Made by a program: the position numbers and the translations under genes
The notes under the pieces: model-generated
What the model was told of the DNA's origin: nothing
Databases searched by the model: none
What the model saw: only the letters and a program-made list of their open reading frames with translations
Assembly (NCBI GenBank): GCA_016930255.1
Contig: JAFGHB010000022.1
Span: 14,989-78,988 of the forward strand
Reading direction: 5' to 3'
Length of the DNA: 64,000 nt
Origin: Methanomicrobia archaeon
GTDB lineage: Archaea > Halobacteriota > Syntropharchaeia > Alkanophagales > Methanospirareceae
Part shown: one piece after another, positions 1-64,000 of the stretch
How the letters are laid out: the number at the start of each line of letters is the position of its first letter
Position numbering within the stretch: the first letter of the stretch is position 1

Positions 1-808
1 CGATAATGTCATAGCCGGTCGCAACGATGATTGTTCCCACATTATACTCCTCTATCTTCTCTTCCATATCAAAATCAATAGCCTTCGCACCACATGCCAA
101 TATGCATGGAGGGACTTCTACGTCTTCTTTACCCTCTTTCAGGTACGCGCGCACATTTTCAATCGTTGCTTTCCCGCACTTGCCCTTCTTTATCATCTGA
201 CAACGCTCGGGATCAACGCAGTACACGGCCGGAATTGCCTGCGGGAACGGCCTGTAGATCGACCCTCTCTTCCCCAGATTCTCGTCAAATTCGTTCGGGA
301 ATTTGTATGCGAATCGGCAATCCTGCTCGCAGAGCGCACAGCCGGTGCAAATTTCTTCAATGACGTATCGCGGCTTCCGCTTTACCTTCACTTTGAAATT
401 ACCAATGGAGCCTTCCACGCCGACCACCTCGGAATAACTCATCAGGTTTATGTTCTTGTGCTTCGAAACATCAACCATTCGCGGCGTTAAGATACACGCC
501 GAACAATCGAGAGTCGGGAACGTCTTATCAAGCTGTGCCATATGCCCGCCGATCGTCGCAGATCGTTCGACTACGTGCACCTTGAATCCGGCATCTGCCA
601 TATCCAACGCGGCGTACATCCCTGCTATTCCTCCGCCTATCACCAGTGCCTCTGGAATAATATCGACTTCCTTCTCTTCAACTTTCTCTAAACAAGAAGC
701 TTCAACTTTGCCCTTTATTGATTGCATCAAATTCCGCGTTTTTTCTTCTATATCGCTTTTCGGTTTCTCTTTTTCTACTTCTACTTCGGCTTCAGCTTCA
801 GTTGCCAT
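1..808 (-). CDS. hdrA: heterodisulfide reductase subunit A-like FAD/FeS oxidoreductase (HdrA family), partial; the far end of the protein lies outside the window
   Basis: Minus-strand ATG at 806-808 with an upstream GGTGGA SD. The translation MATEAEAEVEV...IIPEALVIGGGIAGMYAALDMADAGFKVHVVERSATIGGHMAQLDKTFPTLDCSACILTP...CTGCALCEQDC has the FAD-binding GGGIAG motif, the HdrA-typical DCSACILTP motif and a ferredoxin-type CxxCxxC. It is absent from the ORF track because it runs off the window edge. Confidence 0.7.
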   Translation of the reverse strand, partial: MATEAEAEVEVEKEKPKSDIEEKTRNLMQSIKGKVEASCLEKVEEKEVDIIPEALVIGGGIAGMYAALDMADAGFKVHVVERSATIGGHMAQLDKTFPTLDCSACILTPRMVDVSKHKNINLMSYSEVVGVEGSIGNFKVKVKRKPRYVIEEICTGCALCEQDCRFAYKFPNEFDENLGKRGSIYRPFPQAIPAVYCVDPERCQMIKKGKCGKATIENVRAYLKEGKEDVEVPPCILACGAKAIDFDMEEKIEEYNVGTIIVATGYDII

Positions 809-871
809 ACCTTTTCCACCCCTACTCTTTCTTCGTTACGCTACATATAAATCTTTTGCTTTTTTTCCGCG

Positions 872-2173
872 TCACGGTACTAACCTTCTCCGATCGCGCG
901 GGAAAAGCACTGCTTCCCGTACGTTATCGAGCTCGAGCATGCTCATGAGCAGTCGTTCAACGCCGAGCCCCCAGCCTGCATGGGGCGGCATGCCGAACCG
1001 GAACGCATTGAGATAAAACTCGAAACTATCCGGACTGAGACCTTTCGCTTCGATATTCTCCTTCAGCAGCTCGTACGAATGAACACGCTGCGAGCCCGAA
1101 GAGAGTTCTAATCGCGGATGCATCAGGTCAAATGCATCGCACGTATCCTTGCCCTCGATCGGCTGCGCGTAGAACGGCTTTATCGCACGCGGCCAATCGG
1201 TGATGAAATAGTGCTCGCCTATCGTCTTGCCAAGGATATGCTCTGCAGACGTGCTGAGGTCATCGCCCCATTCGATCAGCTCACCCGCTTCTAAAAGTAT
1301 GTCGATCGCTTCTTCATACCGTATGCGTCTAAACGGTGTTTTGGGCACCTGGAAATCCAACTCGAAGCTCTCCAGGCCGGGATATGCTGCGACCTTCGAG
1401 TAGACCGCGGCGATGAGCTCCTCTAAAAGCGCCATTACCGTTTCGTTCGAGACAAAGGCGACTTCAACGTCCGCGGATGTCGCTTCGTTGAGGTGCTTGG
1501 TGGTGTCGTGCTCCTCGGCGCGGAATATCGGCGCGATCTCGAAGACTGCGTCGAGCCCTGAAGCGATGAGCATCTGCTTGTACAGTTGCGGGCTCTGGTT
1601 CAAGAACGCTTCACGTTCGAAATAAGTAATGGGGAAGAGCGCGGTGCCACCTTCCGTCGCGGCACTCACGATCTTCGGCGTGTTTATCTCGATAAAGCCT
1701 CTGTCGCTGAGGAAATCCCTGATCGTTTTGAGCATACGGCTGCGAATGATAAAGATATGCTTCGTCCGTTCGGTTCGCACGTCCATGAATCGCGCATCAA
1801 GTCGCGTGTCCAGCTCGGCGCCCACTTTGCCCGTGGTGTCCAGCGGTAAAACTTGTGATGCGACGCTGAGCACGTCCATTCGCTCGGGTATGAGTTCATA
1901 ACCATTCGGCGCTTTTGGCTCGCCCTTTACTATCCCTTCGATCACGACGACGGACTCACGCGGGACTTTCTTCGCGCGTTCGAACAGTTCCGTATCTATT
2001 GTCTTCTTGAAGAGCGTAACTTGGGCATAGCCTTCACGGTCTCGCACGATAAGGAAAAAGACCCCGCCGAGATCCCGCTTCTCGTGCACCCAGCCTGCGA
2101 TACGCACGCGTTCGCCATCATCGTTCGTAGTTATTTCGTTCGAGTATTTCCGGTTCTCGATTGGGAGTTTCAT
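872..2173 (-). CDS. aspS: aspartyl-tRNA synthetase, archaeal/eukaryal type
   Basis: 433-aa ORF with an N-terminal OB anticodon-binding fold ([29 protein letters not shown]), class II aaRS motifs (FRAEE...[15 protein letters not shown]) and the typical archaeal AspRS length. Confidence 0.9.
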
Positions 2174-2656
2174 GTCTTGCTTTCATCCTAAGTGCTTCTT
2201 CCAAAAATAAGGCTTATACGTGTAGTATACGAGCACCTTAATTAAGAAACATTTATTTAGCTCCCGATCTATCTCCAAGGTGCAGTTCGAGCTCTCGCGC
2301 ATTCCGTGAATTTTTGCGTTCTCGCTAAAAGTACTTACACGACCAAGCCTTCCGCTTTTCAAAAAGCGATGTGTTTGCTTCGATATCTGTGCAATTGAGA
2401 AGGGACAAGATAAACGGATCCTGTTTTAAGAAGAGATTGGTGAGGGGTAAGGTCTGAGATATTTTTGAGGATTTTGATTATCATTCAGTGGACTAGTACT
2501 TTTTAGGTTAACCATAAGTGCTTCGATATCTGCCATGCTTCCGCTCCCCGTTTAACCTTCGTAGTCCTGTTAGCTATAAGATTAGCTAACAAAAATAGAA
2601 AAGCTTATATGTAGCATTTTACCTAACAGTACCTTTGGGAGGTATACCGCCGGAAG

Positions 2657-4027
2657 ATGAAAAAAGGCGTGAAGGTTTTGGGTGTGATTAATGATATTTA
2701 TCAGAAAGCGCCGATATTGGCAATTTGTGTGCTTTTTTTAGTAGCTATGGGCACAGTTTGCTTTGTATCTGCGTCTAATACGGCGTATAGCGTGCCAATT
2801 GGGGCAGAAGCAGAGGATTTGGCGGATAATAATTTGGTGCTCGCTTTTACCGGGGAGTTGGCTAATGGCGCTTTCAGCTCTCTCGAGGGATGGTCAGAAG
2901 ATATACGCGTAACCACGGATTCGTCAGATTCTTCTTACCCAGCAATTGCGGTGGATAGCACCAACAATGTCCATATAACCTGGTATGATTACAGGGACGG
3001 AAATGAGGAGATTTATTACACCAAGTTAGACAACAGTGGAACGACGCTGGTTGATGACACCCGCATAACCACGGATTCTGCAATTTCTGGGGGGCTCAGC
3101 AATTGCGGTGGATAGCACCAACAATGTTCATATAACCTGGGAAGATTACCGGGACGGAAACGCGGAAATTTATTACACCAAGTTAGACAGCAATGGAACG
3201 ACGCTGGTTGATGACACCCGCTTAACCACGGATTCTGCAGATTCTTCTTACCCAGCAATTGCGGTTGATAACACCAACTGTATCCACATAACTTGGGAAG
3301 ATTTGCGGGACGGAAATGAGGAGATTTATTACAAAAATAATTGTGGCGGTGCGCCACCAGAAAATCAACCACCAATCGTGGATTTTACGTACTCTCCGCT
3401 CCAACCGATTCTCGCTGAGACTGTAACCTTCAACGCCACCGCTTCGTACGACCCAGATGGTAATATCACAGGAGCTTTGGCGATGGAAACAGTACCAACA
3501 CAACAGAATCAACGATTACACATTCTTACGTTTCAATAGGTGAGTATACCGTGAACTTAACCGTAACCGATGACAAAGATGCAACGAATAAAACGTCCAG
3601 AGTGATTAAAGTTTTTCCGGACGTGCCCTACTTAGATACTGAACCAGGCACCTATCCAAGTATCTGCGGCCTCCATAACGGAACGATTGAGATGACACAT
3701 ACAGTTAACGTCAGTACAATCTATCTCTATCCGTGTACAGGCACTGGCGGGCATATCGAATACGCAAAGATATGGAACGCATCGTGGGAGGGGGCAGAGG
3801 CACACTGGCATGGGTACGTGGACAATTGGCACAATTGTTCGTTCGATACAAACTTTACGCTTGTGGCAGGTGCGATATACAACTACACGATCCGCACGGG
3901 CTCGTATCCGCAAATCCATCATCAACCCGAATTGTTGACTGCAAAAGGGTGGATCACGTGCTCGGAGTTCGTGGACATCAACGGTAAGAGGCACGAGGGC
4001 TGGATACCGGCGATTAGATTAGAATAA
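2657..4027 (+). pseudogene. membrane-anchored cell-surface protein with three tandem ~47-aa repeats and a PKD domain. It is interrupted by two single-base frameshifts, which may be homopolymer sequencing errors.
   Basis: Three consecutive ORFs (2657-3115, 3108-3539, 3551-4027) read as one protein once the frame changes at ~3090 (G6 run) and ~3470 are allowed for. The N-terminus has a TM helix (ILAICVLFLVAMGTVCFV). The repeat is SYPAIAVDSTNNVHITWxDYRDGNxEIYYTKLDxxGTTLVDDTRxTTDSA. The frame-corrected PKD domain is DPDGNITGSFGDGNSTNTTESTITHSYVSIGEYTVNLTVTDDKDATNKTSRVIKVF. Confidence 0.5.
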
Positions 4028-4148
4028 AAGTTCTTTCAGACAAGTCACTTTGAAGCACTTTGAGGCAAGAAGTAGAGTGACACCTATAAATAAAAGGAAT
4101 ACAGAAATAATAAAATAGCTATGAATCGCCGTCTGCAGGTGCTGAAAA

Positions 4149-4385
4149 ATGAAGAAATTTAACCTGACAGCTACGATATGGGAAGAAGAAGGCGTATATG
4201 TTTCAAAATGTCCTGAGTTGGGTGTTGCGAGTTGCGGCGATACACCGGAAGAAGCACTCAGTAATTTGAAAGAAGCAGTGGAGCTCTACCTCGATAATGC
4301 GAGAGAGTTGGGGCTTATTGTAGAGTTGGAAACCGCTCTTACGTCCTCACATAAATTCACTTCTACCTTTGAGGTAACTGCATGA
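4149..4385 (+). CDS. hicB: HicB-like antitoxin (UPF0150 family)
   Basis: 78 aa, TATIWEEEGVYVSKCPELGVASCGDTPEEALSNLKEAVELYLDN, matching the UPF0150/HicB fold signature. It overlaps the downstream hicA by 4 nt (ATGA). Confidence 0.7.
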   Translation: MKKFNLTATIWEEEGVYVSKCPELGVASCGDTPEEALSNLKEAVELYLDNARELGLIVELETALTSSHKFTSTFEVTA

Positions 4386-4623
4386 AGAAGCTGCCCGTGG
4401 TTTCTTCAGATGACGTAATCAAAGCATTGAAAAAAGAGGGTTTTGAATATGCTCCAAAGCGTGGTAAGGGAAGCCACACGGCACTTTTCAAAATTGATGA
4501 AAAAGGGCGTAAATTACTTGTTATTGTGCCAAAAAGAGAGAACTGCCCAAAGGCACTCTTTTATCCATTCTTCAACAAGCTAATTTATCGAAAGATGATT
4601 TCATTGAACTCTTGAAGACATAA
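4382..4623 (+). CDS. hicA: HicA mRNA-interferase toxin. It has a frameshift in an A-run near 4528-4533; the corrected C-terminus is ELPKGTLLSILQQANLSKDDFIELLKT.
   Basis: The N-terminus DVIKALKKEGFEYAPKRGKGSHTALFK...GRKLLVIVPKR is canonical HicA. The track ORF ends at 4615 in a shifted frame. The +1 frame continues with the canonical HicA tail and stops at 4621-4623. Confidence 0.65.
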
Positions 4624-4867
4624 TCAAAACAAAGACAGAGAACAACAGACTGCCAAGGATGCCCCTAATTTATTCCTGAATGGTGCGGTTAGGGCGGTCT
4701 TTAATTAGAAGTAACACTTTCAAAAACTTTGAGCCATCATTTGTGGCTGGGAAGGTTTGTAAGTCAAACCCATTAGAAAAAGGTTTAATCCAAAACGCTG
4801 CGCTGCTTCCTTTGGTAAAGCTTTTCTTTTTTAAGAAAAGGTTTGTTGATAAGGAGGGCCGTGCCTC

Positions 4868-6382
4868 TTATTCGAACAGCAGCCGGGCGAGCATGCTGCT
4901 CTTCTTCTCGTCTCTTTCATCGGCCTCCTCTGAATCATCCGAATCCCACTCGACCGTCTTCGATACCGCTGCTTTTCTCGCTGCTCCTCCCCCTCTTGTC
5001 TCCGCAGCTCTACCGCCGTGCTCGCTCTTTCGCACACGGACATCGACCATAATGGGCATCTCGATGCTCGGACTCGAAAGTAACGCGACGCCCTGCGGTA
5101 TCCGCTTGATCTCCTCTTCCATCTCGCTGCTCATAAACTCCAGACCTCTGCTCAACGCCTTGATATCGTTCGGATTCGTCACCTTCAGGATGATCTGCGT
5201 ATTGCACTGCGAGATGACGTTCTTATCCACCCGCGCGGGTCGTTGCGAGATGACGAGCAGCCCCAGCCCGAACTTCCGGCCCTCCGACGCGATGGTTCTC
5301 AAAATATTTGAGCTGACCGCCTGCCCGAATCCCCGTTCCGGACAGAAGTTGTGCGCCTCCTCGATAACGAGCACAAACGGCGGAATCTTGCCCATCTTCC
5401 TGCCTTCAAAAACCTCTTTGCAGAGTCGGTAAACGATTAACTGCTGTAATTTCGGCTCGGCACCTTTCATATCGAGTATAGACGCCTTACCCTCTTTAAC
5501 GAGCTCTTCTATTCGTGTCGGGCTGTCGGAGAGTATGCCGGTATCCCGGATCCGTTCGAGGAAGTGGATGATCTTCCATTTGGTGGTGCTCTTGCTCTCG
5601 ACCACCTCCTTGATGATATCGTCGATCGTGTAAAACTCCTTTCGCGCTTTGATTTCGTTTATACATTGGTATAAAACGCCTAATTGCGCGTCAGACAACG
5701 TGAAGAAGTCATATAATTCGTTTACGCTCAGATTGATCCCATCGATGCGAAATAGCCTGTCCGCAGCTGGATTTATCGAGAAATTCGCCGGTGTGTACAC
5801 CACAACTTGAGGGGCATACCCTTTCGGCGCGATCGCGAATTTATCCATCTGCCTCCGCTCTTCTTCGCTCTGGTTCTCGTATTTCAGTGAGAGATACTCG
5901 CCGTGCGGGTCAACGATAAGCAACGGGACGTTCTTGTCGAGCAGCTCCTCGATGAGCACGCCAGCCGTGTACGACTTGCCACTGCCCGTCTTCGCCAGGA
6001 TGCTGCAGTGTTTCTGGATTAGCTCGTCTTTCTTCAGATAGACCGGAATGTCACGCCCGTCAAGCATACCCAGGTGGATGCCCTTGTTTTTGAGCCCCAG
6101 CGTGTCCATGACGAAACTCTGATCTGCTTTGAAGATCTTGGCATCACGCGGGAGCGTACTTTTTGGCTGCATCAGAAAGCCGCGTTCGTCTTTATACCCG
6201 ATGATCTCCACGGTTGCCGTCTTCTCTTCGACGTCAACCATAGATACGACACGCCCGAGGATCCAGCCGTCTAATTCATTCCATACCTTTACGTACTCGT
6301 TCCTCCTTACCTCGCTGGAGACGGTAAAATCGAACTCGTGCAGTCCAACATCACCCGAAATCGTGCCTACTAACTTATACAT
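4868..6382 (-). CDS. herA: HerA-like hexameric ATPase/helicase (DUF87, FtsK/HerA superfamily)
   Basis: 504 aa with an N-terminal HAS-barrel-like region, Walker A (ILAKTGSGKSYTAG), LLIVDPHGEY and a Walker B region (VLVIEEAHNF), plus an acidic C-terminal tail. Confidence 0.7.
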   Translation of the reverse strand: MYKLVGTISGDVGLHEFDFTVSSEVRRNEYVKVWNELDGWILGRVVSMVDVEEKTATVEIIGYKDERGFLMQPKSTLPRDAKIFKADQSFVMDTLGLKNKGIHLGMLDGRDIPVYLKKDELIQKHCSILAKTGSGKSYTAGVLIEELLDKNVPLLIVDPHGEYLSLKYENQSEEERRQMDKFAIAPKGYAPQVVVYTPANFSINPAADRLFRIDGINLSVNELYDFFTLSDAQLGVLYQCINEIKARKEFYTIDDIIKEVVESKSTTKWKIIHFLERIRDTGILSDSPTRIEELVKEGKASILDMKGAEPKLQQLIVYRLCKEVFEGRKMGKIPPFVLVIEEAHNFCPERGFGQAVSSNILRTIASEGRKFGLGLLVISQRPARVDKNVISQCNTQIILKVTNPNDIKALSRGLEFMSSEMEEEIKRIPQGVALLSSPSIEMPIMVDVRVRKSEHGGRAAETRGGGAARKAAVSKTVEWDSDDSEEADERDEKKSSMLARLLFE

Positions 6383-6532
6383 CTTACACTCCCTGGATCG
6401 GATATCCGTTACCTCTCACTACCCACGTACGTACTTACGCGACGCGAAAGGATGCATCGTAACAGCTCATGCGTGACGGACGCCAAATGGAAATTATAGA
6501 GAGCAGATCCAATCAAATTGAATTGAATTATG

Positions 6533-6907
6533 CTATACTAATACCGCATTCACGATCCCCTCTTGACCCGGTCGGCTGGTTACGACCGCGTCGCCAAGTT
6601 CAGTCTCGATTACCGCGCCCTTTGTCGTAATGTTCCGGCGTGCGTAGAACGGATTTGCGGGATTCTTCTTCACGGTGATTATTTTAACCGTTTTCGTAGT
6701 TCCACTCTTCGGATCCGCGACATTTGCCAGTTCACATTTAAGTAGCCTCAGTTTACTGCGACCGCCGCGCGTTCTGATCGTTCGTCTTCGTGTCTCGCCG
6801 ATGGTCGTGTCTGCTGCGGGCCTACCCGCCTCGTGCTCCCGCTTCTTACGATTTCGATGAAGCCTTCCTCCCGTGGACTTTCGTCTTGATTTACCTTGCC
6901 ATCTCAT
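6533..6907 (-). CDS. rps8e: 30S ribosomal protein S8e
   Basis: 124 aa starting MRWQGKSRRKSTGGRLHRNRKK..., typical of archaeal S8e. Confidence 0.85.
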   Translation of the reverse strand: MRWQGKSRRKSTGGRLHRNRKKREHEAGRPAADTTIGETRRRTIRTRGGRSKLRLLKCELANVADPKSGTTKTVKIITVKKNPANPFYARRNITTKGAVIETELGDAVVTSRPGQEGIVNAVLV

Positions 6908-6910
6908 TTT

Positions 6911-7073
6911 TTACGGACCCACAAACCCACATTTGTCACACTTATATAAATTACTTTGCTTTCTGCACTTCGCGCATCTACCTATCTCGTTCTCTCCGCA
7001 GTTCGGGCACGGAAAGACGGTGAATCCCTTCTCCAGCAATTTTACTCCGCAGGATGTGCAATACTCGGTCATA
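6911..7073 (-). CDS. small Zn-ribbon protein (COG2888-like, predicted RNA-binding/translation-associated)
   Basis: The 54-aa [56 protein letters not shown] has four CxxC pairs. It is not in the ORF track because it is under 60 aa. It is preceded by an AAGAGGAG SD. Confidence 0.6.
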
Positions 7074-7682
7074 GCATGCTCCTCTTCTTTTTATTTCTAT
7101 TTCGATTTTTAGCTTTGAAGTTTTATCTGTCTCTTCGCCGGTCGCCGTCACGCTTGTCATAGCTACCACCGTGGACGGCATACTATACTTACATCTTCCT
7201 CCATTAATAATAACATCCGCTTCTATTTCTACTTCTTCAACCCGGGTCGGCGGAGTTTTACCGGATATGTTCGCGCTCGTTGCGGTTATCGGCCCCGTCT
7301 CGTGTATTATACGCAGTGCTATTTCGTTATCTGGGAATCGAACGCCAACGAGATCGGACCCCGCAGTTACGAGATCCGGCACGCACTTTTTTCCCCGTAA
7401 TAATACCGTGACCGGCCCGGGCAGCAGCTCTTTTAAAATGGCCATCAGTTCGGCGTCCACGTATGCAACGGTCTGTAGCATCTCGAATGATGAGACGGCG
7501 AGTGAGAGCGGGTTTGACAGGTCTCGACCTTTGAGTTCGTACACTTCCCGCACCGCATCCTCCGAAAGCGCATCGGCACCCAAACCGTACACCGTCTCCG
7601 TAGGGTACACGACCGTACCCCCACGCTTGATTGCAGCGATCGCGGCCCGTATCTGGTCTTCTACCTCTTTATCGGTTGACAT
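6978..7682 (-). CDS. tsaC: L-threonylcarbamoyladenylate synthase (YrdC/Sua5/TsaC family). The C-terminal ~30 aa overlap the Zn-ribbon gene in another frame and are doubtful.
   Basis: YrdC-domain motifs: [49 protein letters not shown]. The ORF is longer than a typical YrdC and runs about 95 nt into the downstream gene. A homopolymer indel may have removed the real stop codon. Confidence 0.7.
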
Positions 7683-7739
7683 TCCTTTTTCTTTGCGTGA
7701 TAGTACGAAATTAGGAGCAAATGTAAAGAGACCGGAATG

Positions 7740-8537
7740 TTACTTAAACCACTCTTCAGGACGCGTAAGAAACTCAAGCTGCTCGGGCTCTCGCAATAGG
7801 TCATACAGTGCTCTGTCCTTGCTCAGCATGAGCCCACGTGGCCAGGTCTCCTCAGGCTGTAAGAATCGTATATCCGGCACATCATCGTACTCGTCGTTCT
7901 TGATAAACTCGCCATACGTCAGTTCGAAATACGCTGCTCCTTTTCGCTGCTTTATTGGCTCGTAGATCGATGAGAACGTTCGTGCAACCCAGTTCGCCAT
8001 CTTTAACGCCGATTCGGACGGATTAATCGTAACGTGCCCATAATCAGGAGGAACGATAACTTTATCTCCTTTCTTCGCTTTTACCACGATTACGTCGGTT
8101 ATCTTTTCAATGCCTTGTATCTCTTCACGTTTTTGCAGTAAATAATGCGCTTCGCCCTCTAATACTCCGTACATCTCTGGGTAGGTCTGTTTTGAATCAT
8201 CGGGGCACGGATGATAGTGCCCTGCGGTTTTAACAAATTCCACGCCGAGGTTATTCGGCGGAATAATCGTGATGTCGTATCGCAATCCCAATTTGGCTAT
8301 CTTATTCGCGTCCGCTTCGTTCTTCGATACGTCTCTGAACATATAGTACAGTTCCATATCCATGCTCGCGTTCGCTAAAAAGCGTTTATTAAACAGAACC
8401 CCCTCCATATCCTTCAGTGTCCTCGCTTCAGGGTAGAACGTTCTCTCTCCAAATTTTAATTCCTGCCACGTTGCACTCATCTCGTTAAACACTCTTATTA
8501 ATAGCATGTTTACGATATTTAAATATGGATACTGCAT
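7740..8537 (-). CDS. pgiA: cupin-type glucose-6-phosphate isomerase (cPGI)
   Basis: Motifs shared with archaeal cPGI: DMEGV, TAGHYH, YPEMYGVLEGEAHYLLQK, VIVPPDYGHVTINPS. The true start may be downstream of the first Met of the ORF. Confidence 0.65.
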   Translation of the reverse strand: MQYPYLNIVNMLLIRVFNEMSATWQELKFGERTFYPEARTLKDMEGVLFNKRFLANASMDMELYYMFRDVSKNEADANKIAKLGLRYDITIIPPNNLGVEFVKTAGHYHPCPDDSKQTYPEMYGVLEGEAHYLLQKREEIQGIEKITDVIVVKAKKGDKVIVPPDYGHVTINPSESALKMANWVARTFSSIYEPIKQRKGAAYFELTYGEFIKNDEYDDVPDIRFLQPEETWPRGLMLSKDRALYDLLREPEQLEFLTRPEEWFK

Positions 8538-9757
8538 CCACGACGATAACCGTTCAATTCGGGAGATCGTCGAAGCTTTTCGAGATTATACAACGCCCGA
8601 TACCGCATATCGTTGTTGATTCGAGCAAGGAGCTGCACGGCTGGTGGAACGGAATAGAGCCGTACGGGAATCGAGAATGCACCTCGGAGAAGCTCCTGAT
8701 AAACCCGTATAACGGCTGCAGCCATAACTGCCTCTTCTGTTATTCGCACGCGTTCGGCGGCTATTTCAAACTATTTCGCGAGCACGGGGTCGTTACGGTA
8801 TTCAAAGATTTCGATAAACGGCTTGCGCGGCAATTGGATGGACTCACCGTTGCGAGCTGCGGCTATCTCTCTCCGGTTACCGACCCGTTCCAGCCGCTCA
8901 ATGACCGATACGAACTGAGCGAGCGGATCGTAAAGGTGTTTGTCGATCGTAATATCCCGGTGCAGTTCACCACGAAGGGTAAAATAAGCGAAACGGCACT
9001 CAACCTGATCAAGAGACAGGGTCACTCGTTTGGCGAGGTATCCATCCTGACGCCGGACGAAGCGAAACGACAGCGACTGATGGTGGGCGGCGCAACAACC
9101 GAGGAGCTGGTGCGAAACCTAGAGCGGCTTACGAACGCAGGCACGTTTGCCGTGTGCCGGATTGACCCGATAATACCGTATGTGACGGATAACCAGGAAG
9201 AACTGGACGATTTAGTACAGAGGGTGGTTGATGCTGGTGCGGGGCATATCATAACGAGCTGTCTGGACATTCCTCTGGTGATGAAGCACGAACTGTACGA
9301 AGAGCTGTCGAAAAGGTTCGACGTTCCCAAAACGCACTTTGCCGATTTGTATACCGAGACGATGAGCGGACGGCTTCACGCGAAGCTAGCATACCGGCGG
9401 AAGCTGTTCGGCATGATGCGGGCGATATGCGATCGAAATAAAGTGACGATGGGGCTCTGTATGGAATTTCAATCCCTCAAAGGGAAGTACGTCACGGGTT
9501 TGAACAGGGAGTTTATGAGCTCTTATAACTGCGAAGGCATCGACGTGCCGCTTTACGTACGTGCGGGCGACAGCAAGCGGTTTGAGCCCGTTCATAGTTG
9601 TAAGGGGAATTGCTTACAATGCCATATCATGGATAGCGCGCCGGTATGTGGTATTCCGGACTTGCAGCAGGCGAGCGCGTGGAAATTAAAAGATTACCGA
9701 AGGTGGAGCCTGCAGTTGAAAGAACGAAGCGCGAAACAGCGCACGTTCGAGGTATGA
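8525..9757 (+). CDS. radical SAM protein, SplB/DNA-photolyase-like (COG1533)
   Basis: CSHNCLFCYS is a CxxxCxxC radical-SAM cluster motif. The protein is 410 aa with extra C-terminal Cys motifs. Confidence 0.65.
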   Translation: MDTASTTITVQFGRSSKLFEIIQRPIPHIVVDSSKELHGWWNGIEPYGNRECTSEKLLINPYNGCSHNCLFCYSHAFGGYFKLFREHGVVTVFKDFDKRLARQLDGLTVASCGYLSPVTDPFQPLNDRYELSERIVKVFVDRNIPVQFTTKGKISETALNLIKRQGHSFGEVSILTPDEAKRQRLMVGGATTEELVRNLERLTNAGTFAVCRIDPIIPYVTDNQEELDDLVQRVVDAGAGHIITSCLDIPLVMKHELYEELSKRFDVPKTHFADLYTETMSGRLHAKLAYRRKLFGMMRAICDRNKVTMGLCMEFQSLKGKYVTGLNREFMSSYNCEGIDVPLYVRAGDSKRFEPVHSCKGNCLQCHIMDSAPVCGIPDLQQASAWKLKDYRRWSLQLKERSAKQRTFEV

Positions 9758-9839
9758 GTGCTGTTCGGACACTAAGAAGCTAAGATAAGACGAGTAGCTT
9801 TTTCTTTGGTGTGCTTAATAAGATAGACGTAAAGTAATC

Positions 9840-10769
9840 ATGAACACCGCGATTTATCTCATCAGAGCAGTGAGCCTCATTACTTTCGGCGTGATCGTGG
9901 CGAACGTCGTGCTCGAGAGCGATGCGATGCGGAAGTTATCGCCGCTTATACGACCGTTCTGTAGTGCTTCGAACCTGCCGCGTGAAGGTACTATCTCGCT
10001 TTTCGCTGCCTTTTTCAATCCCACCGCTGGGAAATCGACCCTGGCGGGGTTCTATCACGAGGGTAAACTAACCGATAACGAAACGATCGTAACGCTCGTC
10101 ATGAGCACATTTCCGACCGTCGTTGGCGAATCGCTGTTCAGGGTGCATGCGCCGATTGCGCTCGTGCTGTTAGGCCCCGTTATCGGCAGCATTTATATCG
10201 CGCTCACGCTGCTCTCCGCGTTTCTACAGTCATTCGGCGCGTTCGTCTATGCGAAATTGCGCTTCCCGCAGCCGGCGTGTGTTGACGAGGAGATATATGC
10301 AGCTGCAACGGAAACAACAAAGAATCAGAAACTGAAAACGGCACTGAAGAAATCAGTTGCCACGTTGAAAAAGGTAGTACCAATAATGGTCGTGGCGTTT
10401 TTAGTGGTCGATATTCTGTTTACGCTCGGTCTCATGGACAATATTAGTGTCATCTTTGATCCGATCCTGCGCGTATTGGATCTGCCAGGGGAAGTAATCA
10501 CCGCACTCGTTGCGGATTTAGCGCATTTCTCCGCAGGTTACGCGATTGTCGCCGCACTGCTCGCGAAAGGCGTGATCACGGCGAAGCAAGCGATATTAAC
10601 ACTGCTCATTGGCAGCATGCTCATGATAACGCTCGTCTACCTGAAGTACAGCCTTCCCATGTATATGTCGCTCTTCGGCAAGCTCGGGGCGAAGATCACC
10701 GCGATTATGTACCTGAACAGTATGGTTGCGAAGGTGCTGATGATTCTGCTCGTTGTGGTAGTGATGTGA
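9840..10769 (+). CDS. polytopic integral membrane protein, function unknown (possibly the nucleoside-recognition/Gate-domain type)
   Basis: 309 aa with multiple hydrophobic helices and normal GC. I do not recognise the family with any confidence. Confidence 0.45.
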   Translation: MNTAIYLIRAVSLITFGVIVANVVLESDAMRKLSPLIRPFCSASNLPREGTISLFAAFFNPTAGKSTLAGFYHEGKLTDNETIVTLVMSTFPTVVGESLFRVHAPIALVLLGPVIGSIYIALTLLSAFLQSFGAFVYAKLRFPQPACVDEEIYAAATETTKNQKLKTALKKSVATLKKVVPIMVVAFLVVDILFTLGLMDNISVIFDPILRVLDLPGEVITALVADLAHFSAGYAIVAALLAKGVITAKQAILTLLIGSMLMITLVYLKYSLPMYMSLFGKLGAKITAIMYLNSMVAKVLMILLVVVVM

Positions 10770-10883
10770 TGAGTGTTTTTATTAGATATGAGAAAAATAT
10801 AATTTTTTGAAAAATAAATATGTAGTTGAGATCGATAACTTTTAAATATCATTAAGTTTATATCTTTAGCATAGTGTTTTGAA

Positions 10884-11912
10884 ATGATAGAAAACGAAGA
10901 GTGGGACTTTAAAGAGTTTACGCCAGCTATTGCTTTATTAGTAGGTATTTCTGCAGTTTTGTTTAAAATAACAGAATACTTTAACACTAATATTGTAAAT
11001 TTAAGTAATCCTGCACTAATATCAGTTTATCTTTTGGTTTCCGTTTTAATCAGTGAAATTTTAATTATTTCGTTATTTATTTTAACGAAAGGGTATATGA
11101 TAGCGGCAAAGGATGAAGAATTGAAAGTATTAAGAAGAATAAATGCAATTTTAAACCGATGGCTGTTTGTTATTCCTATTTTTGTAATTATTTATTCATT
11201 TTTAAGCGTATTTTACCTTTTCGTTACAAGAAACTGGCAAGGTAACATAATCGGCTACTTTGATAGTTATTCTTGGTTGATGTTCTTTTTGGTTTCTGTA
11301 TTCATTTCCGCCATTCTGTTTACAGACATATATGAGAAGTTTAAGCTTTTATCATTTCAGTATTCAAAATATCTAGTAAAAAAGAAAATTAGATCTTTAG
11401 GTCACATATTCCAATCACCAGAAGATTTAAATAAATCAAATTTTGCTATAATTTTAACCTTATTATTCTATGCTTTTTTATTAATACTTATTCCTTTTGT
11501 ATTAATTATAATACCTACATTTTTGTTATGCGGCTCGTACTCGATCGAAATAGCAAATGCCTCCTATTCTTGCACTGATGAAATGATGGTGACGATATAT
11601 GATACGGGTGTGCCCTCATCAAGGTGTTATATCTCGTTATATAATTTGACAAACTCTAACGAGATATTCTTTGATAATAAGGACGATATAACAATTGAAG
11701 AATCCGGAAAAAATGAATCTCATAATGGATTTATGACTGGCGAGAAGAGAGATGGGATATATTATTTGTCTATAAATACTTCTAGTCTTGTTCCAAACTA
11801 TTATCTCTTAAAGTCCGAAGTAACGTACAATGATTTTCGAAACTTTGCCTTATTAAGAGCTACTAAACGAGACCATAAGTTGTTTTATCTTGCGCCTAAA
11901 AATATTAGTTGA
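10884..11912 (+). CDS. hypothetical multi-pass membrane protein encoded on a markedly AT-rich segment
   Basis: The 342-aa ORF is rich in I/L/F/K/N. The gene and its 110-nt upstream region are visibly more AT-rich than the flanking genes. Confidence 0.5.
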   Translation: MIENEEWDFKEFTPAIALLVGISAVLFKITEYFNTNIVNLSNPALISVYLLVSVLISEILIISLFILTKGYMIAAKDEELKVLRRINAILNRWLFVIPIFVIIYSFLSVFYLFVTRNWQGNIIGYFDSYSWLMFFLVSVFISAILFTDIYEKFKLLSFQYSKYLVKKKIRSLGHIFQSPEDLNKSNFAIILTLLFYAFLLILIPFVLIIIPTFLLCGSYSIEIANASYSCTDEMMVTIYDTGVPSSRCYISLYNLTNSNEIFFDNKDDITIEESGKNESHNGFMTGEKRDGIYYLSINTSSLVPNYYLLKSEVTYNDFRNFALLRATKRDHKLFYLAPKNIS

Positions 11913-11937
11913 AGTGCATTTCCCCAGAAAATCGAAA

Positions 11938-12855
11938 CTACCACACCCGCGCCGCCCGTTGCGCCAGCTCGTTCGCATCTTGCGCCTCGCGCAGCATGCT
12001 TTCATCCAGAAACAAATAAGCAGCTCGCTTGTTGTAGTACGGCGCGCCCTTTCTCGAAAACACCGTCAAAACCTTGCCGTCGTGGTTCACTGCAACACCT
12101 TCACATTGGTAGTGACTTCGTATGACCGTCTTCACTCCCGCCATACTGAGAAATGCGTCCGTCGTCGTCTTCCCAAAGAGCATCCCGGCACCGCGTACTG
12201 ACTCGAAACAGCCGTTGCCCTCGATCGGGTCGTTCCAGAGCAGCTCCTTGAACGTGCTCGTTCCCGGATGTCTCTCGCGTGCGCGCGCAATCTCATCGAG
12301 CGAGGTTATCACGCAAGGCACGCCGCCGTGCATCATCATATACCGTCCCGTAACCAGTACCGCGTAGGGTAAATACGACCACAGCTCTTTGAGGGCCCTG
12401 TAGAGATCCTTGCCCTGCTCACCAAAGCGCTTGACAAAGAACAAAGGCAGTTCATGGGGTCTGAACATCATATCCGGCGGGCCTTCGTGGTTGCCGCGCA
12501 GCAGTACCACGCGTTCACCTTTGCCTGCGAACAACTTCAACCTCAAGACCACATAGTACATCGCAACGCTTTCATCGCCCCGATCGCCGTAATCGCCCAA
12601 AAAGATAATTCGATCCGCGTTTAAAACCTCCTGCTGCTTCAGTATATGCATCAGGCTATCCAGATCGCCGTGGAGATCGCCGATAACGACCATACTTGTC
12701 ACCGTGTGAGGGTCGATGCGCACCAATCCGCCCCCCTTGCGAGCACCCAACTCTTCACGCAATCGATCCTTCGCTTCCGTAATCAGTGCCGCAAACTCCT
12801 CCGCAGACGCCTTGAACGCCTGCTTCACCCATTCATCAACTTCCTCTGCCTTCAT
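11938..12855 (-). CDS. serine/threonine protein phosphatase, PPP-family metallophosphoesterase
   Basis: GDLHGD, GDYGDRG, GNHE and HGG motifs typical of PPP (PP1/PP2A-like) phosphatases. Confidence 0.8.
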   Translation of the reverse strand: MKAEEVDEWVKQAFKASAEEFAALITEAKDRLREELGARKGGGLVRIDPHTVTSMVVIGDLHGDLDSLMHILKQQEVLNADRIIFLGDYGDRGDESVAMYYVVLRLKLFAGKGERVVLLRGNHEGPPDMMFRPHELPLFFVKRFGEQGKDLYRALKELWSYLPYAVLVTGRYMMMHGGVPCVITSLDEIARARERHPGTSTFKELLWNDPIEGNGCFESVRGAGMLFGKTTTDAFLSMAGVKTVIRSHYQCEGVAVNHDGKVLTVFSRKGAPYYNKRAAYLFLDESMLREAQDANELAQRAARVW

Positions 12856-12945
12856 TTCATAGTCGTTACGTATGTATACCGGAATGTGGATTTTTCTGCC
12901 CGAACAATAAATAATATTCGCGTGAGTCGTAAAGGTGTTTGTGGT

Positions 12946-14160
12946 ATGGCTATGGCCGAGTCAGCATCAAGCCGAGAACCGAAAGCGCAGCGAAACGGTC
13001 AATTGCTCTTATTCTCCACGCTCTTCCTCGTCTACAGCGTCGTTATTGGCGCGGTCATCACGATTCATCCCCTGTATCTGGAGCACTTTCTCGAAAAGCC
13101 GGAATTAGTAGGGCTCGTTGCGGCGCTCTCCTCGCTTGCCGGGATGCTCTTCAGCCTTCCCGCTGGTGTGCTCGCCGACAAACTCGGCCGGAAACGCTTG
13201 CTAATTGCTTCGTTCTTGCTCCTCGCGGCCGTACTTGTGGCGTTTTTCATCAATACAAGCCTGTACGCGTTAATCGGACTGCAACTAGCATTTGGGATGG
13301 CCATGGCGCCCGCATGGGTGATCAGCGAGGCGTTTATCAAGGATATTTCACCGAAAGGCCGGCGAGGCGAGTTCAGGTCCTTCTTTGGCACCTTCGCCAA
13401 TGCCGGCCTGTTTACAGGCCCCATCATCGGAGGGTTCCTCGCGGACCGATTCGCACTACGAACCCCGTATATCTTCTCCGCGCTGCTGCTCCTTGCGTCC
13501 TTAACACTGATCCTCAAATTACGCGATAATACCGGTAATCGGCGTGGAAACACCACTAACAACGAAACAGGTAAGGACGAATTGTTAGCAGTACTCAAAG
13601 AGTTCCGGGCGCATCGAGAGCTTATGGTTCTGGCGCTCTGCACCGTTGCACTCTTCTTCTGGTATTCTGCTCGCTGGGTCTTCGGGCCGCTGTTCCTCGA
13701 ACGCCTGGGCTACAGCCCCTTTATCATCGGGCTCTGGATCGGTGTTTCCGGCGCTCCGTACCTCTTTTTCCAAATACCGCTGGGTAAATTAGGCGATAAA
13801 ATCGGGAAAACCAGACTGATCTGTCTTGGCTTCGCTATCTCGACGATATTCATTATTCCCTTAGGATTCCTGCAGTCGCTTCCCAGCCTCTTACTAACCG
13901 TCTTTATCATATCGCTCGGCACGACCCTGGTCGAGCCGTTACTCGAGGCGCGCGTCACGGATATCGTGCCACGGGAACGATATGGTGCTTACTCCGGCAT
14001 CTTCGAACTTGCCAAGACCACCGGGGTCATGATAGGCCCGGTAAGTTCATCGCTCTTCGTTTTCCTGTTCGGCATCTCGTATTCCTTCTTACCCGCCGTT
14101 ATCTTCTTCATCCTGACCCTAGCACTTTTTCTCTACACGCGCCAATCGGTATGTACGTAA
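12946..14160 (+). CDS. MFS transporter
   Basis: Twelve predicted TM helices and the MFS signature LADKLGRKRLL between TM2 and TM3. The track ORF starts at 12646 but that start overlaps the phosphatase; an in-frame ATG at 12946 is the likely start. Confidence 0.8.
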   Translation: MAMAESASSREPKAQRNGQLLLFSTLFLVYSVVIGAVITIHPLYLEHFLEKPELVGLVAALSSLAGMLFSLPAGVLADKLGRKRLLIASFLLLAAVLVAFFINTSLYALIGLQLAFGMAMAPAWVISEAFIKDISPKGRRGEFRSFFGTFANAGLFTGPIIGGFLADRFALRTPYIFSALLLLASLTLILKLRDNTGNRRGNTTNNETGKDELLAVLKEFRAHRELMVLALCTVALFFWYSARWVFGPLFLERLGYSPFIIGLWIGVSGAPYLFFQIPLGKLGDKIGKTRLICLGFAISTIFIIPLGFLQSLPSLLLTVFIISLGTTLVEPLLEARVTDIVPRERYGAYSGIFELAKTTGVMIGPVSSSLFVFLFGISYSFLPAVIFFILTLALFLYTRQSVCT

Positions 14161-14216
14161 CGTAGAGCATAACCGTGCCGAAGAACGCGTTAAGCCATGA
14201 ATGGATTGAGTCCACT

Positions 14217-14771
14217 ATGCAACTAGGAAGAACCGGAATAACCGGAAAACCGAGGATCGGGAAGTCAACGATCATCAAGGAAGTGATACGGCGATTGAAG
14301 ACCGAAGGTATAGCGGTAGGTGGCATGCTCACAGCCGACATCCACGAAGGGGGGCGACGGGTCGGGTTCTCCATCGAGGATATACGCACGGGCGAGACGG
14401 GCATTCTGGCGCACGTGCAGCTCCACCGGCACGGCCCAAAGGTAGGCAAGTACACCGTCAATCTCACCGATTTGGATGCTATCGGTGCGCATTCGATAAC
14501 CTCTGCGCTTTTACAATCCGAACCGCAGATACTCATCATAGATGAAATCGGCCCGATGGAATTGAAGTCCACGCGCTTCCTCGACGCGGTAGAAAACGCA
14601 CTGAGCAGTAATAAACAGCTCATTGTTACCGTGCATCAGCGCTCAGCGCACGACTTGGTACGGCGGATAAAGAGCACGTTCGAGATACTGGAAATTACTG
14701 AAGCGAACCGAGAGGAAATGGTGACAGTAATCCTGAAGATGGGGGAGAACAGTCTTAATGGAGAGGGCTAG
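14217..14771 (+). CDS. nucleoside-triphosphatase THEP1 family (COG1618)
   Basis: Walker A GKPRIGKST, Walker B LIIDEIGPME, and the ~180-aa size typical of archaeal THEP1 NTPases. The ORF extends upstream to 14175. Confidence 0.65.
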   Translation: MQLGRTGITGKPRIGKSTIIKEVIRRLKTEGIAVGGMLTADIHEGGRRVGFSIEDIRTGETGILAHVQLHRHGPKVGKYTVNLTDLDAIGAHSITSALLQSEPQILIIDEIGPMELKSTRFLDAVENALSSNKQLIVTVHQRSAHDLVRRIKSTFEILEITEANREEMVTVILKMGENSLNGEG

Positions 14772-15015
14772 GGGCAAATCGCACGTCACCATACACTCTG
14801 AATAACCCCAGTTGCACATAAAGTCGGCTTTCAGTATCGCACAAATTTGCCGTCAGTTGTGCTCGTGAGGATAGAATTTGGAGTATCGCTAAACCCCAAC
14901 CAAAATTACCGTCAATTTTTGGGTTTGGCGTCTCATAAATATCCCCCGCCCTCAACACGAGAGAATGCCCTAAACTTCTCCATAGCTCTTCTTTGCTATT
15001 TTTTCCATCTCGCTC

Positions 15016-15288
15016 TTATTTTAAAACGTAACCGATGATTGCACCAAAAATCCCGTAAACTACTGCTGAGATGATTAACTCGCAGTGTGGGTACATAAAC
15101 AATGAGCTGATATAGCCTAAACCAAAACGAGCGAAGAAACGCACTAAAAATAGTGAGATGGCACTAATATGTCCTGTTACCAATGTGATAGCTGTACCAA
15201 TCACGCCGACTGCACCGCCTATTATCGCGCCTATCTGCCACGATTTCAACTTTTTTAACCAATATCTCTTTCCCATTTTAGCCCTCAA
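15016..15288 (-). CDS. small membrane protein, hypothetical
   Basis: 90 aa, two hydrophobic helices, overlaps the upstream gene by 11 nt. Confidence 0.35.
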   Translation of the reverse strand: MRAKMGKRYWLKKLKSWQIGAIIGGAVGVIGTAITLVTGHISAISLFLVRFFARFGLGYISSLFMYPHCELIISAVVYGIFGAIIGYVLK

Positions 15289-15802
15289 GAAGATCAGGAT
15301 AAGCTCTGATCACAGTGCTCTCAGCTTTTAATAGGTTCAGTGTGTCTTCGATCTCTTTATACTGCACATTCTCATCAAATTCGATGTATATCCATTCAAC
15401 TTCTTTTGCCTCCAGCGAGTATTTATCAAGATGCTCTTGAAGTTCCGTTATACTATATTCTCTATCATCTTTACCGAAACAATTTTCGAAGAAAACAAAT
15501 ATGTCTTCATCTTCCCGTTTTACTGCCGTGAGTTCTATCCGTTCCTCTTCCAATAAAGTCTCCTTTAACGTGTTAAACTCGGCCACGGGGATTACGGCGT
15601 AATAAAGCGGGCTGATCCAGTATACTCTTTTTGCGGTAAATGATACCGGTAGGTTCTCGCGCAAAAGCTCTTCGGTCCCAGACGTAATGTTATCATCTTT
15701 CAAACCTAAACGAATCCCACCAGCGTAAAGTCTACCCTCATACGTGTTCACTGCTATCACCCAAATAACGGCTGCTATGAGTACCAACACTACTACAATC
15801 AC
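15278..15802 (-). CDS. hypothetical N-terminally membrane-anchored protein
   Basis: 174 aa with one N-terminal TM helix followed by an acidic extracytoplasmic domain. Confidence 0.45.
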   Translation of the reverse strand: MIVVVLVLIAAVIWVIAVNTYEGRLYAGGIRLGLKDDNITSGTEELLRENLPVSFTAKRVYWISPLYYAVIPVAEFNTLKETLLEEERIELTAVKREDEDIFVFFENCFGKDDREYSITELQEHLDKYSLEAKEVEWIYIEFDENVQYKEIEDTLNLLKAESTVIRAYPDLLEG

Positions 15803-15893
15803 TAGATTTTTTTGTTCATGCCCTTTAATCCGCCTATCTTTACCTATTTCTTCTTCTCACTATATACCTGAACCAATAACGCCAATCGCACTC

Positions 15894-16313
15894 CTATCCC
15901 CGTCGCCTTCCACGGTATTTTACGAAAACTACCACCAACGATAGAAACACACATCCTGCCAGAATCCATAATAATATCGTTGTATTCGTAAAAATATCGT
16001 AAAAAGTATCACATAGTGATGGTTCGGGGCTTTCAGCCACGATAATCTCCCAACCATCGATCATCTCGTGGTGTAACCGCTCGTTCTCTGGTGTACGCTC
16101 GTAAACCCAGAGGGTAACTCTATATATTGACCTGTCTATGTCAGACGCAGCGATTTTCATCTCAGGGTCCTCTTTCCAGTTCTCTATTTGATCCCTGATC
16201 CAGGCTGCTTCTTCATCAGTTGCCGGTTCCGGAGCTAAGGTGGGTGCTGAACCGAGAGCGATACCTGTTGCTAGCACTGCTAAGATGATACCAATCGCAC
16301 ATAGCTCTTTCAT
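15894..16313 (-). CDS. small secreted/membrane-anchored protein. It carries the same C-terminal domain as the 16685-17629 gene product.
   Basis: Signal peptide, then MKIAASDIDRSIYRVTLWVYERTPENERLHHEMIDGWEIIVAE, then a C-terminal TM helix plus RGRRRG. The domain is shared with the 16685-17629 gene. Confidence 0.5.
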   Translation of the reverse strand: MKELCAIGIILAVLATGIALGSAPTLAPEPATDEEAAWIRDQIENWKEDPEMKIAASDIDRSIYRVTLWVYERTPENERLHHEMIDGWEIIVAESPEPSLCDTFYDIFTNTTILLWILAGCVFLSLVVVFVKYRGRRRG

Positions 16314-16400
16314 CTTCTTCTATCACTCCCTAATGTTTTATAAGTGCTTATTATTTACCTTATGTTTATTTTTGTTGATATTACTCTCATCCTCTTTATT

Positions 16401-16440
16401 TCTATAAAAAGGGAAAAAAGCTAACCTCTAAAGAGGTTAG
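16401..16440 (-). terminator. intrinsic-terminator-like hairpin followed by a T-tract (minus-strand sense)
   Basis: Perfect 10-bp inverted repeat GCTAACCTCT-AA-AGAGGTTAGC at 16419-16440, followed on the minus strand by TTTTTTCCCTTTTT. It lies downstream of the 16685-17629 gene. Confidence 0.5.
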
Positions 16441-16516
16441 CAAAAATTGTCGTAGCTCCTTACCCCCGATGTTTTAAAGTATCATTCATTTTTTCTCTTT
16501 GTGTCTTCTTATTCCA

Positions 16517-16640
16517 TTGGTCTGGTAGAGTCTTCGGCCACAATGATGTTCCAGCCATCGATCATCTCGCCGTGTAATCGCTCGTTCTCTGGTGTACGCT
16601 CATAAACTCAAAGGACAACCATCTTTTCCGCGTGATATAT
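16517..16640 (-). pseudogene. decayed fragment of the paralogous secreted-protein C-terminal domain
   Basis: The minus-strand translation ...VYERTPENERLHGEMIDGWNIIVAEDSTRPME is homologous to the C-terminal domain of the two flanking genes. It has an in-frame TGA in place of the conserved Trp and no start codon. Confidence 0.45.
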
Positions 16641-16684
16641 TGCAGTCGTGCTAATTCGCGTCTCCAGCATTTCTTATAATTCCC

Positions 16685-17629
16685 CTATTGCATCATATTT
16701 GTCTCAGCGGTGATCTCTGGTGACTTTTGGTCTTCTGCCACAATTATTTCCCATCCATCGATCATCTTTCTATGCAGTTGTTGGTTCTCCGATGTACGCT
16801 CATAAACCCACAGAGTAACTCTTTTTATCCCTCGGTCTATGTCCCATGCAGCAATTTGCATTTTGGGATTCTCTTTTAGGTCTTTTATCTTGGATTTCAT
16901 CAAAGCTACGTCATCATCGGTCACTTGAGCCAAACTTATCTTACTACTTGATACGTTACAATTTTCATCTATATACCAGGAATAAGAGGTAGTCGCATCT
17001 ATGTTGTCGCAACCGACATCGTTAGTGCTCTGAACTAAAACATACGTATCGTCCGTATCAGTGCCACAGGGCATCTGCCAATCCCCAGGCTCGATATCGT
17101 CCTCTCTATACTGAAAGAACCGCCAGTTATCAAAGTCACTCGTGCTGCCTCCCTCGTGCTCTGCGCAGACCGCATGATAAAATTCGAGATCGTTATTCCC
17201 TATGTAAGTATAATACACCGGGTCATCCTGACTTCCGTCATCCCAATCGGGATAGCAGTGCTCTGGATAAATGGCACTCCATTGCCAATAGCACTGCTCT
17301 ATTTCATCCTCAAAAGCCGGCGCGTATTGACTCTCTCCTGACCACCGTATAATCGCATTGTGCCTACACACTGCATCATTCCAGCTTTCCGATCCTCCCT
17401 GGCAATCGGATTGTCCACCTCGATAGTCCTCTATTACACCGGTCACGTATCCCCTAGATTCAATATCTAGATTTTCATCGATTACCTTACCGCCACATCC
17501 ACATCCTTCACATTCTGCTTCGGCTGTTTGGGAATCTCCTAGATAGAGTTGTGTAGATCCTAGAGCTACACCTGTTGCTATCACTACTAAAACACCAATC
17601 GTCCAAATCTTAGTCATCATTTTTTCCAC
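16685..17629 (-). CDS. Cys-rich acidic secreted protein with a C-terminal DIDR...LWVYERT...MIDGWEIIVAE domain
   Basis: Signal peptide (KIWTIGVLVVIATGVALGS), many Cys (CEGCGCGG...), and a C-terminal domain paralogous to the 15894-16313 product. It lies immediately downstream of conserved leader element copy A. Confidence 0.5.
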   Translation of the reverse strand: MEKMMTKIWTIGVLVVIATGVALGSTQLYLGDSQTAEAECEGCGCGGKVIDENLDIESRGYVTGVIEDYRGGQSDCQGGSESWNDAVCRHNAIIRWSGESQYAPAFEDEIEQCYWQWSAIYPEHCYPDWDDGSQDDPVYYTYIGNNDLEFYHAVCAEHEGGSTSDFDNWRFFQYREDDIEPGDWQMPCGTDTDDTYVLVQSTNDVGCDNIDATTSYSWYIDENCNVSSSKISLAQVTDDDVALMKSKIKDLKENPKMQIAAWDIDRGIKRVTLWVYERTSENQQLHRKMIDGWEIIVAEDQKSPEITAETNMMQ

Positions 17630-17640
17630 ATCACCCCCTA

Positions 17641-18045
17641 ACTTTTTTGGGTACTTATAAAGCGCCCCTCCTCGGCGCTTCGCCTTCCTTCTGCGGCTTT
17701 TCGCCCGTCAGGGATTCGCACCCTGTACGGGCCTCTCCTGCTTTTTTCTACACCTCATCTTCGCGCTCCTGAGCGCGAAATGTTGTGAGTTGTTTCAGCT
17801 TTAACTTAGTTAATAACCTATAGCACATTTATTATTAACCGTTGCCAATATTGCCGAAGGAAATCAATATTAGCTAACGCTGTCAGTGATCTGCACACCA
17901 AATAAGTTTCCTATAATCAGCCACGAGACTATCTCTGAGGAATCGGCCGATTCACAGAGGATCTTGGTGATCCCCATAGATTTCACCTTTAGAAGGAGGG
18001 AGGATAATTAACAAGCTTTCTTTCCTTTCCGCTTCCATAAAATTA
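17641..18045 (-). repeat. conserved leader element, copy A: promoter, structured 5' UTR and RBS shared by four operons
   Basis: Near-identical over ~200 nt to the copies at 20150, 22281 and 23645, and a further ~200 nt are shared with the 23645 copy. It contains the hairpin GCCCGTCAGGGATTCGCACCCTGTACGGGC (17703-17732), the palindrome TCGCGCTCCTGAGCGCGA, and GCGCC-CCTCCTC-GGCGC. The last reads, in mRNA sense, as an SD-like GAGGAGG in a hairpin loop. Confidence 0.7.
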
Positions 18046-18172
18046 TCCACCTTTGCTGCTCAAGCGCCCCTCCTCGACGCTCACTAATCACATCGTTCAA
18101 CCCCTGATAAAACCATCTTTTCGTTCACATTCGCCGAACGAAAAGCGAAGGTTTAAATAAAAATTGTATTTT

Positions 18173-19006
18173 CTACTCTTCACTGGCTGGTGAAGGAGTC
18201 AAAAGCGATTTCTCCCATTGATGCCCAACGTTGATAACTTCCCCCTGTTCAATGTCAACGAAAACCATTAATGTGACATTTCCTATTTTTATCGGAACTA
18301 CCGGGACTTCACCTGAAAAGTTCTCTTCGGGACCCGCTATCTCAATATGTGCTTTGCTTACATCCCCTATTTCGTATTCCTTGTTACGTATTTCTGCCCT
18401 AACCCGTTCATCCTTTAATGCAATTGCTATTGCATATCCCCTATCTTCTTCGCTTAAGTCGTGCTGCGGAGGCATCTCACCGTGCGTCAGATCTATTTCC
18501 GTAGCTAGCCCCCCGAAACGCTCCCATCGCCATTCTCCGTAATAAGGGTGCGGGGTAGCAAAATATCTTTTCCAATGAGCTTCTACTTGCACATCGTAGC
18601 TTTTACCGGCTTTTAAATCGAACGTATACTCAAAATGATAGGGTTGTCGATACTGTAACGTTATGTTTTCTGAGGAAGTTACCTCACGATCTCTACTATT
18701 AGGCACTCCAGCAAGCACGAGAATTCTCACGGGTAGGTCATCAGGCAGTGGTTCATCTTTGCTTGAACTTGAATACAGTGAGGAATCTTTATAGCGATAG
18801 GTAACATCTCCGGATAACGCCACCCGGTCCGTCGTTTCGTTGATACGAGTAACGTCCGTCCAGTTTAAATGCTCGATGTAGATATTACTATCTGGATTAC
18901 TGATTATGATGAGGTTCGTATGGAATAAAAGAAGATAGAGGACAATCAATACCGGAACGCCAACGGCAATGATTGCCTCAATGATATTCTTATTTCTTGT
19001 TCTCAT
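18173..19006 (-). CDS. hypothetical membrane-anchored protein; second gene of the peptidase operon
   Basis: 277 aa with one N-terminal TM helix. It overlaps the upstream peptidase gene by 17 nt. Confidence 0.45.
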   Translation of the reverse strand: MRTRNKNIIEAIIAVGVPVLIVLYLLLFHTNLIIISNPDSNIYIEHLNWTDVTRINETTDRVALSGDVTYRYKDSSLYSSSSKDEPLPDDLPVRILVLAGVPNSRDREVTSSENITLQYRQPYHFEYTFDLKAGKSYDVQVEAHWKRYFATPHPYYGEWRWERFGGLATEIDLTHGEMPPQHDLSEEDRGYAIAIALKDERVRAEIRNKEYEIGDVSKAHIEIAGPEENFSGEVPVVPIKIGNVTLMVFVDIEQGEVINVGHQWEKSLLTPSPASEE

Positions 19007-20138
19007 TTTTACTCTTCTGTTCCTTAACAGACGTAAACGTATCCGTTAGACCACTCGTCATCTCCGCATATATTCTCGTATACATTCTCTTCGAAGTTAA
19101 AAGATGCCTGCCTTGCCAATCGTACCATGACATCAAGTTTGTGCCCGTCCAGGTATTTGGGTCCCACAACGCGAAATTTTGCTGAGTGTCGTGATACCCA
19201 CGTACAACAACGGCATGACAGTTCCCCCACTGGCTCTCCTCGGTTATATAAAGTGGCCATTCGGTGTTTATTCTCTGCATTACGTGATTTATAGTACTCA
19301 GTAGTGAGCCCTGGTAATCGCCTTTATAGCAAGGAACATCGACTTCGTCGAAGTAAAGTTCTGCTTCTGTGGGAGACATCGGAGCATAACCATTCCATAC
19401 CCAAATGTCCCAGATATCTGGAGAATTGCTATTCCAATACTCTTCAAGCATTGCCGCACAGGTCTCACCACACGCTCTGCTGGCAGCATCGTAACCATGT
19501 CCATCGTAATACAACTCCCACTGACTACGCTGTGGTACATCAAGATATTTAGATCCTCTTGCGTCCATTGGTTGATCTGGATCATGAACGACCTCATCAA
19601 TCAGACCGTCTGAAGTACCGCGAAAAGCTACCTCATACTTCGTCTCATCAATAACTACTGATCCATGCAAGCCCCCGATACTATCTTCGAAGAATTCACC
19701 TTTGAGGGAAATCTGATTGCTCTTGTCGCTTAATTCGACGGCACACGCATACATTCTTGTAGCACCTTCATATCTTGTCATCGTTTTACCATGGAGATCC
19801 CTGTAAATCGGCTTAGCATCTTTGGGGACATTCCATCCCACGAAAATTTTCTCTGCTTTCCCTTCAAGATCCACGGCGTATGGCGTATCATCAATGGTAA
19901 TTGTACCTGCGAGCAAAAGGCAATTCTTCCCATCAATGGTACCGGATAGATACGCCTGAGCTGTTCTGTCCCCAGAAGGCTCGATTACTAGACCTCCTGG
20001 CTTATCTAAGCATAAAGTAATCTGCTTGCTTGTAGTAGCAGTTGATGCCGCATATTCTTTGGTCTGATCCTGAGCTATGGCCAGCCCGACACTGCATATC
20101 AGTATCCCTATTACGCCTATTACCCATATCTTCTTCAT
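18990..20138 (-). CDS. secreted papain-like cysteine peptidase, C39-like (Peptidase_C39_2-type)
   Basis: Signal peptide. The catalytic-Cys motif CGETCAAMLEEYW and the downstream His motif GNCHAVVVRGY resemble C39-like peptidase domains. Confidence 0.55.
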   Translation of the reverse strand: MKKIWVIGVIGILICSVGLAIAQDQTKEYAASTATTSKQITLCLDKPGGLVIEPSGDRTAQAYLSGTIDGKNCLLLAGTITIDDTPYAVDLEGKAEKIFVGWNVPKDAKPIYRDLHGKTMTRYEGATRMYACAVELSDKSNQISLKGEFFEDSIGGLHGSVVIDETKYEVAFRGTSDGLIDEVVHDPDQPMDARGSKYLDVPQRSQWELYYDGHGYDAASRACGETCAAMLEEYWNSNSPDIWDIWVWNGYAPMSPTEAELYFDEVDVPCYKGDYQGSLLSTINHVMQRINTEWPLYITEESQWGNCHAVVVRGYHDTQQNFALWDPNTWTGTNLMSWYDWQGRHLLTSKRMYTRIYAEMTSGLTDTFTSVKEQKSKNENKK

Positions 20139-20149
20139 CTTCTTCTAGC

Positions 20150-20460
20150 ACTTCCTAATTTTTGGTATTTCGCAAGCGCCCCTCCTCGGTGCCGCGCTTT
20201 CCTTCTTCGCCTTTTCGCCCGTCAGGGATTCGCACCCTGTACGGGCCTCTCCTGCTTTTTTCTACACCTCGTCTTCGCGCTCAGGAGCGCGAAATGCTGT
20301 GGCTTGTTTCAGCTTTAGATGATGAAATAATCTATAGCATATTTATTATTAACTGTGTTCGATATTACCGATAGAACTCAATATTAGCGAGTGCTTGCGG
20401 TGACCTGTACGTCAAACGAGTTCCTTATAATCTAGTGCATATTCTTTCAAACCTTTTTGA
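20150..20460 (-). repeat. conserved leader element, copy B
   Basis: Same GC-rich core as copies A and D, including the GCCCGTCAGGGATTCGCACCCTGTACGGGC hairpin and the TCGCGCTCAGGAGCGCGA palindrome (its centre is inverted relative to copy A). It sits directly 5' of the peptidase gene. Confidence 0.7.
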
Positions 20461-20528
20461 CGCTTTTTGAATGACGTCCGGTGAAAAAACGTTCGCCAAT
20501 CGAGTGATAGGAAAAATAAAAGGGGGAG

Positions 20529-21503
20529 TTAGTAAACCACCCCCAACGATTCCAGCTCTTCAGCTTGCACCGCGAGCACATAGTCGTGAAACGGCTCTTC
20601 CCTCCCTTCTGAATCAATGACCGTTCCAGTGAATGCGTATACCGGCAGAACAAAATCTTGTTTCGTTATTCGCGGTTCCATCCAATATCCAATGGATATC
20701 TCGTTGATAGTTGCTCGATCTGCCATCATCTCCAACGGTGGTTGTACACGGTTCTCGCCGGCAATTAGCTCTTTATATGCTTCTTCCGGTGTCTTTAGTG
20801 AAATTTCTCTGTAGGGCTCTATCGCTCTCCAATTCATTACTATTTCATGGACTTCACTATTATTACCTATGATCACTGCTAATTCATCGTGGCCATATAC
20901 TGGTAGGCCGTTGACGCTTCGAGAAAACCGCACGGCTAAGGACACATCGTAGGATATGATGGGTTCACTTGAACCCGCTCTCCAAATCTCGTATGTTTCA
21001 GAAACGCCCACATTTTTGAACTCTGCGTCTTCGGGCAATAGTTTTCTGGTCGAAAGATAGTCAGAAGCGATCTCCTTTGCATCGTTTTCGGATGGTAGGA
21101 TGGGCTGAGAGTCGACAGAAGCGGGATACTCCTTATAATACTGGATAGCTCCCGAAGCCTTATAAACGGTTACTTGCTTTCTTGTCCCTTCCGCCTCATC
21201 TACTAGACGAATCTTATCGTTTATACGAAGCTCTGCATTTTCAGTCAACCCAAATGTTCTACCAATGCCCTTTACGTAGTCGCTTGTAACCTCTGGAGTT
21301 ACCGTTTTATATACAAGATATGAATCACGTATCTCCGGAAAGGTGGCATTCAGCACGAATGTTGTTTCAGCACCTTCCTCGGACGGAGGGAATAGACCGG
21401 GAACCGCGTTAGTTCCTGTGTGCTCAACCCAAACCGTTGCAGCCGCAAATAGCACTGCTACCGTGACGACTATCCCTAAGATTACCCATAGTTTTTGTGT
21501 CAT
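20529..21503 (-). CDS. hypothetical membrane-anchored extracytoplasmic protein
   Basis: 324 aa, N-terminal TM, second gene after the 21519-22274 lipoprotein-like gene. Confidence 0.45.
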   Translation of the reverse strand: MTQKLWVILGIVVTVAVLFAAATVWVEHTGTNAVPGLFPPSEEGAETTFVLNATFPEIRDSYLVYKTVTPEVTSDYVKGIGRTFGLTENAELRINDKIRLVDEAEGTRKQVTVYKASGAIQYYKEYPASVDSQPILPSENDAKEIASDYLSTRKLLPEDAEFKNVGVSETYEIWRAGSSEPIISYDVSLAVRFSRSVNGLPVYGHDELAVIIGNNSEVHEIVMNWRAIEPYREISLKTPEEAYKELIAGENRVQPPLEMMADRATINEISIGYWMEPRITKQDFVLPVYAFTGTVIDSEGREEPFHDYVLAVQAEELESLGVVY

Positions 21504-21518
21504 TTTTTTTCTTCAATC

Positions 21519-22274
21519 CTAACTGCAACTATATGTCCACGTAGTATACCCTGAATTTACGGTTGGATCGGCGATAACAGAACCTTCACCCCAGATGTGG
21601 TCGTTCCCGCATGCTGAATTTTCGCCGATTATCCGTACCGTGTAATCTGAGCCATGTGTCTCGTCGATAGCGTGATACCACGCGTCTTTAACCGTCTCTC
21701 CGTCTAATAGATTATCTGCAAAATTACCGCCATCAACACAGTTCAGTGAAGAGGTTGTAAATCCACAGATCAAATGCACCCCATTGAGACCATAGTGGCT
21801 ACCCTTAAACCTATCTGGCTTTTCTGTTGAGTGACAGCCATGTAAGGCAATCCACTCCAAATCGTGATCTCCCCATTCGATCTCGTTGAAAAAACTCACC
21901 CACTTCGTATAGGTTGAAAGCTCCAGTCTGTTATTTTGCGCATGCCCCTGGTACCAGGCAATGTCGACACCATCGATGTACGTGGAATCTTGCCCATCGT
22001 GTTGAAAGTGCTCTTCTTTCGTGTTAGTATTACCTTTATCAAATTTTCGAGTCCAGCCAGCACTGCCCAATCCATTATAAAATGCTTTAGCGGAATCATC
22101 ACTATTTGGGAGATCACTGTGGGGCCAGCTATAATCTGTCACCCATTCAATGCCCACCTCAGGGGAGGTAGCATCGTTATCATCACCAGTCCCCGCAGTA
22201 GCACATGACATGAGAACCACCGAACTTACTGCTAGTATCAACGAAAGCTTCAAGCACACTGCTCTTCTTTTCAT
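21519..22274 (-). CDS. hypothetical secreted lipoprotein-like protein with conserved His/Cys motifs
   Basis: Signal peptide ending LMSCATAG; motifs IALHGCHS and GVHLICGF; no family recognised. Confidence 0.45.
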   Translation of the reverse strand: MKRRAVCLKLSLILAVSSVVLMSCATAGTGDDNDATSPEVGIEWVTDYSWPHSDLPNSDDSAKAFYNGLGSAGWTRKFDKGNTNTKEEHFQHDGQDSTYIDGVDIAWYQGHAQNNRLELSTYTKWVSFFNEIEWGDHDLEWIALHGCHSTEKPDRFKGSHYGLNGVHLICGFTTSSLNCVDGGNFADNLLDGETVKDAWYHAIDETHGSDYTVRIIGENSACGNDHIWGEGSVIADPTVNSGYTTWTYSCS

Positions 22275-22280
22275 TTATAA

Positions 22281-22355
22281 CACCTCCTAATTTTTTGGGT
22301 ATTTATAAAGCGCCCCTCCTCGGCGCCTCGCCTTCCTTCTGCGGCTTTTCGCCCC
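22281..22355 (-). repeat. conserved leader element, copy C (truncated to ~75 nt)
   Basis: CACCTCCTAATTTTTTGGGTATTTATAAAGCGCCCCTCCTCGGCGCCTCGCCTTCCTTCTGCGGCTTTTCGCCCC matches the gene-proximal part of copies A and D and then diverges. Confidence 0.65.
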
Positions 22356-22386
22356 TTCTTTGATATTTGATATTCTAAAGTTTGGC

Positions 22387-22785
22387 CTACACAACTAGCA
22401 TTATCCACAAAATAGCACCTATAATGACAAGAAAAAATCCGAGTTTTTTGTTACTATTTATTAGTATAGCTCCAGTTCCTATAATACTGAGACAAATACC
22501 CGAGTATATCCAAAATCTAAATACTACTCCAAATACAATAATATCGTACATGAAAAGGAGCATAAATGGGAGAAAGCTCACCGCTAGCACCGAAGGTATT
22601 TTACGAGACCACCCGCTATAAATTCCAACTATGAGTGGTAATGCAATTCGTCCGATTTGCGCGTAAAGCGGTCCATATTTTGGAGATATTTGCAATATTA
22701 CGGGGAAAAAAGGAAAGAGGAGGACTATAAAAAATACTAACAAAGTTAGTACCACGCTCCTCCATTTTATATGTTCATACTTCAT
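22387..22785 (-). CDS. hypothetical small polytopic membrane protein (AT-rich)
   Basis: 132 aa, four hydrophobic helices, AT-rich codon usage. Confidence 0.45.
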   Translation of the reverse strand: MKYEHIKWRSVVLTLLVFFIVLLFPFFPVILQISPKYGPLYAQIGRIALPLIVGIYSGWSRKIPSVLAVSFLPFMLLFMYDIIVFGVVFRFWIYSGICLSIIGTGAILINSNKKLGFFLVIIGAILWIMLVV

Positions 22786-22815
22786 GCGACTCTTCTCCTT
22801 CTATATTTTCATATT

Positions 22816-23637
22816 TCATGCGGTTAACTCGATAACTGGTGCTAACCCGTCGTTATCCCCCAAGTCATCATTGCCTAAGTCGGTATACCAAATATCTCCA
22901 ACGAACCCTTCATCTGCAAAGTCATCCTTTACAAAATCTTCTGCGTCTTCATAGCTGATATATTGGTGTCCCGTTCCCGTCCAACGCTCATAGTGTACGT
23001 TGGCATCACTCCAGTCATCCGCCCAGTGAGGATCTGAATATTCACTGCCGAAAATCCGTATGTGATACCTGTACCCAAAGTAATCACCGTTTTCAAGTTG
23101 ATAGTCTTGCACTTTCCAATAGGCTGTGCCACCATTCGCTGTGTCGTCGATGTACGTCCGCGCTGACCAACCTGTAGCACCATCCCATGTATTATCGATC
23201 CAATTCTGCATGTCATATTGAACATCCCAAGCGTTACCAGTATTATAAAATATCAGATTTATGGGATCATCTTCCACCCCGGGGGCGAGGACATCTTGAT
23301 AAGCCCAAAAATTTATGCATTTCTCGCCGACTTTGACTAGCTTCAACTTGACTTCAATATCATCTGGAGTCTCTTCTAGCTCCTCAGCCCAATCCTTAAT
23401 CGCTTGATTCACCAATTTTTCACCCTTTTCTCCCAAATTCTTTCGAAGGAAATTGAAATGCTCTTCGTTGGCTTCTAAGAATTCTTCCATACTTGGTTTC
23501 TTAATTGTTACGATCTCTTCCCTAATCTCTGAAGGGATCATCTTTTTGTTATTATCTGGAAGAACCGTAGCTGTTGTTGCAGCTATTGCAGTGATTAACA
23601 CCGCTACAACGATTGTCGAGATAAGCGTCTTTTTCAT
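22816..23637 (-). CDS. hypothetical acidic secreted protein
   Basis: 273 aa with a signal peptide (LISTIVVAVLITAIAATTA); rich in D/W/Y. It lies immediately downstream of leader copy D. Confidence 0.5.
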   Translation of the reverse strand: MKKTLISTIVVAVLITAIAATTATVLPDNNKKMIPSEIREEIVTIKKPSMEEFLEANEEHFNFLRKNLGEKGEKLVNQAIKDWAEELEETPDDIEVKLKLVKVGEKCINFWAYQDVLAPGVEDDPINLIFYNTGNAWDVQYDMQNWIDNTWDGATGWSARTYIDDTANGGTAYWKVQDYQLENGDYFGYRYHIRIFGSEYSDPHWADDWSDANVHYERWTGTGHQYISYEDAEDFVKDDFADEGFVGDIWYTDLGNDDLGDNDGLAPVIELTA

Positions 23638-23644
23638 TTTACCC

Positions 23645-24050
23645 TATCACCCCCTAACTTTTTTGGGTACTTATAAAGCGCCCCTCCTCGGCGCCTCGCC
23701 TTCCTTCTTCGCCTTTTCGCCCGTCAGGGATTCACACCCTGTACGGGCCTCTCCTGCTTTTTTCTACACCTCGTCTTCGCGCTTCTGAGCACGAAATGTT
23801 GTGAGTTATTTAAGCTTTAAATTAGTTAACATCCTATAGCCTATTTATTATTAACCGTTGCCAATATTGCTGCTAGGAAGTAGTATTAGCTAACGCGGTC
23901 AACGATATTAACGCTAGATAAGTTTCCTATAATCGGCTACGAGAACTATCCTGGGGGAATCTGCCGATTCAAAGAGGTTTCCGGTGATTTCCATGAACAT
24001 CGCCTTTAGAAGGGGGAATTAACGAGTCTTCTTTCCTTTTCTATCCGATC
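23645..24050 (-). repeat. conserved leader element, copy D (~400 nt)
   Basis: Nearly identical to copy A from the RBS (AAAAAAGTTAGGGGGTGAT) through the GC-rich hairpins and on into the distal ATTAGCTAACGC...ATAAGTTTCCTATAATC...CCTTTAGAAGG segment. Confidence 0.7.
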
Positions 24051-24127
24051 CGATTCGCTTCCTATCTTCACCAAAACCAATAAGGCCACGGAAAAACAGT
24101 TCTTTGATCGCCTAGCGACATGCGGCA

Positions 24128-24907
24128 TCACCTCAAAGATCGCTTGAAGATCGGTATCGCTTCCCGTTTATGCCGCGACGCTTCCACCATTCGTTTTACC
24201 CGTTCCACCACTTCGGATTCGTAACCGCTCGTGCTCTCTAAATCCCCCATTTCCAGTGCGGTAAGAGCACGATCCAAAGCCGCATAGCTCATACCGATCT
24301 CCGCTTCGTCTGTTTGGCCCGCCCAGAGACCTGCACTCGGCGCTTTCTCGATTATCTCTTCGGGAATGCCAAGCGCCTCCGCCAATTCCCGCTCTTCCGT
24401 CTTCAGCACGTCGCCGAGCGGCAGTATATCCGCAGCGCCATCGCCGTATTTGGTAAAATACCCAATAGAAAGCTCGCTCTTGTTCCCCGTGCCGACGACC
24501 AGATAGTTGAGCTGATTCGCGAAGTAATAAAGGCAGATCATCCGGAGACGCGGTTTGAGGTTCGCAATTGCCATATCTACGTCACCATCCACGTCACCAT
24601 CGTGCGGGCGCTCTTCCACATCTAACAACTCCAGCAAGAGCGTGAAGACCGGTGTGAGGTCGATCTCCTTCGTCTCGATGCCAAACCGAGCGGCAACCAG
24701 CTTCGCATGTGCTACGTCTTCGTTACGTGAAAAGCACGGGAGTATCAAGCCCAAGGTGGTATCGGGAAACGCTCGTTTACATAACACGGCAACGACGGAC
24801 GAGTCCAGTCCGCCACTCATGCCCACGACCACACCCCGGGCACCTGCTGCCTCCACGCGTTCTCGTATCCAGTCGCTTATACGCGATGCCAAGTCCGTTG
24901 GTTGCAT
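24128..24907 (-). CDS. nadE: NH3-dependent NAD+ synthetase
   Basis: PP-loop VVGMSGGLDSSVVAVLC and the ~260-aa NadE architecture. Confidence 0.85.
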   Translation of the reverse strand: MQPTDLASRISDWIRERVEAAGARGVVVGMSGGLDSSVVAVLCKRAFPDTTLGLILPCFSRNEDVAHAKLVAARFGIETKEIDLTPVFTLLLELLDVEERPHDGDVDGDVDMAIANLKPRLRMICLYYFANQLNYLVVGTGNKSELSIGYFTKYGDGAADILPLGDVLKTEERELAEALGIPEEIIEKAPSAGLWAGQTDEAEIGMSYAALDRALTALEMGDLESTSGYESEVVERVKRMVEASRHKREAIPIFKRSLR

Positions 24908-24987
24908 ACCCCTTCTCGCACCCTGCCCATCTACATTTATATCGGGAAGTACATGTTATAAGTTACCGTAAAGAATTTCACGAAACG

Positions 24988-25731
24988 ATGAGGAATAAGG
25001 GTTTCATTGCAATTATACCCGTTAAAGGCACAATTACCGCCGAGGGTTCGTATTTCGGAGTTATGGCCACATCGCAAGAGATACTCTGGGCGATCGAGGA
25101 TGCGGAGAAACGGAAGAAGGTAAAAGCAGTGGTATTCGAGATTAATTCGCCGGGCGGGACTCCCTTTGCCGCTAAGGAAGTAGCAACGCGTATAAAGGAG
25201 ATGGAGAAGCCGACCGTAGCGTGGGTACGAGAATACGCGACCTCAGGCGCCTACTGGATTGCGAGTGCATGCAATGAAATTGTCGCCGATGAGTTGAGCA
25301 CACTGGGCAGTATCGGCGTTTTGAGCATCAGACCGGATATTGGCGAGTTACTGAAGAAGTTCGGCATCGACGTGGAAACGCTCAAGACGGGCATGTATAA
25401 GGGGCTAGGGCTGCCGTACGAGAAGCCGACGGAGGAGGAACGGGAGTTGCTCACGAAGGAGCTGGACGAGATCAAGGATACGTTCTTGACCGCTATCGCT
25501 GAGAACCGGAACCTGAACGACGAGACCGTACAGGAATTAGCCACCGCCAAGGTGTATTTAGGACGGGAAGCACAGAAAATGGGTTTGGTCGACCATCTCG
25601 GCGGAAAGGACTTGGCGATCGCCCGGGCAAAGGAACGGAGCGGCATAAAACGTGAGAAGCTCCGGTATTATGAGGAGCGAAGGCGACGGGGATTTTTGCG
25701 ACGGTTGATTGAAGAGCTGCTGCTGCGGTGA
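24988..25731 (+). CDS. sppA: signal peptide peptidase SppA (S49 family, 36K type)
   Basis: FEINSPGG, GSIGV and a K/R-rich tail. The track ORF extends upstream to 24709 over the nadE end; ATG 24988 is the likely start. Confidence 0.75.
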   Translation: MRNKGFIAIIPVKGTITAEGSYFGVMATSQEILWAIEDAEKRKKVKAVVFEINSPGGTPFAAKEVATRIKEMEKPTVAWVREYATSGAYWIASACNEIVADELSTLGSIGVLSIRPDIGELLKKFGIDVETLKTGMYKGLGLPYEKPTEEERELLTKELDEIKDTFLTAIAENRNLNDETVQELATAKVYLGREAQKMGLVDHLGGKDLAIARAKERSGIKREKLRYYEERRRRGFLRRLIEELLLR

Positions 25732-25782
25732 CCGTATTGGATAGATGGATAGATGGAGGGGGTATTTGAATCCGATCTCAGC

Positions 25783-26121
25783 TTAATACGGCTCCCGATC
25801 GCCCCAAGACTCTTCGTCCTTACCGATTTGCGTCTTGTACGAATCAGAATCTTCGTGAATTCGTTCCATATAGCGCTTGCGCCACGTTTCGGCCTCTTGC
25901 TCGTGCTCTTCTCTCGCTGCTCGTTCTGCCACGTAGCGCTGTTTCCATTCCTCTACCTCGTTCAACGCTTCGTTAGAGAACCTGCCTTGGTTCCGCGCTT
26001 CCCATTGCGCCGTTTCGTAGTTATCACTCACGGTCTTGAGCCTTTTCGAGACCTGAGCTAACTTGACAAGTGCAATCAGCAAGCAAAGGAGGAGACCGAG
26101 CGCTATGAGCCACGCGATCAT
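25783..26121 (-). CDS. hypothetical membrane-anchored coiled-coil protein
   Basis: 112 aa, N-terminal TM, E/R/K-rich remainder. Confidence 0.4.
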   Translation of the reverse strand: MIAWLIALGLLLCLLIALVKLAQVSKRLKTVSDNYETAQWEARNQGRFSNEALNEVEEWKQRYVAERAAREEHEQEAETWRKRYMERIHEDSDSYKTQIGKDEESWGDREPY

Positions 26122-26295
26122 TTATTTGTTAGACCCCCAGGCATGAAGAACGTTTACAACCATTGGTTTCACTCCGAGCAGACCGCGAATTGTATGCTTT
26201 ATTAAAGTTCCCTTCCTTTTAAAAGTACATATACACAGTACAGTACTGCGTTACGTTACTGGGCCATCCCGGCAGAGAACGGAGAGCGAACGATT

Positions 26296-26763
26296 ATGCG
26301 TGAGAACGAAGCGAATGAGAAGCCGACAAGAATACCCTGGGACGACTACTGGATGAATATTGTCAACGACGTCGCGACGCGTTCGACCTGTTTGCGGAGA
26401 AAGATAGGCGCGTTAGTGGTGAAGAACGATATAATCGTTTCAACGGGCTATAACGGCGCACCACGAGGTTTTCCGCACTGTCTCGATGTCGGATGCCGGC
26501 GTGACAAACTGAATATCGCGTCAGGTGAACGACATGAAGAGTGCGTGGGCGTGCACGCGGAACAGAATGCGCTCTTACAAGCGGGTCGGGACGCGGACGG
26601 CGCGACGCTCTATGTCAATGCGTTTCCGTGCAAGATCTGCGCGAAACTGATAATAAACGCGGGGATACAGCGCGTCGTGATCTCCGGTGAATACAGCGAT
26701 ACAGAAGGGCTGGAGTATTTGAAGCAGGGTGGTATAACGCTTACCTTTATGCAGCGCGATTAA
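26296..26763 (+). CDS. dCMP/cytidine deaminase family protein
   Basis: HAEQNAL and PCKICAKLIINAGI zinc-binding motifs. Confidence 0.8.
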   Translation: MRENEANEKPTRIPWDDYWMNIVNDVATRSTCLRRKIGALVVKNDIIVSTGYNGAPRGFPHCLDVGCRRDKLNIASGERHEECVGVHAEQNALLQAGRDADGATLYVNAFPCKICAKLIINAGIQRVVISGEYSDTEGLEYLKQGGITLTFMQRD

Positions 26764-26770
26764 CAGGCTT

Positions 26771-27175
26771 ATGAACAAATCGAGTAGACCGCAGTACACG
26801 TTGGATTGCGAAACGTATACGGAGTTAGAGCGTGTAATAGAGGAGATGGACGATTCTGTCGACGCGGTTATTGTCGAGGGCGTCCGGGACAAAACGGCGC
26901 TGGAGGAACTGGGCATCACGAAGGAGATTATCATGTGCTCTTCGCGGCCGGATACCGAGTTCGTCGATTATCTCTGCAGTAGATACAAGCGCGTTACGAT
27001 ACTGACCGACTATGACCGCGCGGGCAAGAGCGTTAACAAGCGATTAATCGCACGGCTGGAACGCGCAGGTGTGAAGGTGGATAATCAGTACAGGGAGCGA
27101 ATCGGACGGATTCTGGGGCTACGCGGCATGAAGGACATCGAATCGGTAAACTCGCTCAAGAAACGGATTATTTGA
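26771..27175 (+). CDS. small Toprim-domain protein
   Basis: AVIVEGVRD...ILTDYDRAGK, a Toprim acidic motif arrangement. Confidence 0.6.
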   Translation: MNKSSRPQYTLDCETYTELERVIEEMDDSVDAVIVEGVRDKTALEELGITKEIIMCSSRPDTEFVDYLCSRYKRVTILTDYDRAGKSVNKRLIARLERAGVKVDNQYRERIGRILGLRGMKDIESVNSLKKRII

Positions 27176-27887
27176 CGCCTAAGAGCTCCAGCATGCTCCT
27201 GAGTTCCTTGACACTGAATTGGCCCGGTGCTACTGCTTCCTCACCTTCGATATACCCGTAGGTCAATACCGATCCGTACAGTGGCGCTATGAGACGCAGA
27301 TGCTTACCCACAGGGCCCATACCGATCGTTGTGATCACCTTGCCCGTTTGTGTGAGCGTATCAGTAAGATCGAGTACCAGCAGTGCATCGCTGAATGTTT
27401 GCGGCGTCACCGCGATCTTCGCAATGCTCGCGCCCTCGTCGTACATGTGTGTAACGATCGCTTCGAGCTCCGAACGTGATGGCGTACCGTTAAAATCATG
27501 AAACGAGCAAATAACAGGAACGCGAAGGCTTTTCGCCTTCTCTACTAACATCTGTTTTTCCTCCGGCGGAGAAGAAAGCTCGATGTCTACCGCATCCACG
27601 TTAACGGTGTCGAGGATGCTGATGAGCAGTGCAATTCGCTCCAATTCGGTGCCAGTGAACGCGCCGCCTTCTTCCTTCCTTCTGTTCGTTGCAATCACCG
27701 GCACGTCGAGCTGCGATACGAATCCTTGTAGCTTCTTTATATCGCGATCTTCCTCGTTCATGAGGTCTATCCGCAATTCTATAGCGTCAGCGCCCTGGTC
27801 TCGCGCGCGCGTCGCGTCGTGGACGGACAGCGTGCTCAGTACGCCGACGATAACCGGTGCGTTTCCCAGTAATGCTAACGCGTTCAT
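27168..27887 (-). CDS. aroD: 3-dehydroquinate dehydratase type I
   Basis: 239 aa, TIM-barrel AroD-like motifs (DAIELRIDL, catalytic Lys region). Confidence 0.75.
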   Translation of the reverse strand: MNALALLGNAPVIVGVLSTLSVHDATRARDQGADAIELRIDLMNEEDRDIKKLQGFVSQLDVPVIATNRRKEEGGAFTGTELERIALLISILDTVNVDAVDIELSSPPEEKQMLVEKAKSLRVPVICSFHDFNGTPSRSELEAIVTHMYDEGASIAKIAVTPQTFSDALLVLDLTDTLTQTGKVITTIGMGPVGKHLRLIAPLYGSVLTYGYIEGEEAVAPGQFSVKELRSMLELLGVK

Positions 27888-28039
27888 TTTTACTTACTTG
27901 CGGGTTGAAGCAGCACGAGAGCCGAGGTTGGTTCTTGTAGAGATGATTATTGGCCAAGCTTCTTAAGGATTTCGTGCCGGTCCTTACAACGAGACAACCC
28001 CGCGCCTTCTCCGCTTTACTTACTCACTCACTTACTCAG

Positions 28040-28666
28040 TTACGCTAAACTTTCGATAAACTCCTGCTCTAAAACGGGCGCAGGCACGATATCGAGGAAC
28101 ATGACGCACGATTCACGCAGAATCTCCAGAAATCGGTTCGCTTCGTCTTGCGATAAGCCATAAAATTCGGTGAGATCGCCAAACGGTGTCAGTACGATGC
28201 ACGTGCCGACACTAGTGGTTTTACCCTTCGAGAATCTGTCTACTGAGACGTCCTTCAAAAACGTTTTGATCAATGCAGACGCGTCGTAATCAGCTATGGT
28301 CCCCGTCATTGCGGCGCGGTTCACGTGTCGAAGGTACACGTCTTTGAACGTCTCGTAAAAGTACCGCTCGATGTCGTCCAGAGCCTCGTCGAAGTCAGAG
28401 AACGAGGTGTTCTTGCATAACGCGTTGAGGAACTCTTCACCGGCGGCCAGCGCGTCCTTCAGCTCCTGCTCATCATCCTTCAGGAAAAGGGTAAGGAAGG
28501 GTTTCAATCGCGCTCCGAATAGAAACTCGTCGCTACGCAGCATCGGGACGTCAGTCCGGTAGCGCACCCGGAATCGTACTATCAGTGTCGTTAGGTAAAC
28601 ACCCAGTGCTTTCGCATCGGTGTCTATCCGCTCCTGCCCGAACCAGGATACCGGTTCTTCTGTCAT
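28040..28666 (-). CDS. hypothetical protein
   Basis: 208-aa ORF with a coherent composition; no recognised motifs. Confidence 0.4.
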   Translation of the reverse strand: MTEEPVSWFGQERIDTDAKALGVYLTTLIVRFRVRYRTDVPMLRSDEFLFGARLKPFLTLFLKDDEQELKDALAAGEEFLNALCKNTSFSDFDEALDDIERYFYETFKDVYLRHVNRAAMTGTIADYDASALIKTFLKDVSVDRFSKGKTTSVGTCIVLTPFGDLTEFYGLSQDEANRFLEILRESCVMFLDIVPAPVLEQEFIESLA

Positions 28667-28869
28667 CAGGTATAATAAAGGTGTGAGAGGATATTAGGTT
28701 TACGCGTCGCATCGTGTCGCGCCGTACTGCGCCACACCGCAGCACGGGGAACACTCTTTGTAGACGAGGACAGGAAGAGCTGAAACGGTGAATGACGGGC
28801 TTTTGAATGCTCAGCAGTCAGAGGGCAGAAACTTGTTTATCGGTAAACAATAGTATAGCTTAATAGGAG

Positions 28870-30003
28870 GTGATAGAACTGGTTCGCATTAGACCGTTCG
28901 AGGCAGGCGATACTACCCGGCTGTTAGCGATCGAGAAGTTGTGTCCGCACGGTAACGAGCAGTGCGCTGTGGGCGTGGACAAAAAATCGAGCATCACCGC
29001 ACGCTATGCGCTGTATGATAACTGGAACGTCCTTGTAGCCGAAGCGGACGATGAGGATGATGAGGCTGAGGCGGGAGCTGGTGAAGTTGGTGGTTGGATC
29101 GGCTGGACGGTGAAGCAGTCGCCCACGCAGCACGAGCCGTACGTCTATCTCGCCGAGGTGATGGTGCATCCGGACTTCCGGCGAAAGGGGGTGGCTACCA
29201 CCCTGGTGAACGAGGCGGAGCAGCATGCACAAGAAACGGGATCGAATCACCTGTATTGCTACATCTACGGCCCGAACGATGCGTCGAAAGCGTTGTTCGA
29301 GCAGCTGGGCTATTCGAGCATGAGAGCGCTCAAATCATGTGCCGTAACGGCCTATAAAAAAGCGGAGATCGCAGAGGATCACTATACGATCGAACGCGTT
29401 ACGATACGAGATATTCCCGCGGTCGTGCGTCTTATCAACGAGTATTATGCAGGGTACGCGCACTTCGCGCCTTACACGCCTGAAGGGTTTGTTTCGCATC
29501 TGACCGGAATGCCGGGCTACGGCCTGGAGCGGTTCTGGGTCGCTCGCTCGCAAGACGGGGCGGATAGTGGTAGGGTGGTGGCCTGCGCGGGTTTATGGGA
29601 TTGGTCAGTACTGGCAGAGATGTGCTATACGCACGAGCCGCGCCTGTGGAAGGTGATGCGCGCGCTCTATGGCTTCCTGAGCCTCTTTGGTCCCATGCCG
29701 CGGATACCAGCCGAGGGCGAGTATTTCAGGGTCTATTTCATGACCGATCACGCATTCGAGCCTGACCATGCCGCGGCGATGTCAGCCCTTATTAGCACGC
29801 TCAATAACGTCGTGCTCGATGCCAACCGCGATTTCTTCGTCGCCAATCTCGATCCGGACGACCCGCTCGTTGAGGTCATCAAAAAGTTCAAACCGCAGAT
29901 CGATACGTGGCATATCTATGCCAAAGCGATCGAACGCGACGTTAAATCAGAACTACCAGCGTTCAGTCCCTTCTACGTTGATATCAGGGATTGTATTCTC
30001 TGA
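28870..30003 (+). CDS. GNAT-family N-acetyltransferase with a C-terminal extension
   Basis: GTG start preceded by a TAGGAGG SD; acetyl-CoA-binding motif RRKGVATTLV. Confidence 0.6.
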   Translation: MIELVRIRPFEAGDTTRLLAIEKLCPHGNEQCAVGVDKKSSITARYALYDNWNVLVAEADDEDDEAEAGAGEVGGWIGWTVKQSPTQHEPYVYLAEVMVHPDFRRKGVATTLVNEAEQHAQETGSNHLYCYIYGPNDASKALFEQLGYSSMRALKSCAVTAYKKAEIAEDHYTIERVTIRDIPAVVRLINEYYAGYAHFAPYTPEGFVSHLTGMPGYGLERFWVARSQDGADSGRVVACAGLWDWSVLAEMCYTHEPRLWKVMRALYGFLSLFGPMPRIPAEGEYFRVYFMTDHAFEPDHAAAMSALISTLNNVVLDANRDFFVANLDPDDPLVEVIKKFKPQIDTWHIYAKAIERDVKSELPAFSPFYVDIRDCIL

Positions 30004-30149
30004 GTTCTTTTCGAAGCAAGGCGGTGAACCCCCCCATCGACATGGATAAGAAGGAGATGTTGCGGTAGAGAGTTATGAGTCTACAAAACAGTGATTATGC
30101 GAAAGATTTATAAATTGCTTCACCTAGATAAGAATCAGTTGTTTATGGA

Positions 30150-31868
30150 GTGAATAGAATGGAGGATAATATACAATCTTCACGGGTGATATTCTTTTTA
30201 GGTGCTGGTGCATCCGTTGCTGCTGGGGTTCCCGATACGTATTCCTTTGTTGAAGAATTTAGAGAGAGTATAAGTGACGCTGCTAAAAAAGAATCAATTA
30301 ATCAAATAATCGAGACTCTAGAGGAGTGGAAAGGATCAGAGATTGACATTGAACTCTTATTAGAGACATTAACAAAACTTGAAAGGAAAGATGAAGAACC
30401 ACTAACATCGTTTTTTAAAGAAGATAAGTTCGCTTTAAGCGATTTAACTCTAATAGAACCATTGATAAAAGATTTGAAAGATTTTATTAAAAGCAAAGCT
30501 ATTGTATCAGAGGAGTCAATAAAATATTTGGAACCAATTCTTGGATTCTTGGAAGAACCTTTAGATATTATATCGGTGAATTATGACACCTGTATAGAGC
30601 AGTTCTGTAATGTTTACAGACGTGTCTATCAGGATGGTTTTGAACTTGAATGGAATCCAAAGACTTTTGCTAAGGAACACACAGATATTCGTCTTTATAA
30701 GTTACATGGATCAGTAATGTGGTATCAAAGCGACAAAGCAGGTTACGTCAAAGTACCTATTAGGACAATGGAAAGCGAAATAGAACTTATTACTCGTGAG
30801 AAAGCTATTAACCTCATGCTTTACCCAATGCAAAAGTGGGATTATGCCGAACCGCTTTTAGAACTGCTCGTGGAGATAAAACATCGTCTTGAGTCAGAAA
30901 CGTGCAAGTTTTTGGTTATCGTGGGGTATTCTTTCAGAGATGAACATATCAGAAGGCTACTTTGGGATGCAGCGAGGAAAAACAAAAAACTCACGTGTAT
31001 ATTGATAGATCCGAAGGCATATCAGATTTACTCTAATAAACTTAAATATTATGATGATGCGTCAAAAATTCCCTCATCATTGTATGAACGTGTTGTTTGT
31101 TTGCCGTATAAATTTGAGAAAGTATTCCCTTCCGTCAAAAATTATTACTTACTCAATCTGCAGAATGGTCTTGGTCGTTATGATTCTTTACGTCAACAAG
31201 AAACCATTGAGGGTAAAAAGATAGACTGGATTGCTTGCATCCCTGAGTTGGTAAATGCAGAACATTGTGAAATAGTAGAGCACTTACTTGATCGAATTAA
31301 TGTAACTAAATTTGAAAGAAATTTAGAATTGAACCTTAATTTGCTACTGAAAATGTTTGTTAATTACTCAGCCAGTAACCAAACAGAGAAGGCAGCTGAA
31401 TATTTCCAAAAATTCATTAGTTTTCTTCAAACAATCTTTGTGGAAAGATTAGATCTAGAGGTTTCGAGAGAGCCTAGATTCCCTTCTATTCTGTGGAATT
31501 GCATTCCCACCGATTCAGGTAGGAGTTATCATGATACGAACCAAATAAAGATATTCATTGAAAATTTGTTTGATTTTTGTAACGAGAGAGTAGAGTGGGT
31601 TCAAGAGTCAAGCGATGATTTTTGGAAGGTTAACGAAACGCTAAACTCACTAAATATATATCTGGAGGAGTTTGTAGATGAAACCAAGGATTTTGGAGCG
31701 TATATTACTCTGAGGACTAAAGAAATAGCGGATGTCGTAGGGGATGTCGAAGAATTTAGAAAAAAATACCAAGGAAAAGCGCTTGCGTCGAATGAAGAAC
31801 AAAATGAGCTGAGATCAAAGATTGTGAACATCGAGAAAAACATTTTAACAGGAATTTTAGGGGAGTAG
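30150..31868 (+). CDS. SIR2-like (SIR2_2/DSR-type) domain protein with an uncharacterised helical C-terminal domain; candidate NAD-consuming defence protein
   Basis: VIFFLGAGASVAAGVP (SIR2 GAGxS motif), IISVNYDTCIEQ (SIR2_2 NYD motif), IRLYKLHGSVMW (SIR2_2 KLHGS motif). It is 572 aa, and the gene plus flanks are distinctly AT-rich. Alternative start ATG at 30159. Confidence 0.65.
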   Translation: MNRMEDNIQSSRVIFFLGAGASVAAGVPDTYSFVEEFRESISDAAKKESINQIIETLEEWKGSEIDIELLLETLTKLERKDEEPLTSFFKEDKFALSDLTLIEPLIKDLKDFIKSKAIVSEESIKYLEPILGFLEEPLDIISVNYDTCIEQFCNVYRRVYQDGFELEWNPKTFAKEHTDIRLYKLHGSVMWYQSDKAGYVKVPIRTMESEIELITREKAINLMLYPMQKWDYAEPLLELLVEIKHRLESETCKFLVIVGYSFRDEHIRRLLWDAARKNKKLTCILIDPKAYQIYSNKLKYYDDASKIPSSLYERVVCLPYKFEKVFPSVKNYYLLNLQNGLGRYDSLRQQETIEGKKIDWIACIPELVNAEHCEIVEHLLDRINVTKFERNLELNLNLLLKMFVNYSASNQTEKAAEYFQKFISFLQTIFVERLDLEVSREPRFPSILWNCIPTDSGRSYHDTNQIKIFIENLFDFCNERVEWVQESSDDFWKVNETLNSLNIYLEEFVDETKDFGAYITLRTKEIADVVGDVEEFRKKYQGKALASNEEQNELRSKIVNIEKNILTGILGE

Positions 31869-32032
31869 TTAACGTCAAATTTTTGACGGATTCACACTAC
31901 CTATTACAAAGGCATTGGATTATGGTATTAAGCAGTAAAAGAGACTTCAAATCACATCGCATGGTAATGATCAGGATTAAAAAAATAACTACGAATAACC
32001 TCAAGTTGATTATAGGAGCATCGTAACCGAAA

Positions 32033-32242
32033 ATGAGTGATTGGATTGTCGGCTATCTCATGGGCATGGCCGCTGGTATCGCTGTAGGGTTTGCGAGTGG
32101 CCTGGCAGCGGGCAAGAAGCAGAAACCGTGGTCTGAACTGACCGAGCAGGAAAAGAAGATGCGGAAGCTCCTCATCGGTACAGGAATCGCTCTTCTGGTG
32201 TTGGGCGTTGTTGTCTTCGCAGTACTTACGTTCGGGCTCTAA
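32033..32242 (+). CDS. small hypothetical membrane protein
   Basis: 69 aa, two TM helices. Confidence 0.35.
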   Translation: MSDWIVGYLMGMAAGIAVGFASGLAAGKKQKPWSELTEQEKKMRKLLIGTGIALLVLGVVVFAVLTFGL

Positions 32243-32518
32243 GTTCGCGCGTTAGAAGTTATCCTTTCTGTGCTCTGGTCAGGGCAATTCCGTTATTTAA
32301 AGCTGCCCGAACCGAAAAGAGGAACGGACTATTGCAGAAGTGGGGGGACACCGCCTGAGCAAAGTACTGACTGCATGCAACCGATCCCGGAAGATAATGG
32401 TGCAGTGCGGTGCGGTGAGGTAAGAACGCGCATAAGGAACCAGGTATCTTCCAGTCTGGTCGAGCAAGGTAAGTATAAAATATCCGCATCCCAATTGTAG
32501 ACAAGGGAGTGTTTACGT

Positions 32519-32716
32519 ATGGAGACGAAAGTGAAAGATTTGACTGTTACTGAACTGCAATCGTTAATAACCGATACAATCAGAGGTGCCCTAGAAGACG
32601 TCATCGAGGATATAGTAGCGCTCTCAAGTGACGAGCATCTCCGCTCTATTGCAGAGGCACGACGCGATTATAAAGAAGGTAACGTGAAGCCGCTTGAGGA
32701 TATCCTTGATGTATAA
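32519..32716 (+). CDS. putative type II antitoxin (RelB/ParD-like)
   Basis: 65 aa, acidic, immediately upstream of a RelE-like ORF and overlapping it by 8 nt. Confidence 0.5.
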   Translation: METKVKDLTVTELQSLITDTIRGALEDVIEDIVALSSDEHLRSIAEARRDYKEGNVKPLEDILDV

Positions 32717-32956
32717 GATCGTAGTTACCCAGCGGGCGCTGAGAGACCTGGAGACATTGAGAGGAATACGCAACAGAGAATCACGCTGAAACTCAAGGAA
32801 TACGCTGAAGAGCCTCTTACGTATGCACGAAAGTTAATCCACACTAAAATAGGAACGTACCGATTCAGAATTGGAGATTACCGTGTCATCTTTGATATTG
32901 AGGACGAGTACCTGGTAATTTTGAGAATCGGGCATCGAAGTAGTATTTACAAATAG
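32709..32956 (+). CDS. relE: RelE/ParE-family toxin; one-base frameshift near 32757 (likely G2 read as G1)
   Basis: MYKIVVTQRALRDLETL in frame 0, continuing in frame +2 as RNTQQRITLKLKEYAEEPLTYARKLIHTKIGTYRFRIGDYRVIFDIEDEYLVILRIGHRSSIYK, which is a typical RelE. Restoring one G gives an intact 81-aa toxin. Confidence 0.6.
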
Positions 32957-33102
32957 TGAGATAGAACTATTTAATGGATAAAGATTCATTCATTTGGATT
33001 GGTCCGCAGTATTCTGAGTCCTACATGTAGCTATCACACGCTGCCAGTACAAAGGTGAGGGTAGAGTTATCTTAACCAAATCCCGTCATATCAGTAACCA
33101 CT

Positions 33103-33588
33103 ATGAATGAAATACGATACGCGCCAATTGGAGTTATCCATTCACCGTTCAAAGAGCCGCAGAGCATGCCCATACAGGCCGCAGCCGCACACGATGTCGA
33201 GGGCACGGTTGAGATCTTTCCGGAATACGCGGACGGGCTCACCGACATAGAAGGCTTCTCGCATATCTATCTGATCTTTCATTTCCATCTTTCGCACGGC
33301 TATTCCTTAACGGTAAAGCCCTATCTCGACGATCAGTTACACGGCGTCTTTGTTACCCGGGCACCGGCACGTCCCAACCCTATCGGCCTATCGATTGTGC
33401 GGCTCCTCAAAGTAGAGGGCGTGAAACTCTACGTTCGCGATCTCGATATCGTCGATGGTACGCCGCTTTTGGACATCAAGCCGTACGTTCCTGAATTCGA
33501 CGCCCGAGAAGTAGAGAAGATCGGGTGGCTTAACCAGCACGTGCATAAGCTGCATACAACAAAAGATGACGGGCGATTCATACTATAA
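33103..33588 (+). CDS. TsaA/YaeB-family SAM-dependent methyltransferase (TrmO-like)
   Basis: IGVIHSPF...RPNPIGLSIVRL...DGTPLLDIKPY are hallmark TsaA motifs. Confidence 0.75.
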   Translation: MNEIRYAPIGVIHSPFKEPQSMPIQAAAAHDVEGTVEIFPEYADGLTDIEGFSHIYLIFHFHLSHGYSLTVKPYLDDQLHGVFVTRAPARPNPIGLSIVRLLKVEGVKLYVRDLDIVDGTPLLDIKPYVPEFDAREVEKIGWLNQHVHKLHTTKDDGRFIL

Positions 33589-33691
33589 ACCCGCCCCGAA
33601 ACCCTCCCCTCCGTAAGCAGCGCTGAAAGAAGCTTCTACCTGCCCCTAAAGAGGAACCTTTATATGTCCTGGCGCGTCGATAGAAATAACC

Positions 33692-34357
33692 ATGGCAACC
33701 GTGTTAAAACAGCAAGAAAGCCTTAACGCAGCCTTTTATAAAAGAGCTGGCGTTGGTTTCGCATGCGCGGGCATCGGCGTGATCATCATCATATTTTTTA
33801 CTCGAGCTGTGGTTGTTGGCGGCTTCTTACTTATCGCAGGAACGGTTTTGATACGAGGAGGGCATAAATTTCACCTCGGTGCAGTGGGCGAAAATCGCGT
33901 GGCGAACGTACTGGCCCGCTTCCCTGACGAGTGGTTTATCTTCAATGACATGGTTGTCGGACGTTCTCAAATTGATCACCTTGTTGTCGCTCCTGTTGGC
34001 GTTTTCACCATCGAGACAAAGAACTACCGGGGCACGATCTACGGAAACGCGGCAAAGCAGAAGTGGTCCCAGGTTATCAACCATCACGAAACAACTTTCT
34101 ATAACCCGGTTAAGCAAGGGATCGGTCATTCTGTAGCATTGAGCAAATTCCTCGCGGAATGCGGTTTAAAGAACGTCTGGGTTGACACGATCGTGGTTTT
34201 CGCCGAGCCACGGGTGAATCTTAAGGTGTTCTCGCCCAAAGTGCCGGTAATCTATCTATCCGAATTACGTGAATTGTTAAACAAGCAAAAACAGGTTATG
34301 GACTCTGGCTACTGCACTAAGATCGCTACCTGCGTGTCCACGTTAATTCCTGCTTAG
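33692..34357 (+). CDS. NERD (nuclease-related domain) membrane protein
   Basis: N-terminal TM helices, then GENRVANVL...FNDMVV...IDHLVVAPVGVFTIETKNYRG, consistent with a NERD domain. Confidence 0.6.
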   Translation: MATVLKQQESLNAAFYKRAGVGFACAGIGVIIIIFFTRAVVVGGFLLIAGTVLIRGGHKFHLGAVGENRVANVLARFPDEWFIFNDMVVGRSQIDHLVVAPVGVFTIETKNYRGTIYGNAAKQKWSQVINHHETTFYNPVKQGIGHSVALSKFLAECGLKNVWVDTIVVFAEPRVNLKVFSPKVPVIYLSELRELLNKQKQVMDSGYCTKIATCVSTLIPA

Positions 34358-34524
34358 TGTAAGTAAAGAACAGGCCTCGTTGAAGTCATTACATTACCGC
34401 TTTCTGCTTTGAGCGTGATAAGCGGCGAAAAAAACAAATCGGCTGAGAAAGAAGTAGCACCCCCTTTATAAGCAGGTATAAAAAACAGCAGCTCTACTGC
34501 TCATTCATTCATTTCTTATTTCTC

Positions 34525-34690
34525 CGCTTTAGCTTCAACATTGGCTTTAAACACGCCGCAGCCAGCCGACATAGTTAGTCCTGCTCATACCAGCTCGTCA
34601 TATTCATCCGAGCACCGTCACGCTCGTCAAAGTACGTGCATCTCCTGCCCGTCTTGCCTTGTATAAGTCCTTCATTGTCTTATTCGTTAG
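34525..34690 (-). pseudogene. decayed copy of the small Cys-rich zinc-finger gene found at 41542-41703
   Basis: About 140 nt with clear nucleotide homology to 41545-41700. It translates as MKDLYKARRAGD..., frameshifted and lacking the CPK motif. Confidence 0.4.
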
Positions 34691-34787
34691 AATTCCGTAC
34701 CTCACACGCCGTTGTCCCAAGAAGTAAAAAAACAGAAGGTTTATCCCTTAGGATAGGATATAGAAAATCCGGTGGTGATGAAAACAC

Positions 34788-35444
34788 ATGTATGCCGAAC
34801 TCTCAAATAAACTAAAGGGTATTCTGAGGCTCGAAAGCTCTCCGATTGCTATTGCGTTCTCTACCGAACCTCCGGAAGGCGTTGAACAACTGAAAGGGCG
34901 AATGAGACTCTGTCAAATGCTCGATAAAGTCAGACTTGACGGAGAATCGTTCTATACGGTCTACGAGAACCATGAGTGTGACGGAGGCGCTTATAGCTGT
35001 GGGATGATAACGCCGAGTGAACGGCTGAAGACCGGCGAGTTCCTTGCCCGGGATTTGGGGCTCTTTGGCTCTACGAGAGCTGCAAGGCGATTTATCAGCT
35101 CGATCCCGAGAATCGAACCAGAAACCGTCAAAGTGGTTTCTTTTTCGCCGCTCGAATCCGCAACATTTGAACCTGACATCGTTGTTCTCATCTGCAATGC
35201 GAAGCAAGGCATGAAAATCGCCGAGGCCGCTGCATACGAATCGGGTAAGAATACCCTGGGCTTAACAGGGCCGCCTATCTGTTCAGCAGTGGTTGCTTAC
35301 CCCTTTTTGTCCGGAGAAGTTGTTTACAGCCTGGGTGATATGGGTGCAAGGAGGTCTATGAAACTCAAAGATGAGGATATCTTCGTTGCGATACCCGCAG
35401 AGCTGTTGCCCGAGATCGTGGCGAATCTTGGAAAACTGAGATAG
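34788..35444 (+). CDS. DUF169-family protein
   Basis: 218 aa, SPIAIAF...CQM...YSCG-type motifs seen in DUF169 (COG2043). Confidence 0.55.
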   Translation: MYAELSNKLKGILRLESSPIAIAFSTEPPEGVEQLKGRMRLCQMLDKVRLDGESFYTVYENHECDGGAYSCGMITPSERLKTGEFLARDLGLFGSTRAARRFISSIPRIEPETVKVVSFSPLESATFEPDIVVLICNAKQGMKIAEAAAYESGKNTLGLTGPPICSAVVAYPFLSGEVVYSLGDMGARRSMKLKDEDIFVAIPAELLPEIVANLGKLR

Positions 35445-35554
35445 AGTTAGTTGCAATGAACCTTCTTTCCTCGCGCTTGTTCGGTCTACGCGTAACCTTC
35501 TCGCACCCGTTATCTTTAGGTTAGTAAAACTCTAATGCAGTTTCACCGAGAAGA

Positions 35555-36202
35555 ATGAAAATCGAGAGCATTCCCGCCCTGGGATCTTATATCTACGCAT
35601 TTATTGCGCGCAAGAGCCCGCCGTTACGGGACTTGTGTAAAGCGGTGGCGGCTGAGGTTACCGGAACGATCACCGCAGGACGGATATTGGATATCGGAAC
35701 CGGCCCGGGCTATCTGCTTATCGAGATCGCTGCACGCGCGCCCGGTTTAGAACTCGACGGTATTGACCTCTCGCCCGCAATGGTGAAAATAGCGCGTAAA
35801 AACGCAGCAAAGAAGGGCGTTGCGGACCACGTGCGGTTTCAACGCGCGAATGCCGCCGATCTGCCCTTTGACGATGGCTCTTTCGACTTAATCCTAAGCA
35901 CGCTCAGCTTCCATCACTGGTCACGACCGCTCGAGTGCCTCACGGAGATTCGTCGTGTCCTCAAAGCGCAGCACGAAGCCTAGATCTATGACGCGCGGCG
36001 CGATACCACGAACGAGGTCAATGCAGCATTCAGAAATGAATATGGCCGGTTCTTAGCGTTCCTCTTCCTGAGGCTCGTACGGGCGCACTCATCGGTCACC
36101 TTACGCGAGCTGGAAATGCTGCTCGCTGCTCCTGAACTGCGCTTCGCGCGAGCTACCATCATTGATCGTGGCGTCTTCCTTAAATTGCAACTCGTGAAGT
36201 AA
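35555..36202 (+). CDS. class I SAM-dependent methyltransferase with an in-frame TAG codon at 35981-35983
   Basis: ILDIGTGPGYLLIEIA (motif I), LPFDDGSFDLILS (motif II/III). The frame continues unbroken after the TAG (IYDARRDT...LQLVK) to TAA at 36200-36202, giving a normal ~215-aa methyltransferase. Confidence 0.55.
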
Positions 36203-36354
36203 AGTGTAGTGAAGTGAACCAATAAAAGAGGACGCTTCGCCTACCTTAACGTACGTCTCGGTAACGGGTGTGCATAAAGCGAACTTTATTTTATATATAA
36301 TGGGATCTAACTATAGAGCGATACTTAATTGCGAGATGGGGGTGATAAGAAGCA

Positions 36355-37215
36355 ATGGTGGTTGAACAAATCTCTCGTTCTACCACACCGGTCGTCCTTG
36401 CCAAAGGCGATACGGTGGTCTCACAGGGTACCGGTTTCTTTTATTTATACCTGCATCGGAACCTCAATCTTAAAATTCTCTACCTCGTTACCGCGTATCA
36501 CGTTCTGACCGGCTCGAGCCCGTCAGAGCAAAAGCCGCCTCAAGGCGACAGCATCACGTTCCAGTTTCATCGTTCCGCGGAAGTACCCGGCGATATTAAG
36601 ATCGTGCACCTCCCCTTGTTTACGAAGGACGAGAAACCACGTTGGATAACAAGTTCATCCTGTCCTGAAGCCGATTTAGCGGTAATACCACTCCTCAACA
36701 CCCTGTACAACGGCTGCGACGTAAAAGCGCTCTCCCCGGAATGGGCCGAGGGCGATATAAAGATCAGACCAGCGACGACCGTGACGCTGGTCGGGTATCC
36801 GGACGGATTTTATGACAAAACGAATGCGCTGCCCGTCTGGCACACGGGAAGTGTGGCAAGTGAACCCGAAATTGATTTCGATGCCAAACCTCTGTTTCTC
36901 GTAGACGTGTCTGCCGTTTCCGGTATGTCCGGCGCTCCCGTCTTCGCCATATCCTATGGCACGTATCAACGGAAGAACGGCAGTATAAAGGGAGAGGTTC
37001 AAAAGTTCCTGGGTCTCTACGCACACACGAGTGGGAAGCCTGGGGGTAAGGAGAAGTATCTCGAATTAGAAGAAAGCCACGACAAGAAATCAGGCCTTGT
37101 CGAGTACGAAGCTCGTACGATAGGTCATGTCTGGAAAGCGAGTCTCATTAAACAGACATTAGACAGTATTGATTTCGACCAGTATAATAAGGAGATCCTG
37201 GTGAATTTTATGTAA
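36355..37215 (+). CDS. trypsin-like (chymotrypsin-fold, S1-type) serine peptidase, no signal peptide
   Basis: GTGFF, TAYHV (His), DLAVI (Asp), GMSGAPVF (GxSGxP with the catalytic Ser). Confidence 0.65.
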   Translation: MVVEQISRSTTPVVLAKGDTVVSQGTGFFYLYLHRNLNLKILYLVTAYHVLTGSSPSEQKPPQGDSITFQFHRSAEVPGDIKIVHLPLFTKDEKPRWITSSSCPEADLAVIPLLNTLYNGCDVKALSPEWAEGDIKIRPATTVTLVGYPDGFYDKTNALPVWHTGSVASEPEIDFDAKPLFLVDVSAVSGMSGAPVFAISYGTYQRKNGSIKGEVQKFLGLYAHTSGKPGGKEKYLELEESHDKKSGLVEYEARTIGHVWKASLIKQTLDSIDFDQYNKEILVNFM

Positions 37216-37224
37216 TTGCGGCAT

Positions 37225-37248
37225 GTTGCCGTTGCCGTTGCCGTTGCC
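37225..37248. repeat. hexanucleotide microsatellite (GTTGCC)x4
   Basis: GTTGCCGTTGCCGTTGCCGTTGCC, immediately 3' of the protease gene. Confidence 0.8.
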
Positions 37249-37374
37249 GATAGATCGCTCGCTCTACTCTCTACGCTCAAAAATGTTATTTGTACATTCC
37301 ATCCGCTAATTACGCGTTGACCTGAAAAGAACCAATTGAACCCACAAACGTTTTCTCTCGTATCGGCACCCTCG

Positions 37375-37881
37375 TTATCGCGCCCACTCCCGCCTCATGC
37401 AGTTCTCGATGGCAACATCCTTTGTGGGATATAAATCGAGGATTATTTCATCGGGACGGAACCACAGTTTTATCTCGCGCTCTGCCTCTGTTTCATCGGA
37501 AGAGACATGAATGACATTCTCAAAAAGGCCTGATCTAAGTATTCTACCGTACCCGCCCCGGATAGAGGTCGGTTCTGCCTCTTCGGGATTGGTTGCGCCG
37601 GCAAGTTCTCTGCATTTTCTTATCGCGTCCTCACCCCAATAAACCAACGCCATCACTTTCCTGCAGCTGTGCAGTTCCCCCTGTATATACCGTATCAACT
37701 CTTCAAAGAACGGCTCATCTTTAAGGTGCCCATAGTGCTCCTCCGCCAACTCCCGTGAGACACGCACCATTTTCGCCGCCACAATCTTCAGCTTTGCTTC
37801 TGATAATCTCGTTAAAATGTTCCCGGTCAACGATTTTCTCAACCCATCTGGCTTGATGAGAACTAATACCGCCTGATCCAT
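37375..37881 (-). CDS. ndk: nucleoside diphosphate kinase
   Basis: LVLIKPDGL, GATNPEEAEPTSIRGGYG and NVIHVSSD motifs of Ndk. Confidence 0.75.
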   Translation of the reverse strand: MDQAVLVLIKPDGLRKSLTGNILTRLSEAKLKIVAAKMVRVSRELAEEHYGHLKDEPFFEELIRYIQGELHSCRKVMALVYWGEDAIRKCRELAGATNPEEAEPTSIRGGYGRILRSGLFENVIHVSSDETEAEREIKLWFRPDEIILDLYPTKDVAIENCMRREWAR

Positions 37882-38158
37882 ACGTTTTGCCTCGTTCTTA
37901 CGTTCTCCCTTCTCAGTTATAAAACTGAGTGCTGTCTATAATTTTTCAGTACTCTTACCGCTCGTGCTACAAAAGAGGAAGGCAATAGGTCTCAATACGT
38001 CCGTCCGTCAGCGTTAAATAAATAGCGGGACAGGTGCTAAATCCGAAGCAAGATAGAACGCATGGGTGCTTACATGATATAAAGCCACCAAAAGCGAAAG
38101 CTTTATTTGAGTGCTGAACTAATTGAGGTAACGCAGGAGGATACTGCTAGTATAAGAC

Positions 38159-38854
38159 ATGAATAAAAAACCTGTGGCGGTGGGAGTTGTGGTGGTTGTC
38201 GTCGTAATGATGCTGGGCTTTTACGTTTGGGGAGGTTTCCAGAAAACGAACGATATGACAACTGTCGATGAGAGCGGTAGTACGTCCATCGATGAACCCG
38301 TTCTGAGATCCACAATTGATCAAATGCCTGTGGAAGTCCTAAGCGATGCTGAAAAGGCGGGCATCCTGTATATGCGCGAAGAGGAAAAATTAGCCCACGA
38401 CGTGTACCTCACGCTCTACGAGCAGTGGAATCTACCAATTTTTAATAACATTGCGCGGTCTGAACAGACCCATACTGATGCGGTTAAGACGCTTATCGAT
38501 AAATATGGATTGGTCGACCCGGCTACGGCTACAATCGGATCGTTCAGCAACCCTGAACTTCAAGCGCTCTACGAAAACCTTGTCAATGATGGAAGCATAT
38601 CATTGCAAGACGCACTCAACGTTGGCGCTGCGGTAGAGGAAATTGACATACTTGATTTGCAAGAGTACCTTGCAGAGACCGATAACGAGGACATAACGCT
38701 GGTGTACGAAAACCTGATGAAGGGATCACGAAATCACTTACGGGCTTTTGTTTCAACCCTCGAACGGCAAGGTTACGACTATACACCGCAATACCTGAGC
38801 CAAGAAGAATTTGATGCGATCGTAAGCAGCCCCTTAGAACGAGGACGGTCCTGA
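38159..38854 (+). CDS. DUF2202-like ferritin-like-fold protein, membrane-anchored
   Basis: N-terminal TM, then repeated EE..AHDVY.../...LVYENLMKGSRNHLRAF helices reminiscent of DUF2202. Confidence 0.5.
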   Translation: MNKKPVAVGVVVVVVVMMLGFYVWGGFQKTNDMTTVDESGSTSIDEPVLRSTIDQMPVEVLSDAEKAGILYMREEEKLAHDVYLTLYEQWNLPIFNNIARSEQTHTDAVKTLIDKYGLVDPATATIGSFSNPELQALYENLVNDGSISLQDALNVGAAVEEIDILDLQEYLAETDNEDITLVYENLMKGSRNHLRAFVSTLERQGYDYTPQYLSQEEFDAIVSSPLERGRS

Positions 38855-38972
38855 TTCTTATCCCCACCCAAAATGGCTGGGGGCTATACAAAAGGGGATA
38901 ATGGACTGTACAGCCCGTAGTGAAAACCGTGCGAGAGGTCGCCGAAACGGCTCGGGAGGAAGCAAGTGGTAA

Positions 38973-39656
38973 CTACCGCCCCAAAAAGCTTTCAGTTACA
39001 TTACCCGTGTTCGAATAGCCGCGGCTTTCCCAGTAGCCTCGGTACGTAACGTCGTCCGATAATTCGATCTCCGTTATCCATTTTATCCACTTGTAGCCCC
39101 ATTTACTCTCTGCTACGAGCTCGAACGGGAACCCGCGCTCTGGCGGAAGCGTAACGTTGTTCATTTTATACGCCATGATGATATCATTATCCTGGATATA
39201 CTCAAGCGGAAAAGACGTGGTGTAGCCGTCATAGGCGTGGAATATAACGACCGTTGCATTTGAGTCGGGATTCGCTTCCTGTAGTAAATCCCCAACCAAC
39301 ACACCCTCCCAGAGAATCGTTACACCCCAGCCCTCGACGCAGTCCAATCGCACCACTTTTTTCCGGGGGTCGAAGGCACCAACGACCTCATCATACGAAT
39401 ACGTTTGAGGATTCTCCACAAGACCCGTGATTCTAAGCGCATAGCTCTCTTTGTCTACGTGCTGCGGGCCTTTTATCGAATTCTCTCGGAAATCATCGAT
39501 CGAAGAAAGGTCTTCGCCTTCATACGCGGTAATCTCAACATAATCCACGGGTTCTGCTTCTTCTGCTTCTTCTTGTTGAACGCAGCCACTGAACAAAATG
39601 CTCGCTGCAATGACGAATACCAGAAAACCAAAAGTGAGGAACTTCGAGTGCTTCAT
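38973..39656 (-). CDS. molybdopterin-dependent oxidoreductase (sulfite-oxidase/YedY-like catalytic subunit), lipoprotein
   Basis: Lipobox-like LFSGC; Oxidored_molyb-like LRITGLVENPQTYSYDEV...RLDCVEGWGV. Confidence 0.6.
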   Translation of the reverse strand: MKHSKFLTFGFLVFVIAASILFSGCVQQEEAEEAEPVDYVEITAYEGEDLSSIDDFRENSIKGPQHVDKESYALRITGLVENPQTYSYDEVVGAFDPRKKVVRLDCVEGWGVTILWEGVLVGDLLQEANPDSNATVVIFHAYDGYTTSFPLEYIQDNDIIMAYKMNNVTLPPERGFPFELVAESKWGYKWIKWITEIELSDDVTYRGYWESRGYSNTGNVTESFLGR

Positions 39657-39783
39657 GGTTTTTCAGGTCTATACTAATGAGATTGTACTGGTCGGTTAAA
39701 AAGTTTTGTGAACGGAAACCCGTTAAGGTCGAAACGTCGACGTGAGTATGGAGTGTAGAGAGAAATCGAACCGGATAAGAGCG

Positions 39784-40224
39784 TTACGTGAGTTGCTGGT
39801 TATTCACGTGCGTGCTCATGCTACTGCTACTGGTCACCCACTCTCCCGCCTTGAAATCCAATGCTAACGAGTTGATGCAGTATCGTTTCCCGGTTGGTTT
39901 CGGGCCGTCGTCAAATAAGTGGCCGAGGTGACTGCCGCAGTTCTTACAGACAATCTCCGTACGTTCCTCATCAAATCTCGTATCGGGCTTCAACTCCACG
40001 GCATCCTGAACAACATCAAAGAAACTCGGCCAGCCACAGCCCGAATCGAATTTTGTATCCGATTCAAATACCTTATTGCCGCACGCTTTGCAATAATAGC
40101 TCCCACGTGCCTTGGTTTTATAATACTCCCCACTAAATGCAGTCTCGGTACCTCTCTCCCTCAAGATATGATACTCCTCGGGCGTCAGTTTCTTTTTGTA
40201 CTCCGCTTCGCTTCTTCTCTTCAT
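39784..40224 (-). CDS. msrB: peptide-methionine (R)-S-oxide reductase
   Basis: CxxC...CGWPSF...RYCINS...CxxC, the MsrB zinc and active-site motifs. Confidence 0.8.
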   Translation of the reverse strand: MKRRSEAEYKKKLTPEEYHILRERGTETAFSGEYYKTKARGSYYCKACGNKVFESDTKFDSGCGWPSFFDVVQDAVELKPDTRFDEERTEIVCKNCGSHLGHLFDDGPKPTGKRYCINSLALDFKAGEWVTSSSSMSTHVNNQQLT

Positions 40225-40373
40225 GGTACGTACGGTACTTATGTAAAGCTTCTCCTAGCAATTACTGGTCACTTCAGGGCCGGGTTATCGCCCACCCGCC
40301 CGTTATTTAAGAGAGGCGGCATATCGCCCAATCACTGCAGTGCTTTGCGAGTCTGTATCGCGTGATGTAATAG

Positions 40374-40634
40374 TTACAGCCCTGATTGTTCTTTGTCTGA
40401 TCCTCGTGTACAATAAAAGCCGTGTGTAAGCCCCATCTCCGCTGTTACCGGGCATCTACCACAGATGCAGCCTTCTTCTTCGGTAATACAGGTGCTCTTC
40501 CCTATCGTCGGGAAACAAAATCCGCCTTTTTCTCCACATTCAACCCAGCTTGGACATCCCGCACAGATGCACATGCTTAAAACCATCTTCTTCTTCCCTT
40601 CCAGTTCTTGAGGATCCATTGCCATAAAAACCAC
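40374..40634 (-). CDS. small Cys-rich protein, hypothetical
   Basis: 86 aa with 12 Cys (CICAGCPSWVEC...CICGRCP). Confidence 0.4.
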   Translation of the reverse strand: MVFMAMDPQELEGKKKMVLSMCICAGCPSWVECGEKGGFCFPTIGKSTCITEEEGCICGRCPVTAEMGLTHGFYCTRGSDKEQSGL

Positions 40635-40928
40635 CTCGTTATTTATTAGCCGAATACACTATTGTCTGGACGAACTATATATACTATGCGTTTTCCCTAC
40701 AGCAGAGACTATTGGCGACCTCTCCCGATCTGAGTGAACGAAGTTCCGAGGAAAAACGTCAAATTGTGTCGTATCCGTATCCACATTCGCAGAACTCACA
40801 GCCGTTACAAAGGACTTTGGATAGCCCAATTCAGTAGTGTGGAACCGTGCATGAGGACGGGAATCCATGAGTGTCAGTACAGCTAGCGAAAAAATTTTAA
40901 GCTAATCCACATTGATTATTAACCGGAG

Positions 40929-41324
40929 GTGAAAAAGACGATGAGAAAAGCTGCAGTGTGTCTACTAGTCGTAGCAGCACTCATACTTGGTATGATCTTC
41001 GCGGGTTGTATCGAAGAAGATGAAACTCCTTCGCCCGTACCGTCAGAACAATACGACACACCCACGCCGGGAAGTCAGAATACGTTTAGCCTTGAAGAGG
41101 TCGCACAACACAATTCAGCTCAGGATTGTTGGATCGTGGTTCAGGGTAAGGTGTATAATGTCACCACTATACCCTGCCATGGTGGCGGTGGAGGGCCGTT
41201 ACTACTCGAAAGTTGTGGAACAGATGCGACGGAACTATGGGAAACAAAGCCGGTTACGGAAGAACCGCACTCCCAGAGTGCCCAGGACATCTTGGATAAT
41301 TACTATATCGGCGATTTAGAATAG
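40929..41324 (+). CDS. cytochrome b5-like heme/steroid-binding domain lipoprotein
   Basis: Lipobox IFAGC; LEEVAQHNSAQDCWIVVQGKVYNVT...H.GG...G.DAT resembles a cyt-b5-like domain. Confidence 0.45.
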   Translation: MKKTMRKAAVCLLVVAALILGMIFAGCIEEDETPSPVPSEQYDTPTPGSQNTFSLEEVAQHNSAQDCWIVVQGKVYNVTTIPCHGGGGGPLLLESCGTDATELWETKPVTEEPHSQSAQDILDNYYIGDLE

Positions 41325-41541
41325 CAACAAAAACAGCAAGTAGACCTCGAAAACCTCAGGCTAGAAAAGGCCACTCAAAGTTCAACGTCTCCACAATACC
41401 CACCTATACACGAATTTTCGATAGATAGTTAGTGCATAGTCTCACGTAAAGAACGGTGCAGGACGCTGCAGATCCAGAAGCAGAGGATGATGGATGCATG
41501 CGGGAGTACTGATTGTTTTGGAGCCGGAAACGGCCAAAAAC

Positions 41542-41703
41542 TTATTCCTCCCTGGCTTTAAAGACGCCACAGCCGACATATTTCTGCTCGTACCAGATCG
41601 TCATATTCATTTTGGGGCAGAGATACCGCTCATTCTCTACTTTACTCTCGTCGAAATACGCGCACTTCCTGCATAAATCCTTCATTGTCGTTTCAACCCG
41701 CAT
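41542..41703 (-). CDS. small CxxC zinc-finger protein
   Basis: MRVETTMKDLCRKCAYFDESKVENERYLCPKMNMTIWYEQKYVGCGVFKAREE. The track ORF extends to 41784. It has a decayed paralog at 34525-34690. Confidence 0.4.
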   Translation of the reverse strand: MRVETTMKDLCRKCAYFDESKVENERYLCPKMNMTIWYEQKYVGCGVFKAREE

Positions 41704-42116
41704 GCTGAACCAACCGCCATTAGCCCTGCGTATAGATCTATATTCGCTTTGTACGTGAAAAACATTGCGGCGACTGCACTGCACTGTACATCCCTAAGCA
41801 CGAGAGAGACGGATAGGTATGACCCACATTTTCACCACGTACTAACTAAACTACTGCTGACGAGTGCTGAGTGCCGCTTGCGCCCTTCATAACCCCCTCC
41901 CCGTCACAGACAGACCGTGGCGCAAAAGCGTCACCGCATAAAAGCATGAAGAAGGACAGGTGGTGGTTTCTTACTTTCACTGGCTGGTAACGGAGAAAAA
42001 AGCGTGTTCCGTCCAAAAGTCGGGAGCACCCCTGCAGCGAAACGGTAGTTAAAAGAAAAATAAATAGATAACCCCCAATAGTTTGTATTAGTGATTCCGT
42101 TATCTGATTGCAGGAT

Positions 42117-42189
42117 GGCCGGGGTGTGGTAGAGGCTATCCCTGGGGACTGTGGATCCCTAGACCTGGGTTCGAATCCCAGCCCCGGCC
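42117..42189 (+). tRNA. tRNA-His (anticodon GTG) with a genomically encoded G-1
   Basis: Acceptor GCCGGGG/CCCCGGC; anticodon arm GGGGA-CTGTGGA-TCCCT (anticodon GTG at 42151-42153); T arm CTGGG-TTCGAAT-CCCAG; discriminator C; extra 5' G at 42117 pairing with C73. The D arm is imperfect. CCA is not encoded. Confidence 0.65.
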
Positions 42190-42461
42190 CTTTTACAAGC
42201 AACTACTTTGAAACGGCGCGATGCAAGCTGCTCGTGCTCTGGCAGTTAAAGCTAGCCTTCTTTAAACGGAATACTCGAATGCCCGTTCTCCGAGACTATT
42301 TATGTTATTCTTCTTCCAAAGTCGCTTCGGTTCTCGGGTTTGAATAAAAGAGATAAATGTGGCAGAATACTTCCCATACTCCACACACACTAAAATCAAG
42401 CAAAAGCGATAAGTTTAAATATATAGTTGGAGATTCTTGTTTATATGGTGAAATTTGAAAA

Positions 42462-42671
42462 ATGAAAACTGAAGAAGCGCGAACCGCACACGAGTACTTT
42501 ATAGGATTATTCGCAGGATTATGGTCTGGAATTATAGTATCGGTGATTAATGTTATGGTGGAAAGGGAAGCTTCTATTTGGGTGGCTGTCCCAGTTGTGT
42601 TTGTGGCTGCTGTGATTATGGCGTTCATCGGATGGGGGATGGTTAAGTTTCTAATTCTGCGAGACCCTTAA
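42462..42671 (+). CDS. small hypothetical membrane protein
   Basis: 69 aa, two TM helices, within a 950-nt AT-rich spacer after the tRNA. Confidence 0.3.
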   Translation: MKTEEARTAHEYFIGLFAGLWSGIIVSVINVMVEREASIWVAVPVVFVAAVIMAFIGWGMVKFLILRDP

Positions 42672-43139
42672 GCACTTTCATCTCCATCATTTTGAAATAA
42701 TAAATGCACCGTTAAACCCTAAGCATGGGCTAGTTCCTTAACCTTCTGAGCCGTATCCTCCCTAACCGTTAAGATCGCCCAGCCCTTCTCAGGCATACGT
42801 GACTTGTCGGTAAACGTCGGTATAAAATTGACTAGTCAAATATCTGCGTGGTTAGTCGTGAGTTCATAGAATACACGACAAAACGGGGAGCTTTGAAACC
42901 TTGTTTAGGATATAATAAACTGAAGATCCGTTCAATCCTTCTGAGGATTTTTCTAAAATTGGAGAAGTGCCAAAATTTGTAGCCAACCGCTATCCTTTGG
43001 TGCAACCTGTAAACGACAAATCTCACATGTGGGGAGGCGTTGCTTCGTTGATTCTTCAATCTTCTTGGCCAGGCTTTTCTTGCGCGTTCGCGGTAAAGCT
43101 TTTATTAACAGTTTTGCAAAGAAAAGATGAAGTGTTACG

Positions 43140-43781
43140 ATGGCTCTTAATTTTCTCCTGCGTACTATTGTAGATAATTCCGGCTTCGTGAGGACGACAA
43201 CGCGATTTTTCGCCAATCGAGGCATCTCGCCGAATGTGTTGTCCCTGCTCTCGCTCGTCTTTGCCGCGCTCGCCGGCTTACTATTCGGCTTATCCCGCAC
43301 GAGCATGTCTTTCAACCTCTTTTTATTAGTCGCGGGCGTTTTTGTATGCCTGAATGCCGTTTTGGACGGTCTGGACGGACTTGTCGCGCGAGAGATCGGT
43401 AATGCAAGCAGAAAGGGCGATTTCCTTGACCATGTGGTCGACCGTTATTCAGACGTATTCATCATCGGCGGTATCGTCTTCGGCGGCTATGCAGGCTGGC
43501 AAATTGGCGTTGTCGCGATTATTGGCGTCTTGCTCTCTTCCTACATGGGCACACAGGCGCAGGCAGTCGGGCTGAGCAGGATGTACGGCGGACTGCTTGG
43601 CAGAGCGGACCGCATGATACTTATAATAGCTGCAACGGCGCTCACATTGGTCTATCCCTATCCGATTCCCGCGTCAGGACTCGTGAGCTTGTCCTTCCTC
43701 GGCTGGGCACTCCTCGTCTTTGCTCTTGTCTGCAACGCAACGGCGCTCCAGCGGTTCGTTTACACCTGGAGAAGGCTCTAA
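43140..43781 (+). CDS. CDP-alcohol phosphatidyltransferase family protein (archaeal phospholipid synthase)
   Basis: DGLDGLVAREIGNASRKGDFLDHVVD matches the D-G-x2-A-R-x8-G-x3-D-x3-D signature. Confidence 0.7.
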   Translation: MALNFLLRTIVDNSGFVRTTTRFFANRGISPNVLSLLSLVFAALAGLLFGLSRTSMSFNLFLLVAGVFVCLNAVLDGLDGLVAREIGNASRKGDFLDHVVDRYSDVFIIGGIVFGGYAGWQIGVVAIIGVLLSSYMGTQAQAVGLSRMYGGLLGRADRMILIIAATALTLVYPYPIPASGLVSLSFLGWALLVFALVCNATALQRFVYTWRRL

Positions 43782-43840
43782 CTCGATAACAGAATGCAAA
43801 CTGTCAGCCAGCGCACCTAATTCCGTTCGGAGTGCCTTAC

Positions 43841-44230
43841 CTACCGTGCACGCACTATCCGCACGGCGAGCACGGCCGCATTCGTGCCGTTGTCGATACC
43901 CACTACGCCTACCGGCACGCCCGGGGGCATTTGAACCATGGACAGGAGCGCATCCATGCCCCTTAACGGCCCGCTTACCGGAACGCCGATGACTGGCTTA
44001 TCCGTTTTCGACGCGATGATCCCCGGCAAAGCCGCCGCGAGCCCTGCAATCGCTATGAATACCGCGACATCGCCGCTCTCCTTCAAATAGCAATCCAGCT
44101 CTTCTGGGTTCCGGTGCGCGGAGAGCACCTGCACATCGTAAGGAATGTTGTGCTCTTCCAATACCGCGATCGCTTTATCCGCCACCGCTTGATCGCTCTT
44201 CGAGCCCATTACGATAGCTACTTTAGTCAT
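43841..44230 (-). CDS. purE: N5-carboxyaminoimidazole ribonucleotide mutase
   Basis: [19 protein letters not shown] and GVPV motifs of PurE. Confidence 0.8.
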
Positions 44231-44255
44231 GATCTTTCGGATTGCGCATTTAGGT

Positions 44256-45230
44256 TTAGGCCTTTATCCGCTCCTCCATCACCTCGGTGAACTCTTCTGG
44301 ATCCTTTATCCGTTTCAGCTCGTCTTTTCCGATTAACACGGTATCATCTATCTGCACGTATTTGACATTCCCGTTCACGACGAATACCGACTTCGTTCTC
44401 GTAACCTGCGATAAGCTGCTCACTATCCTCGCCCGTTTTATCATGCGCTCGGTATATTCGCTTACGCCGGTAAGGATCTTCGGACATTCGACTCGCGCTT
44501 TCGACGGCGGCTCAGGGAACGAAACAGCGCTAAAAGGAGCGTAAGACGTCGTAAAAATTTCAAAGCCGATCTCTTCCATCATACCCAAAATGCGCTTCTC
44601 CAAGCTCGAAATCGCTTCGTCCGCGCCCTCTTTTAATACCTCCGCGGAAGGTTCCTCTGATTCGGCATTTAAGAGCTCTAAAGGCACTATGAGTACGGTA
44701 TCTAAGATCTCCTCGAGTTTCAGCGCGATGTCGATGGTCGTACTCATGCCGCCCTCTTCGTATTTGCTCACGCTCCTCCGCGAGATGCCTAATTCCGAGG
44801 CGATATCGCCCAGGGACAATTCCTTCTTCTCCCGCGCCGTCTTCATCGCTGCCCCGTCGATATTGACATACACGCCGCCGGTGGCCGAATAAACGTAGGG
44901 ATCCACGCCCTCCACAAAGTAATCGTAAAGTGTATGCGGGTTTAAAGCAGGGATACCGTATCGATGATAGACCACATCGTCTTCCAGAAAGGACACGCCT
45001 TTTCGCTCGCCGATGACCAGCGGAGACGCGAGTAAGCAAAATGCCGCGCGTTTTATGCTCTTCGCTACGTCTTCGTTAAGGCCGTCTATATTACGCATTA
45101 TCTTCGCCAGCAGGGTCACTTCGCTTCGTCGCGCCGCTAAATCGAAACTCCGCGCCTCACATCTCTGTGATACGATAAAGCCCGCATCCTGCAATATTCC
45201 CAATACCTGAGAGATCAGATCGTCCTTCAT
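44256..45230 (-). CDS. archaeal HTH (XRE-type) transcriptional regulator, COG1395 family
   Basis: Central [24 protein letters not shown] flanked by conserved archaeal domains; 324 aa. Confidence 0.65.
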
Positions 45231-46090
45231 CTGGCCTTCAACGAGCTAGCTTTGTCCGAGGATGATAGTTCCCGTGCCCGCTTTGTTGCTTCACTTACCG
45301 CTTCCATCAGCGCTGCCTTTACACCGACCGTGTCCATCACACGAAGCCCGCGTATCGTCGTCCCACCGGGAGAAGCAGTCCGATGTGTTATCGAAGACGG
45401 CTCGTTACCTGCAAGGATCATCTTCGCAGCGCCCAGGGCGGTCTGGGCAGAGATCGAAAGCGCCACATCATAGGGCAAGCCCTCGTAGACGCCGCCTTCA
45501 GACATTGCCTCGATCACTGCGGCGAAGAAAGCGATGCCACTGCCGCTTAATCCCGTAACAATATCAAGATCGCTCTCTTTCAAGCTATAAACGGCACCGA
45601 GCGCACTGAAGATCTCCCGTGCGAGCTCCACATCCTCTTCTCCTGCGTACGCGCCTTTACAAATCGCCGTTACGGATTCACCCACGAGCACGCCGATATT
45701 CGGCATCACTCGGATTACCTTCTTGCCTGTGCCCAGGGCACTCTCGATCGCGTGCGTTGGTACGCCAGCAGCTACCGATATGATTATTTTACTCCCAGAT
45801 ATGAACGGTGCAATCTCCTCCACGACCCTCTGTACATCGTTTGGCTTAACGGCCAAAATGGTCACGTCTGATTGCTCCGCGACCTCGCCGTTGCTCTCGC
45901 AGACGACGACGCGCGATTCTGAGTCGCCCACAAAGGATTCGAGACTTGCCTTCCGTACGTCGCTGATAAAAATCCGCTCGTTCAATCCGCCGCCGTTATC
46001 AGCAGCAAGAAGCCCCCGCAGAATAGACGCCCCTATGTTGCCCACGCCGATAATGCCGATTTTCTTCCCCTCGACCACGCTCACGTTCAT
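45227..46090 (-). CDS. proC: pyrroline-5-carboxylate reductase
   Basis: Rossmann KIGIIGVGNIGASI and the C-terminal ProC dimerisation region. Confidence 0.85.
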   Translation of the reverse strand: MNVSVVEGKKIGIIGVGNIGASILRGLLAADNGGGLNERIFISDVRKASLESFVGDSESRVVVCESNGEVAEQSDVTILAVKPNDVQRVVEEIAPFISGSKIIISVAAGVPTHAIESALGTGKKVIRVMPNIGVLVGESVTAICKGAYAGEEDVELAREIFSALGAVYSLKESDLDIVTGLSGSGIAFFAAVIEAMSEGGVYEGLPYDVALSISAQTALGAAKMILAGNEPSSITHRTASPGGTTIRGLRVMDTVGVKAALMEAVSEATKRARELSSSDKASSLKAR

Positions 46091-46311
46091 TCCTTCAATG
46101 GATTTATAAGCACAACATTATTGCCACGGAGTATAACAGAGCCCAGAGAGCGTTTCTTTTCGCCTTGCAAGATCTCGCTCGCACCGCTCAAATGCAGATT
46201 CAAATAGTCATCAACCGATGTCAGCACGCCCTCCAGCACGCACTGCTCACCCTTCATCTCTACGTGTATCTCTCTTCCCACCAGACTCTGAACTTTTTTG
46301 TTTGGAAACAT
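46087..46311 (-). CDS. Sm-like archaeal protein (LSm)
   Basis: 74 aa; Sm1/Sm2 motifs (VEMKGEQCVLEGVLTSVDDYLNLHL / ILRGNNVVLI). Confidence 0.7.
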   Translation of the reverse strand: MFPNKKVQSLVGREIHVEMKGEQCVLEGVLTSVDDYLNLHLSGASEILQGEKKRSLGSVILRGNNVVLINPLKE

Positions 46312-46360
46312 AGCTTCAACTCCTCTTATCTTTTCTATTTTACTTCCTTATTTAAAAACC

Positions 46361-47662
46361 ATGCTCCATGAGCTTGTGGTTACCGGTAAAATCGTAAATC
46401 CTGAAGGGATACACGAGGCTCAGATCGGCATTGACGGGGCGTTTATTACCGCGTTGAAAAAGCAGGGTTTACGCGGCGAGCGGGAAATAGACGCGCGGGG
46501 ATGTCTCATCTTTCCGGGATTTATTGATATGCACGTGCATTTACGGGAAGACGGCAGTCACAAGTGGGGTTACAAGGAAGATTTCACGTCGGGCACTGCG
46601 GCTGCGCTTCACGGCGGTGTAACGACCGTCGTTGACATGCCCAACACCCCGTTGCCCGGCATAACTGCCGAGCGGATACGAGAGAAGAAGGAACTCGCTC
46701 GCACAAAGTCGAAAGGCTTGCTTGACATTCTTTTCTGCGGTGCTGTAGCAGAATCCAATCTGAAGACGCTTGCGGATATGCAAGAAGACGTTGTAGCATA
46801 TAAGATCTACCTTGCCAGGACGGGCGGGTTATACATAGATGAGAAAACGTTACCACACGCACTTACGGCGGTAGAAGCGACTTCTAAACCCGCCGTCATC
46901 CATTGTGAAGACCAGCATATCATAGACCGTAAGCAAGAAGAATCGCGATCACGAGGCGGCGGTGGGAAGAACCATGGGGAACTCCATTCAGAGCTAAGAC
47001 CCGCGGAAGCTGAGTTGTCCGCGGTCAGAAACGTTTTATCCGCCGCTTCTACTGCACGAGAATTTAAAATAAGCATCGCACACATCTCCGTTTCCGAGAC
47101 CGTAAGCCTCCTGAGGCAACACAAAAACGTGCACGGCGAGGTCACGCCGCATCACTTGTTCTTCACCAGAGACGATCTATTGTCGAAGAAGGCGTTTTTA
47201 AAGACGAATCCACCGCTGCGAACGGAAGCGAACAGGCAGCGACTGCTGACTGCATTCAAAGCGGGCGCAATCGATTTCTTAGCGACCGATCACGCACCGC
47301 ACACGCAGGAGGAGAAGGCACACGACATCTTAGATGCGCCTGCCGGCGTTCCACATTTGGATACGTACGGTAATTTCGTGTCATGGTTGATTGCGCGTTG
47401 CGATGTCTCGCCAACTCTCATGGCACGCGTCTGCTCGTTCAATCCTGCGCGCTTTCTGGGCTTGAACGATAGAGGCAGGATAGAAGTAGGTAAGCGGGCG
47501 AATCTGACCATCCTGGATTTACAGAAGCCCGTTAAAATCAGCAGTGATCGGTTATATACAAAATGCGGGTGGTCGCCGTTTGAAGGGTACGAGTTTCCGG
47601 GTGCGGTGCGGCATACCATTTCCAGTGGCGTCGTTGCGACCGAATACGATGAAGTCTTTTGA
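46361..47662 (+). CDS. pyrC: cyclic amidohydrolase (dihydroorotase-like)
   Basis: Metal-binding DMHVHLRE and DHAPH motifs of the dihydroorotase/hydantoinase family. ATG 46361 is chosen over the 46298 ORF start to avoid overlapping the Sm gene. Confidence 0.65.
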   Translation: MLHELVVTGKIVNPEGIHEAQIGIDGAFITALKKQGLRGEREIDARGCLIFPGFIDMHVHLREDGSHKWGYKEDFTSGTAAALHGGVTTVVDMPNTPLPGITAERIREKKELARTKSKGLLDILFCGAVAESNLKTLADMQEDVVAYKIYLARTGGLYIDEKTLPHALTAVEATSKPAVIHCEDQHIIDRKQEESRSRGGGGKNHGELHSELRPAEAELSAVRNVLSAASTAREFKISIAHISVSETVSLLRQHKNVHGEVTPHHLFFTRDDLLSKKAFLKTNPPLRTEANRQRLLTAFKAGAIDFLATDHAPHTQEEKAHDILDAPAGVPHLDTYGNFVSWLIARCDVSPTLMARVCSFNPARFLGLNDRGRIEVGKRANLTILDLQKPVKISSDRLYTKCGWSPFEGYEFPGAVRHTISSGVVATEYDEVF

Positions 47663-47752
47663 CGTATCTATCCTATCGCTCCAGCGTAAAAGCATAAAAA
47701 TTGCTAGAGGTTTGTTTACTATGACTAAGGTACACACGAGTAACGTACTACT

Positions 47753-48301
47753 ATGAGCGCTATTATAGTGACCATTGTTGCTGCACTCTGGCTGATGCTG
47801 CCGGCGTACGTAACGAATTCGAGCGCGGCGTTCTTTGGCGGCAAGACGCCCATTGACCGGGGCATGTATTGGGGTACGAGCAGGTTACTGGGTGATGGCA
47901 AGACGTATGAAGGCCTCGTAAAGGGCATCGCGTGCGGCATCCTCGTCGGCATCGTTCAGACCCTTTTTGCGGGCACTTATGTGGATATGCCTTCTTTCGG
48001 TACCTTTCCGTTCTTTTTCGTGACACTCATCTGCCTGTCGGCAGGAGCCATGCTTGGCGATCTGCTCGGTAGTTTTGCAAAACGGCGAGTCGGGCTGAAA
48101 CGAGGTGCGTCTCTACCGCTGGTGGATCAGCTCGATTTCGTGGTTGGCGCCTGGCTGCTTTTGTTCCTCTTCGCCCGCACGTGGTTTCGTAACGCCTTCT
48201 CACTGGAGGTGATCATTGTGGTGGTTCTTATCACCCCGCTCTTGCATCTGCTTACCAATTACATCGGCTTCAAGATAGGAAGGAAGCAAGTTCCGTGGTG
48301 A
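47753..48301 (+). CDS. carS: CDP-archaeol synthase (DUF46)
   Basis: 182-aa polytopic membrane protein with the GKTYEG and FAKRRVG motifs typical of CarS. Confidence 0.65.
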   Translation: MSAIIVTIVAALWLMLPAYVTNSSAAFFGGKTPIDRGMYWGTSRLLGDGKTYEGLVKGIACGILVGIVQTLFAGTYVDMPSFGTFPFFFVTLICLSAGAMLGDLLGSFAKRRVGLKRGASLPLVDQLDFVVGAWLLLFLFARTWFRNAFSLEVIIVVVLITPLLHLLTNYIGFKIGRKQVPW

Positions 48302-48414
48302 ATCGACGAACGGTGCTAAAAACCGTCGCGTCATTGGACGCGACGATATTAAACGGCCGCCGGTGAAAAAAGCGCAATGTTTAATTAGAAGGTCGGCATA
48401 CATCTTTTACAATT

Positions 48415-49674
48415 ATGGGTAAGACGAAGAAGGCCGAAGGCGAGGAGGAAGGAATAAGGATAGCCCAGGTTTCGTGTGGCACACTCTACGGTAATGTGCA
48501 GCACGAGATAGAGAAGGCTGCAGCGGAAGTGGGTGCAGAGCTCTTCGTGCCCGAAATTGATCTGGATTATCTCAAGGCAAAGGTGGACGAATTCGGTTAC
48601 GACATGAAGACGAGCCTGGGTTTGAGTGTCGCGTTAGCGCGTGGCTTCGCCGTTGCGGAAGGTCTGAGCGATGCGGACGCGGTATTTCTGGCGGGCTGTC
48701 ACAAATGTCCGCGCGGGGCTGTTATTCGGACGGAGATCAGGAAGATCATACAAGAAAAGACCCGCTTGCCCATCGTTATGTATCCGTTTTCAGAACGGAC
48801 AAAGGCAGGGGAGCTGTTGACGCGAATGGAGGCGCTGGTGACGATTGTGAGACGGAGATGGATACTGGAGCGCACGGTGCAGGAGGGCCTTACCGCGGGC
48901 ATTGATTCCGGCTCGACAACGACAAAGGCAGCGATCATGCAGGACAACGAGGTGCTGGGAGCGACGTGGTCACCTTCACGGGACGTGATAAAGACTGCGG
49001 AGAAAGTATTCGAGAAGGCGCTGGAGATCGCAGGCGTGAAACGCGGGGATATAGAAGCGCTGGGGACCACCGGTTACGGTCGGCACCCGTTAGGAGAGCA
49101 TTTCAAGGCGGATCTGGTGCAAGAGGAGCTGACCGTGAACTCGAAGGCCGCAATGTATCTTGCGGGCATCGAGAAGGGAGAAGCTATGATCATCGACATC
49201 GGCGGCATGGACAATAAGATAATTACCGCTTATGATGGCATTCCTGATAACTTCACGATGGGCGGGATATGCGCTGGTGCTTCAGGAAGATTCCTGGAGA
49301 TGGTCGCACGTCGACTGGGCGTCGACGTGGTCGAGATGGGTAAGTTAGCGTTAAAGGGCGACCCGAATAGAATAAAGACAGACAGTTACTGCATCGTGTT
49401 CGGCATTCAGGATCTTGTATCCGCGTTATCAAGCGGCGCGCGCAAAGAAGACGTGGCGGCTGCAGCGTGCCACTCGGTCGTGGAGCAGGTGAAGGAGCAG
49501 TTATTACAGGAGATTGACCTCAGGCAGCCCGCGATAGAGGTTGGCGGGACTTCGTTGGTGGAGGGCGTGCCGGTAGCGATGAACGACGTTCTGGGCTTTG
49601 AAGTAATTGTGCCGCAGTATCCGCAGTATATCGGTGCCGTGGGCGGGGCGCTGCTCTCGTCGTCCTTTAGGTGA
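48415..49674 (+). CDS. BadF/BadG/BcrA/BcrD-type ATPase (methanogen-marker-15-like activase family)
   Basis: Acetate/sugar-kinase-fold motifs GIDSGSTTTKAAI and IIDIGGMDNK; N-terminal Cys-containing domain. Confidence 0.55.
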   Translation: MGKTKKAEGEEEGIRIAQVSCGTLYGNVQHEIEKAAAEVGAELFVPEIDLDYLKAKVDEFGYDMKTSLGLSVALARGFAVAEGLSDADAVFLAGCHKCPRGAVIRTEIRKIIQEKTRLPIVMYPFSERTKAGELLTRMEALVTIVRRRWILERTVQEGLTAGIDSGSTTTKAAIMQDNEVLGATWSPSRDVIKTAEKVFEKALEIAGVKRGDIEALGTTGYGRHPLGEHFKADLVQEELTVNSKAAMYLAGIEKGEAMIIDIGGMDNKIITAYDGIPDNFTMGGICAGASGRFLEMVARRLGVDVVEMGKLALKGDPNRIKTDSYCIVFGIQDLVSALSSGARKEDVAAAACHSVVEQVKEQLLQEIDLRQPAIEVGGTSLVEGVPVAMNDVLGFEVIVPQYPQYIGAVGGALLSSSFR

Positions 49675-49678
49675 CGCG

Positions 49679-50098
49679 ATGTTGCGATTTATCGGTGTGG
49701 TAGAGAAAGCGAACGAAAAAGGAGTTTCGCAGATACGAATTTTCGACGAGTTTCGTGACGGTTTGGAAGGATTAGATAGCTACTCGCATATAATCGTCCT
49801 CTATTGGTTCCATTTACGCGATACCGAGGAGGAGCGAAGCGTGCTCAAAGTAGTCCCGCGGCGACATTCGGGCGCGCCAGAAGTGGGCGTCTTCACCTCC
49901 AGGAGCCCAAGCAGACCGAATCCGATAGGGTTATGTGTGGTGAAGCTGGTGAGGCTGAAGGGGGCTGTTTTGTCGGTGAAAGGGCTCGATGCGTTTGAAG
50001 ACACGCCGATAATCGACATCAAGCCGTACAATTCACGGGCGGATTCGGTTCCCGATGCCGTGGTTCCACCGTGGGCACTTCGTGGTCCCAAAACATGA
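49679..50098 (+). CDS. TsaA/YaeB-family methyltransferase, second paralog
   Basis: RPNPIGLCVVKLV...DTPIIDIKPY. The track ORF starts at 49607, overlapping the upstream gene. Confidence 0.7.
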   Translation: MLRFIGVVEKANEKGVSQIRIFDEFRDGLEGLDSYSHIIVLYWFHLRDTEEERSVLKVVPRRHSGAPEVGVFTSRSPSRPNPIGLCVVKLVRLKGAVLSVKGLDAFEDTPIIDIKPYNSRADSVPDAVVPPWALRGPKT

Positions 50099-50109
50099 GG
50101 GATTAGTTC

Positions 50110-50625
50110 GTGGAGAGCAGTGGAATGGACGTTAAGATCGTTCGCAGTCAGAGGCGGAAGAAGACAATCAGTGCACACGAAGTAGATGGTGAAATCCACT
50201 TATATCTGCCGATGGGGCTCTCACGCGCGGAAGAAGACAAGTACGTGCTGTGGGCGGAGAAGCGTTTTGAAGCACAGCGTCGTAAAAAGGAACTCAGAGC
50301 AAACAACGCTGACGCCGAACTGAAAAAACGCGCTCAGGCACTCAACAAGCGGTATTTCAGCGGCGAACTCACGTGGGAACGAATATGCTACACGACCGGG
50401 CAGAATGGAAGCACGTTTGGGATTTGCAACACGAAGAACAGAACGATCAGGATTTCGGATCGTTTACTGCAGATGCCGACGTTCGTGCATGACTACGTCG
50501 TGGTGCACGAGCTCGCGCACTTGCACGTGCCGAGACACGGACCTGAGTTCTGGGTGCTCGTCAATCGATATCCGAAAACGGAGCGTGCGCGCGGCTATTT
50601 AATGGCGGTTGGCATGACCGATTGA
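50110..50625 (+). CDS. DUF45/YgjP-family metal-dependent hydrolase (SprT/WLM-like HExxH)
   Basis: HELAHL HExxH motif in a C-terminal region typical of DUF45. Confidence 0.6.
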   Translation: MESSGMDVKIVRSQRRKKTISAHEVDGEIHLYLPMGLSRAEEDKYVLWAEKRFEAQRRKKELRANNADAELKKRAQALNKRYFSGELTWERICYTTGQNGSTFGICNTKNRTIRISDRLLQMPTFVHDYVVVHELAHLHVPRHGPEFWVLVNRYPKTERARGYLMAVGMTD

Positions 50626-50786
50626 GATGAATGCATGAATGGTGGAGTCCTCAAACTTAAAAAGTACTTTTAAAGTATCATGTAGATATACATAAAGTTT
50701 ATGCTCTGATTTAATGATCGTGAACGTAAGATCATTGAGAAGGGAGAAGCAGAGGCGAAAGAGAGGAACGGAAGAAGGAGAAGAAA

Positions 50787-52355
50787 ATGAGAAAGAAAGA
50801 AGGGTATAAAGATGATTTCATTTTATCATTGGAAGCCGATAGGTGGCTCTTTCATGCGGATCTCCTCGTTGACAAGGCGCACGTGGTGATGCTAAAGGAG
50901 AGGGGGATCATAAAGAAGGAGGGCGCGGCTATTCTGAACTGCTTAGTGGATATAGAGGAGCGCAGCGAGGATTTTATCGAGCACGAGCTTCCCAAATACG
51001 AGGATGTGCACACGGCGATCGAATCGGTGGTGATACGGGAGATAGGCGCGGACGTCGGCGGGCGGATGCATACCGGGCGGTCGCGCAATGACGAAGTGGC
51101 GACGTGCATACGCATAGCGCTCCGTGCTGAGCTGTTCGAGCTGCTGGAGGCGGTGAACGACTTGCGAAGCGCGTTACTCGATAAAGCGGATAAGAATGTC
51201 AATACGCTCATGCCGGGCTACACGCATTTGCAGCATGCACAACCAACCACCTTCGCACACTACGCGTTGGCGCACGCCGATGCGTTCGCTCGCGATTTCG
51301 CACGGCTCATAACCGCATACGAGCGTACGAACGTCAGTCCCCTGGGTGCCGCCGCATTTGCCTCGACGGGTTTTCCGATCGATCGGGATCAAACGGCGAA
51401 GCTGCTCGGGTTCGATTCCGTGCTGGAACACTCGATGGATGCTGTATCCACACGCGATTTCGTCATTGAGTCGATTGCGTGCTTCTCCAATCTGATGACC
51501 AACCTGAGCAGACTGGCGGAAGAGCTTATACTCTGGAGCACGTCCGAGTTCGATCTCATCCGCGTTCCTGAGGACTATGCGACGGGAAGCTCGATCATGC
51601 CGCAGAAACGGAACCAGGACTACGCAGAACTGGTACGTGCGCGAGCAGGCACGGTCCACGGCTGTTTGCTGAGCGTGCTTTCGATCTGCAAAGCGTTACC
51701 CTATTCGTATAATCGGGATTTACAGGAAGTGACGCCGCACCTGCTGCGCGCCGTGAAGACCACGACCGCGTCGGTAGCCGTAATGAAGAGCATGATCCAA
51801 GGCCTGGAAGTGAAGCAGGAGGCGCTGGAGAAGCAGGCGTCACGCGGCTTCACCACGGCAACCGAGCTGGCGGATACGATTGTTCGAGAGACCGGCACGC
51901 CGTTCAGAACCGCGCATAAAATCGTCGCTTCGTTAGCTTCCGTTCTGACGGAAGAGAACTGGGGAGTGCTGACCGATAAGGAGGCTGAGAAAGCGTTCGT
52001 GGCTGAAATCATTCGGATGATAGACGATATCGCTCTGGAGATCACCGGTGAGAAGCTGAGCGAGAAGAAGGGACTGACGGAGAAGAAAGTAGCGGAAGCG
52101 CTGAACATCGCGTCGAACGTGCAGAAACGGCGCGTGAAAGGGGGACCCGCGAAGAAAGAAGTGCAGCGGATGCTCGGCAAGCGGAAAGCGGATCTGGAGA
52201 GGGACGAGAAGGAGCGGCAGGAGAAGGAGGAGCGGGTGAAGAAGAGCCTGGACGAGCTGGACCGCGAGGTGAAGCGGAAGAAGCGCGTTATTACCGTGAT
52301 ACGAAAGCCGAATCCGAACGTCGTCGTCGAACGCATAAAAGAGATGCGAAAATGA
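50787..52355 (+). CDS. argH: argininosuccinate lyase, with a ~40-aa K/E-rich C-terminal extension
   Basis: GRMHTGRSRNDEVATC lyase signature; SIMPQKRN; 522 aa. Confidence 0.85.
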   Translation: MRKKEGYKDDFILSLEADRWLFHADLLVDKAHVVMLKERGIIKKEGAAILNCLVDIEERSEDFIEHELPKYEDVHTAIESVVIREIGADVGGRMHTGRSRNDEVATCIRIALRAELFELLEAVNDLRSALLDKADKNVNTLMPGYTHLQHAQPTTFAHYALAHADAFARDFARLITAYERTNVSPLGAAAFASTGFPIDRDQTAKLLGFDSVLEHSMDAVSTRDFVIESIACFSNLMTNLSRLAEELILWSTSEFDLIRVPEDYATGSSIMPQKRNQDYAELVRARAGTVHGCLLSVLSICKALPYSYNRDLQEVTPHLLRAVKTTTASVAVMKSMIQGLEVKQEALEKQASRGFTTATELADTIVRETGTPFRTAHKIVASLASVLTEENWGVLTDKEAEKAFVAEIIRMIDDIALEITGEKLSEKKGLTEKKVAEALNIASNVQKRRVKGGPAKKEVQRMLGKRKADLERDEKERQEKEERVKKSLDELDREVKRKKRVITVIRKPNPNVVVERIKEMRK

Positions 52356-52493
52356 GCTAGATAGATGGGAATGAAAATTTTTCTGAGTTCTACTTACTGA
52401 ACTCAGATATATTAGTCTTTTATTTATCATCTAGTATACTAAGTTAGTTTACCCGCATGTGTTCGATTATGGTCAAAACTTACGGAAGAGTAT

Positions 52494-55364
52494 TTGGAGA
52501 TGAGTACATACACTAATACTGGAAGCGGATCTGAAAAGCGAATCGTGGAAAAGCTTCAGAACGTACGAATCTTTGTAGCTTCGCCGGGTGACGTAGCAGA
52601 AGAGCGAGAACAGTTGCGAAAGGTTGCTGATAAACTAAACCATTCAATCACGCATGAACTGGGATTCAACTTAGAAGTCGTAGGATGGGAAACTCATGTT
52701 ATTCCCGAAATGGGTGACCGACCGCAGGCAATCATAAATAAACAGATTGACCCGTACGATGTTTTTGTTGGCATCATGTGGAAGAGGTTTGGAACACCTA
52801 CTGGCGAAGCGGAATCGGGAACTGAGGAAGAGTTCAATATCGCTTTTGAATGCCGCAAAAAGTTTGGTATCCCTTGCATCATGTTTTACTTTAACCAAGA
52901 GCCATTCATGCCTCGAACTCAGCATGAGATAAAGCAGTTAGAGAAAGTGATAGAATTTCGAGAGCGTCTGTCTCAAGAAGGGTTAATTTGGGAGTATACA
53001 GGAGCCGAGAGGTTTAAAGATATTGTTGATACACATTTGTCGAAACTTATTGTTCAGTGGAGCAAAAGAGAGGAAGAAGAGACTTCTAAACCTAAAAAAG
53101 AACAAGTGCTTGAACCATATTTCGCCCAGCCATACGCATTGCAGGAGAACTTCGTGGGCAGGCAAAAAGAGCGGGAGTTGCTCTCGGAATGGTTAGAGCA
53201 GGATCCTACGTCTATGCTGGCATTAGTAGCGATTGGCGGTATGGGCAAATCAGCTTTGTCGTGGTACTGGCTTAACGAAGATGTACTGGGAAAAGGCAAG
53301 CAATTCGACGGAGTTGTCTGGTGGTCTTTTTATGATAAAGAAGCGAGTTTTGAAAGGTTTTTAGACAATTCCATACGTTACGCCAGTAGACAGGCGATTG
53401 ACCCCAAAGAGCTAGAATCAATGTGGGATAAGATGCGCGTATTTTTCAAATTATACGGAGAGAGCAATTACCTTGTGGTCCTCGACGGCGTAGAGCGGTT
53501 GCTTAGGGCATATGCCGGCTTGGGATCACCTTATCAGGGAGAGGCTGTAAAGGAGGATGAAAAACAGGAATTCCGTGCCTGTATTGATCCAAATGTAGCG
53601 AAATTTCTTCAATGGCTTTCTGCGGGTTATCCTCAGACTAAAAGCCTTATTACAACACGTCTCTTTCCTAAAGAACTTGAGGGTATTGCTGGATGCCGAT
53701 ATGTAAATCTGGAACGGATGATTAACGAAGATGCCGTCGAATTTTTCCACCGTCAGGGCGTTACCGGCGCACGGGCGGAAATTGAAACGGCTTGTGGTAG
53801 CGTTGATTATCTTCCTCTTTCTCTCCGACTGCTTTCTGGTATGATTGCGAGCGACCCCAAAAATCCAGGGGATATACAGGAATGGCGGAAATACAACCCA
53901 TTGCCTGAATTGAAAGGTAAAGAAGGACACCACATCTTAGATCTCGCTTATAATTCTCTGGATGAACAAAAGCAGAAGTTTATCAGCAGACTTGCGGCGT
54001 TCAGAAACCCGATGGATTACGATGCGGTTTCTATTTTCAACGAGTTTGGCACTGAGGAAAAATTTAATGAGGTTCTGCGTGAACTCGTGGAAAGGGGTTT
54101 AATATTCAGAGACGAGAAAAGCAATAAATTCGATTTGCATCCGATTGTGCGAAGATACTGCTACGAGCGATTAAAAAATAAAGAAAGCATCCATTCAGTG
54201 CTCATGGATTATTTTGCTTATATCCCAGCACCAGAAAAAGTCGAATCAGTGGACGACTTGGCACCAGTTATCGAGCTGTATCACCATACGGTAAGTACAG
54301 GCAAGTATGACGAAGCTATTGATTTATTTGGCAACAGGCTTGCAGCGCCGTTATTTTATGTATTTGGTGCATATCAAGCAAGAATAGAACTGCTTCGTGC
54401 GCTCTTTCCTGATGGCGAGGATAAACCACCAAGATTGAAAGATGAATCTACTCAAGCATGGACGCTGCAAGCACTTGCAAATAGTTACTTAATGTCGGGT
54501 CAGCCTAAAAAAGCCCTCAGAATTTTAGAAACTGCTATTGACCTTGATAAAAAAATTGGAGGGATGAATTGGAAAAAAGTTGGTCTGAATATTCTTGCCT
54601 GGATTCAAATGCAAATCGGGGAACTTGACCTTGCTGAAACAAATCTCAAAAAACAAATTGAATTCTGCCGCGAAATCAAAGACATAATTAGAGAAGCGGT
54701 TGGTCATGCGGAATTAGGCCGATTGTTTGCCTATGAGGGCGAATTCGCGGAATCTCAAGAAGAATTGAATCGAGCACAAAAAGGCGTTGATGATTTTAGG
54801 GAAAAAGGAGGAAGAACAGGGTATATTTCAGTTGTTAGAGCGTACAAATCCATCCGTTCCATTTTTATGTTTAACGCCGACGAGGCTATGAAAGCAGCCA
54901 AAAAAGCCCGTGAACTTGCTGTGATTGACTACACAGAACGAGATGTCATCCAAGCAGAATGCCTCCTCGGAGCCTCCTACTTGATGCAAGAGAATTTAAC
55001 AGAAGCCGAGCAGCATCTATCCGACGCTCTTACGAGAGACCGAAAAATCAATCTCGTGGAATTAGAGCCTGATATTCTGCTGGAGTTTGCTAAACTCAGG
55101 TTTAAACAGAATTACAAGAAAGAAGCGCTGGAAAAGGCGGAAGAAGCGCTGCAGATCGCGGACCGTTGCGAGTACCGGCTGAAGCAGGCTGATATTCACA
55201 ACTTTTTGGCGGCGTTCTATCTGGATGCCGGTGAGGTGGAGAAGGCGAAAGAGCATGCAGAAAAAGCAAAGGAAAGGGCGGAGTGTGGCTACGTTCCAGC
55301 GTTAAAGAAGGCGGAGAAGCTTTTCAAAGAGATCGAACAAAGAAGTAAAGTAAATAAGGGATAA
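52494..55364 (+). CDS. STAND-class NTPase: N-terminal DUF4062-like domain, NB-ARC ATPase, C-terminal TPR array; candidate defence/signalling protein on an AT-rich segment
   Basis: The N-terminus has VRIFVASPGDVAEEREQL...FVGIMWKRFG (DUF4062-like). The NB-ARC domain has Walker A VAIGGMGKSAL, Walker B YLVVLDGVE, SLITTRL (TTR motif) and DYLPLSL (GLPL motif). The C-terminal ~400 aa are TPR-like helical repeats. Low GC. Confidence 0.6.
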   Translation: MEMSTYTNTGSGSEKRIVEKLQNVRIFVASPGDVAEEREQLRKVADKLNHSITHELGFNLEVVGWETHVIPEMGDRPQAIINKQIDPYDVFVGIMWKRFGTPTGEAESGTEEEFNIAFECRKKFGIPCIMFYFNQEPFMPRTQHEIKQLEKVIEFRERLSQEGLIWEYTGAERFKDIVDTHLSKLIVQWSKREEEETSKPKKEQVLEPYFAQPYALQENFVGRQKERELLSEWLEQDPTSMLALVAIGGMGKSALSWYWLNEDVLGKGKQFDGVVWWSFYDKEASFERFLDNSIRYASRQAIDPKELESMWDKMRVFFKLYGESNYLVVLDGVERLLRAYAGLGSPYQGEAVKEDEKQEFRACIDPNVAKFLQWLSAGYPQTKSLITTRLFPKELEGIAGCRYVNLERMINEDAVEFFHRQGVTGARAEIETACGSVDYLPLSLRLLSGMIASDPKNPGDIQEWRKYNPLPELKGKEGHHILDLAYNSLDEQKQKFISRLAAFRNPMDYDAVSIFNEFGTEEKFNEVLRELVERGLIFRDEKSNKFDLHPIVRRYCYERLKNKESIHSVLMDYFAYIPAPEKVESVDDLAPVIELYHHTVSTGKYDEAIDLFGNRLAAPLFYVFGAYQARIELLRALFPDGEDKPPRLKDESTQAWTLQALANSYLMSGQPKKALRILETAIDLDKKIGGMNWKKVGLNILAWIQMQIGELDLAETNLKKQIEFCREIKDIIREAVGHAELGRLFAYEGEFAESQEELNRAQKGVDDFREKGGRTGYISVVRAYKSIRSIFMFNADEAMKAAKKARELAVIDYTERDVIQAECLLGASYLMQENLTEAEQHLSDALTRDRKINLVELEPDILLEFAKLRFKQNYKKEALEKAEEALQIADRCEYRLKQADIHNFLAAFYLDAGEVEKAKEHAEKAKERAECGYVPALKKAEKLFKEIEQRSKVNKG

Positions 55365-55394
55365 GGAAACAAATCCTTAGAAGAGAGAAAGAAA

Positions 55395-55742
55395 ATGAAA
55401 ACCAAACGAATCGCAATCGCGACCGTGATAGGATTCTTGTGCGGGCTGTTCTGCGCGTACGGGACGATCTTGATCGCAGCATCGAAACCGTCGCTTGTTG
55501 TTACCACCGGGCTGCTGGCCGTGGTCGTGTATAATCGCGTGCTCATCGGTCTGTTCGTTGGCCTCGGCGATGACATTCCGTTGCATCCCGTGCTGAGAGG
55601 TGCGTTGATCGGCGTCATTATCAGTCTCGCAATGGCGCTCATGAACATGATCGATGTCGGTATAAGTGACGGTGCAGCCTTTATCGGATTCGGCATCGTC
55701 TACGGCATCATCGCGGATGTCGTGGCCACGAAGTTCGCCTGA
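55395..55742 (+). CDS. small hypothetical membrane protein
   Basis: 115 aa, four hydrophobic helices. Confidence 0.4.
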   Translation: MKTKRIAIATVIGFLCGLFCAYGTILIAASKPSLVVTTGLLAVVVYNRVLIGLFVGLGDDIPLHPVLRGALIGVIISLAMALMNMIDVGISDGAAFIGFGIVYGIIADVVATKFA

Positions 55743-55758
55743 AGGGATACAGAAACCC

Positions 55759-57012
55759 TTATTTCAGCCGGAAGAACAACCGCATCAACTCTTGCGAGCG
55801 TGCATCGAGTACCTTTTCCGCACGCTTCTGCGCAGACTGTTCGTCAAACCGACCTTCCTTCTTCTGCTCCTGCGGATCAAGGGAATCGTATATGGCAAAC
55901 GGCACGGGCTCTCGCGTATGCGTGCCCACGGACACCGGCGTGTAATGGTCCGGCATGACCAGGATCCGGTAGCCCTCAGTTTCTGCATAGTTTTCGTTCA
56001 AGCCGCTGAGAACGGTGCCGACCACCAACTCATCGAACTCTTCGATCGCGTTCACTTTCAGATCGATATCGCCGAGATGCCCGGCTTCGTCCGGCGCCTC
56101 GACATGTACGAGCACGAAATCATTATCCGCCAGGCTGCGTAGCGCGTACTCCGCCTTGCCGGTATAATTCGTGTCCAGATAACCCGTAGCGCCCGGCACA
56201 TCAATCGCATCCAGTCCGGCACACCGCCCAATGCCTTTTATCAGGTCCACGCCCGAGATCACCGAGCCCCGCTGCACGCCGTACAGCGCGCTAAACGACG
56301 GCATCTGCGGCTTCTCACCACCGCTCCAGAGCCAGACCATATTCGCCTTCTTTTCGCCGCGTGCCGCACGCTTAACGTTGACCTCATGGTTCTCTAAAAC
56401 GTCCTTCGAAGCGAGCATGACCGCTCGTAAAATCGCCTCTTTCGGGAGGTACGCTTCGATACGCTCGCCCACGATATCGTGTGGTGGTGCGCACCCGATC
56501 TCCTTCTCTTCCTGAAAAGCAAAATCGTTCGGCTTGGATTCGAGCACAAAAATGTTCCGGTAGCTCACGCCGGCATAAAAGGTAAATTCCCAGCCCTCAT
56601 CAAGCCACTTACCGCGAAGTGCCGCATTGAGCGCCGCTATTAAACCCCGCGCCTCTTCGGTTGTTACGTGCCCGCCACTGAAATCCGCTAAAATGCCGTT
56701 GCGCTCGGTGATTAGATTACAGCGAAAGGCAATATCGCCGGCTTCGAGCGGAATCCGCAGTGCCATCGCCTCTAACGGACCCCTCCCGGTATGATATCTC
56801 GCAGGGTCATACCCAAGAATCGAGAGGGTGGCTATATCGCTCCCGGCGGTCATTCCCGCTGGAATCGTCTGCACCAACCCACAGGTACCTGCCGCCGCGA
56901 TGTGATCGAGATTGGGTGTGGAGGCAAGTTGCAGTGCCGTCTTGTTACCACGCTCGGGAATCGGATAATCAGCCATGCCGTCCCCTATTAAAAGTACATA
57001 CTTCATGCTCAT
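55759..57012 (-). CDS. apgM: 2,3-bisphosphoglycerate-independent phosphoglycerate mutase, archaeal type
   Basis: MKYVLLIGDGMADYP...; alkaline-phosphatase-superfamily metal motifs; 417 aa. Confidence 0.85.
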   Translation of the reverse strand: MSMKYVLLIGDGMADYPIPERGNKTALQLASTPNLDHIAAAGTCGLVQTIPAGMTAGSDIATLSILGYDPARYHTGRGPLEAMALRIPLEAGDIAFRCNLITERNGILADFSGGHVTTEEARGLIAALNAALRGKWLDEGWEFTFYAGVSYRNIFVLESKPNDFAFQEEKEIGCAPPHDIVGERIEAYLPKEAILRAVMLASKDVLENHEVNVKRAARGEKKANMVWLWSGGEKPQMPSFSALYGVQRGSVISGVDLIKGIGRCAGLDAIDVPGATGYLDTNYTGKAEYALRSLADNDFVLVHVEAPDEAGHLGDIDLKVNAIEEFDELVVGTVLSGLNENYAETEGYRILVMPDHYTPVSVGTHTREPVPFAIYDSLDPQEQKKEGRFDEQSAQKRAEKVLDARSQELMRLFFRLK

Positions 57013-57074
57013 ACCTCAGCAGTATCTCTATTTGTTTTTAAAGCATACGTTCAACTTATAATTGTTGAGGAGAC

Positions 57075-57644
57075 ATGGAGACCGATATACCACTGAGAGA
57101 TGTAATGGTACAGGAGGTCGTACGGGGGGAGAGAGATCTAACCGTACTGGAAGCGGCGAAGCTGATGAGGAAGTATAAGGTGGACAGTATCATAGTGCTC
57201 GATCACGGCGAGCCGGTGGGAATCGTTACCGAAGGCGATATCATCAGCGGCGTGGTGAGTCAAGATCTCAAGCCGAGCACGAGGAAACTGAATGACATAA
57301 TGACGTCACCCTTGGTAACCGCATCTCCTAACGACCGCGTCTCAGCCATAGCGCGGAAAATGGCGAAGGAACGGATAAGGAAGATACCCGTAATCGAAGC
57401 CGGTAAGCTCGTGGGCATCGTTGCCGATGTCGATATTCTCTCTGTTTCGTCCCAGATGAATTCGATCCAGGCAGAATTGCTAGAGATGAGTATGGAACGA
57501 GAAGAACTGGAATTAGAGGACGAGAGTGTCGGGCAGGGACTCTGCGAGAAATGCGGGAGCTTCTCGAATTACCTGGTAATGAAAAGCGGGCTCATGGTCT
57601 GTGATACGTGTAAAGAGGAGTTAGAAATGGAAGGGTTGGATTAA
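57075..57644 (+). CDS. CBS-domain pair protein with a C-terminal zinc ribbon
   Basis: Two CBS motifs and a C-terminal CEKCG...CDTC. Confidence 0.7.
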   Translation: METDIPLRDVMVQEVVRGERDLTVLEAAKLMRKYKVDSIIVLDHGEPVGIVTEGDIISGVVSQDLKPSTRKLNDIMTSPLVTASPNDRVSAIARKMAKERIRKIPVIEAGKLVGIVADVDILSVSSQMNSIQAELLEMSMEREELELEDESVGQGLCEKCGSFSNYLVMKSGLMVCDTCKEELEMEGLD

Positions 57645-57661
57645 GTAAGTACGCTAGCTAG

Positions 57662-58609
57662 CTAGTCCCCGATTCCCGCCTTGGTCACAGAGAACACCGC
57701 CTCGGCTTCCGGAAGATTCGGTGAATCAACTAAGCGTGCTATTCGCTTCTCTCCTTTTGACTTACGCAGGTATAACCTGAACGTCACGGTATGGCCGAGC
57801 ACATGGCCGCCGATGGGCCGTGTCGGGTCGCCGAAGAAGGCGTCCGGTCTCACCTGTACCTGATTCGTTATCATTATCACCGCGTTATTAAGGTCCCCAA
57901 ACCGCAAAGCGTCGTGCAGATGCTTGTTTATCTTCTGCTGACGGTCCGCTAACGTGCCTCTGCCGACATACTCACTCCTGAAATGGGCTGTTGCCGAGTC
58001 TATTATCAGTAACCGCACGGGCTTTTCCGTCTCTTTCAACTCCCCTGCGAGCTGTTCCGCCTTATCCACCAGCAGTATCTGATGATTCGAGTTGTATGCG
58101 CGTGCGATGTGTATGTTCTTGAGAACCTCATCGAAATCGAGTTCTACCGCTTCAGCCATATCCTTTATCCGTTCCGGCCTGAAGGTATTCTCGGTATCAA
58201 TTATTATGACCGAGCCGTTTAATCCGCCCTTATCCAGTGGTAACTGCACGTTCACGGCGAGCTGATGCGCTATCTGCGTCTTGCCACTGCCGAATTCGCC
58301 ATAAAACTCGGTTATCGATCGCGTCTCGATACCGCCGCCTAATAATGTATCCAGCGATTGCGATCCCGACGTGAGCTTGCCGACCTCCTGCCGGCGCTCT
58401 AATATCTTATCTCCGGTCTCAAACCCGCCGATGTCCGCAGCCTCTCGCGCGGCATTGATTATCTTCGCTGCAGTCGCTTCACCGATCTCCGCAGCGGCCA
58501 CCAACTCGGCAGGAGATGCCACCGCTATCGCCTCTAACGAATTATAACCACCATCACGTAACTTCTCCGCAATTGCAGGTCCAACACCGGGTAATTCCTC
58601 TAAATCCAC
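57662..58609 (-). CDS. radA: DNA repair and recombination protein RadA
   Basis: N-terminal HhH ([12 protein letters not shown]), Walker [10 protein letters not shown], 315 aa. Confidence 0.9.
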
Positions 58610-58683
58610 GATTATTCACCTCTTCGGTACTAAAACGATGACTAATTATACACCGTTATTTGAGCACTTAAACCTTTCGCACC

Positions 58684-59184
58684 TCAGAATACAAACACCA
58701 GTACTACGACGACCGAGCCGAATTTCCCCTTCTCTACCTCTACCGACTCCACCAACAACGCCTCTTCAAGTATGTTCATATCGCGAATCGTAGCCATCGT
58801 CTGTAACTTCTCCTGCACCTTCTCCGCCAGATATTCTCGTGCATGATGCCCATGATGCTCGCAGATGATGCCGAACTCTCTTTGCGCTCTACCGCCTTCT
58901 GTTTTTGCGCCTAACCAGCCGTAGCCGACACCTGCGCCAATGACTTCGCCCGACTTGCCATCTGCTCGTGAGAGCACGCAGAACGTTATGCTTCCCGGAG
59001 TTATTGTCACGTTACGTCGTTCCGTAACCTCTGCATTCGCCGGCAGGATAGACGAGACCTCGACCAGATTGCATTCGCTTATCCCTGCATCCCGCAACGC
59101 GAGATCGAACGCGTTCGCTTGCTCCTTGTCCATACCCACACCGGACGTAACGAAGAACGCTGTGGGTACCATGTGTCCATCCAT
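58684..59184 (-). CDS. pdaD: pyruvoyl-dependent arginine decarboxylase
   Basis: FFVTSGVG and a cleavage-site serine region typical of PdaD; 166 aa. Confidence 0.8.
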   Translation of the reverse strand: MDGHMVPTAFFVTSGVGMDKEQANAFDLALRDAGISECNLVEVSSILPANAEVTERRNVTITPGSITFCVLSRADGKSGEVIGAGVGYGWLGAKTEGGRAQREFGIICEHHGHHAREYLAEKVQEKLQTMATIRDMNILEEALLVESVEVEKGKFGSVVVVLVFVF

Positions 59185-59209
59185 TTTTTTCCTCTTTATC
59201 TTTATCCTA

Positions 59210-60187
59210 CTAGTACTTATACAACTTTTCCGCTTCTTCGAATGCGGGATATGCCGTCCCCGTTCTTTTGGTGCTCAGGTATACTGCCGCGCAGGCATTA
59301 GCGAAGCGCAGGCACTCCTCAGCTTCTTTACCGTTTAAGACGGCATAGATAAAACCTGCATTGAAGACATCGCCCACGCCCGTCGGACTTAGCGGCTCTA
59401 CATCAAACGCGGGAAAGCTTAGCTCGAACTCGTGGCTTATCCACGCAGAACCCTGCGCACCCCGGTGCAGAATCACGTTTTGGCAGCCCTTCTCCAACAC
59501 ATCGCGCGCTCCGTTCCTCCCTATCTTTTCACTCAAGCTCTGCAGCTCCGCGTCGTTAACAAAGAGGAACTCGGTATCCGGTAAGAGATTGAAAACAGTT
59601 TGCCGTGCACGCACAGTCCATCCGAGATACGCGCTCCAACCAATATCTACACCAGTACACGCACCTGCTGATTGCGCGACTCTGAGGAGCTTGTTATTGG
59701 CGGCGAAGAGCCCTTCGGTGTTCCAGTGACCGGCACGCATCACGAACCGCGCTTTTCGGAGAAGTTCTGTGTTCGCATCCTCTTCCCTGAGGTCTACATT
59801 TGCGCCACGGTCGGACAACATTGACCTGCTGCCATCGTCAAAGGCGATGCTCACCGTTATACCGGGATGCTGATGCTCTTCTCTCTTCGCTAGCGCAGCA
59901 AAGCAGTCCACACCTAACTTCAGTAACTCGGAGCGCACCCAGTGCGAAAGCGCATCAGTGCCTAGTTTACAGATAAGTGCGGTATTCAAGCCAAGGGCGG
60001 CACATGCAGCCGCACAGTTTCCTGCCTGGCCGCCTAGCTTGAGCATAAATTCACAGCCGAGCTGCTTGTCGCGCTCAGGATAATCCGCAATCGGCATCGT
60101 GATTATGTCACAGAACACATCACCGATGACCACGACATCATATCTCTCTACTATTTGCTTTGCCGTCATCATGTGCCACCCGTCCAA
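59210..60187 (-). CDS. PfkB-family carbohydrate/nucleoside kinase
   Basis: GG motif (LKLGGQAGN) and C-terminal DTTGAGD-like GVGDVFNAGF. Confidence 0.75.
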   Translation of the reverse strand: MDGWHMMTAKQIVERYDVVVIGDVFCDIITMPIADYPERDKQLGCEFMLKLGGQAGNCAAACAALGLNTALICKLGTDALSHWVRSELLKLGVDCFAALAKREEHQHPGITVSIAFDDGSRSMLSDRGANVDLREEDANTELLRKARFVMRAGHWNTEGLFAANNKLLRVAQSAGACTGVDIGWSAYLGWTVRARQTVFNLLPDTEFLFVNDAELQSLSEKIGRNGARDVLEKGCQNVILHRGAQGSAWISHEFELSFPAFDVEPLSPTGVGDVFNAGFIYAVLNGKEAEECLRFANACAAVYLSTKRTGTAYPAFEEAEKLYKY

Positions 60188-60282
60188 ACCTATTTATTTA
60201 TATCACTGCGATAGTAGCTGAACATATAGAAATAGAATAGACGATACGGGCTTATAAAAACGTGAGGAGGTGAACACGACAC

Positions 60283-60624
60283 ATGGATCAAATACCAAGA
60301 CCGAAATTCGTGGTGCGAAAGCATCCGGAGTTTAAGCGCTTTTATTCGTCAGGCGTCTTCGGCGGCCATACGCCGTACGAATTCAAGATGATCGTGTATC
60401 AGGAGGGCTACGAGGATGTCACGGAAGGTACGGTGACGGGACGGGAACCACCAGTGATACTGCGGGAGTTACAGGCGGAGATAACGATGTCACCGGAACA
60501 GGCGAAGGCACTGCTGAGCTGGTTGGAGCGACATGTAAAGGCGTACGAGGAGCAGTTCGGCAAGATTCCATCGCCACCGATACCGGAGGAGCCGACAAGG
60601 CCTCCTGAAGGCATGTACGGCTAG
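60283..60624 (+). CDS. hypothetical protein
   Basis: 113-aa ORF; no recognised motif. Confidence 0.4.
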   Translation: MDQIPRPKFVVRKHPEFKRFYSSGVFGGHTPYEFKMIVYQEGYEDVTEGTVTGREPPVILRELQAEITMSPEQAKALLSWLERHVKAYEEQFGKIPSPPIPEEPTRPPEGMYG

Positions 60625-60633
60625 CGAGGCACG

Positions 60634-61995
60634 CTAAAAGGTAAAGCTCTTCGGTAATCGCTTATGCGTGAATTCCTTCGCATCACTACCCACATAGGGT
60701 GCGACGGTCTGCCCTGAACCGACCAAGAGATATTTATAGATAACCAGCCCTTCTAAGCCGACTGGCCCCCGCGCATGCACCTTGTACGTGCTGATACCGA
60801 CTTCGGCACCCTTGCCGTATCGGAATCCATCGCTGAACCGTGTGGATGCGTTATGCATGACCGAAGAGGAGTCGACGAACTGCAGAAACTTCAGCGCGGT
60901 GTTCTTATTATCCGTAACGATCGCATCGGTATGGCCGGATCCGTAGGCATTGATATGCTCGATAGCCTCGTCAACGCCGTCAACCACTTTGATAGCGATA
61001 ATCAGGTCGTTATACTCGGTACGCCAATCCTCTTCTGTTGCGGACTTGAGCTCCTTGTTCTCCTTCAAAATGTCCATCGTTTTAGGACAGGCGCGTACCT
61101 CGACACCTGCTGCCAGGTACCGGTCGACCATGCGCGGTAGGAACTCGCGTGCAATTGCAGCATCCACAAGCAGCGTCTCCGCAGCGTTACAAACCGCAGG
61201 ATATTGCACCTTTGCATCGTAACTGATATCCAGCGCCATAGCCACGTCAGCGTCCCGGTCGACGTACACGTGGCAGATTCCATCAGCATGCCCGAGGACC
61301 ATGATACTGGTGTTCTCCTGGATGTATTTCACCAGCTGGTTGCTTCCCCGTGGCACGATGAGGTCGATATAGTCGGACAATCGGAGCATCTCCTTAACGT
61401 CCTCTCGTGTTTCCAATAGCTGGATCCAGCCCCCAGGGATACCGTTGCCTTCGGCCGCCGCCGTTGCGACAAGGTCAAAGAGCGCTTCGTTTGAATACCG
61501 CGCTTCCGATCCGCCCTTGAGCAGCACGGCATTGCCGGTCTTCAGGCAGAGCGCGGAAATTTGCACGAGCACATCGGGTCGTGATTCGAAGATCGTACCG
61601 ATCACGCCGATGGGGCAGGAAACCTGAAAGAGCTCTAAACCTTCGTCTAACTCAATCGCGGCGAGCGTTTTCCCAACGGGATCCGGTAATTTCTCGACGT
61701 CCTTTACGCTCAGGATCATCTCGTTTATCTTCGCATCGTCCAGGATCAGCCGATGGAGAAGCGCTTGGGACATCTTCCCCGCCTCTACCAACTCGCGAGC
61801 AAGGGCGATGTCTTTGCTATTCGCCGCCAGTATCGCTTTCCGTTTTGCATCAAGCGCTTCTGCGATTTGGAGCAAGGCGCTGTTCTTCTCAGCCGTTGTC
61901 GCGCTCCCCAATTTAATCGAGGCTGCACGCGCCATCTTCGCTTTCTCTACTATTCCGGTACCAGACGCTAATCCGGGGTCCTTACCCTGTGTCAT
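60634..61995 (-). CDS. proA: glutamate-5-semialdehyde dehydrogenase (gamma-glutamyl phosphate reductase)
   Basis: ALDH-fold ProA motifs (ESRPDV, GNAVLLKGG, catalytic Cys region CNAAETLL). Confidence 0.85.
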   Translation of the reverse strand: MTQGKDPGLASGTGIVEKAKMARAASIKLGSATTAEKNSALLQIAEALDAKRKAILAANSKDIALARELVEAGKMSQALLHRLILDDAKINEMILSVKDVEKLPDPVGKTLAAIELDEGLELFQVSCPIGVIGTIFESRPDVLVQISALCLKTGNAVLLKGGSEARYSNEALFDLVATAAAEGNGIPGGWIQLLETREDVKEMLRLSDYIDLIVPRGSNQLVKYIQENTSIMVLGHADGICHVYVDRDADVAMALDISYDAKVQYPAVCNAAETLLVDAAIAREFLPRMVDRYLAAGVEVRACPKTMDILKENKELKSATEEDWRTEYNDLIIAIKVVDGVDEAIEHINAYGSGHTDAIVTDNKNTALKFLQFVDSSSVMHNASTRFSDGFRYGKGAEVGISTYKVHARGPVGLEGLVIYKYLLVGSGQTVAPYVGSDAKEFTHKRLPKSFTF

Positions 61996-62041
61996 CTTCG
62001 TAACCTCCTCGGTTATAGGAATGGTATGATCTCGTGATAGA

Positions 62042-63181
62042 TTATCTTATGTACTGCCCGCCGTCCAACGGTGCTGCCGTCCAGAGGTCCCAGCTATCGT
62101 CAGGAAGTGGCTGAAGATTGTTCATTTCGTACTGATCCCGGTTGGTGTTATAGGTATCATAAAATCCGTTCTCGACCTCGTAGACCTCACCCGTTTCGGG
62201 ATCGTACACGCGTTCGTTACCCAGGATCGCGTCGCTTCGCTTCTCCGCGACGATGTCGTCCACCTTGTTTCTACTCTCCCAGCCGTCCATGATGATGTCC
62301 GATGCCTCGCTGAGCGTCTTGCCGGCTTCGAGAATGGCGCCATACGTCTGCGCTTGCTGCTGCATGCAGTTCTGGGCGTATGATTGAGAGACGGTGAAAC
62401 TCTGCATTGATGCGGCAAGGGAGTTTTCGAGATAGCGGAATTCCTGCTTGGGCGCGGTAATGCCCATAACCTGGAAGCCGTACGCGATATCGCCGCCGGG
62501 ACCGCCCATTGCGGGCAGAACGGGCGCGACGGTAACCAGGAAAAGCCCTTCTGCTACCGCACCATCCTGGACAAACAATCCTCGTACGAGCTCGGTTGTG
62601 CCGCCGGAAATGAAACTCGATTGTGAGGTTGTAGAAATGACTTCAAAGTGCTCCAGCGGCGGTGCCTGCGGCATGAACGACTGCGCGATGCTCGTTTCCG
62701 TGATGAGATGGAACTGTTGGAGGAAATTCTCAGGTGTTAGGGGGTCAACCACGGGCATCTCGATATACTGGATTGGATAGCCGCCCATGCTCATGTAGTC
62801 GTAGTCAATCTGCTTCTGCTCTTCGCTCATGTAGACCGGGCCAACCTCGCCGAAGAAGAAGACCTGCCGCAGCGGGTCCTGGGGGTCGCGGAGCAAGAAC
62901 GCGAAATCGGCGCACGAGCCTGCGGTATAAATGTTCCAGCCCTGTGGTTTATCGATCGTGAAGAATCCACCGTTAAAGGTTTCCAAGCTCAGCGCGACGG
63001 GTTCTTCAGACGTTTGCGGGGTTTCTGAGGCCCCGCCGGTCTCTGCAACGTCTGATGAAGGTTCGCCGGAGATCTCCGGTTCGGATACTTCCTCCTCGAC
63101 GCATCCCAAACAGGCAACGACCGAAACGAGCACGATGAGCACAAGAAAAACAGCACGTTTTCTTCTCATTTTCAGCTTCAC
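62042..63181 (-). CDS. hypothetical secreted lipoprotein
   Basis: Signal peptide with a lipobox-like VACLGC, then an acidic Glu/Pro linker. Confidence 0.45.
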   Translation of the reverse strand: MKLKMRRKRAVFLVLIVLVSVVACLGCVEEEVSEPEISGEPSSDVAETGGASETPQTSEEPVALSLETFNGGFFTIDKPQGWNIYTAGSCADFAFLLRDPQDPLRQVFFFGEVGPVYMSEEQKQIDYDYMSMGGYPIQYIEMPVVDPLTPENFLQQFHLITETSIAQSFMPQAPPLEHFEVISTTSQSSFISGGTTELVRGLFVQDGAVAEGLFLVTVAPVLPAMGGPGGDIAYGFQVMGITAPKQEFRYLENSLAASMQSFTVSQSYAQNCMQQQAQTYGAILEAGKTLSEASDIIMDGWESRNKVDDIVAEKRSDAILGNERVYDPETGEVYEVENGFYDTYNTNRDQYEMNNLQPLPDDSWDLWTAAPLDGGQYIR

Positions 63182-63234
63182 GCTCCGTTGTTGGTTTTTC
63201 TCATTATTTAAGGTTTTCTTTTTTGTTCTGTGTT

Positions 63235-64000
63235 TTAGTGTTTGGCCAGGAATGCCAAGACGAACCGGGAAAGTTCAGGGAGCTTTTCTGGAATGAGCAC
63301 GTTATGAGCGACACCGTCCAGTATTACCCACGTTGAGCCTTGGATAGCGTGATGGATCTGTTCGGAGAAGCGGAGCGGGACGAACGTATCCTCGCGACCG
63401 GAAATGATCAGCGTCGGAAGCGCGAGCCGGGATAGCCGATCCGCTACATTGAACTCCACACACGCATCAATGGCACGGACAAGAGCAGTGGCGGAATTCA
63501 TCGCGACCATTTCCTCCTTAACCATTGCGATCTCATCGGCATGTGCAGCGGCGAACTCTGGAGTGACAGTTCGTTTAACCGCATCATCGAAGAATGCCGG
63601 GCAACCGCCCGTAATCAGGCTGTTTCGAAGCTTTTTGAACGTATCCTGCAAAGCAGGATCGGTATAGCTAAACGTGGAGAGGAGTATGAGCGAACGAACT
63701 TTTTCGGGATGTTCGAGGGCACATTGCTGGGCTATGGCTCCGCCCAGGGAAAGCCCGAGCAGATGGGCCCGTGGGATATCCAGTTCTCGCAGAAACTCAC
63801 AAAGGTCATCGGAGAATTGCCGGATGGAATACGGCATATCAGGTTTCCCTGAGCGTCCATGGCCTCTGACATCCAGGGCGATGGTCCGGTACTTTTTGGC
63901 TAAATCGGGCATCAGCGGCGTCCACAGGCGGGCATCATCGGACAGCCCGTGAAGCAAGATAAGGGGAAAACCAGCCCCTTCTTCATGGTAATTGAGCTCT
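63235..64000 (-). CDS. alpha/beta-hydrolase-fold protein, partial at the window edge
   Basis: The ...YHEEGAGFPLILLHGLSDDARLW frame continues without a stop to position 64000. GLSLGG nucleophile elbow. The apparent ATG at 63984 is out of frame. Confidence 0.7.
   Translation of the reverse strand, partial: ELNYHEEGAGFPLILLHGLSDDARLWTPLMPDLAKKYRTIALDVRGHGRSGKPDMPYSIRQFSDDLCEFLRELDIPRAHLLGLSLGGAIAQQCALEHPEKVRSLILLSTFSYTDPALQDTFKKLRNSLITGGCPAFFDDAVKRTVTPEFAAAHADEIAMVKEEMVAMNSATALVRAIDACVEFNVADRLSRLALPTLIISGREDTFVPLRFSEQIHHAIQGSTWVILDGVAHNVLIPEKLPELSRFVLAFLAKH

Follow-up and report, generated by a model that had tools for sequence, protein, structure and literature searches.

The open reading frame (ORF) that begins with the ATG at position 35555 of the window (the whole 64-kb stretch of DNA analyzed here) is a disrupted member of the class I SAM-dependent methyltransferase family. 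It is very probable that the gene carries a recent TGG→TAG nonsense mutation, an ordinary kind of event, which would leave either a null allele or a newly formed pseudogene. The frame runs for 142 codons to the TAG and then stays open for 72 codons up to a TAA (Table 1). The conceptual full-length product comprises 215 aa, with the stop context ...RRVLKAQHEA*IYDARRDTT.... Comparison with ortholog DNA shows that the lesion consists of a single G→A transition at position 35982. In the NCBI record, the shortened product is MBN1762169.1 (142 aa), which sits on a 106,725-bp contig and carries the plain CDS annotation 'class I SAM-dependent methyltransferase', with no pseudogene label.

Table 1. Features of the interrupted methyltransferase gene, in window positions.
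Feature	Positions	Strand	Remarks
Methyltransferase N-terminal part	35555..35980	+	142 codons; translated portion; from ORF and translation
Premature stop TAG	35981..35983	+	Stands in place of the conserved Trp143 codon TGG
C-terminal remnant	35984..36199	+	72 in-frame codons, predicted to be untranslated; aligns to orthologs over its whole length
Ancestral stop TAA	36200..36202	+	Aligned with the end of the orthologs, which close with ...LKLQLVK

Assignment to the family is based first on Pfam profiles, three of which score above their gathering thresholds: Methyltransf_25 (86.8 bits, cut-off 27), Methyltransf_11 (85.0 bits, cut-off 21.2) and Methyltransf_31 (79.6 bits, cut-off 27). Methyltransf_25 and Methyltransf_11 span residues 44-138 (E 1e-24), and the alignments of Methyltransf_31 (residues 42-151), Ubie_methyltran (residues 27-161) and Methyltransf_23 (residues 27-191) cross the stop. 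Motif I, LDIGTGPG, occupies residues 45-52 and corresponds to the GxGxG signature after β1, and the acidic residue D71, within GIDLS, is found at the end of β2. D46, G48, T49, G50, and D71 show little or no variation across the methyltransferase family. The UbiE/COQ5 profile (PF01209) also matches with 53.9 bits (cut-off 20.1), the aligned profile positions being only 34-168 of 233. The 'UbiE' label used in JGI records is a generic assignment and gives no evidence of a quinone substrate.

The position of the stop in the fold can be appreciated from an AlphaFold2 model of an ortholog, P0001 (pLDDT 91.1, pTM 0.89), which displays a full class I fold. According to the secondary structure of this model, the N-terminal part of the window gene encodes α1-α2, motif I (DIGTGPG), β1-β4, αD, and the first half of β5. 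Residue 143 lies within strand 136-148, and is followed by helices 153-163, 165-178, and 183-190 and by strands 203-205 and 208-214. What remains of β5, the three helices, β6 and β7 are still encoded by the remnant behind the TAG, and with them the conserved residues I144, Y163, R176, H178, and S179. The translated ORF does not have a complete seven-stranded core, as it ends inside β5 and the last strands are missing. Using Foldseek with the whole P0001 model, NovO (5mgz), CouO (5m58), and MMP1179 from M. maripaludis (3dlc) were retrieved at TM 0.77-0.79; yeast Coq5 is a distant structural match (15-16% identity). At the sequence level, the PDB matches span only residues ~40-138. The family resembles NovO, CouO, and MMP1179 in its GxGxG motif I, its Rossmann core, its size (~215-230 aa) and the full-length superposition. 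It differs from them by a sequence identity of just 22-24% and by two family-specific motifs, STLSFHHW and VRAHSS. Proteins of the STLSFHHW/VRAHSS family are common to ANME-1, ANME-2, and Methanocella MAGs and to MAGs of Dehalococcoidia (Chloroflexota), Omnitrophota, and other bacteria.

A search of 5.8 billion proteins retrieved many full-length orthologs of 215 aa, with 80-86% identity and end-to-end alignment. Since both these orthologs and the Pfam models span the TAG, the open frame behind the stop is real coding sequence and not a chance extension. The gene is, judging from these alignments, the orthologous copy of a 215-aa methyltransferase conserved in ANME-1-type archaea. In an alignment of 37 sequences, the stop column is occupied by Trp in nearly all full-length members, within the motif ...EAWIYDARRDTT...; in a set of 43 sequences, the 42 members besides the window gene have W in 39 cases, Y in two and N in one. 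At the DNA level, codon 143 is TGG in 16/16 orthologs whose loci were fetched, and the closest ones read GAA GCC TGG ATC TAT where the window reads GAA GCC TAG ATC TAT. That the orthologs run through position 143 with a TGG codon points to a lesion, not to recoding. The first-pass annotation had proposed a substitution-type interruption, not an indel, in a frame that would otherwise give a normal-length class I methyltransferase. Its coordinates and its peptide context, VLKAQHEA-TAG-IYDARRD, proved exact when checked against the ORF and its translation; the TGG with identical flanking codons in the closest orthologs, the Pfam alignments and the 215-aa orthologs bear out the rest. Orthologs ending at the TAG position, named there as the case that would speak against an interrupted gene, are not what the searches returned.

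The nearest intact locus, L002, shows ~90% DNA identity to the window from 32 nt upstream of the ATG (window position 35523, L002 position 4412) through the next two genes. Genes for Trypsin_2, NDK, and DUF2202 proteins are shared downstream. Upstream, the genes differ, with TrmO_N, NERD, and DUF169 in the window versus a TOBE/ABC transporter in L002. This arrangement indicates, from the comparison of the two loci, a rearrangement breakpoint right at the 5' end of the methyltransferase gene.

The state of the coding sequence on both sides of the stop was then considered. Between the window gene and five orthologs, Nei-Gojobori dN/dS is 0.14-0.26 before the stop and 0.22-0.30 after it; between intact orthologs, the same parts give 0.13-0.22 and 0.28-0.34, respectively. 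Thus, there is no relaxation in the downstream third, where dN/dS is no higher than between intact genes. In the smaller comparison (a 13-sequence set, with columns invariant in the 16 orthologs), the window gene has four private replacements (P9L, A11S, P55L, and S199A), and intact orthologs have 1-5. Only P55L stays private at an invariant column in the 43-sequence set, in which several intact orthologs carry 1-2 such changes. Codon 55 (35717-35719) is CTT (Leu), versus Pro in all 42 other members, and belongs to the GTGPGYLP segment, just past motif I. Decay beyond the stop was rejected as a description of the gene, as neither dN/dS nor the private substitutions in the two sequence sets show any excess. 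As the downstream codons are undecayed, the mutation is taken to be recent, with selection on the gene lasting until a short time before sampling.

The perfect preservation of the 72 downstream codons, with dN/dS like that of intact genes, is also what would be seen if there were no real lesion. As an artefact or a minority allele, the TAG could then come from a miscall, from a position of low coverage or from the choice of the assembler between strain variants, and the real or dominant gene would have an intact TGG. A MAG consensus can carry minority alleles, and the TAG allele was seen in no second sample of the same species: in the searched collections, the best full-length protein match reaches 86% and the best match among species-representative genome contigs 83%, and the exact 142-aa match, P0035, comes from an NCBI MAG and forms a cluster of one member. 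However, contig L001 of the Logan assembly (SRR13394437) is 100% identical to the window over 5,853 bp, so that the NCBI MAG and the Logan contigs agree base for base, TAG included. The two assemblies probably share one read set. The occurrence of the TAG in both makes a random error unlikely, and the TAG allele would be the real majority allele in the sample. Moreover, the other Pfam-annotated genes of the window look intact and match near-complete profiles; the assembly is not generally error-ridden. An artefact or a minority allele is, on this evidence, an unlikely origin of the TAG.

A 'methyltransferase' gene from a methane-cycling archaeon that has an in-frame TAG and an open frame behind it recalls mtmB, mtbB, and mttB of Methanosarcinaceae and Methanomassiliicoccales. 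The question is therefore raised whether UAG is translated here, by pyrrolysine (Pyl) insertion, a suppressor tRNA or near-cognate read-through, so that the full-length enzyme is made, possibly at a regulated level. The frame is open and conserved to the ancestral stop, and a functional read-through gene would look alike. Low-level natural UAG read-through exists generally in archaea and bacteria. However, several observations argue against translation of the UAG in this gene. The enzyme is a SAM-dependent Rossmann protein, unlike the corrinoid-dependent methylamine methyltransferases encoded by mtmB, mtbB, and mttB, and only class I SAM-methyltransferase Pfam families, no known Pyl protein family, match the ORF. 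In contrast with Pyl genes, the in-frame TAG is not conserved in the orthologs, which have TGG (Trp) at codon 143. In the P0001 model, this codon corresponds to a buried β-strand Trp, not to a catalytic Pyl site. A PYLIS-like stem-loop, which is an accessory and not strictly defining criterion of Pyl genes, was not found 3' of the codon: the 110 nt following the TAG have an MFE of -27.1 kcal/mol versus a shuffle mean of -31.1, hence a fold no better than that of shuffles (z = +1.12).

The use of TAG as a terminator is equally informative. In the 64-kb window, TAG ends 23/69 ORFs of at least 80 aa (33%) and 20/57 ORFs of at least 120 aa (35%). Genes terminated in this way include those of RadA, ribosomal protein S8e, DUF169, NTPase_1, and PfkB, for which the Pfam match extends to the TAG or close to it. 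In the loci of relatives, TAG represents 11-40% of the stops, and it is the own terminator of the methyltransferase gene in 13/16 orthologs. The share of TAG among stops is <5% in Pyl-using methanogens and ~17-18% in non-users (PMC12180501). With TAG at about one third of the window stops, compared with <5% in Pyl users, the avoidance of TAG that accompanies Pyl recoding is absent here. This organism uses UAG as a normal stop.

The lineage and the gene content of the window point in the same direction. RadA shares 87-89% identity with proteins that carry the names Methanophagales, ANME-1 or Ca. Methanophaga, from which the host is taken to be ANME-1/Methanophagales-like, not a member of the Methanosarcinales. 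No Pyl system in ANME-1/Methanophagales was found in a literature search. Among the ~70 ORFs of the 64-kb window, no PylS/B/C/D or MtmB/MtbB/MttB Pfam family was detected; tRNA-Pyl was not found in these 64 kb either, tRNA-His being the only tRNA. The scan for pyl genes covers these 64 kb of the genome. Taken with the ortholog TGG and the stop usage, these results make translation of the UAG highly improbable. A variant of the same idea is that UAG is partially read through in ANME-1, whether by an as yet unseen Pyl system, by a suppressor tRNA or by near-cognate decoding, with the full-length enzyme reduced or regulated. If true, this would account for the undamaged 72 downstream codons; it is nevertheless given almost no credence. 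The first-pass annotation had assumed a Methanosarcinales-type archaeon and offered Pyl insertion or read-through, with a nonsense pseudogene as the fallback. RadA contradicts the assumed host, the ortholog codon, the TAG stops, the ANME-1 lineage and the lack of anything Pyl-related in 64 kb speak against the first option, and the ortholog TGG together with the normal use of TAG as a stop supports the fallback.

A search for further cases of TAG read-through in the window, by means of stop-to-stop segment pairs and of the lengths of post-stop extensions, yielded none that was retained. The only other long post-TAG extension, 118 codons after the ORF at 38973-39656, comes behind an Oxidored_molyb domain that is already complete, and overlaps a DUF2202 gene on the opposite strand; it is thus attributed to chance.

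It is scarcely credible that the 142-aa stub works as a shortened methyltransferase by itself, or as one half of a split enzyme whose C-terminal piece is translated on its own. All SAM-binding motifs (β1-β4) are encoded upstream of the TAG, and the stub has an ordinary CDS entry at NCBI, but I144, Y163, R176, H178, and S179 as well as three of the seven core strands fall downstream. No other family member in the 37-sequence alignment ends at W143 (short matches are interrupted at another place or truncated by the end of a contig, and the short members P0054, P0060, and P0080 are disrupted at other positions). Moreover, no in-frame start codon follows the stop until the ATG at codon 188, so that an independent C-terminal product or a two-piece enzyme is implausible and the idea of a split gene or restart was rejected.

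Under the preferred reading, a recent nonsense mutation, the following scenario can be proposed. The conserved TGG codon of Trp143 would have become TAG through one G→A transition in the sequenced population. UAG being an ordinary stop, translation would end after residue 142, inside β5. Half of β5, three helices, β6, and β7, which make up about one third of the Rossmann fold, would be missing from the product together with several conserved residues, and it would be expected to be unfolded or inactive. Judging from the P0001 model, the 142-aa stub is almost certainly inactive. The mutated gene would then be either a null allele circulating in the population or a fresh pseudogene. This type of event is already well known. 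As in ordinary nonsense pseudogenes of prokaryotes and MAGs, one base turns a conserved TGG into a stop, while intact orthologs exist and the frame can still be recognized behind the stop. There is nothing out of the ordinary about the present one; it simply appears very young, having no secondary decay, and the public record lists the stub as a normal CDS.

Several features of the window were recorded besides the methyltransferase gene. On its 5' side, a gene-poor region of ~1.2 kb (31.9-33.1 kb) comes after the gene of a SIR2_2-domain protein of 572 aa (30150-31868). In one + strand frame of this region, stops recur at regular intervals; a tandem repeat was sought in 31-33.5 kb and not found. 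A NERD nuclease-domain protein is encoded at 33692-34357, and the SIR2_2 and NERD genes near the methyltransferase are possibly defence-type genes. The 64-kb window has two paralogous genes with a TrmO_N domain (tRNA methyltransferase O N-terminal domain), at 33103-33588 and 49607-50098. On the minus strand, about nine ORFs form a cluster between 15016 and 23637, in which most have no Pfam family; the exceptions are the ORF at 18990-20138, for a Peptidase_C39_2 protein, and that at 21519-22274, for a DUF6345 protein.

Possible frame interruptions elsewhere in the window were also noted. Three consecutive ORFs on the same strand (152, 143, and 158 aa) without Pfam family lie at 2657-4027. A G6 run between the first two (3089-3094) is the only homopolymer found at an ORF frame switch, and so the sole candidate for the 'homopolymer indels' mentioned earlier for this DNA. 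Relaxed Pfam scans of unannotated ORF pairs gave no match. At 52494-55742, a DUF4062 and TPR protein of 956 aa ends with a TAA at 55362, after which the frame is open for 125 codons; the ORF 55395-55742 in this open frame has its own ATG and no Pfam match. These are probably two genes sharing a frame by chance.

In the databases, the truncated stub MBN1762169.1, listed as a normal protein, can mislead pangenome or metabolic reconstructions. The locus also provides a worked example of how a nonsense lesion can be told from UAG recoding, by considering the codon found in orthologs, the use of TAG as a stop and the own terminator of the gene in relatives. For biology, the finding has little weight, since it would concern one recently inactivated accessory methyltransferase in one uncultured population of ANME-1 type.

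Follow-up and report, generated by a model that had tools for sequence, protein, structure and literature searches.

We identify a 954-residue protein, encoded by an uncultured archaeon related to ANME-1/Methanophagales, in which a DUF4062 domain with the hallmarks of an NADase is joined to a STAND NOD and a C-terminal array of TPR repeats. In our estimate there is roughly a two in three chance that the gene specifies a single-protein antiviral sensor of the NLR/Avs type, an NADase that oligomerises when triggered by a ligand and thereby aborts infection. The gene was found within a 64,000-nucleotide stretch of DNA (contig JAFGHB010000022.1 of assembly GCA_016930255.1), referred to throughout as the window.

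The coding sequence extends from an ATG at 52500 to 55364 on the forward strand (52500..55364; ORF list and public gene calls) and is uninterrupted across 954 codons. An in-frame TTG at 52494, two codons before this ATG, yields the 956-residue version given in the ORF list; the initial annotation had described the gene in this form (52494-55364), which is likewise intact on the forward strand. Residues are numbered here according to the 954-residue form, with the addition of 2 giving the 956-residue numbering. The shorter form is identical to NCBI entry MBN1762190.1 ('DUF4062 domain-containing protein [Methanomicrobia archaeon]') and also matches exactly a Logan contig that has the same gene order. 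Upstream of the gene lies argH, while a 115-residue membrane gene and then apgM (minus strand) lie downstream, in agreement with the neighbours originally named. The gene had also been called AT-rich relative to argH and apgM, and this is the case: its GC content is 0.439 (GC3 0.425), against 0.562 (0.706) for argH and 0.563 (0.651) for apgM. GC3 in the flanking genes ranges from 0.59 to 0.71, with a mean of 0.560 (sd 0.10) over the 59 ORFs of the window. A scan for bacterial-type promoters and terminators, which is ill-suited to archaea, returned counts no higher than the shuffled expectation.

The N-terminal region of about 190 residues had been likened to DUF4062 and regarded as an effector module, and both proposals gained support. 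Pfam DUF4062 (PF13271) aligned to residues 25-117 over model positions 1-82 of 82 with a score of 39.5 bits (GA 24.7). The domain as a whole, a predicted NADase effector, spans residues 20-196 (52557..53087, forward strand) and adopts in the structural model a TIR-like, flavodoxin-type fold of five parallel strands alternating with helices, followed by a long C-terminal helix. The motif IFVASPGD occupies residues 24-31. The predicted catalytic motif, S106-G-T-E-E-E111-F112 (52815..52835, forward strand), is located at the start of helix alpha-C. In a single-sequence search of the PDB the top match for the head was the DUF4062 domain of KpSwz, at a marginal E of 0.14, and phmmer against the KpSwz chain placed SGTEEEF on SFTEKAF, in which the A represents an E97A substitution. 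From this one pairwise alignment, which also dictates the choice of E111 over E109 and E110, E111 appears to be the counterpart of KpSwz E97 and Eva01 E87. Among 64 homologues of the domain the SGTEEEF motif hardly varies, and conservation reaches 90% or more at F25, W63-E64 and E109-F112; E-[YF] is retained in 51/51 DUF4062 heads carried on the STAND-TPR core. The head therefore has the catalytic glutamate with its adjoining aromatic, the N-terminal aromatic and the W/E motif of DUF4062 NADases. A family profile of the 64 head homologues found no match among PDB sequences, probably because unrelated C-terminal extensions diluted the profile.

The catalytic glutamate of DUF4062 enzymes has been assigned to E97 in KpSwz, E87 (in E87-Y88) in Eva01 and E1008 in TEP1. 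Two 2026 preprints, neither of which included an archaeal protein, describe NADase activity and glutamate-dependent phage defence for the DUF4062 systems Swarozyc and Evangelion, together with the NADase activity of TEP1. By homology with KpSwz, Eva01 and TEP1, the head of the window protein is predicted to be an NAD+ hydrolase. A DUF4062 head is no guarantee of activity, since NWD1, NWD2 and NPHP3, three of the four human DUF4062-STAND proteins, were without NADase activity in vitro. A defence STAND might also use its TIR-like head for something other than bulk NAD+ depletion: production of a nucleotide signal of the cADPR type, as in Thoeris and plant TIRs, or attack on another N-glycosidic substrate (nucleotides, nucleosides or nucleic-acid bases), as in nucleoside 2-deoxyribosyltransferase-like enzymes. 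We consider this unlikely, given that the characterised DUF4062 enzymes release ADP-ribose and nicotinamide only (TEP1 having been explicitly checked for other ADPR derivatives) and that the window gene is without a partner gene able to read a signal.

Swarozyc (KpSwz) and Evangelion (Eva01), both reported to act as NADases in abortive infection, share with the window protein the PF13271 head, its TIR-like fold and the catalytic Glu-aromatic motif. They differ in consisting of DUF4062 and a short auxiliary (AUX) region with no ATPase, the auxiliary region of KpSwz being a phage-portal-binding HTH/winged-helix module, whereas the window head is mounted on a STAND NOD and TPR array of ~750 residues. 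Membership of either system was rejected, the C-terminal 750 residues being STAND NOD plus TPR and KpSwz matching the head only. The head also matched the PADLOC model PDC-S60 strongly (E 8.7e-43, positions 5-182 only of the 906-position model), which means that this DUF4062 subtype was already on record as a candidate for phage defence. Beyond these first ~180 positions the model is unrelated to the NOD-TPR core, and assignment of the whole protein to PDC-S60 was rejected. A literature search on PDC-S60 and PDB 9H2L returned nothing useful, with no mention of PDC-S60 in the papers covered.

The middle region is a genuine STAND NOD, with nucleotide-binding (NBD), helical (HD) and winged-helix (WHD) domains in that order, followed by the repeat sensor. 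The nucleotide-binding domain (53115..53684; residues 206-395), delimited by motifs, the family alignment, the structural model and Foldseek, contains the Walker A motif GGMGKSAL (53235-53258; residues 246-253, including Lys250), the Walker B motif LVVLDGVE (53472-53495; residues 325-332) and a sensor-1-like SLITTRL (53643-53663; residues 382-388). The helical and winged-helix domains cover approximately residues 396-585 (53685..54254; limits approximate, from the model). They include a GxP-type DYLPLSL (53805-53825; residues 436-442) and DLHPIVRRY (54132-54158), in which H and P are invariant and the winged-helix histidine takes an MHD/LHD-like position; all of these features lie on the forward strand. 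The motifs quoted in the initial annotation, namely IFVASPGD, GGMGKSAL, LVVLDGVE, SLITTRL and DYLPLSL, are all present. Across a family alignment of 42 sequences, the Gly and Lys of Walker A, the Asp and Glu of Walker B, the T and R of TTR, the PL of GxP and the winged-helix His are invariant.

This region had previously been described as a clear NB-ARC ATPase. The STAND NOD stands, while the NB-ARC label is approximate: Pfam NB-ARC (PF00931) scores 21.6 bits, below its GA of 23.5, and only over model positions 6-109 of 248, and PH0952 of Pyrococcus horikoshii (PDB 6MFV) is nearer than any other protein of solved structure. A relative of the window protein, P0062, scores 26.5 against the same Pfam model. 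Foldseek aligned the core model to PH0952 at full length (E 4.8e-15 over 739 columns), followed by Apaf-1 and then by Avs3 and CED-4, and a family profile matched the PH0952 HD/WHD with an E of 7.5e-12. A single-sequence PDB search with the core produced no match, the family profile being required to reach PH0952 by sequence. By structure and by sequence alike, PH0952, itself archaeal, thus comes closest to the NOD-arm-TPR unit, although identity is only ~16% and its effector is an ArsR-like DNA-binding domain. Its clade is sister to APAF1, and its structure is ADP-bound and closed, with a contact between NBD and sensor; on this basis it may serve as a model for the resting state of the window protein.

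The C-terminal arm and TPR sensor array (54255..55361, forward strand; residues 586-954) comprises about 17 helices, as judged from Pfam, the model and structural matches. Pfam TPR_12 and TPR_MalT both score above threshold here, and the helices of the model, with pLDDT mostly >90 over the arm and array, agree with the TPR sensor first proposed. Structural matches of the array include LGN/Pins, MalT domain III and AfsR. According to the conservation profile, the central TPR part (54540-54899, forward strand; residues 681-800) is the most variable in the family and the TPR cap (54990-55259, forward strand; residues 831-920) is highly conserved.

Such matches also bring to mind a non-immune regulatory STAND, whose TPRs would sense a cellular or environmental cue and tune NAD+/ADP-ribose metabolism or signalling in the manner of MalT, AfsR and PH0952-type regulators, or of eukaryotic DUF4062-STANDs with no immune role, for instance NPHP3. 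PH0952, the nearest solved structure, is predicted to be a transcription factor, the sensor is matched by TPR_MalT and AfsR models, and a published phylogeny intersperses defence and non-defence STAND clades. The window protein, however, lacks any output domain suited to regulation, whether DNA-binding or of another kind.

The same order of domains occurs in human TEP1, NWD1, NWD2 and NPHP3, in which DUF4062 immediately precedes a STAND NTPase that is followed by repeats (TPR in NPHP3, WD40 in TEP1, NWD1 and NWD2); the DUF4062 domain of TEP1 is an active NADase. The human NTPase is described as NACHT, whereas the window NOD matches NB-ARC, PH0952 and Apaf-1, and for this reason the shared architecture looks like parallel assembly and not orthology. 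Pfam NACHT had no match in the window protein and NPHP3_N reached only an E of 0.16. A line of direct descent, in either direction, between the window protein and the human DUF4062-NACHT proteins was rejected on the grounds that the NOD is unlike NACHT.

Among prokaryotic systems, Avs1-5, Avs7-21 and bNACHT possess an equivalent layout of N-terminal effector, STAND NOD and large C-terminal TPR-type sensor. Avs and bNACHT are likewise encoded by single genes at variable loci, with effectors swapped on a conserved NOD-sensor. The Avs proteins differ in detail, their characterised heads being Cap4, Mrr, SIR2 or TIR, while the window head is DUF4062 and its NOD is PH0952/APAF1-like. No Avs or STAND defence model of PADLOC 2023 matched the NOD-TPR core when the query core and six relatives were searched at E <= 0.01 (generic TPR models excepted), a result that counts against an immune sensor.

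Exchange of the head is nonetheless observed directly within the family. The best 120 full-length matches, listed at 51-100% identity to the query, include 53 with DUF4062 heads, 32 with 2TM, 14 with HNH, 1 with Mrr and 6 with unknown modules, and the forms that lack DUF4062 align from a sharp junction at residue ~206. Relatives of the NOD at 37-68% identity have TIR_2, bacterial Death-like (bDLD1), caspase, CHAT and trypsin-like protease heads, and further examples bear PNP_UDP_1, metallophosphoesterase, alpha/beta-hydrolase and Mrr. Immune-type N-terminal effectors are therefore swapped on a conserved NOD-sensor, an Avs-like trait. Searches of IMG/VR viral contigs with two search patterns revealed no relatives.

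Additionally, members of the family adjoin genes for BrnT/CopG, MNT, SIR2_2, Mrr and transposases, and tandem paralogues occur. In three of six distinct neighbourhoods, inspected individually as examples, we found tandem paralogues or genes of the TA, MNT, SIR2_2, Mrr or transposase type; within the same six, housekeeping genes predominate in two bacterial neighbourhoods, and one contains a NUDIX gene. The neighbours in the window are all housekeeping, with no mobility gene, att-like repeat or adjacent defence gene.

The gene lies in a variable, low-GC cassette (52397..55391) between the argH side and the side of the 115-residue membrane gene, as defined by blastn breakpoints and GC. Comparison with the closest relative (L002) gave 89.3% identity up to 52396 and 88.3% from 55392, against 69% inside; GC is 0.41-0.46 within the cassette and 0.52-0.58 outside. 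In a second lineage (L027) the left break in homology falls at 52374. The left breakpoints 52374 and 52396 coincide with a hairpin (52376..52413, forward strand; 15-nt arms, 8-nt loop), an inverted repeat that lies on the left margin of the cassette, just past the stop codon of argH, and is possibly the argH transcript end. The cassette contains no integrase, transposase or other mobility gene in the ORF list, and there is no tRNA integration target nearby, the sole tRNA being at 42118. When the flanks were searched for direct or inverted repeats that might represent att sites or target duplications, only 12-13-nt matches within the coding sequence emerged, which we judge to be chance.

The initial annotation had suggested a check of presence and absence across related genomes, and the contents of the slot differ in the five lineages compared (window, L027, L002/L026, L025 and L012/L024), four of which have a STAND gene there. 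L027 carries an orthologous DUF4062 allele (79.6% nucleotide identity), to which the window protein is 78% identical over its full length. The closest relative has a 2TM-STAND allele with a real premature in-frame stop, only an N-terminal 2TM remnant is left in another lineage, and the P0002 locus occupies the same slot as that of the window. Because STANDs of this family fill the same slot in at least four related lineages, one of them with the orthologous DUF4062 allele, the site is an old hotspot undergoing turnover and not a recent one-off insertion. The description of a single-gene island consequently holds for the foreign composition and sharp bounds, but the one-off acquisition that it implied does not. 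A small deletion just downstream in the window lineage removed a 153-residue gene. Both this gene and the 115-residue membrane gene were rejected as partners of the STAND, having host-like GC, flank-like conservation and no PADLOC match; the former is, moreover, absent from the window.

This turnover raises the question of whether the window allele is itself an inactive relic, a once-functional cassette now decaying in its lineage, as the stop codon in the closest relative, the 2TM remnant elsewhere and the adjacent deletion might indicate. We find this very improbable: the frame is open for all 954 codons, every invariant residue checked (catalytic Glu, Walker A Lys, Walker B Asp/Glu, GxP, winged-helix His) is kept, and identity to the L027 allele is 78% over the full length.

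The locus bears equally on the regulatory reading. Housekeeping surroundings and retention of a gene at the slot in several lineages are in keeping with a regulator, as is the strong conservation of NOD and TPR cap across domains of life. That conservation, 57-65% identity between archaeal (ANME-1/Altiarchaeales) and bacterial (Zixibacteria-type) members, is also unusually high for a sensor engaged in an arms race. Conversely, the heads of relatives are cell-killing or immune-adaptor modules (HNH, Mrr, 2TM, caspase/CHAT/trypsin, Death-like), family members adjoin TA, SIR2, Mrr and transposase genes, and the locus displays allele replacement, a nonsense allele, a remnant and foreign composition. 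We regard a regulatory STAND as quite unlikely. The choice between an Avs-like sensor and a regulator, both of which had been offered initially, leans towards the former, because the cores of relatives bear nuclease, pore-type, protease and NADase heads and the locus is hypervariable.

Following PH0952, Apaf-1 and the Avs proteins, we envisage that the antiviral sensor would rest as a closed, ADP-bound monomer with the TPR array folded back on the nucleotide-binding domain. A ligand, most likely a viral protein, would bind the array, with its variable central repeats as the candidate binding site. Binding would release autoinhibition, permit ADP/ATP exchange and allow the NOD to oligomerise. 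[quoted passage not shown]

That NOD and TPR cap are so similar across domains while heads are freely exchanged raises a further, rather unlikely possibility, that the family is one cross-domain pattern-recognition receptor for a cue shared by archaeal and bacterial hosts in anoxic sediments. The cue could be a fold conserved among head-tailed viruses of both archaea and bacteria, or else a danger signal universal to cells and not specific to a virus. If true, the family would provide a tractable prokaryotic model for STAND activation of a DUF4062 NADase, with relevance to human NWD1, NWD2, NPHP3 and TEP1.

A part in defence is by now established separately for prokaryotic STAND/NLR-like sensors and for DUF4062 NADases. 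The locus described here offers an intact archaeal example with clear mutation targets (E111 and K250), accompanied by natural head-swap variants on one conserved sensor, and could help to explain how STAND oligomerisation switches on a DUF4062 head. Such an explanation would be relevant to the human DUF4062-STAND proteins, of which three showed no activity in assays on their own. Furthermore, the locus extends what little has been described of innate immunity in ANME-1, uncultured archaea that matter for methane cycling, by providing a small chromosomal hotspot at which putative immune alleles are replaced, truncated and lost.

The DUF4062-STAND-TPR gene is an unbroken + strand ORF that begins at 52494 (TTG) or 52500 (ATG) and ends at 55364. 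The ATG form, of 954 aa, is the start used in public gene calls and supplies the numbering for all residues of the protein given here; it matches NCBI MBN1762190.1 exactly ('MAG: DUF4062 domain-containing protein [Methanomicrobia archaeon]'). A Logan contig also carries the gene, in an identical order of argH, the STAND gene, a 115-aa membrane gene, apgM (minus strand), a CBS gene and radA. Every motif quoted in the initial annotation was found in the protein, all at positions that are invariant in a family alignment of 42 sequences. Its claim of low GC relative to argH and apgM was also borne out: GC is 0.439 and GC3 0.425, compared with GC3 values of 0.706 for argH, 0.651 for apgM and a mean of 0.560 for the window's 59 ORFs. 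The original observation is thereby confirmed.

The head (aa ~20-196) was defined using Pfam, PADLOC and an AlphaFold2 model. Pfam DUF4062 scored 39.5 bits against a gathering score of 24.7, upholding the domain proposed from sequence inspection, and the PADLOC candidate system PDC-S60 matched at E 8.7e-43, limited to the first ~180 model positions. The head model, built on 64 homologues, was confident (pLDDT 91.2) and comprises five parallel strands with helices between them and, after these, a long C-terminal helix; a Foldseek search with this model was uninformative. According to two 2026 preprints, DUF4062 is a TIR-like NADase whose products are ADP-ribose and nicotinamide. It mediates abortive-infection phage defence in the single-gene systems Swarozyc (KpSwz; phage portal trigger, catalytic E97) and Evangelion (Eva01; residues F11 and E87-Y88), while human TEP1 is an active NADase via E1008 (2026 preprints). 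The top PDB sequence match of the head was KpSwz, albeit weak (E 0.14), with SGTEEEF (aa 106-112) placed opposite SFTEKAF of the KpSwz E97A construct. From this alignment at the E97A position, E111-F112 is the predicted catalytic pair. Conservation across the 64 head homologues is at least 90% at F25, W63-E64 and E109-F112, and E-[Y/F] is retained in all DUF4062 heads found on this core (51/51). With the ORF intact and these residues conserved, an inactive relic is highly improbable.

The ~180-aa DUF4062 subtype bearing the SGTEEEF motif is also common in short bacterial proteins (e.g. P0124, P0161, P0197 and P0239), where it is joined to a second TIR-like domain (PF10137/PF13676), GGDEF or other small modules. 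Such a distribution suggests that the STAND family drew its head from this pool.

The remainder of the protein (aa ~206-954), delimited by a structure model and a family profile, combines a STAND nucleotide-binding switch module (NOD) with a TPR array. The core model (pLDDT 83.4) aligned over its whole length with the Pyrococcus horikoshii STAND PH0952 (6MFV; E 4.8e-15, 739 columns), followed by Apaf-1, Avs3, CED-4 and MalT domain III; PH0952 was recovered by sequence too, using the family profile (E 7.5e-12). The PH0952 structure represents a closed ADP-bound state in which the TPR sensor touches the NBD, and its clade has been described as the sister of APAF1. Against Pfam NB-ARC the protein scored 21.6, slightly below the threshold of 23.5, which one relative passes. 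The 'NB-ARC' label initially applied is therefore a fair approximation rather than a formal assignment. Within the family, identity to the query, taken in 30-residue blocks, is highest in the NOD, the winged helix and the final ~90 residues of the TPRs (0.70-0.75) and lowest in the central TPRs (aa 681-800; 0.35-0.5).

The 120 best full-length matches ranged from 51% to 100% identity, and in many the alignment starts only at residue ~206, at 57-65% identity, behind a different head. Assigned by cluster, these matches carry DUF4062 heads of at least three subtypes (53 proteins), short two-TM modules (32), HNH nuclease heads (14; Pfam HNH_2 above threshold, PADLOC ZorE HNH), an Mrr_cat restriction-endonuclease fold (one) or one of two unassigned modules (six). 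An extra nSTAND1 NTPase precedes DUF4062 in two proteins. P0062 and P0048 (L017 3766-7560) are such double-STAND proteins of about 1265 aa, ordered as nSTAND1 NTPase module (Pfam E 2.6e-53), DUF4062 and NOD-TPR core, with two NTPase switches per polypeptide. Hosts, as named in the sources, include Methanophagales/ANME-1, Altiarchaeales and Zixibacteria; a bacterial host was confirmed for one member by a 401-kb contig with PorV and multihaem cytochromes.

A search with the NOD only, against 1.84 billion cluster representatives, returned 635 matches at E <= 1e-30, and N-termini were surveyed in the 137 best covered. DUF4062 accounted for 41/137, and a cluster of 22 included two scanned representatives with TIR_2 and a bacterial Death-like domain. 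Others carried metallophosphoesterase, trypsin-like protease, alpha/beta-hydrolase, Mrr, PNP_UDP_1, CHAT, caspase, HNH or TM modules. This is an effector set typical of NLR/Avs-type conflict systems; such effectors are one of two criteria for a defensive clade in a 2026 STAND survey, in which 198 of 589 clades were defence-associated.

Searching argH against 185,579 species genomes and scanning metagenomes for the membrane gene yielded related ANME-1-type loci. In the closest relative (L002/L026; flanks 88-89% nt identical to the window), the slot between argH and the membrane gene holds a two-TM-headed STAND with a core of 69% nt and 64% aa identity, then 68-aa and 153-aa genes. This allele has an in-frame stop at the window's Gln (EEAL*IADRCEY; L002 14063-14068), the same in two independent assemblies, with in-frame homology resuming past it. 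Homology with L002 breaks at window 52396/52397 and 55391/55392. L012/L024 (flanks 79-80% nt) retain only the upstream region and two-TM head, joined to unrelated sequence in a 177-aa ORF weakly resembling a PADLOC 2TM effector (L012 9761-10294) and followed by the 153-aa gene. In L025 (membrane protein 90% aa), a further STAND allele, truncated at the contig edge, precedes 68-aa and 153-aa genes. L027, which holds P0002 (flanks 85.8% nt), has an orthologous allele in this slot, a DUF4062-STAND that shares 79.6% nt identity with that of the window, then the 153-aa gene and membrane gene. The 153-aa gene, thus placed in L002, L012, L025 and L027, is 85-92% identical (aa) among relatives, has host-like GC and gave no match in a PADLOC scan; it was deleted in the window lineage (window 55348-55391 versus L027 3095-3637). 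All slot alleles have GC 0.44-0.45 against 0.52-0.56 in the flanks, and neither att-like repeats nor a tRNA or mobility genes were found at the window cassette. On these differing contents, the slot is an old hotspot in which alleles of one immune-type gene family are exchanged, head swaps included, truncated and lost. A non-immune regulatory STAND, which would have a precedent in PH0952 and accord with the strongly conserved sensor, is quite unlikely given the killing-type heads of relatives and this turnover.

L002 (GenBank DATKXZ010000013.1) is labelled 'Desulfobacteria bacterium', yet it carries archaeal radA, CDP-archaeol synthase and apgM, and its archaeal-type and other genes are 83-96% identical (aa) to the window. 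Almost certainly, an ANME-1-type archaeal contig was mis-binned here, which makes the 'Desulfobacteria' label on protein P0110 unreliable. A ~65-residue Lys/Glu-rich C-terminal extension (…KKEVQRMLGKRKADLERDEKERQEKEERVKKSLDELDREVKRKKR…; window 52150-52355) past the usual argininosuccinate lyase, encoded by argH (50787-52355), is also kept in L002 and L012.

Elsewhere, one ANME-1-type contig has two tandem DUF4062-STAND paralogues, with a BrnT/CopG toxin-antitoxin pair on one side and an MNT-type nucleotidyltransferase on the other. Methanophagales genomes have a second variable hotspot, upstream of FBP aldolase, PFK and FTR (L017 198-7878; L028 1506-11577), with DUF4062-STAND, SIR2_2, nSTAND1-DUF4062-STAND and MNT genes in one genome and two transposases, CopG, DUF4062-STAND and a 455-aa Mrr_cat protein in the other. 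Two bacterial members are single genes amid housekeeping genes; an Mrr gene lies close to one of them. These neighbourhoods, a handful of loci rather than a statistical survey, are suggestive of a defence association. At L019, a NUDIX hydrolase gene (12930-13427) starts 23 bp past the stop of the close homologue P0013 and may encode a partner processing ADP-ribose or another nucleotide product. A head with some other product or substrate, its defence role kept, is unlikely.

The window contains further genes of foreign appearance. A low-GC single gene at 30150-31868 (+; 572 aa, GC 0.356, GC3 0.325) encodes a SIR2_2 domain (Pfam E 4e-11) and strongly matches PADLOC 'Aga_SIR2 class II' (E 5e-33), with no Argonaute-sized ORF adjoining it; it probably represents a further NAD-targeting defence gene, inserted amid host-GC genes. 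The 342-aa ORF at 10884-11912 (+; GC extremely low at 0.295, GC3 0.283), also a compositionally foreign single gene, had no Pfam or PADLOC match. About nine minus-strand ORFs at 15278-23637 (GC 0.36-0.46 against a host value of ~0.53) look like a larger foreign island; they include Peptidase_C39_2 (18993-20138) and DUF6345 (21522-22274) proteins, the rest lacking Pfam matches.

The best-supported model, to which we assign a probability of roughly 0.7, is that the protein is an Avs/NLR-type sensor ending in NAD+ hydrolysis and abortive infection. It would rest as a closed ADP-bound monomer; ligand binding to the TPRs would drive nucleotide exchange and oligomerisation, bringing the TIR-like heads into induced proximity for NAD+ hydrolysis and, in turn, abortive infection. 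Of this picture, the analysis shows the architecture, the fold, the retained catalytic residues, the modularity and the dynamics of the locus, while the protein's states, its chemistry, the trigger and the outcome are inferred. DUF4062 defence NADases, defence STANDs, the NCBI label of this protein and the head subtype as a PADLOC candidate were already known. What is new is the specific uncharacterised NOD-TPR family, with members in both archaea and bacteria, together with the series of natural head swaps that it displays and the archaeal hotspot documented here. It is conceivable, if doubtful, that the family acts as a cross-domain receptor and senses a universal viral fold or danger signal, in which case it would also be a model for STAND-controlled DUF4062 activation.
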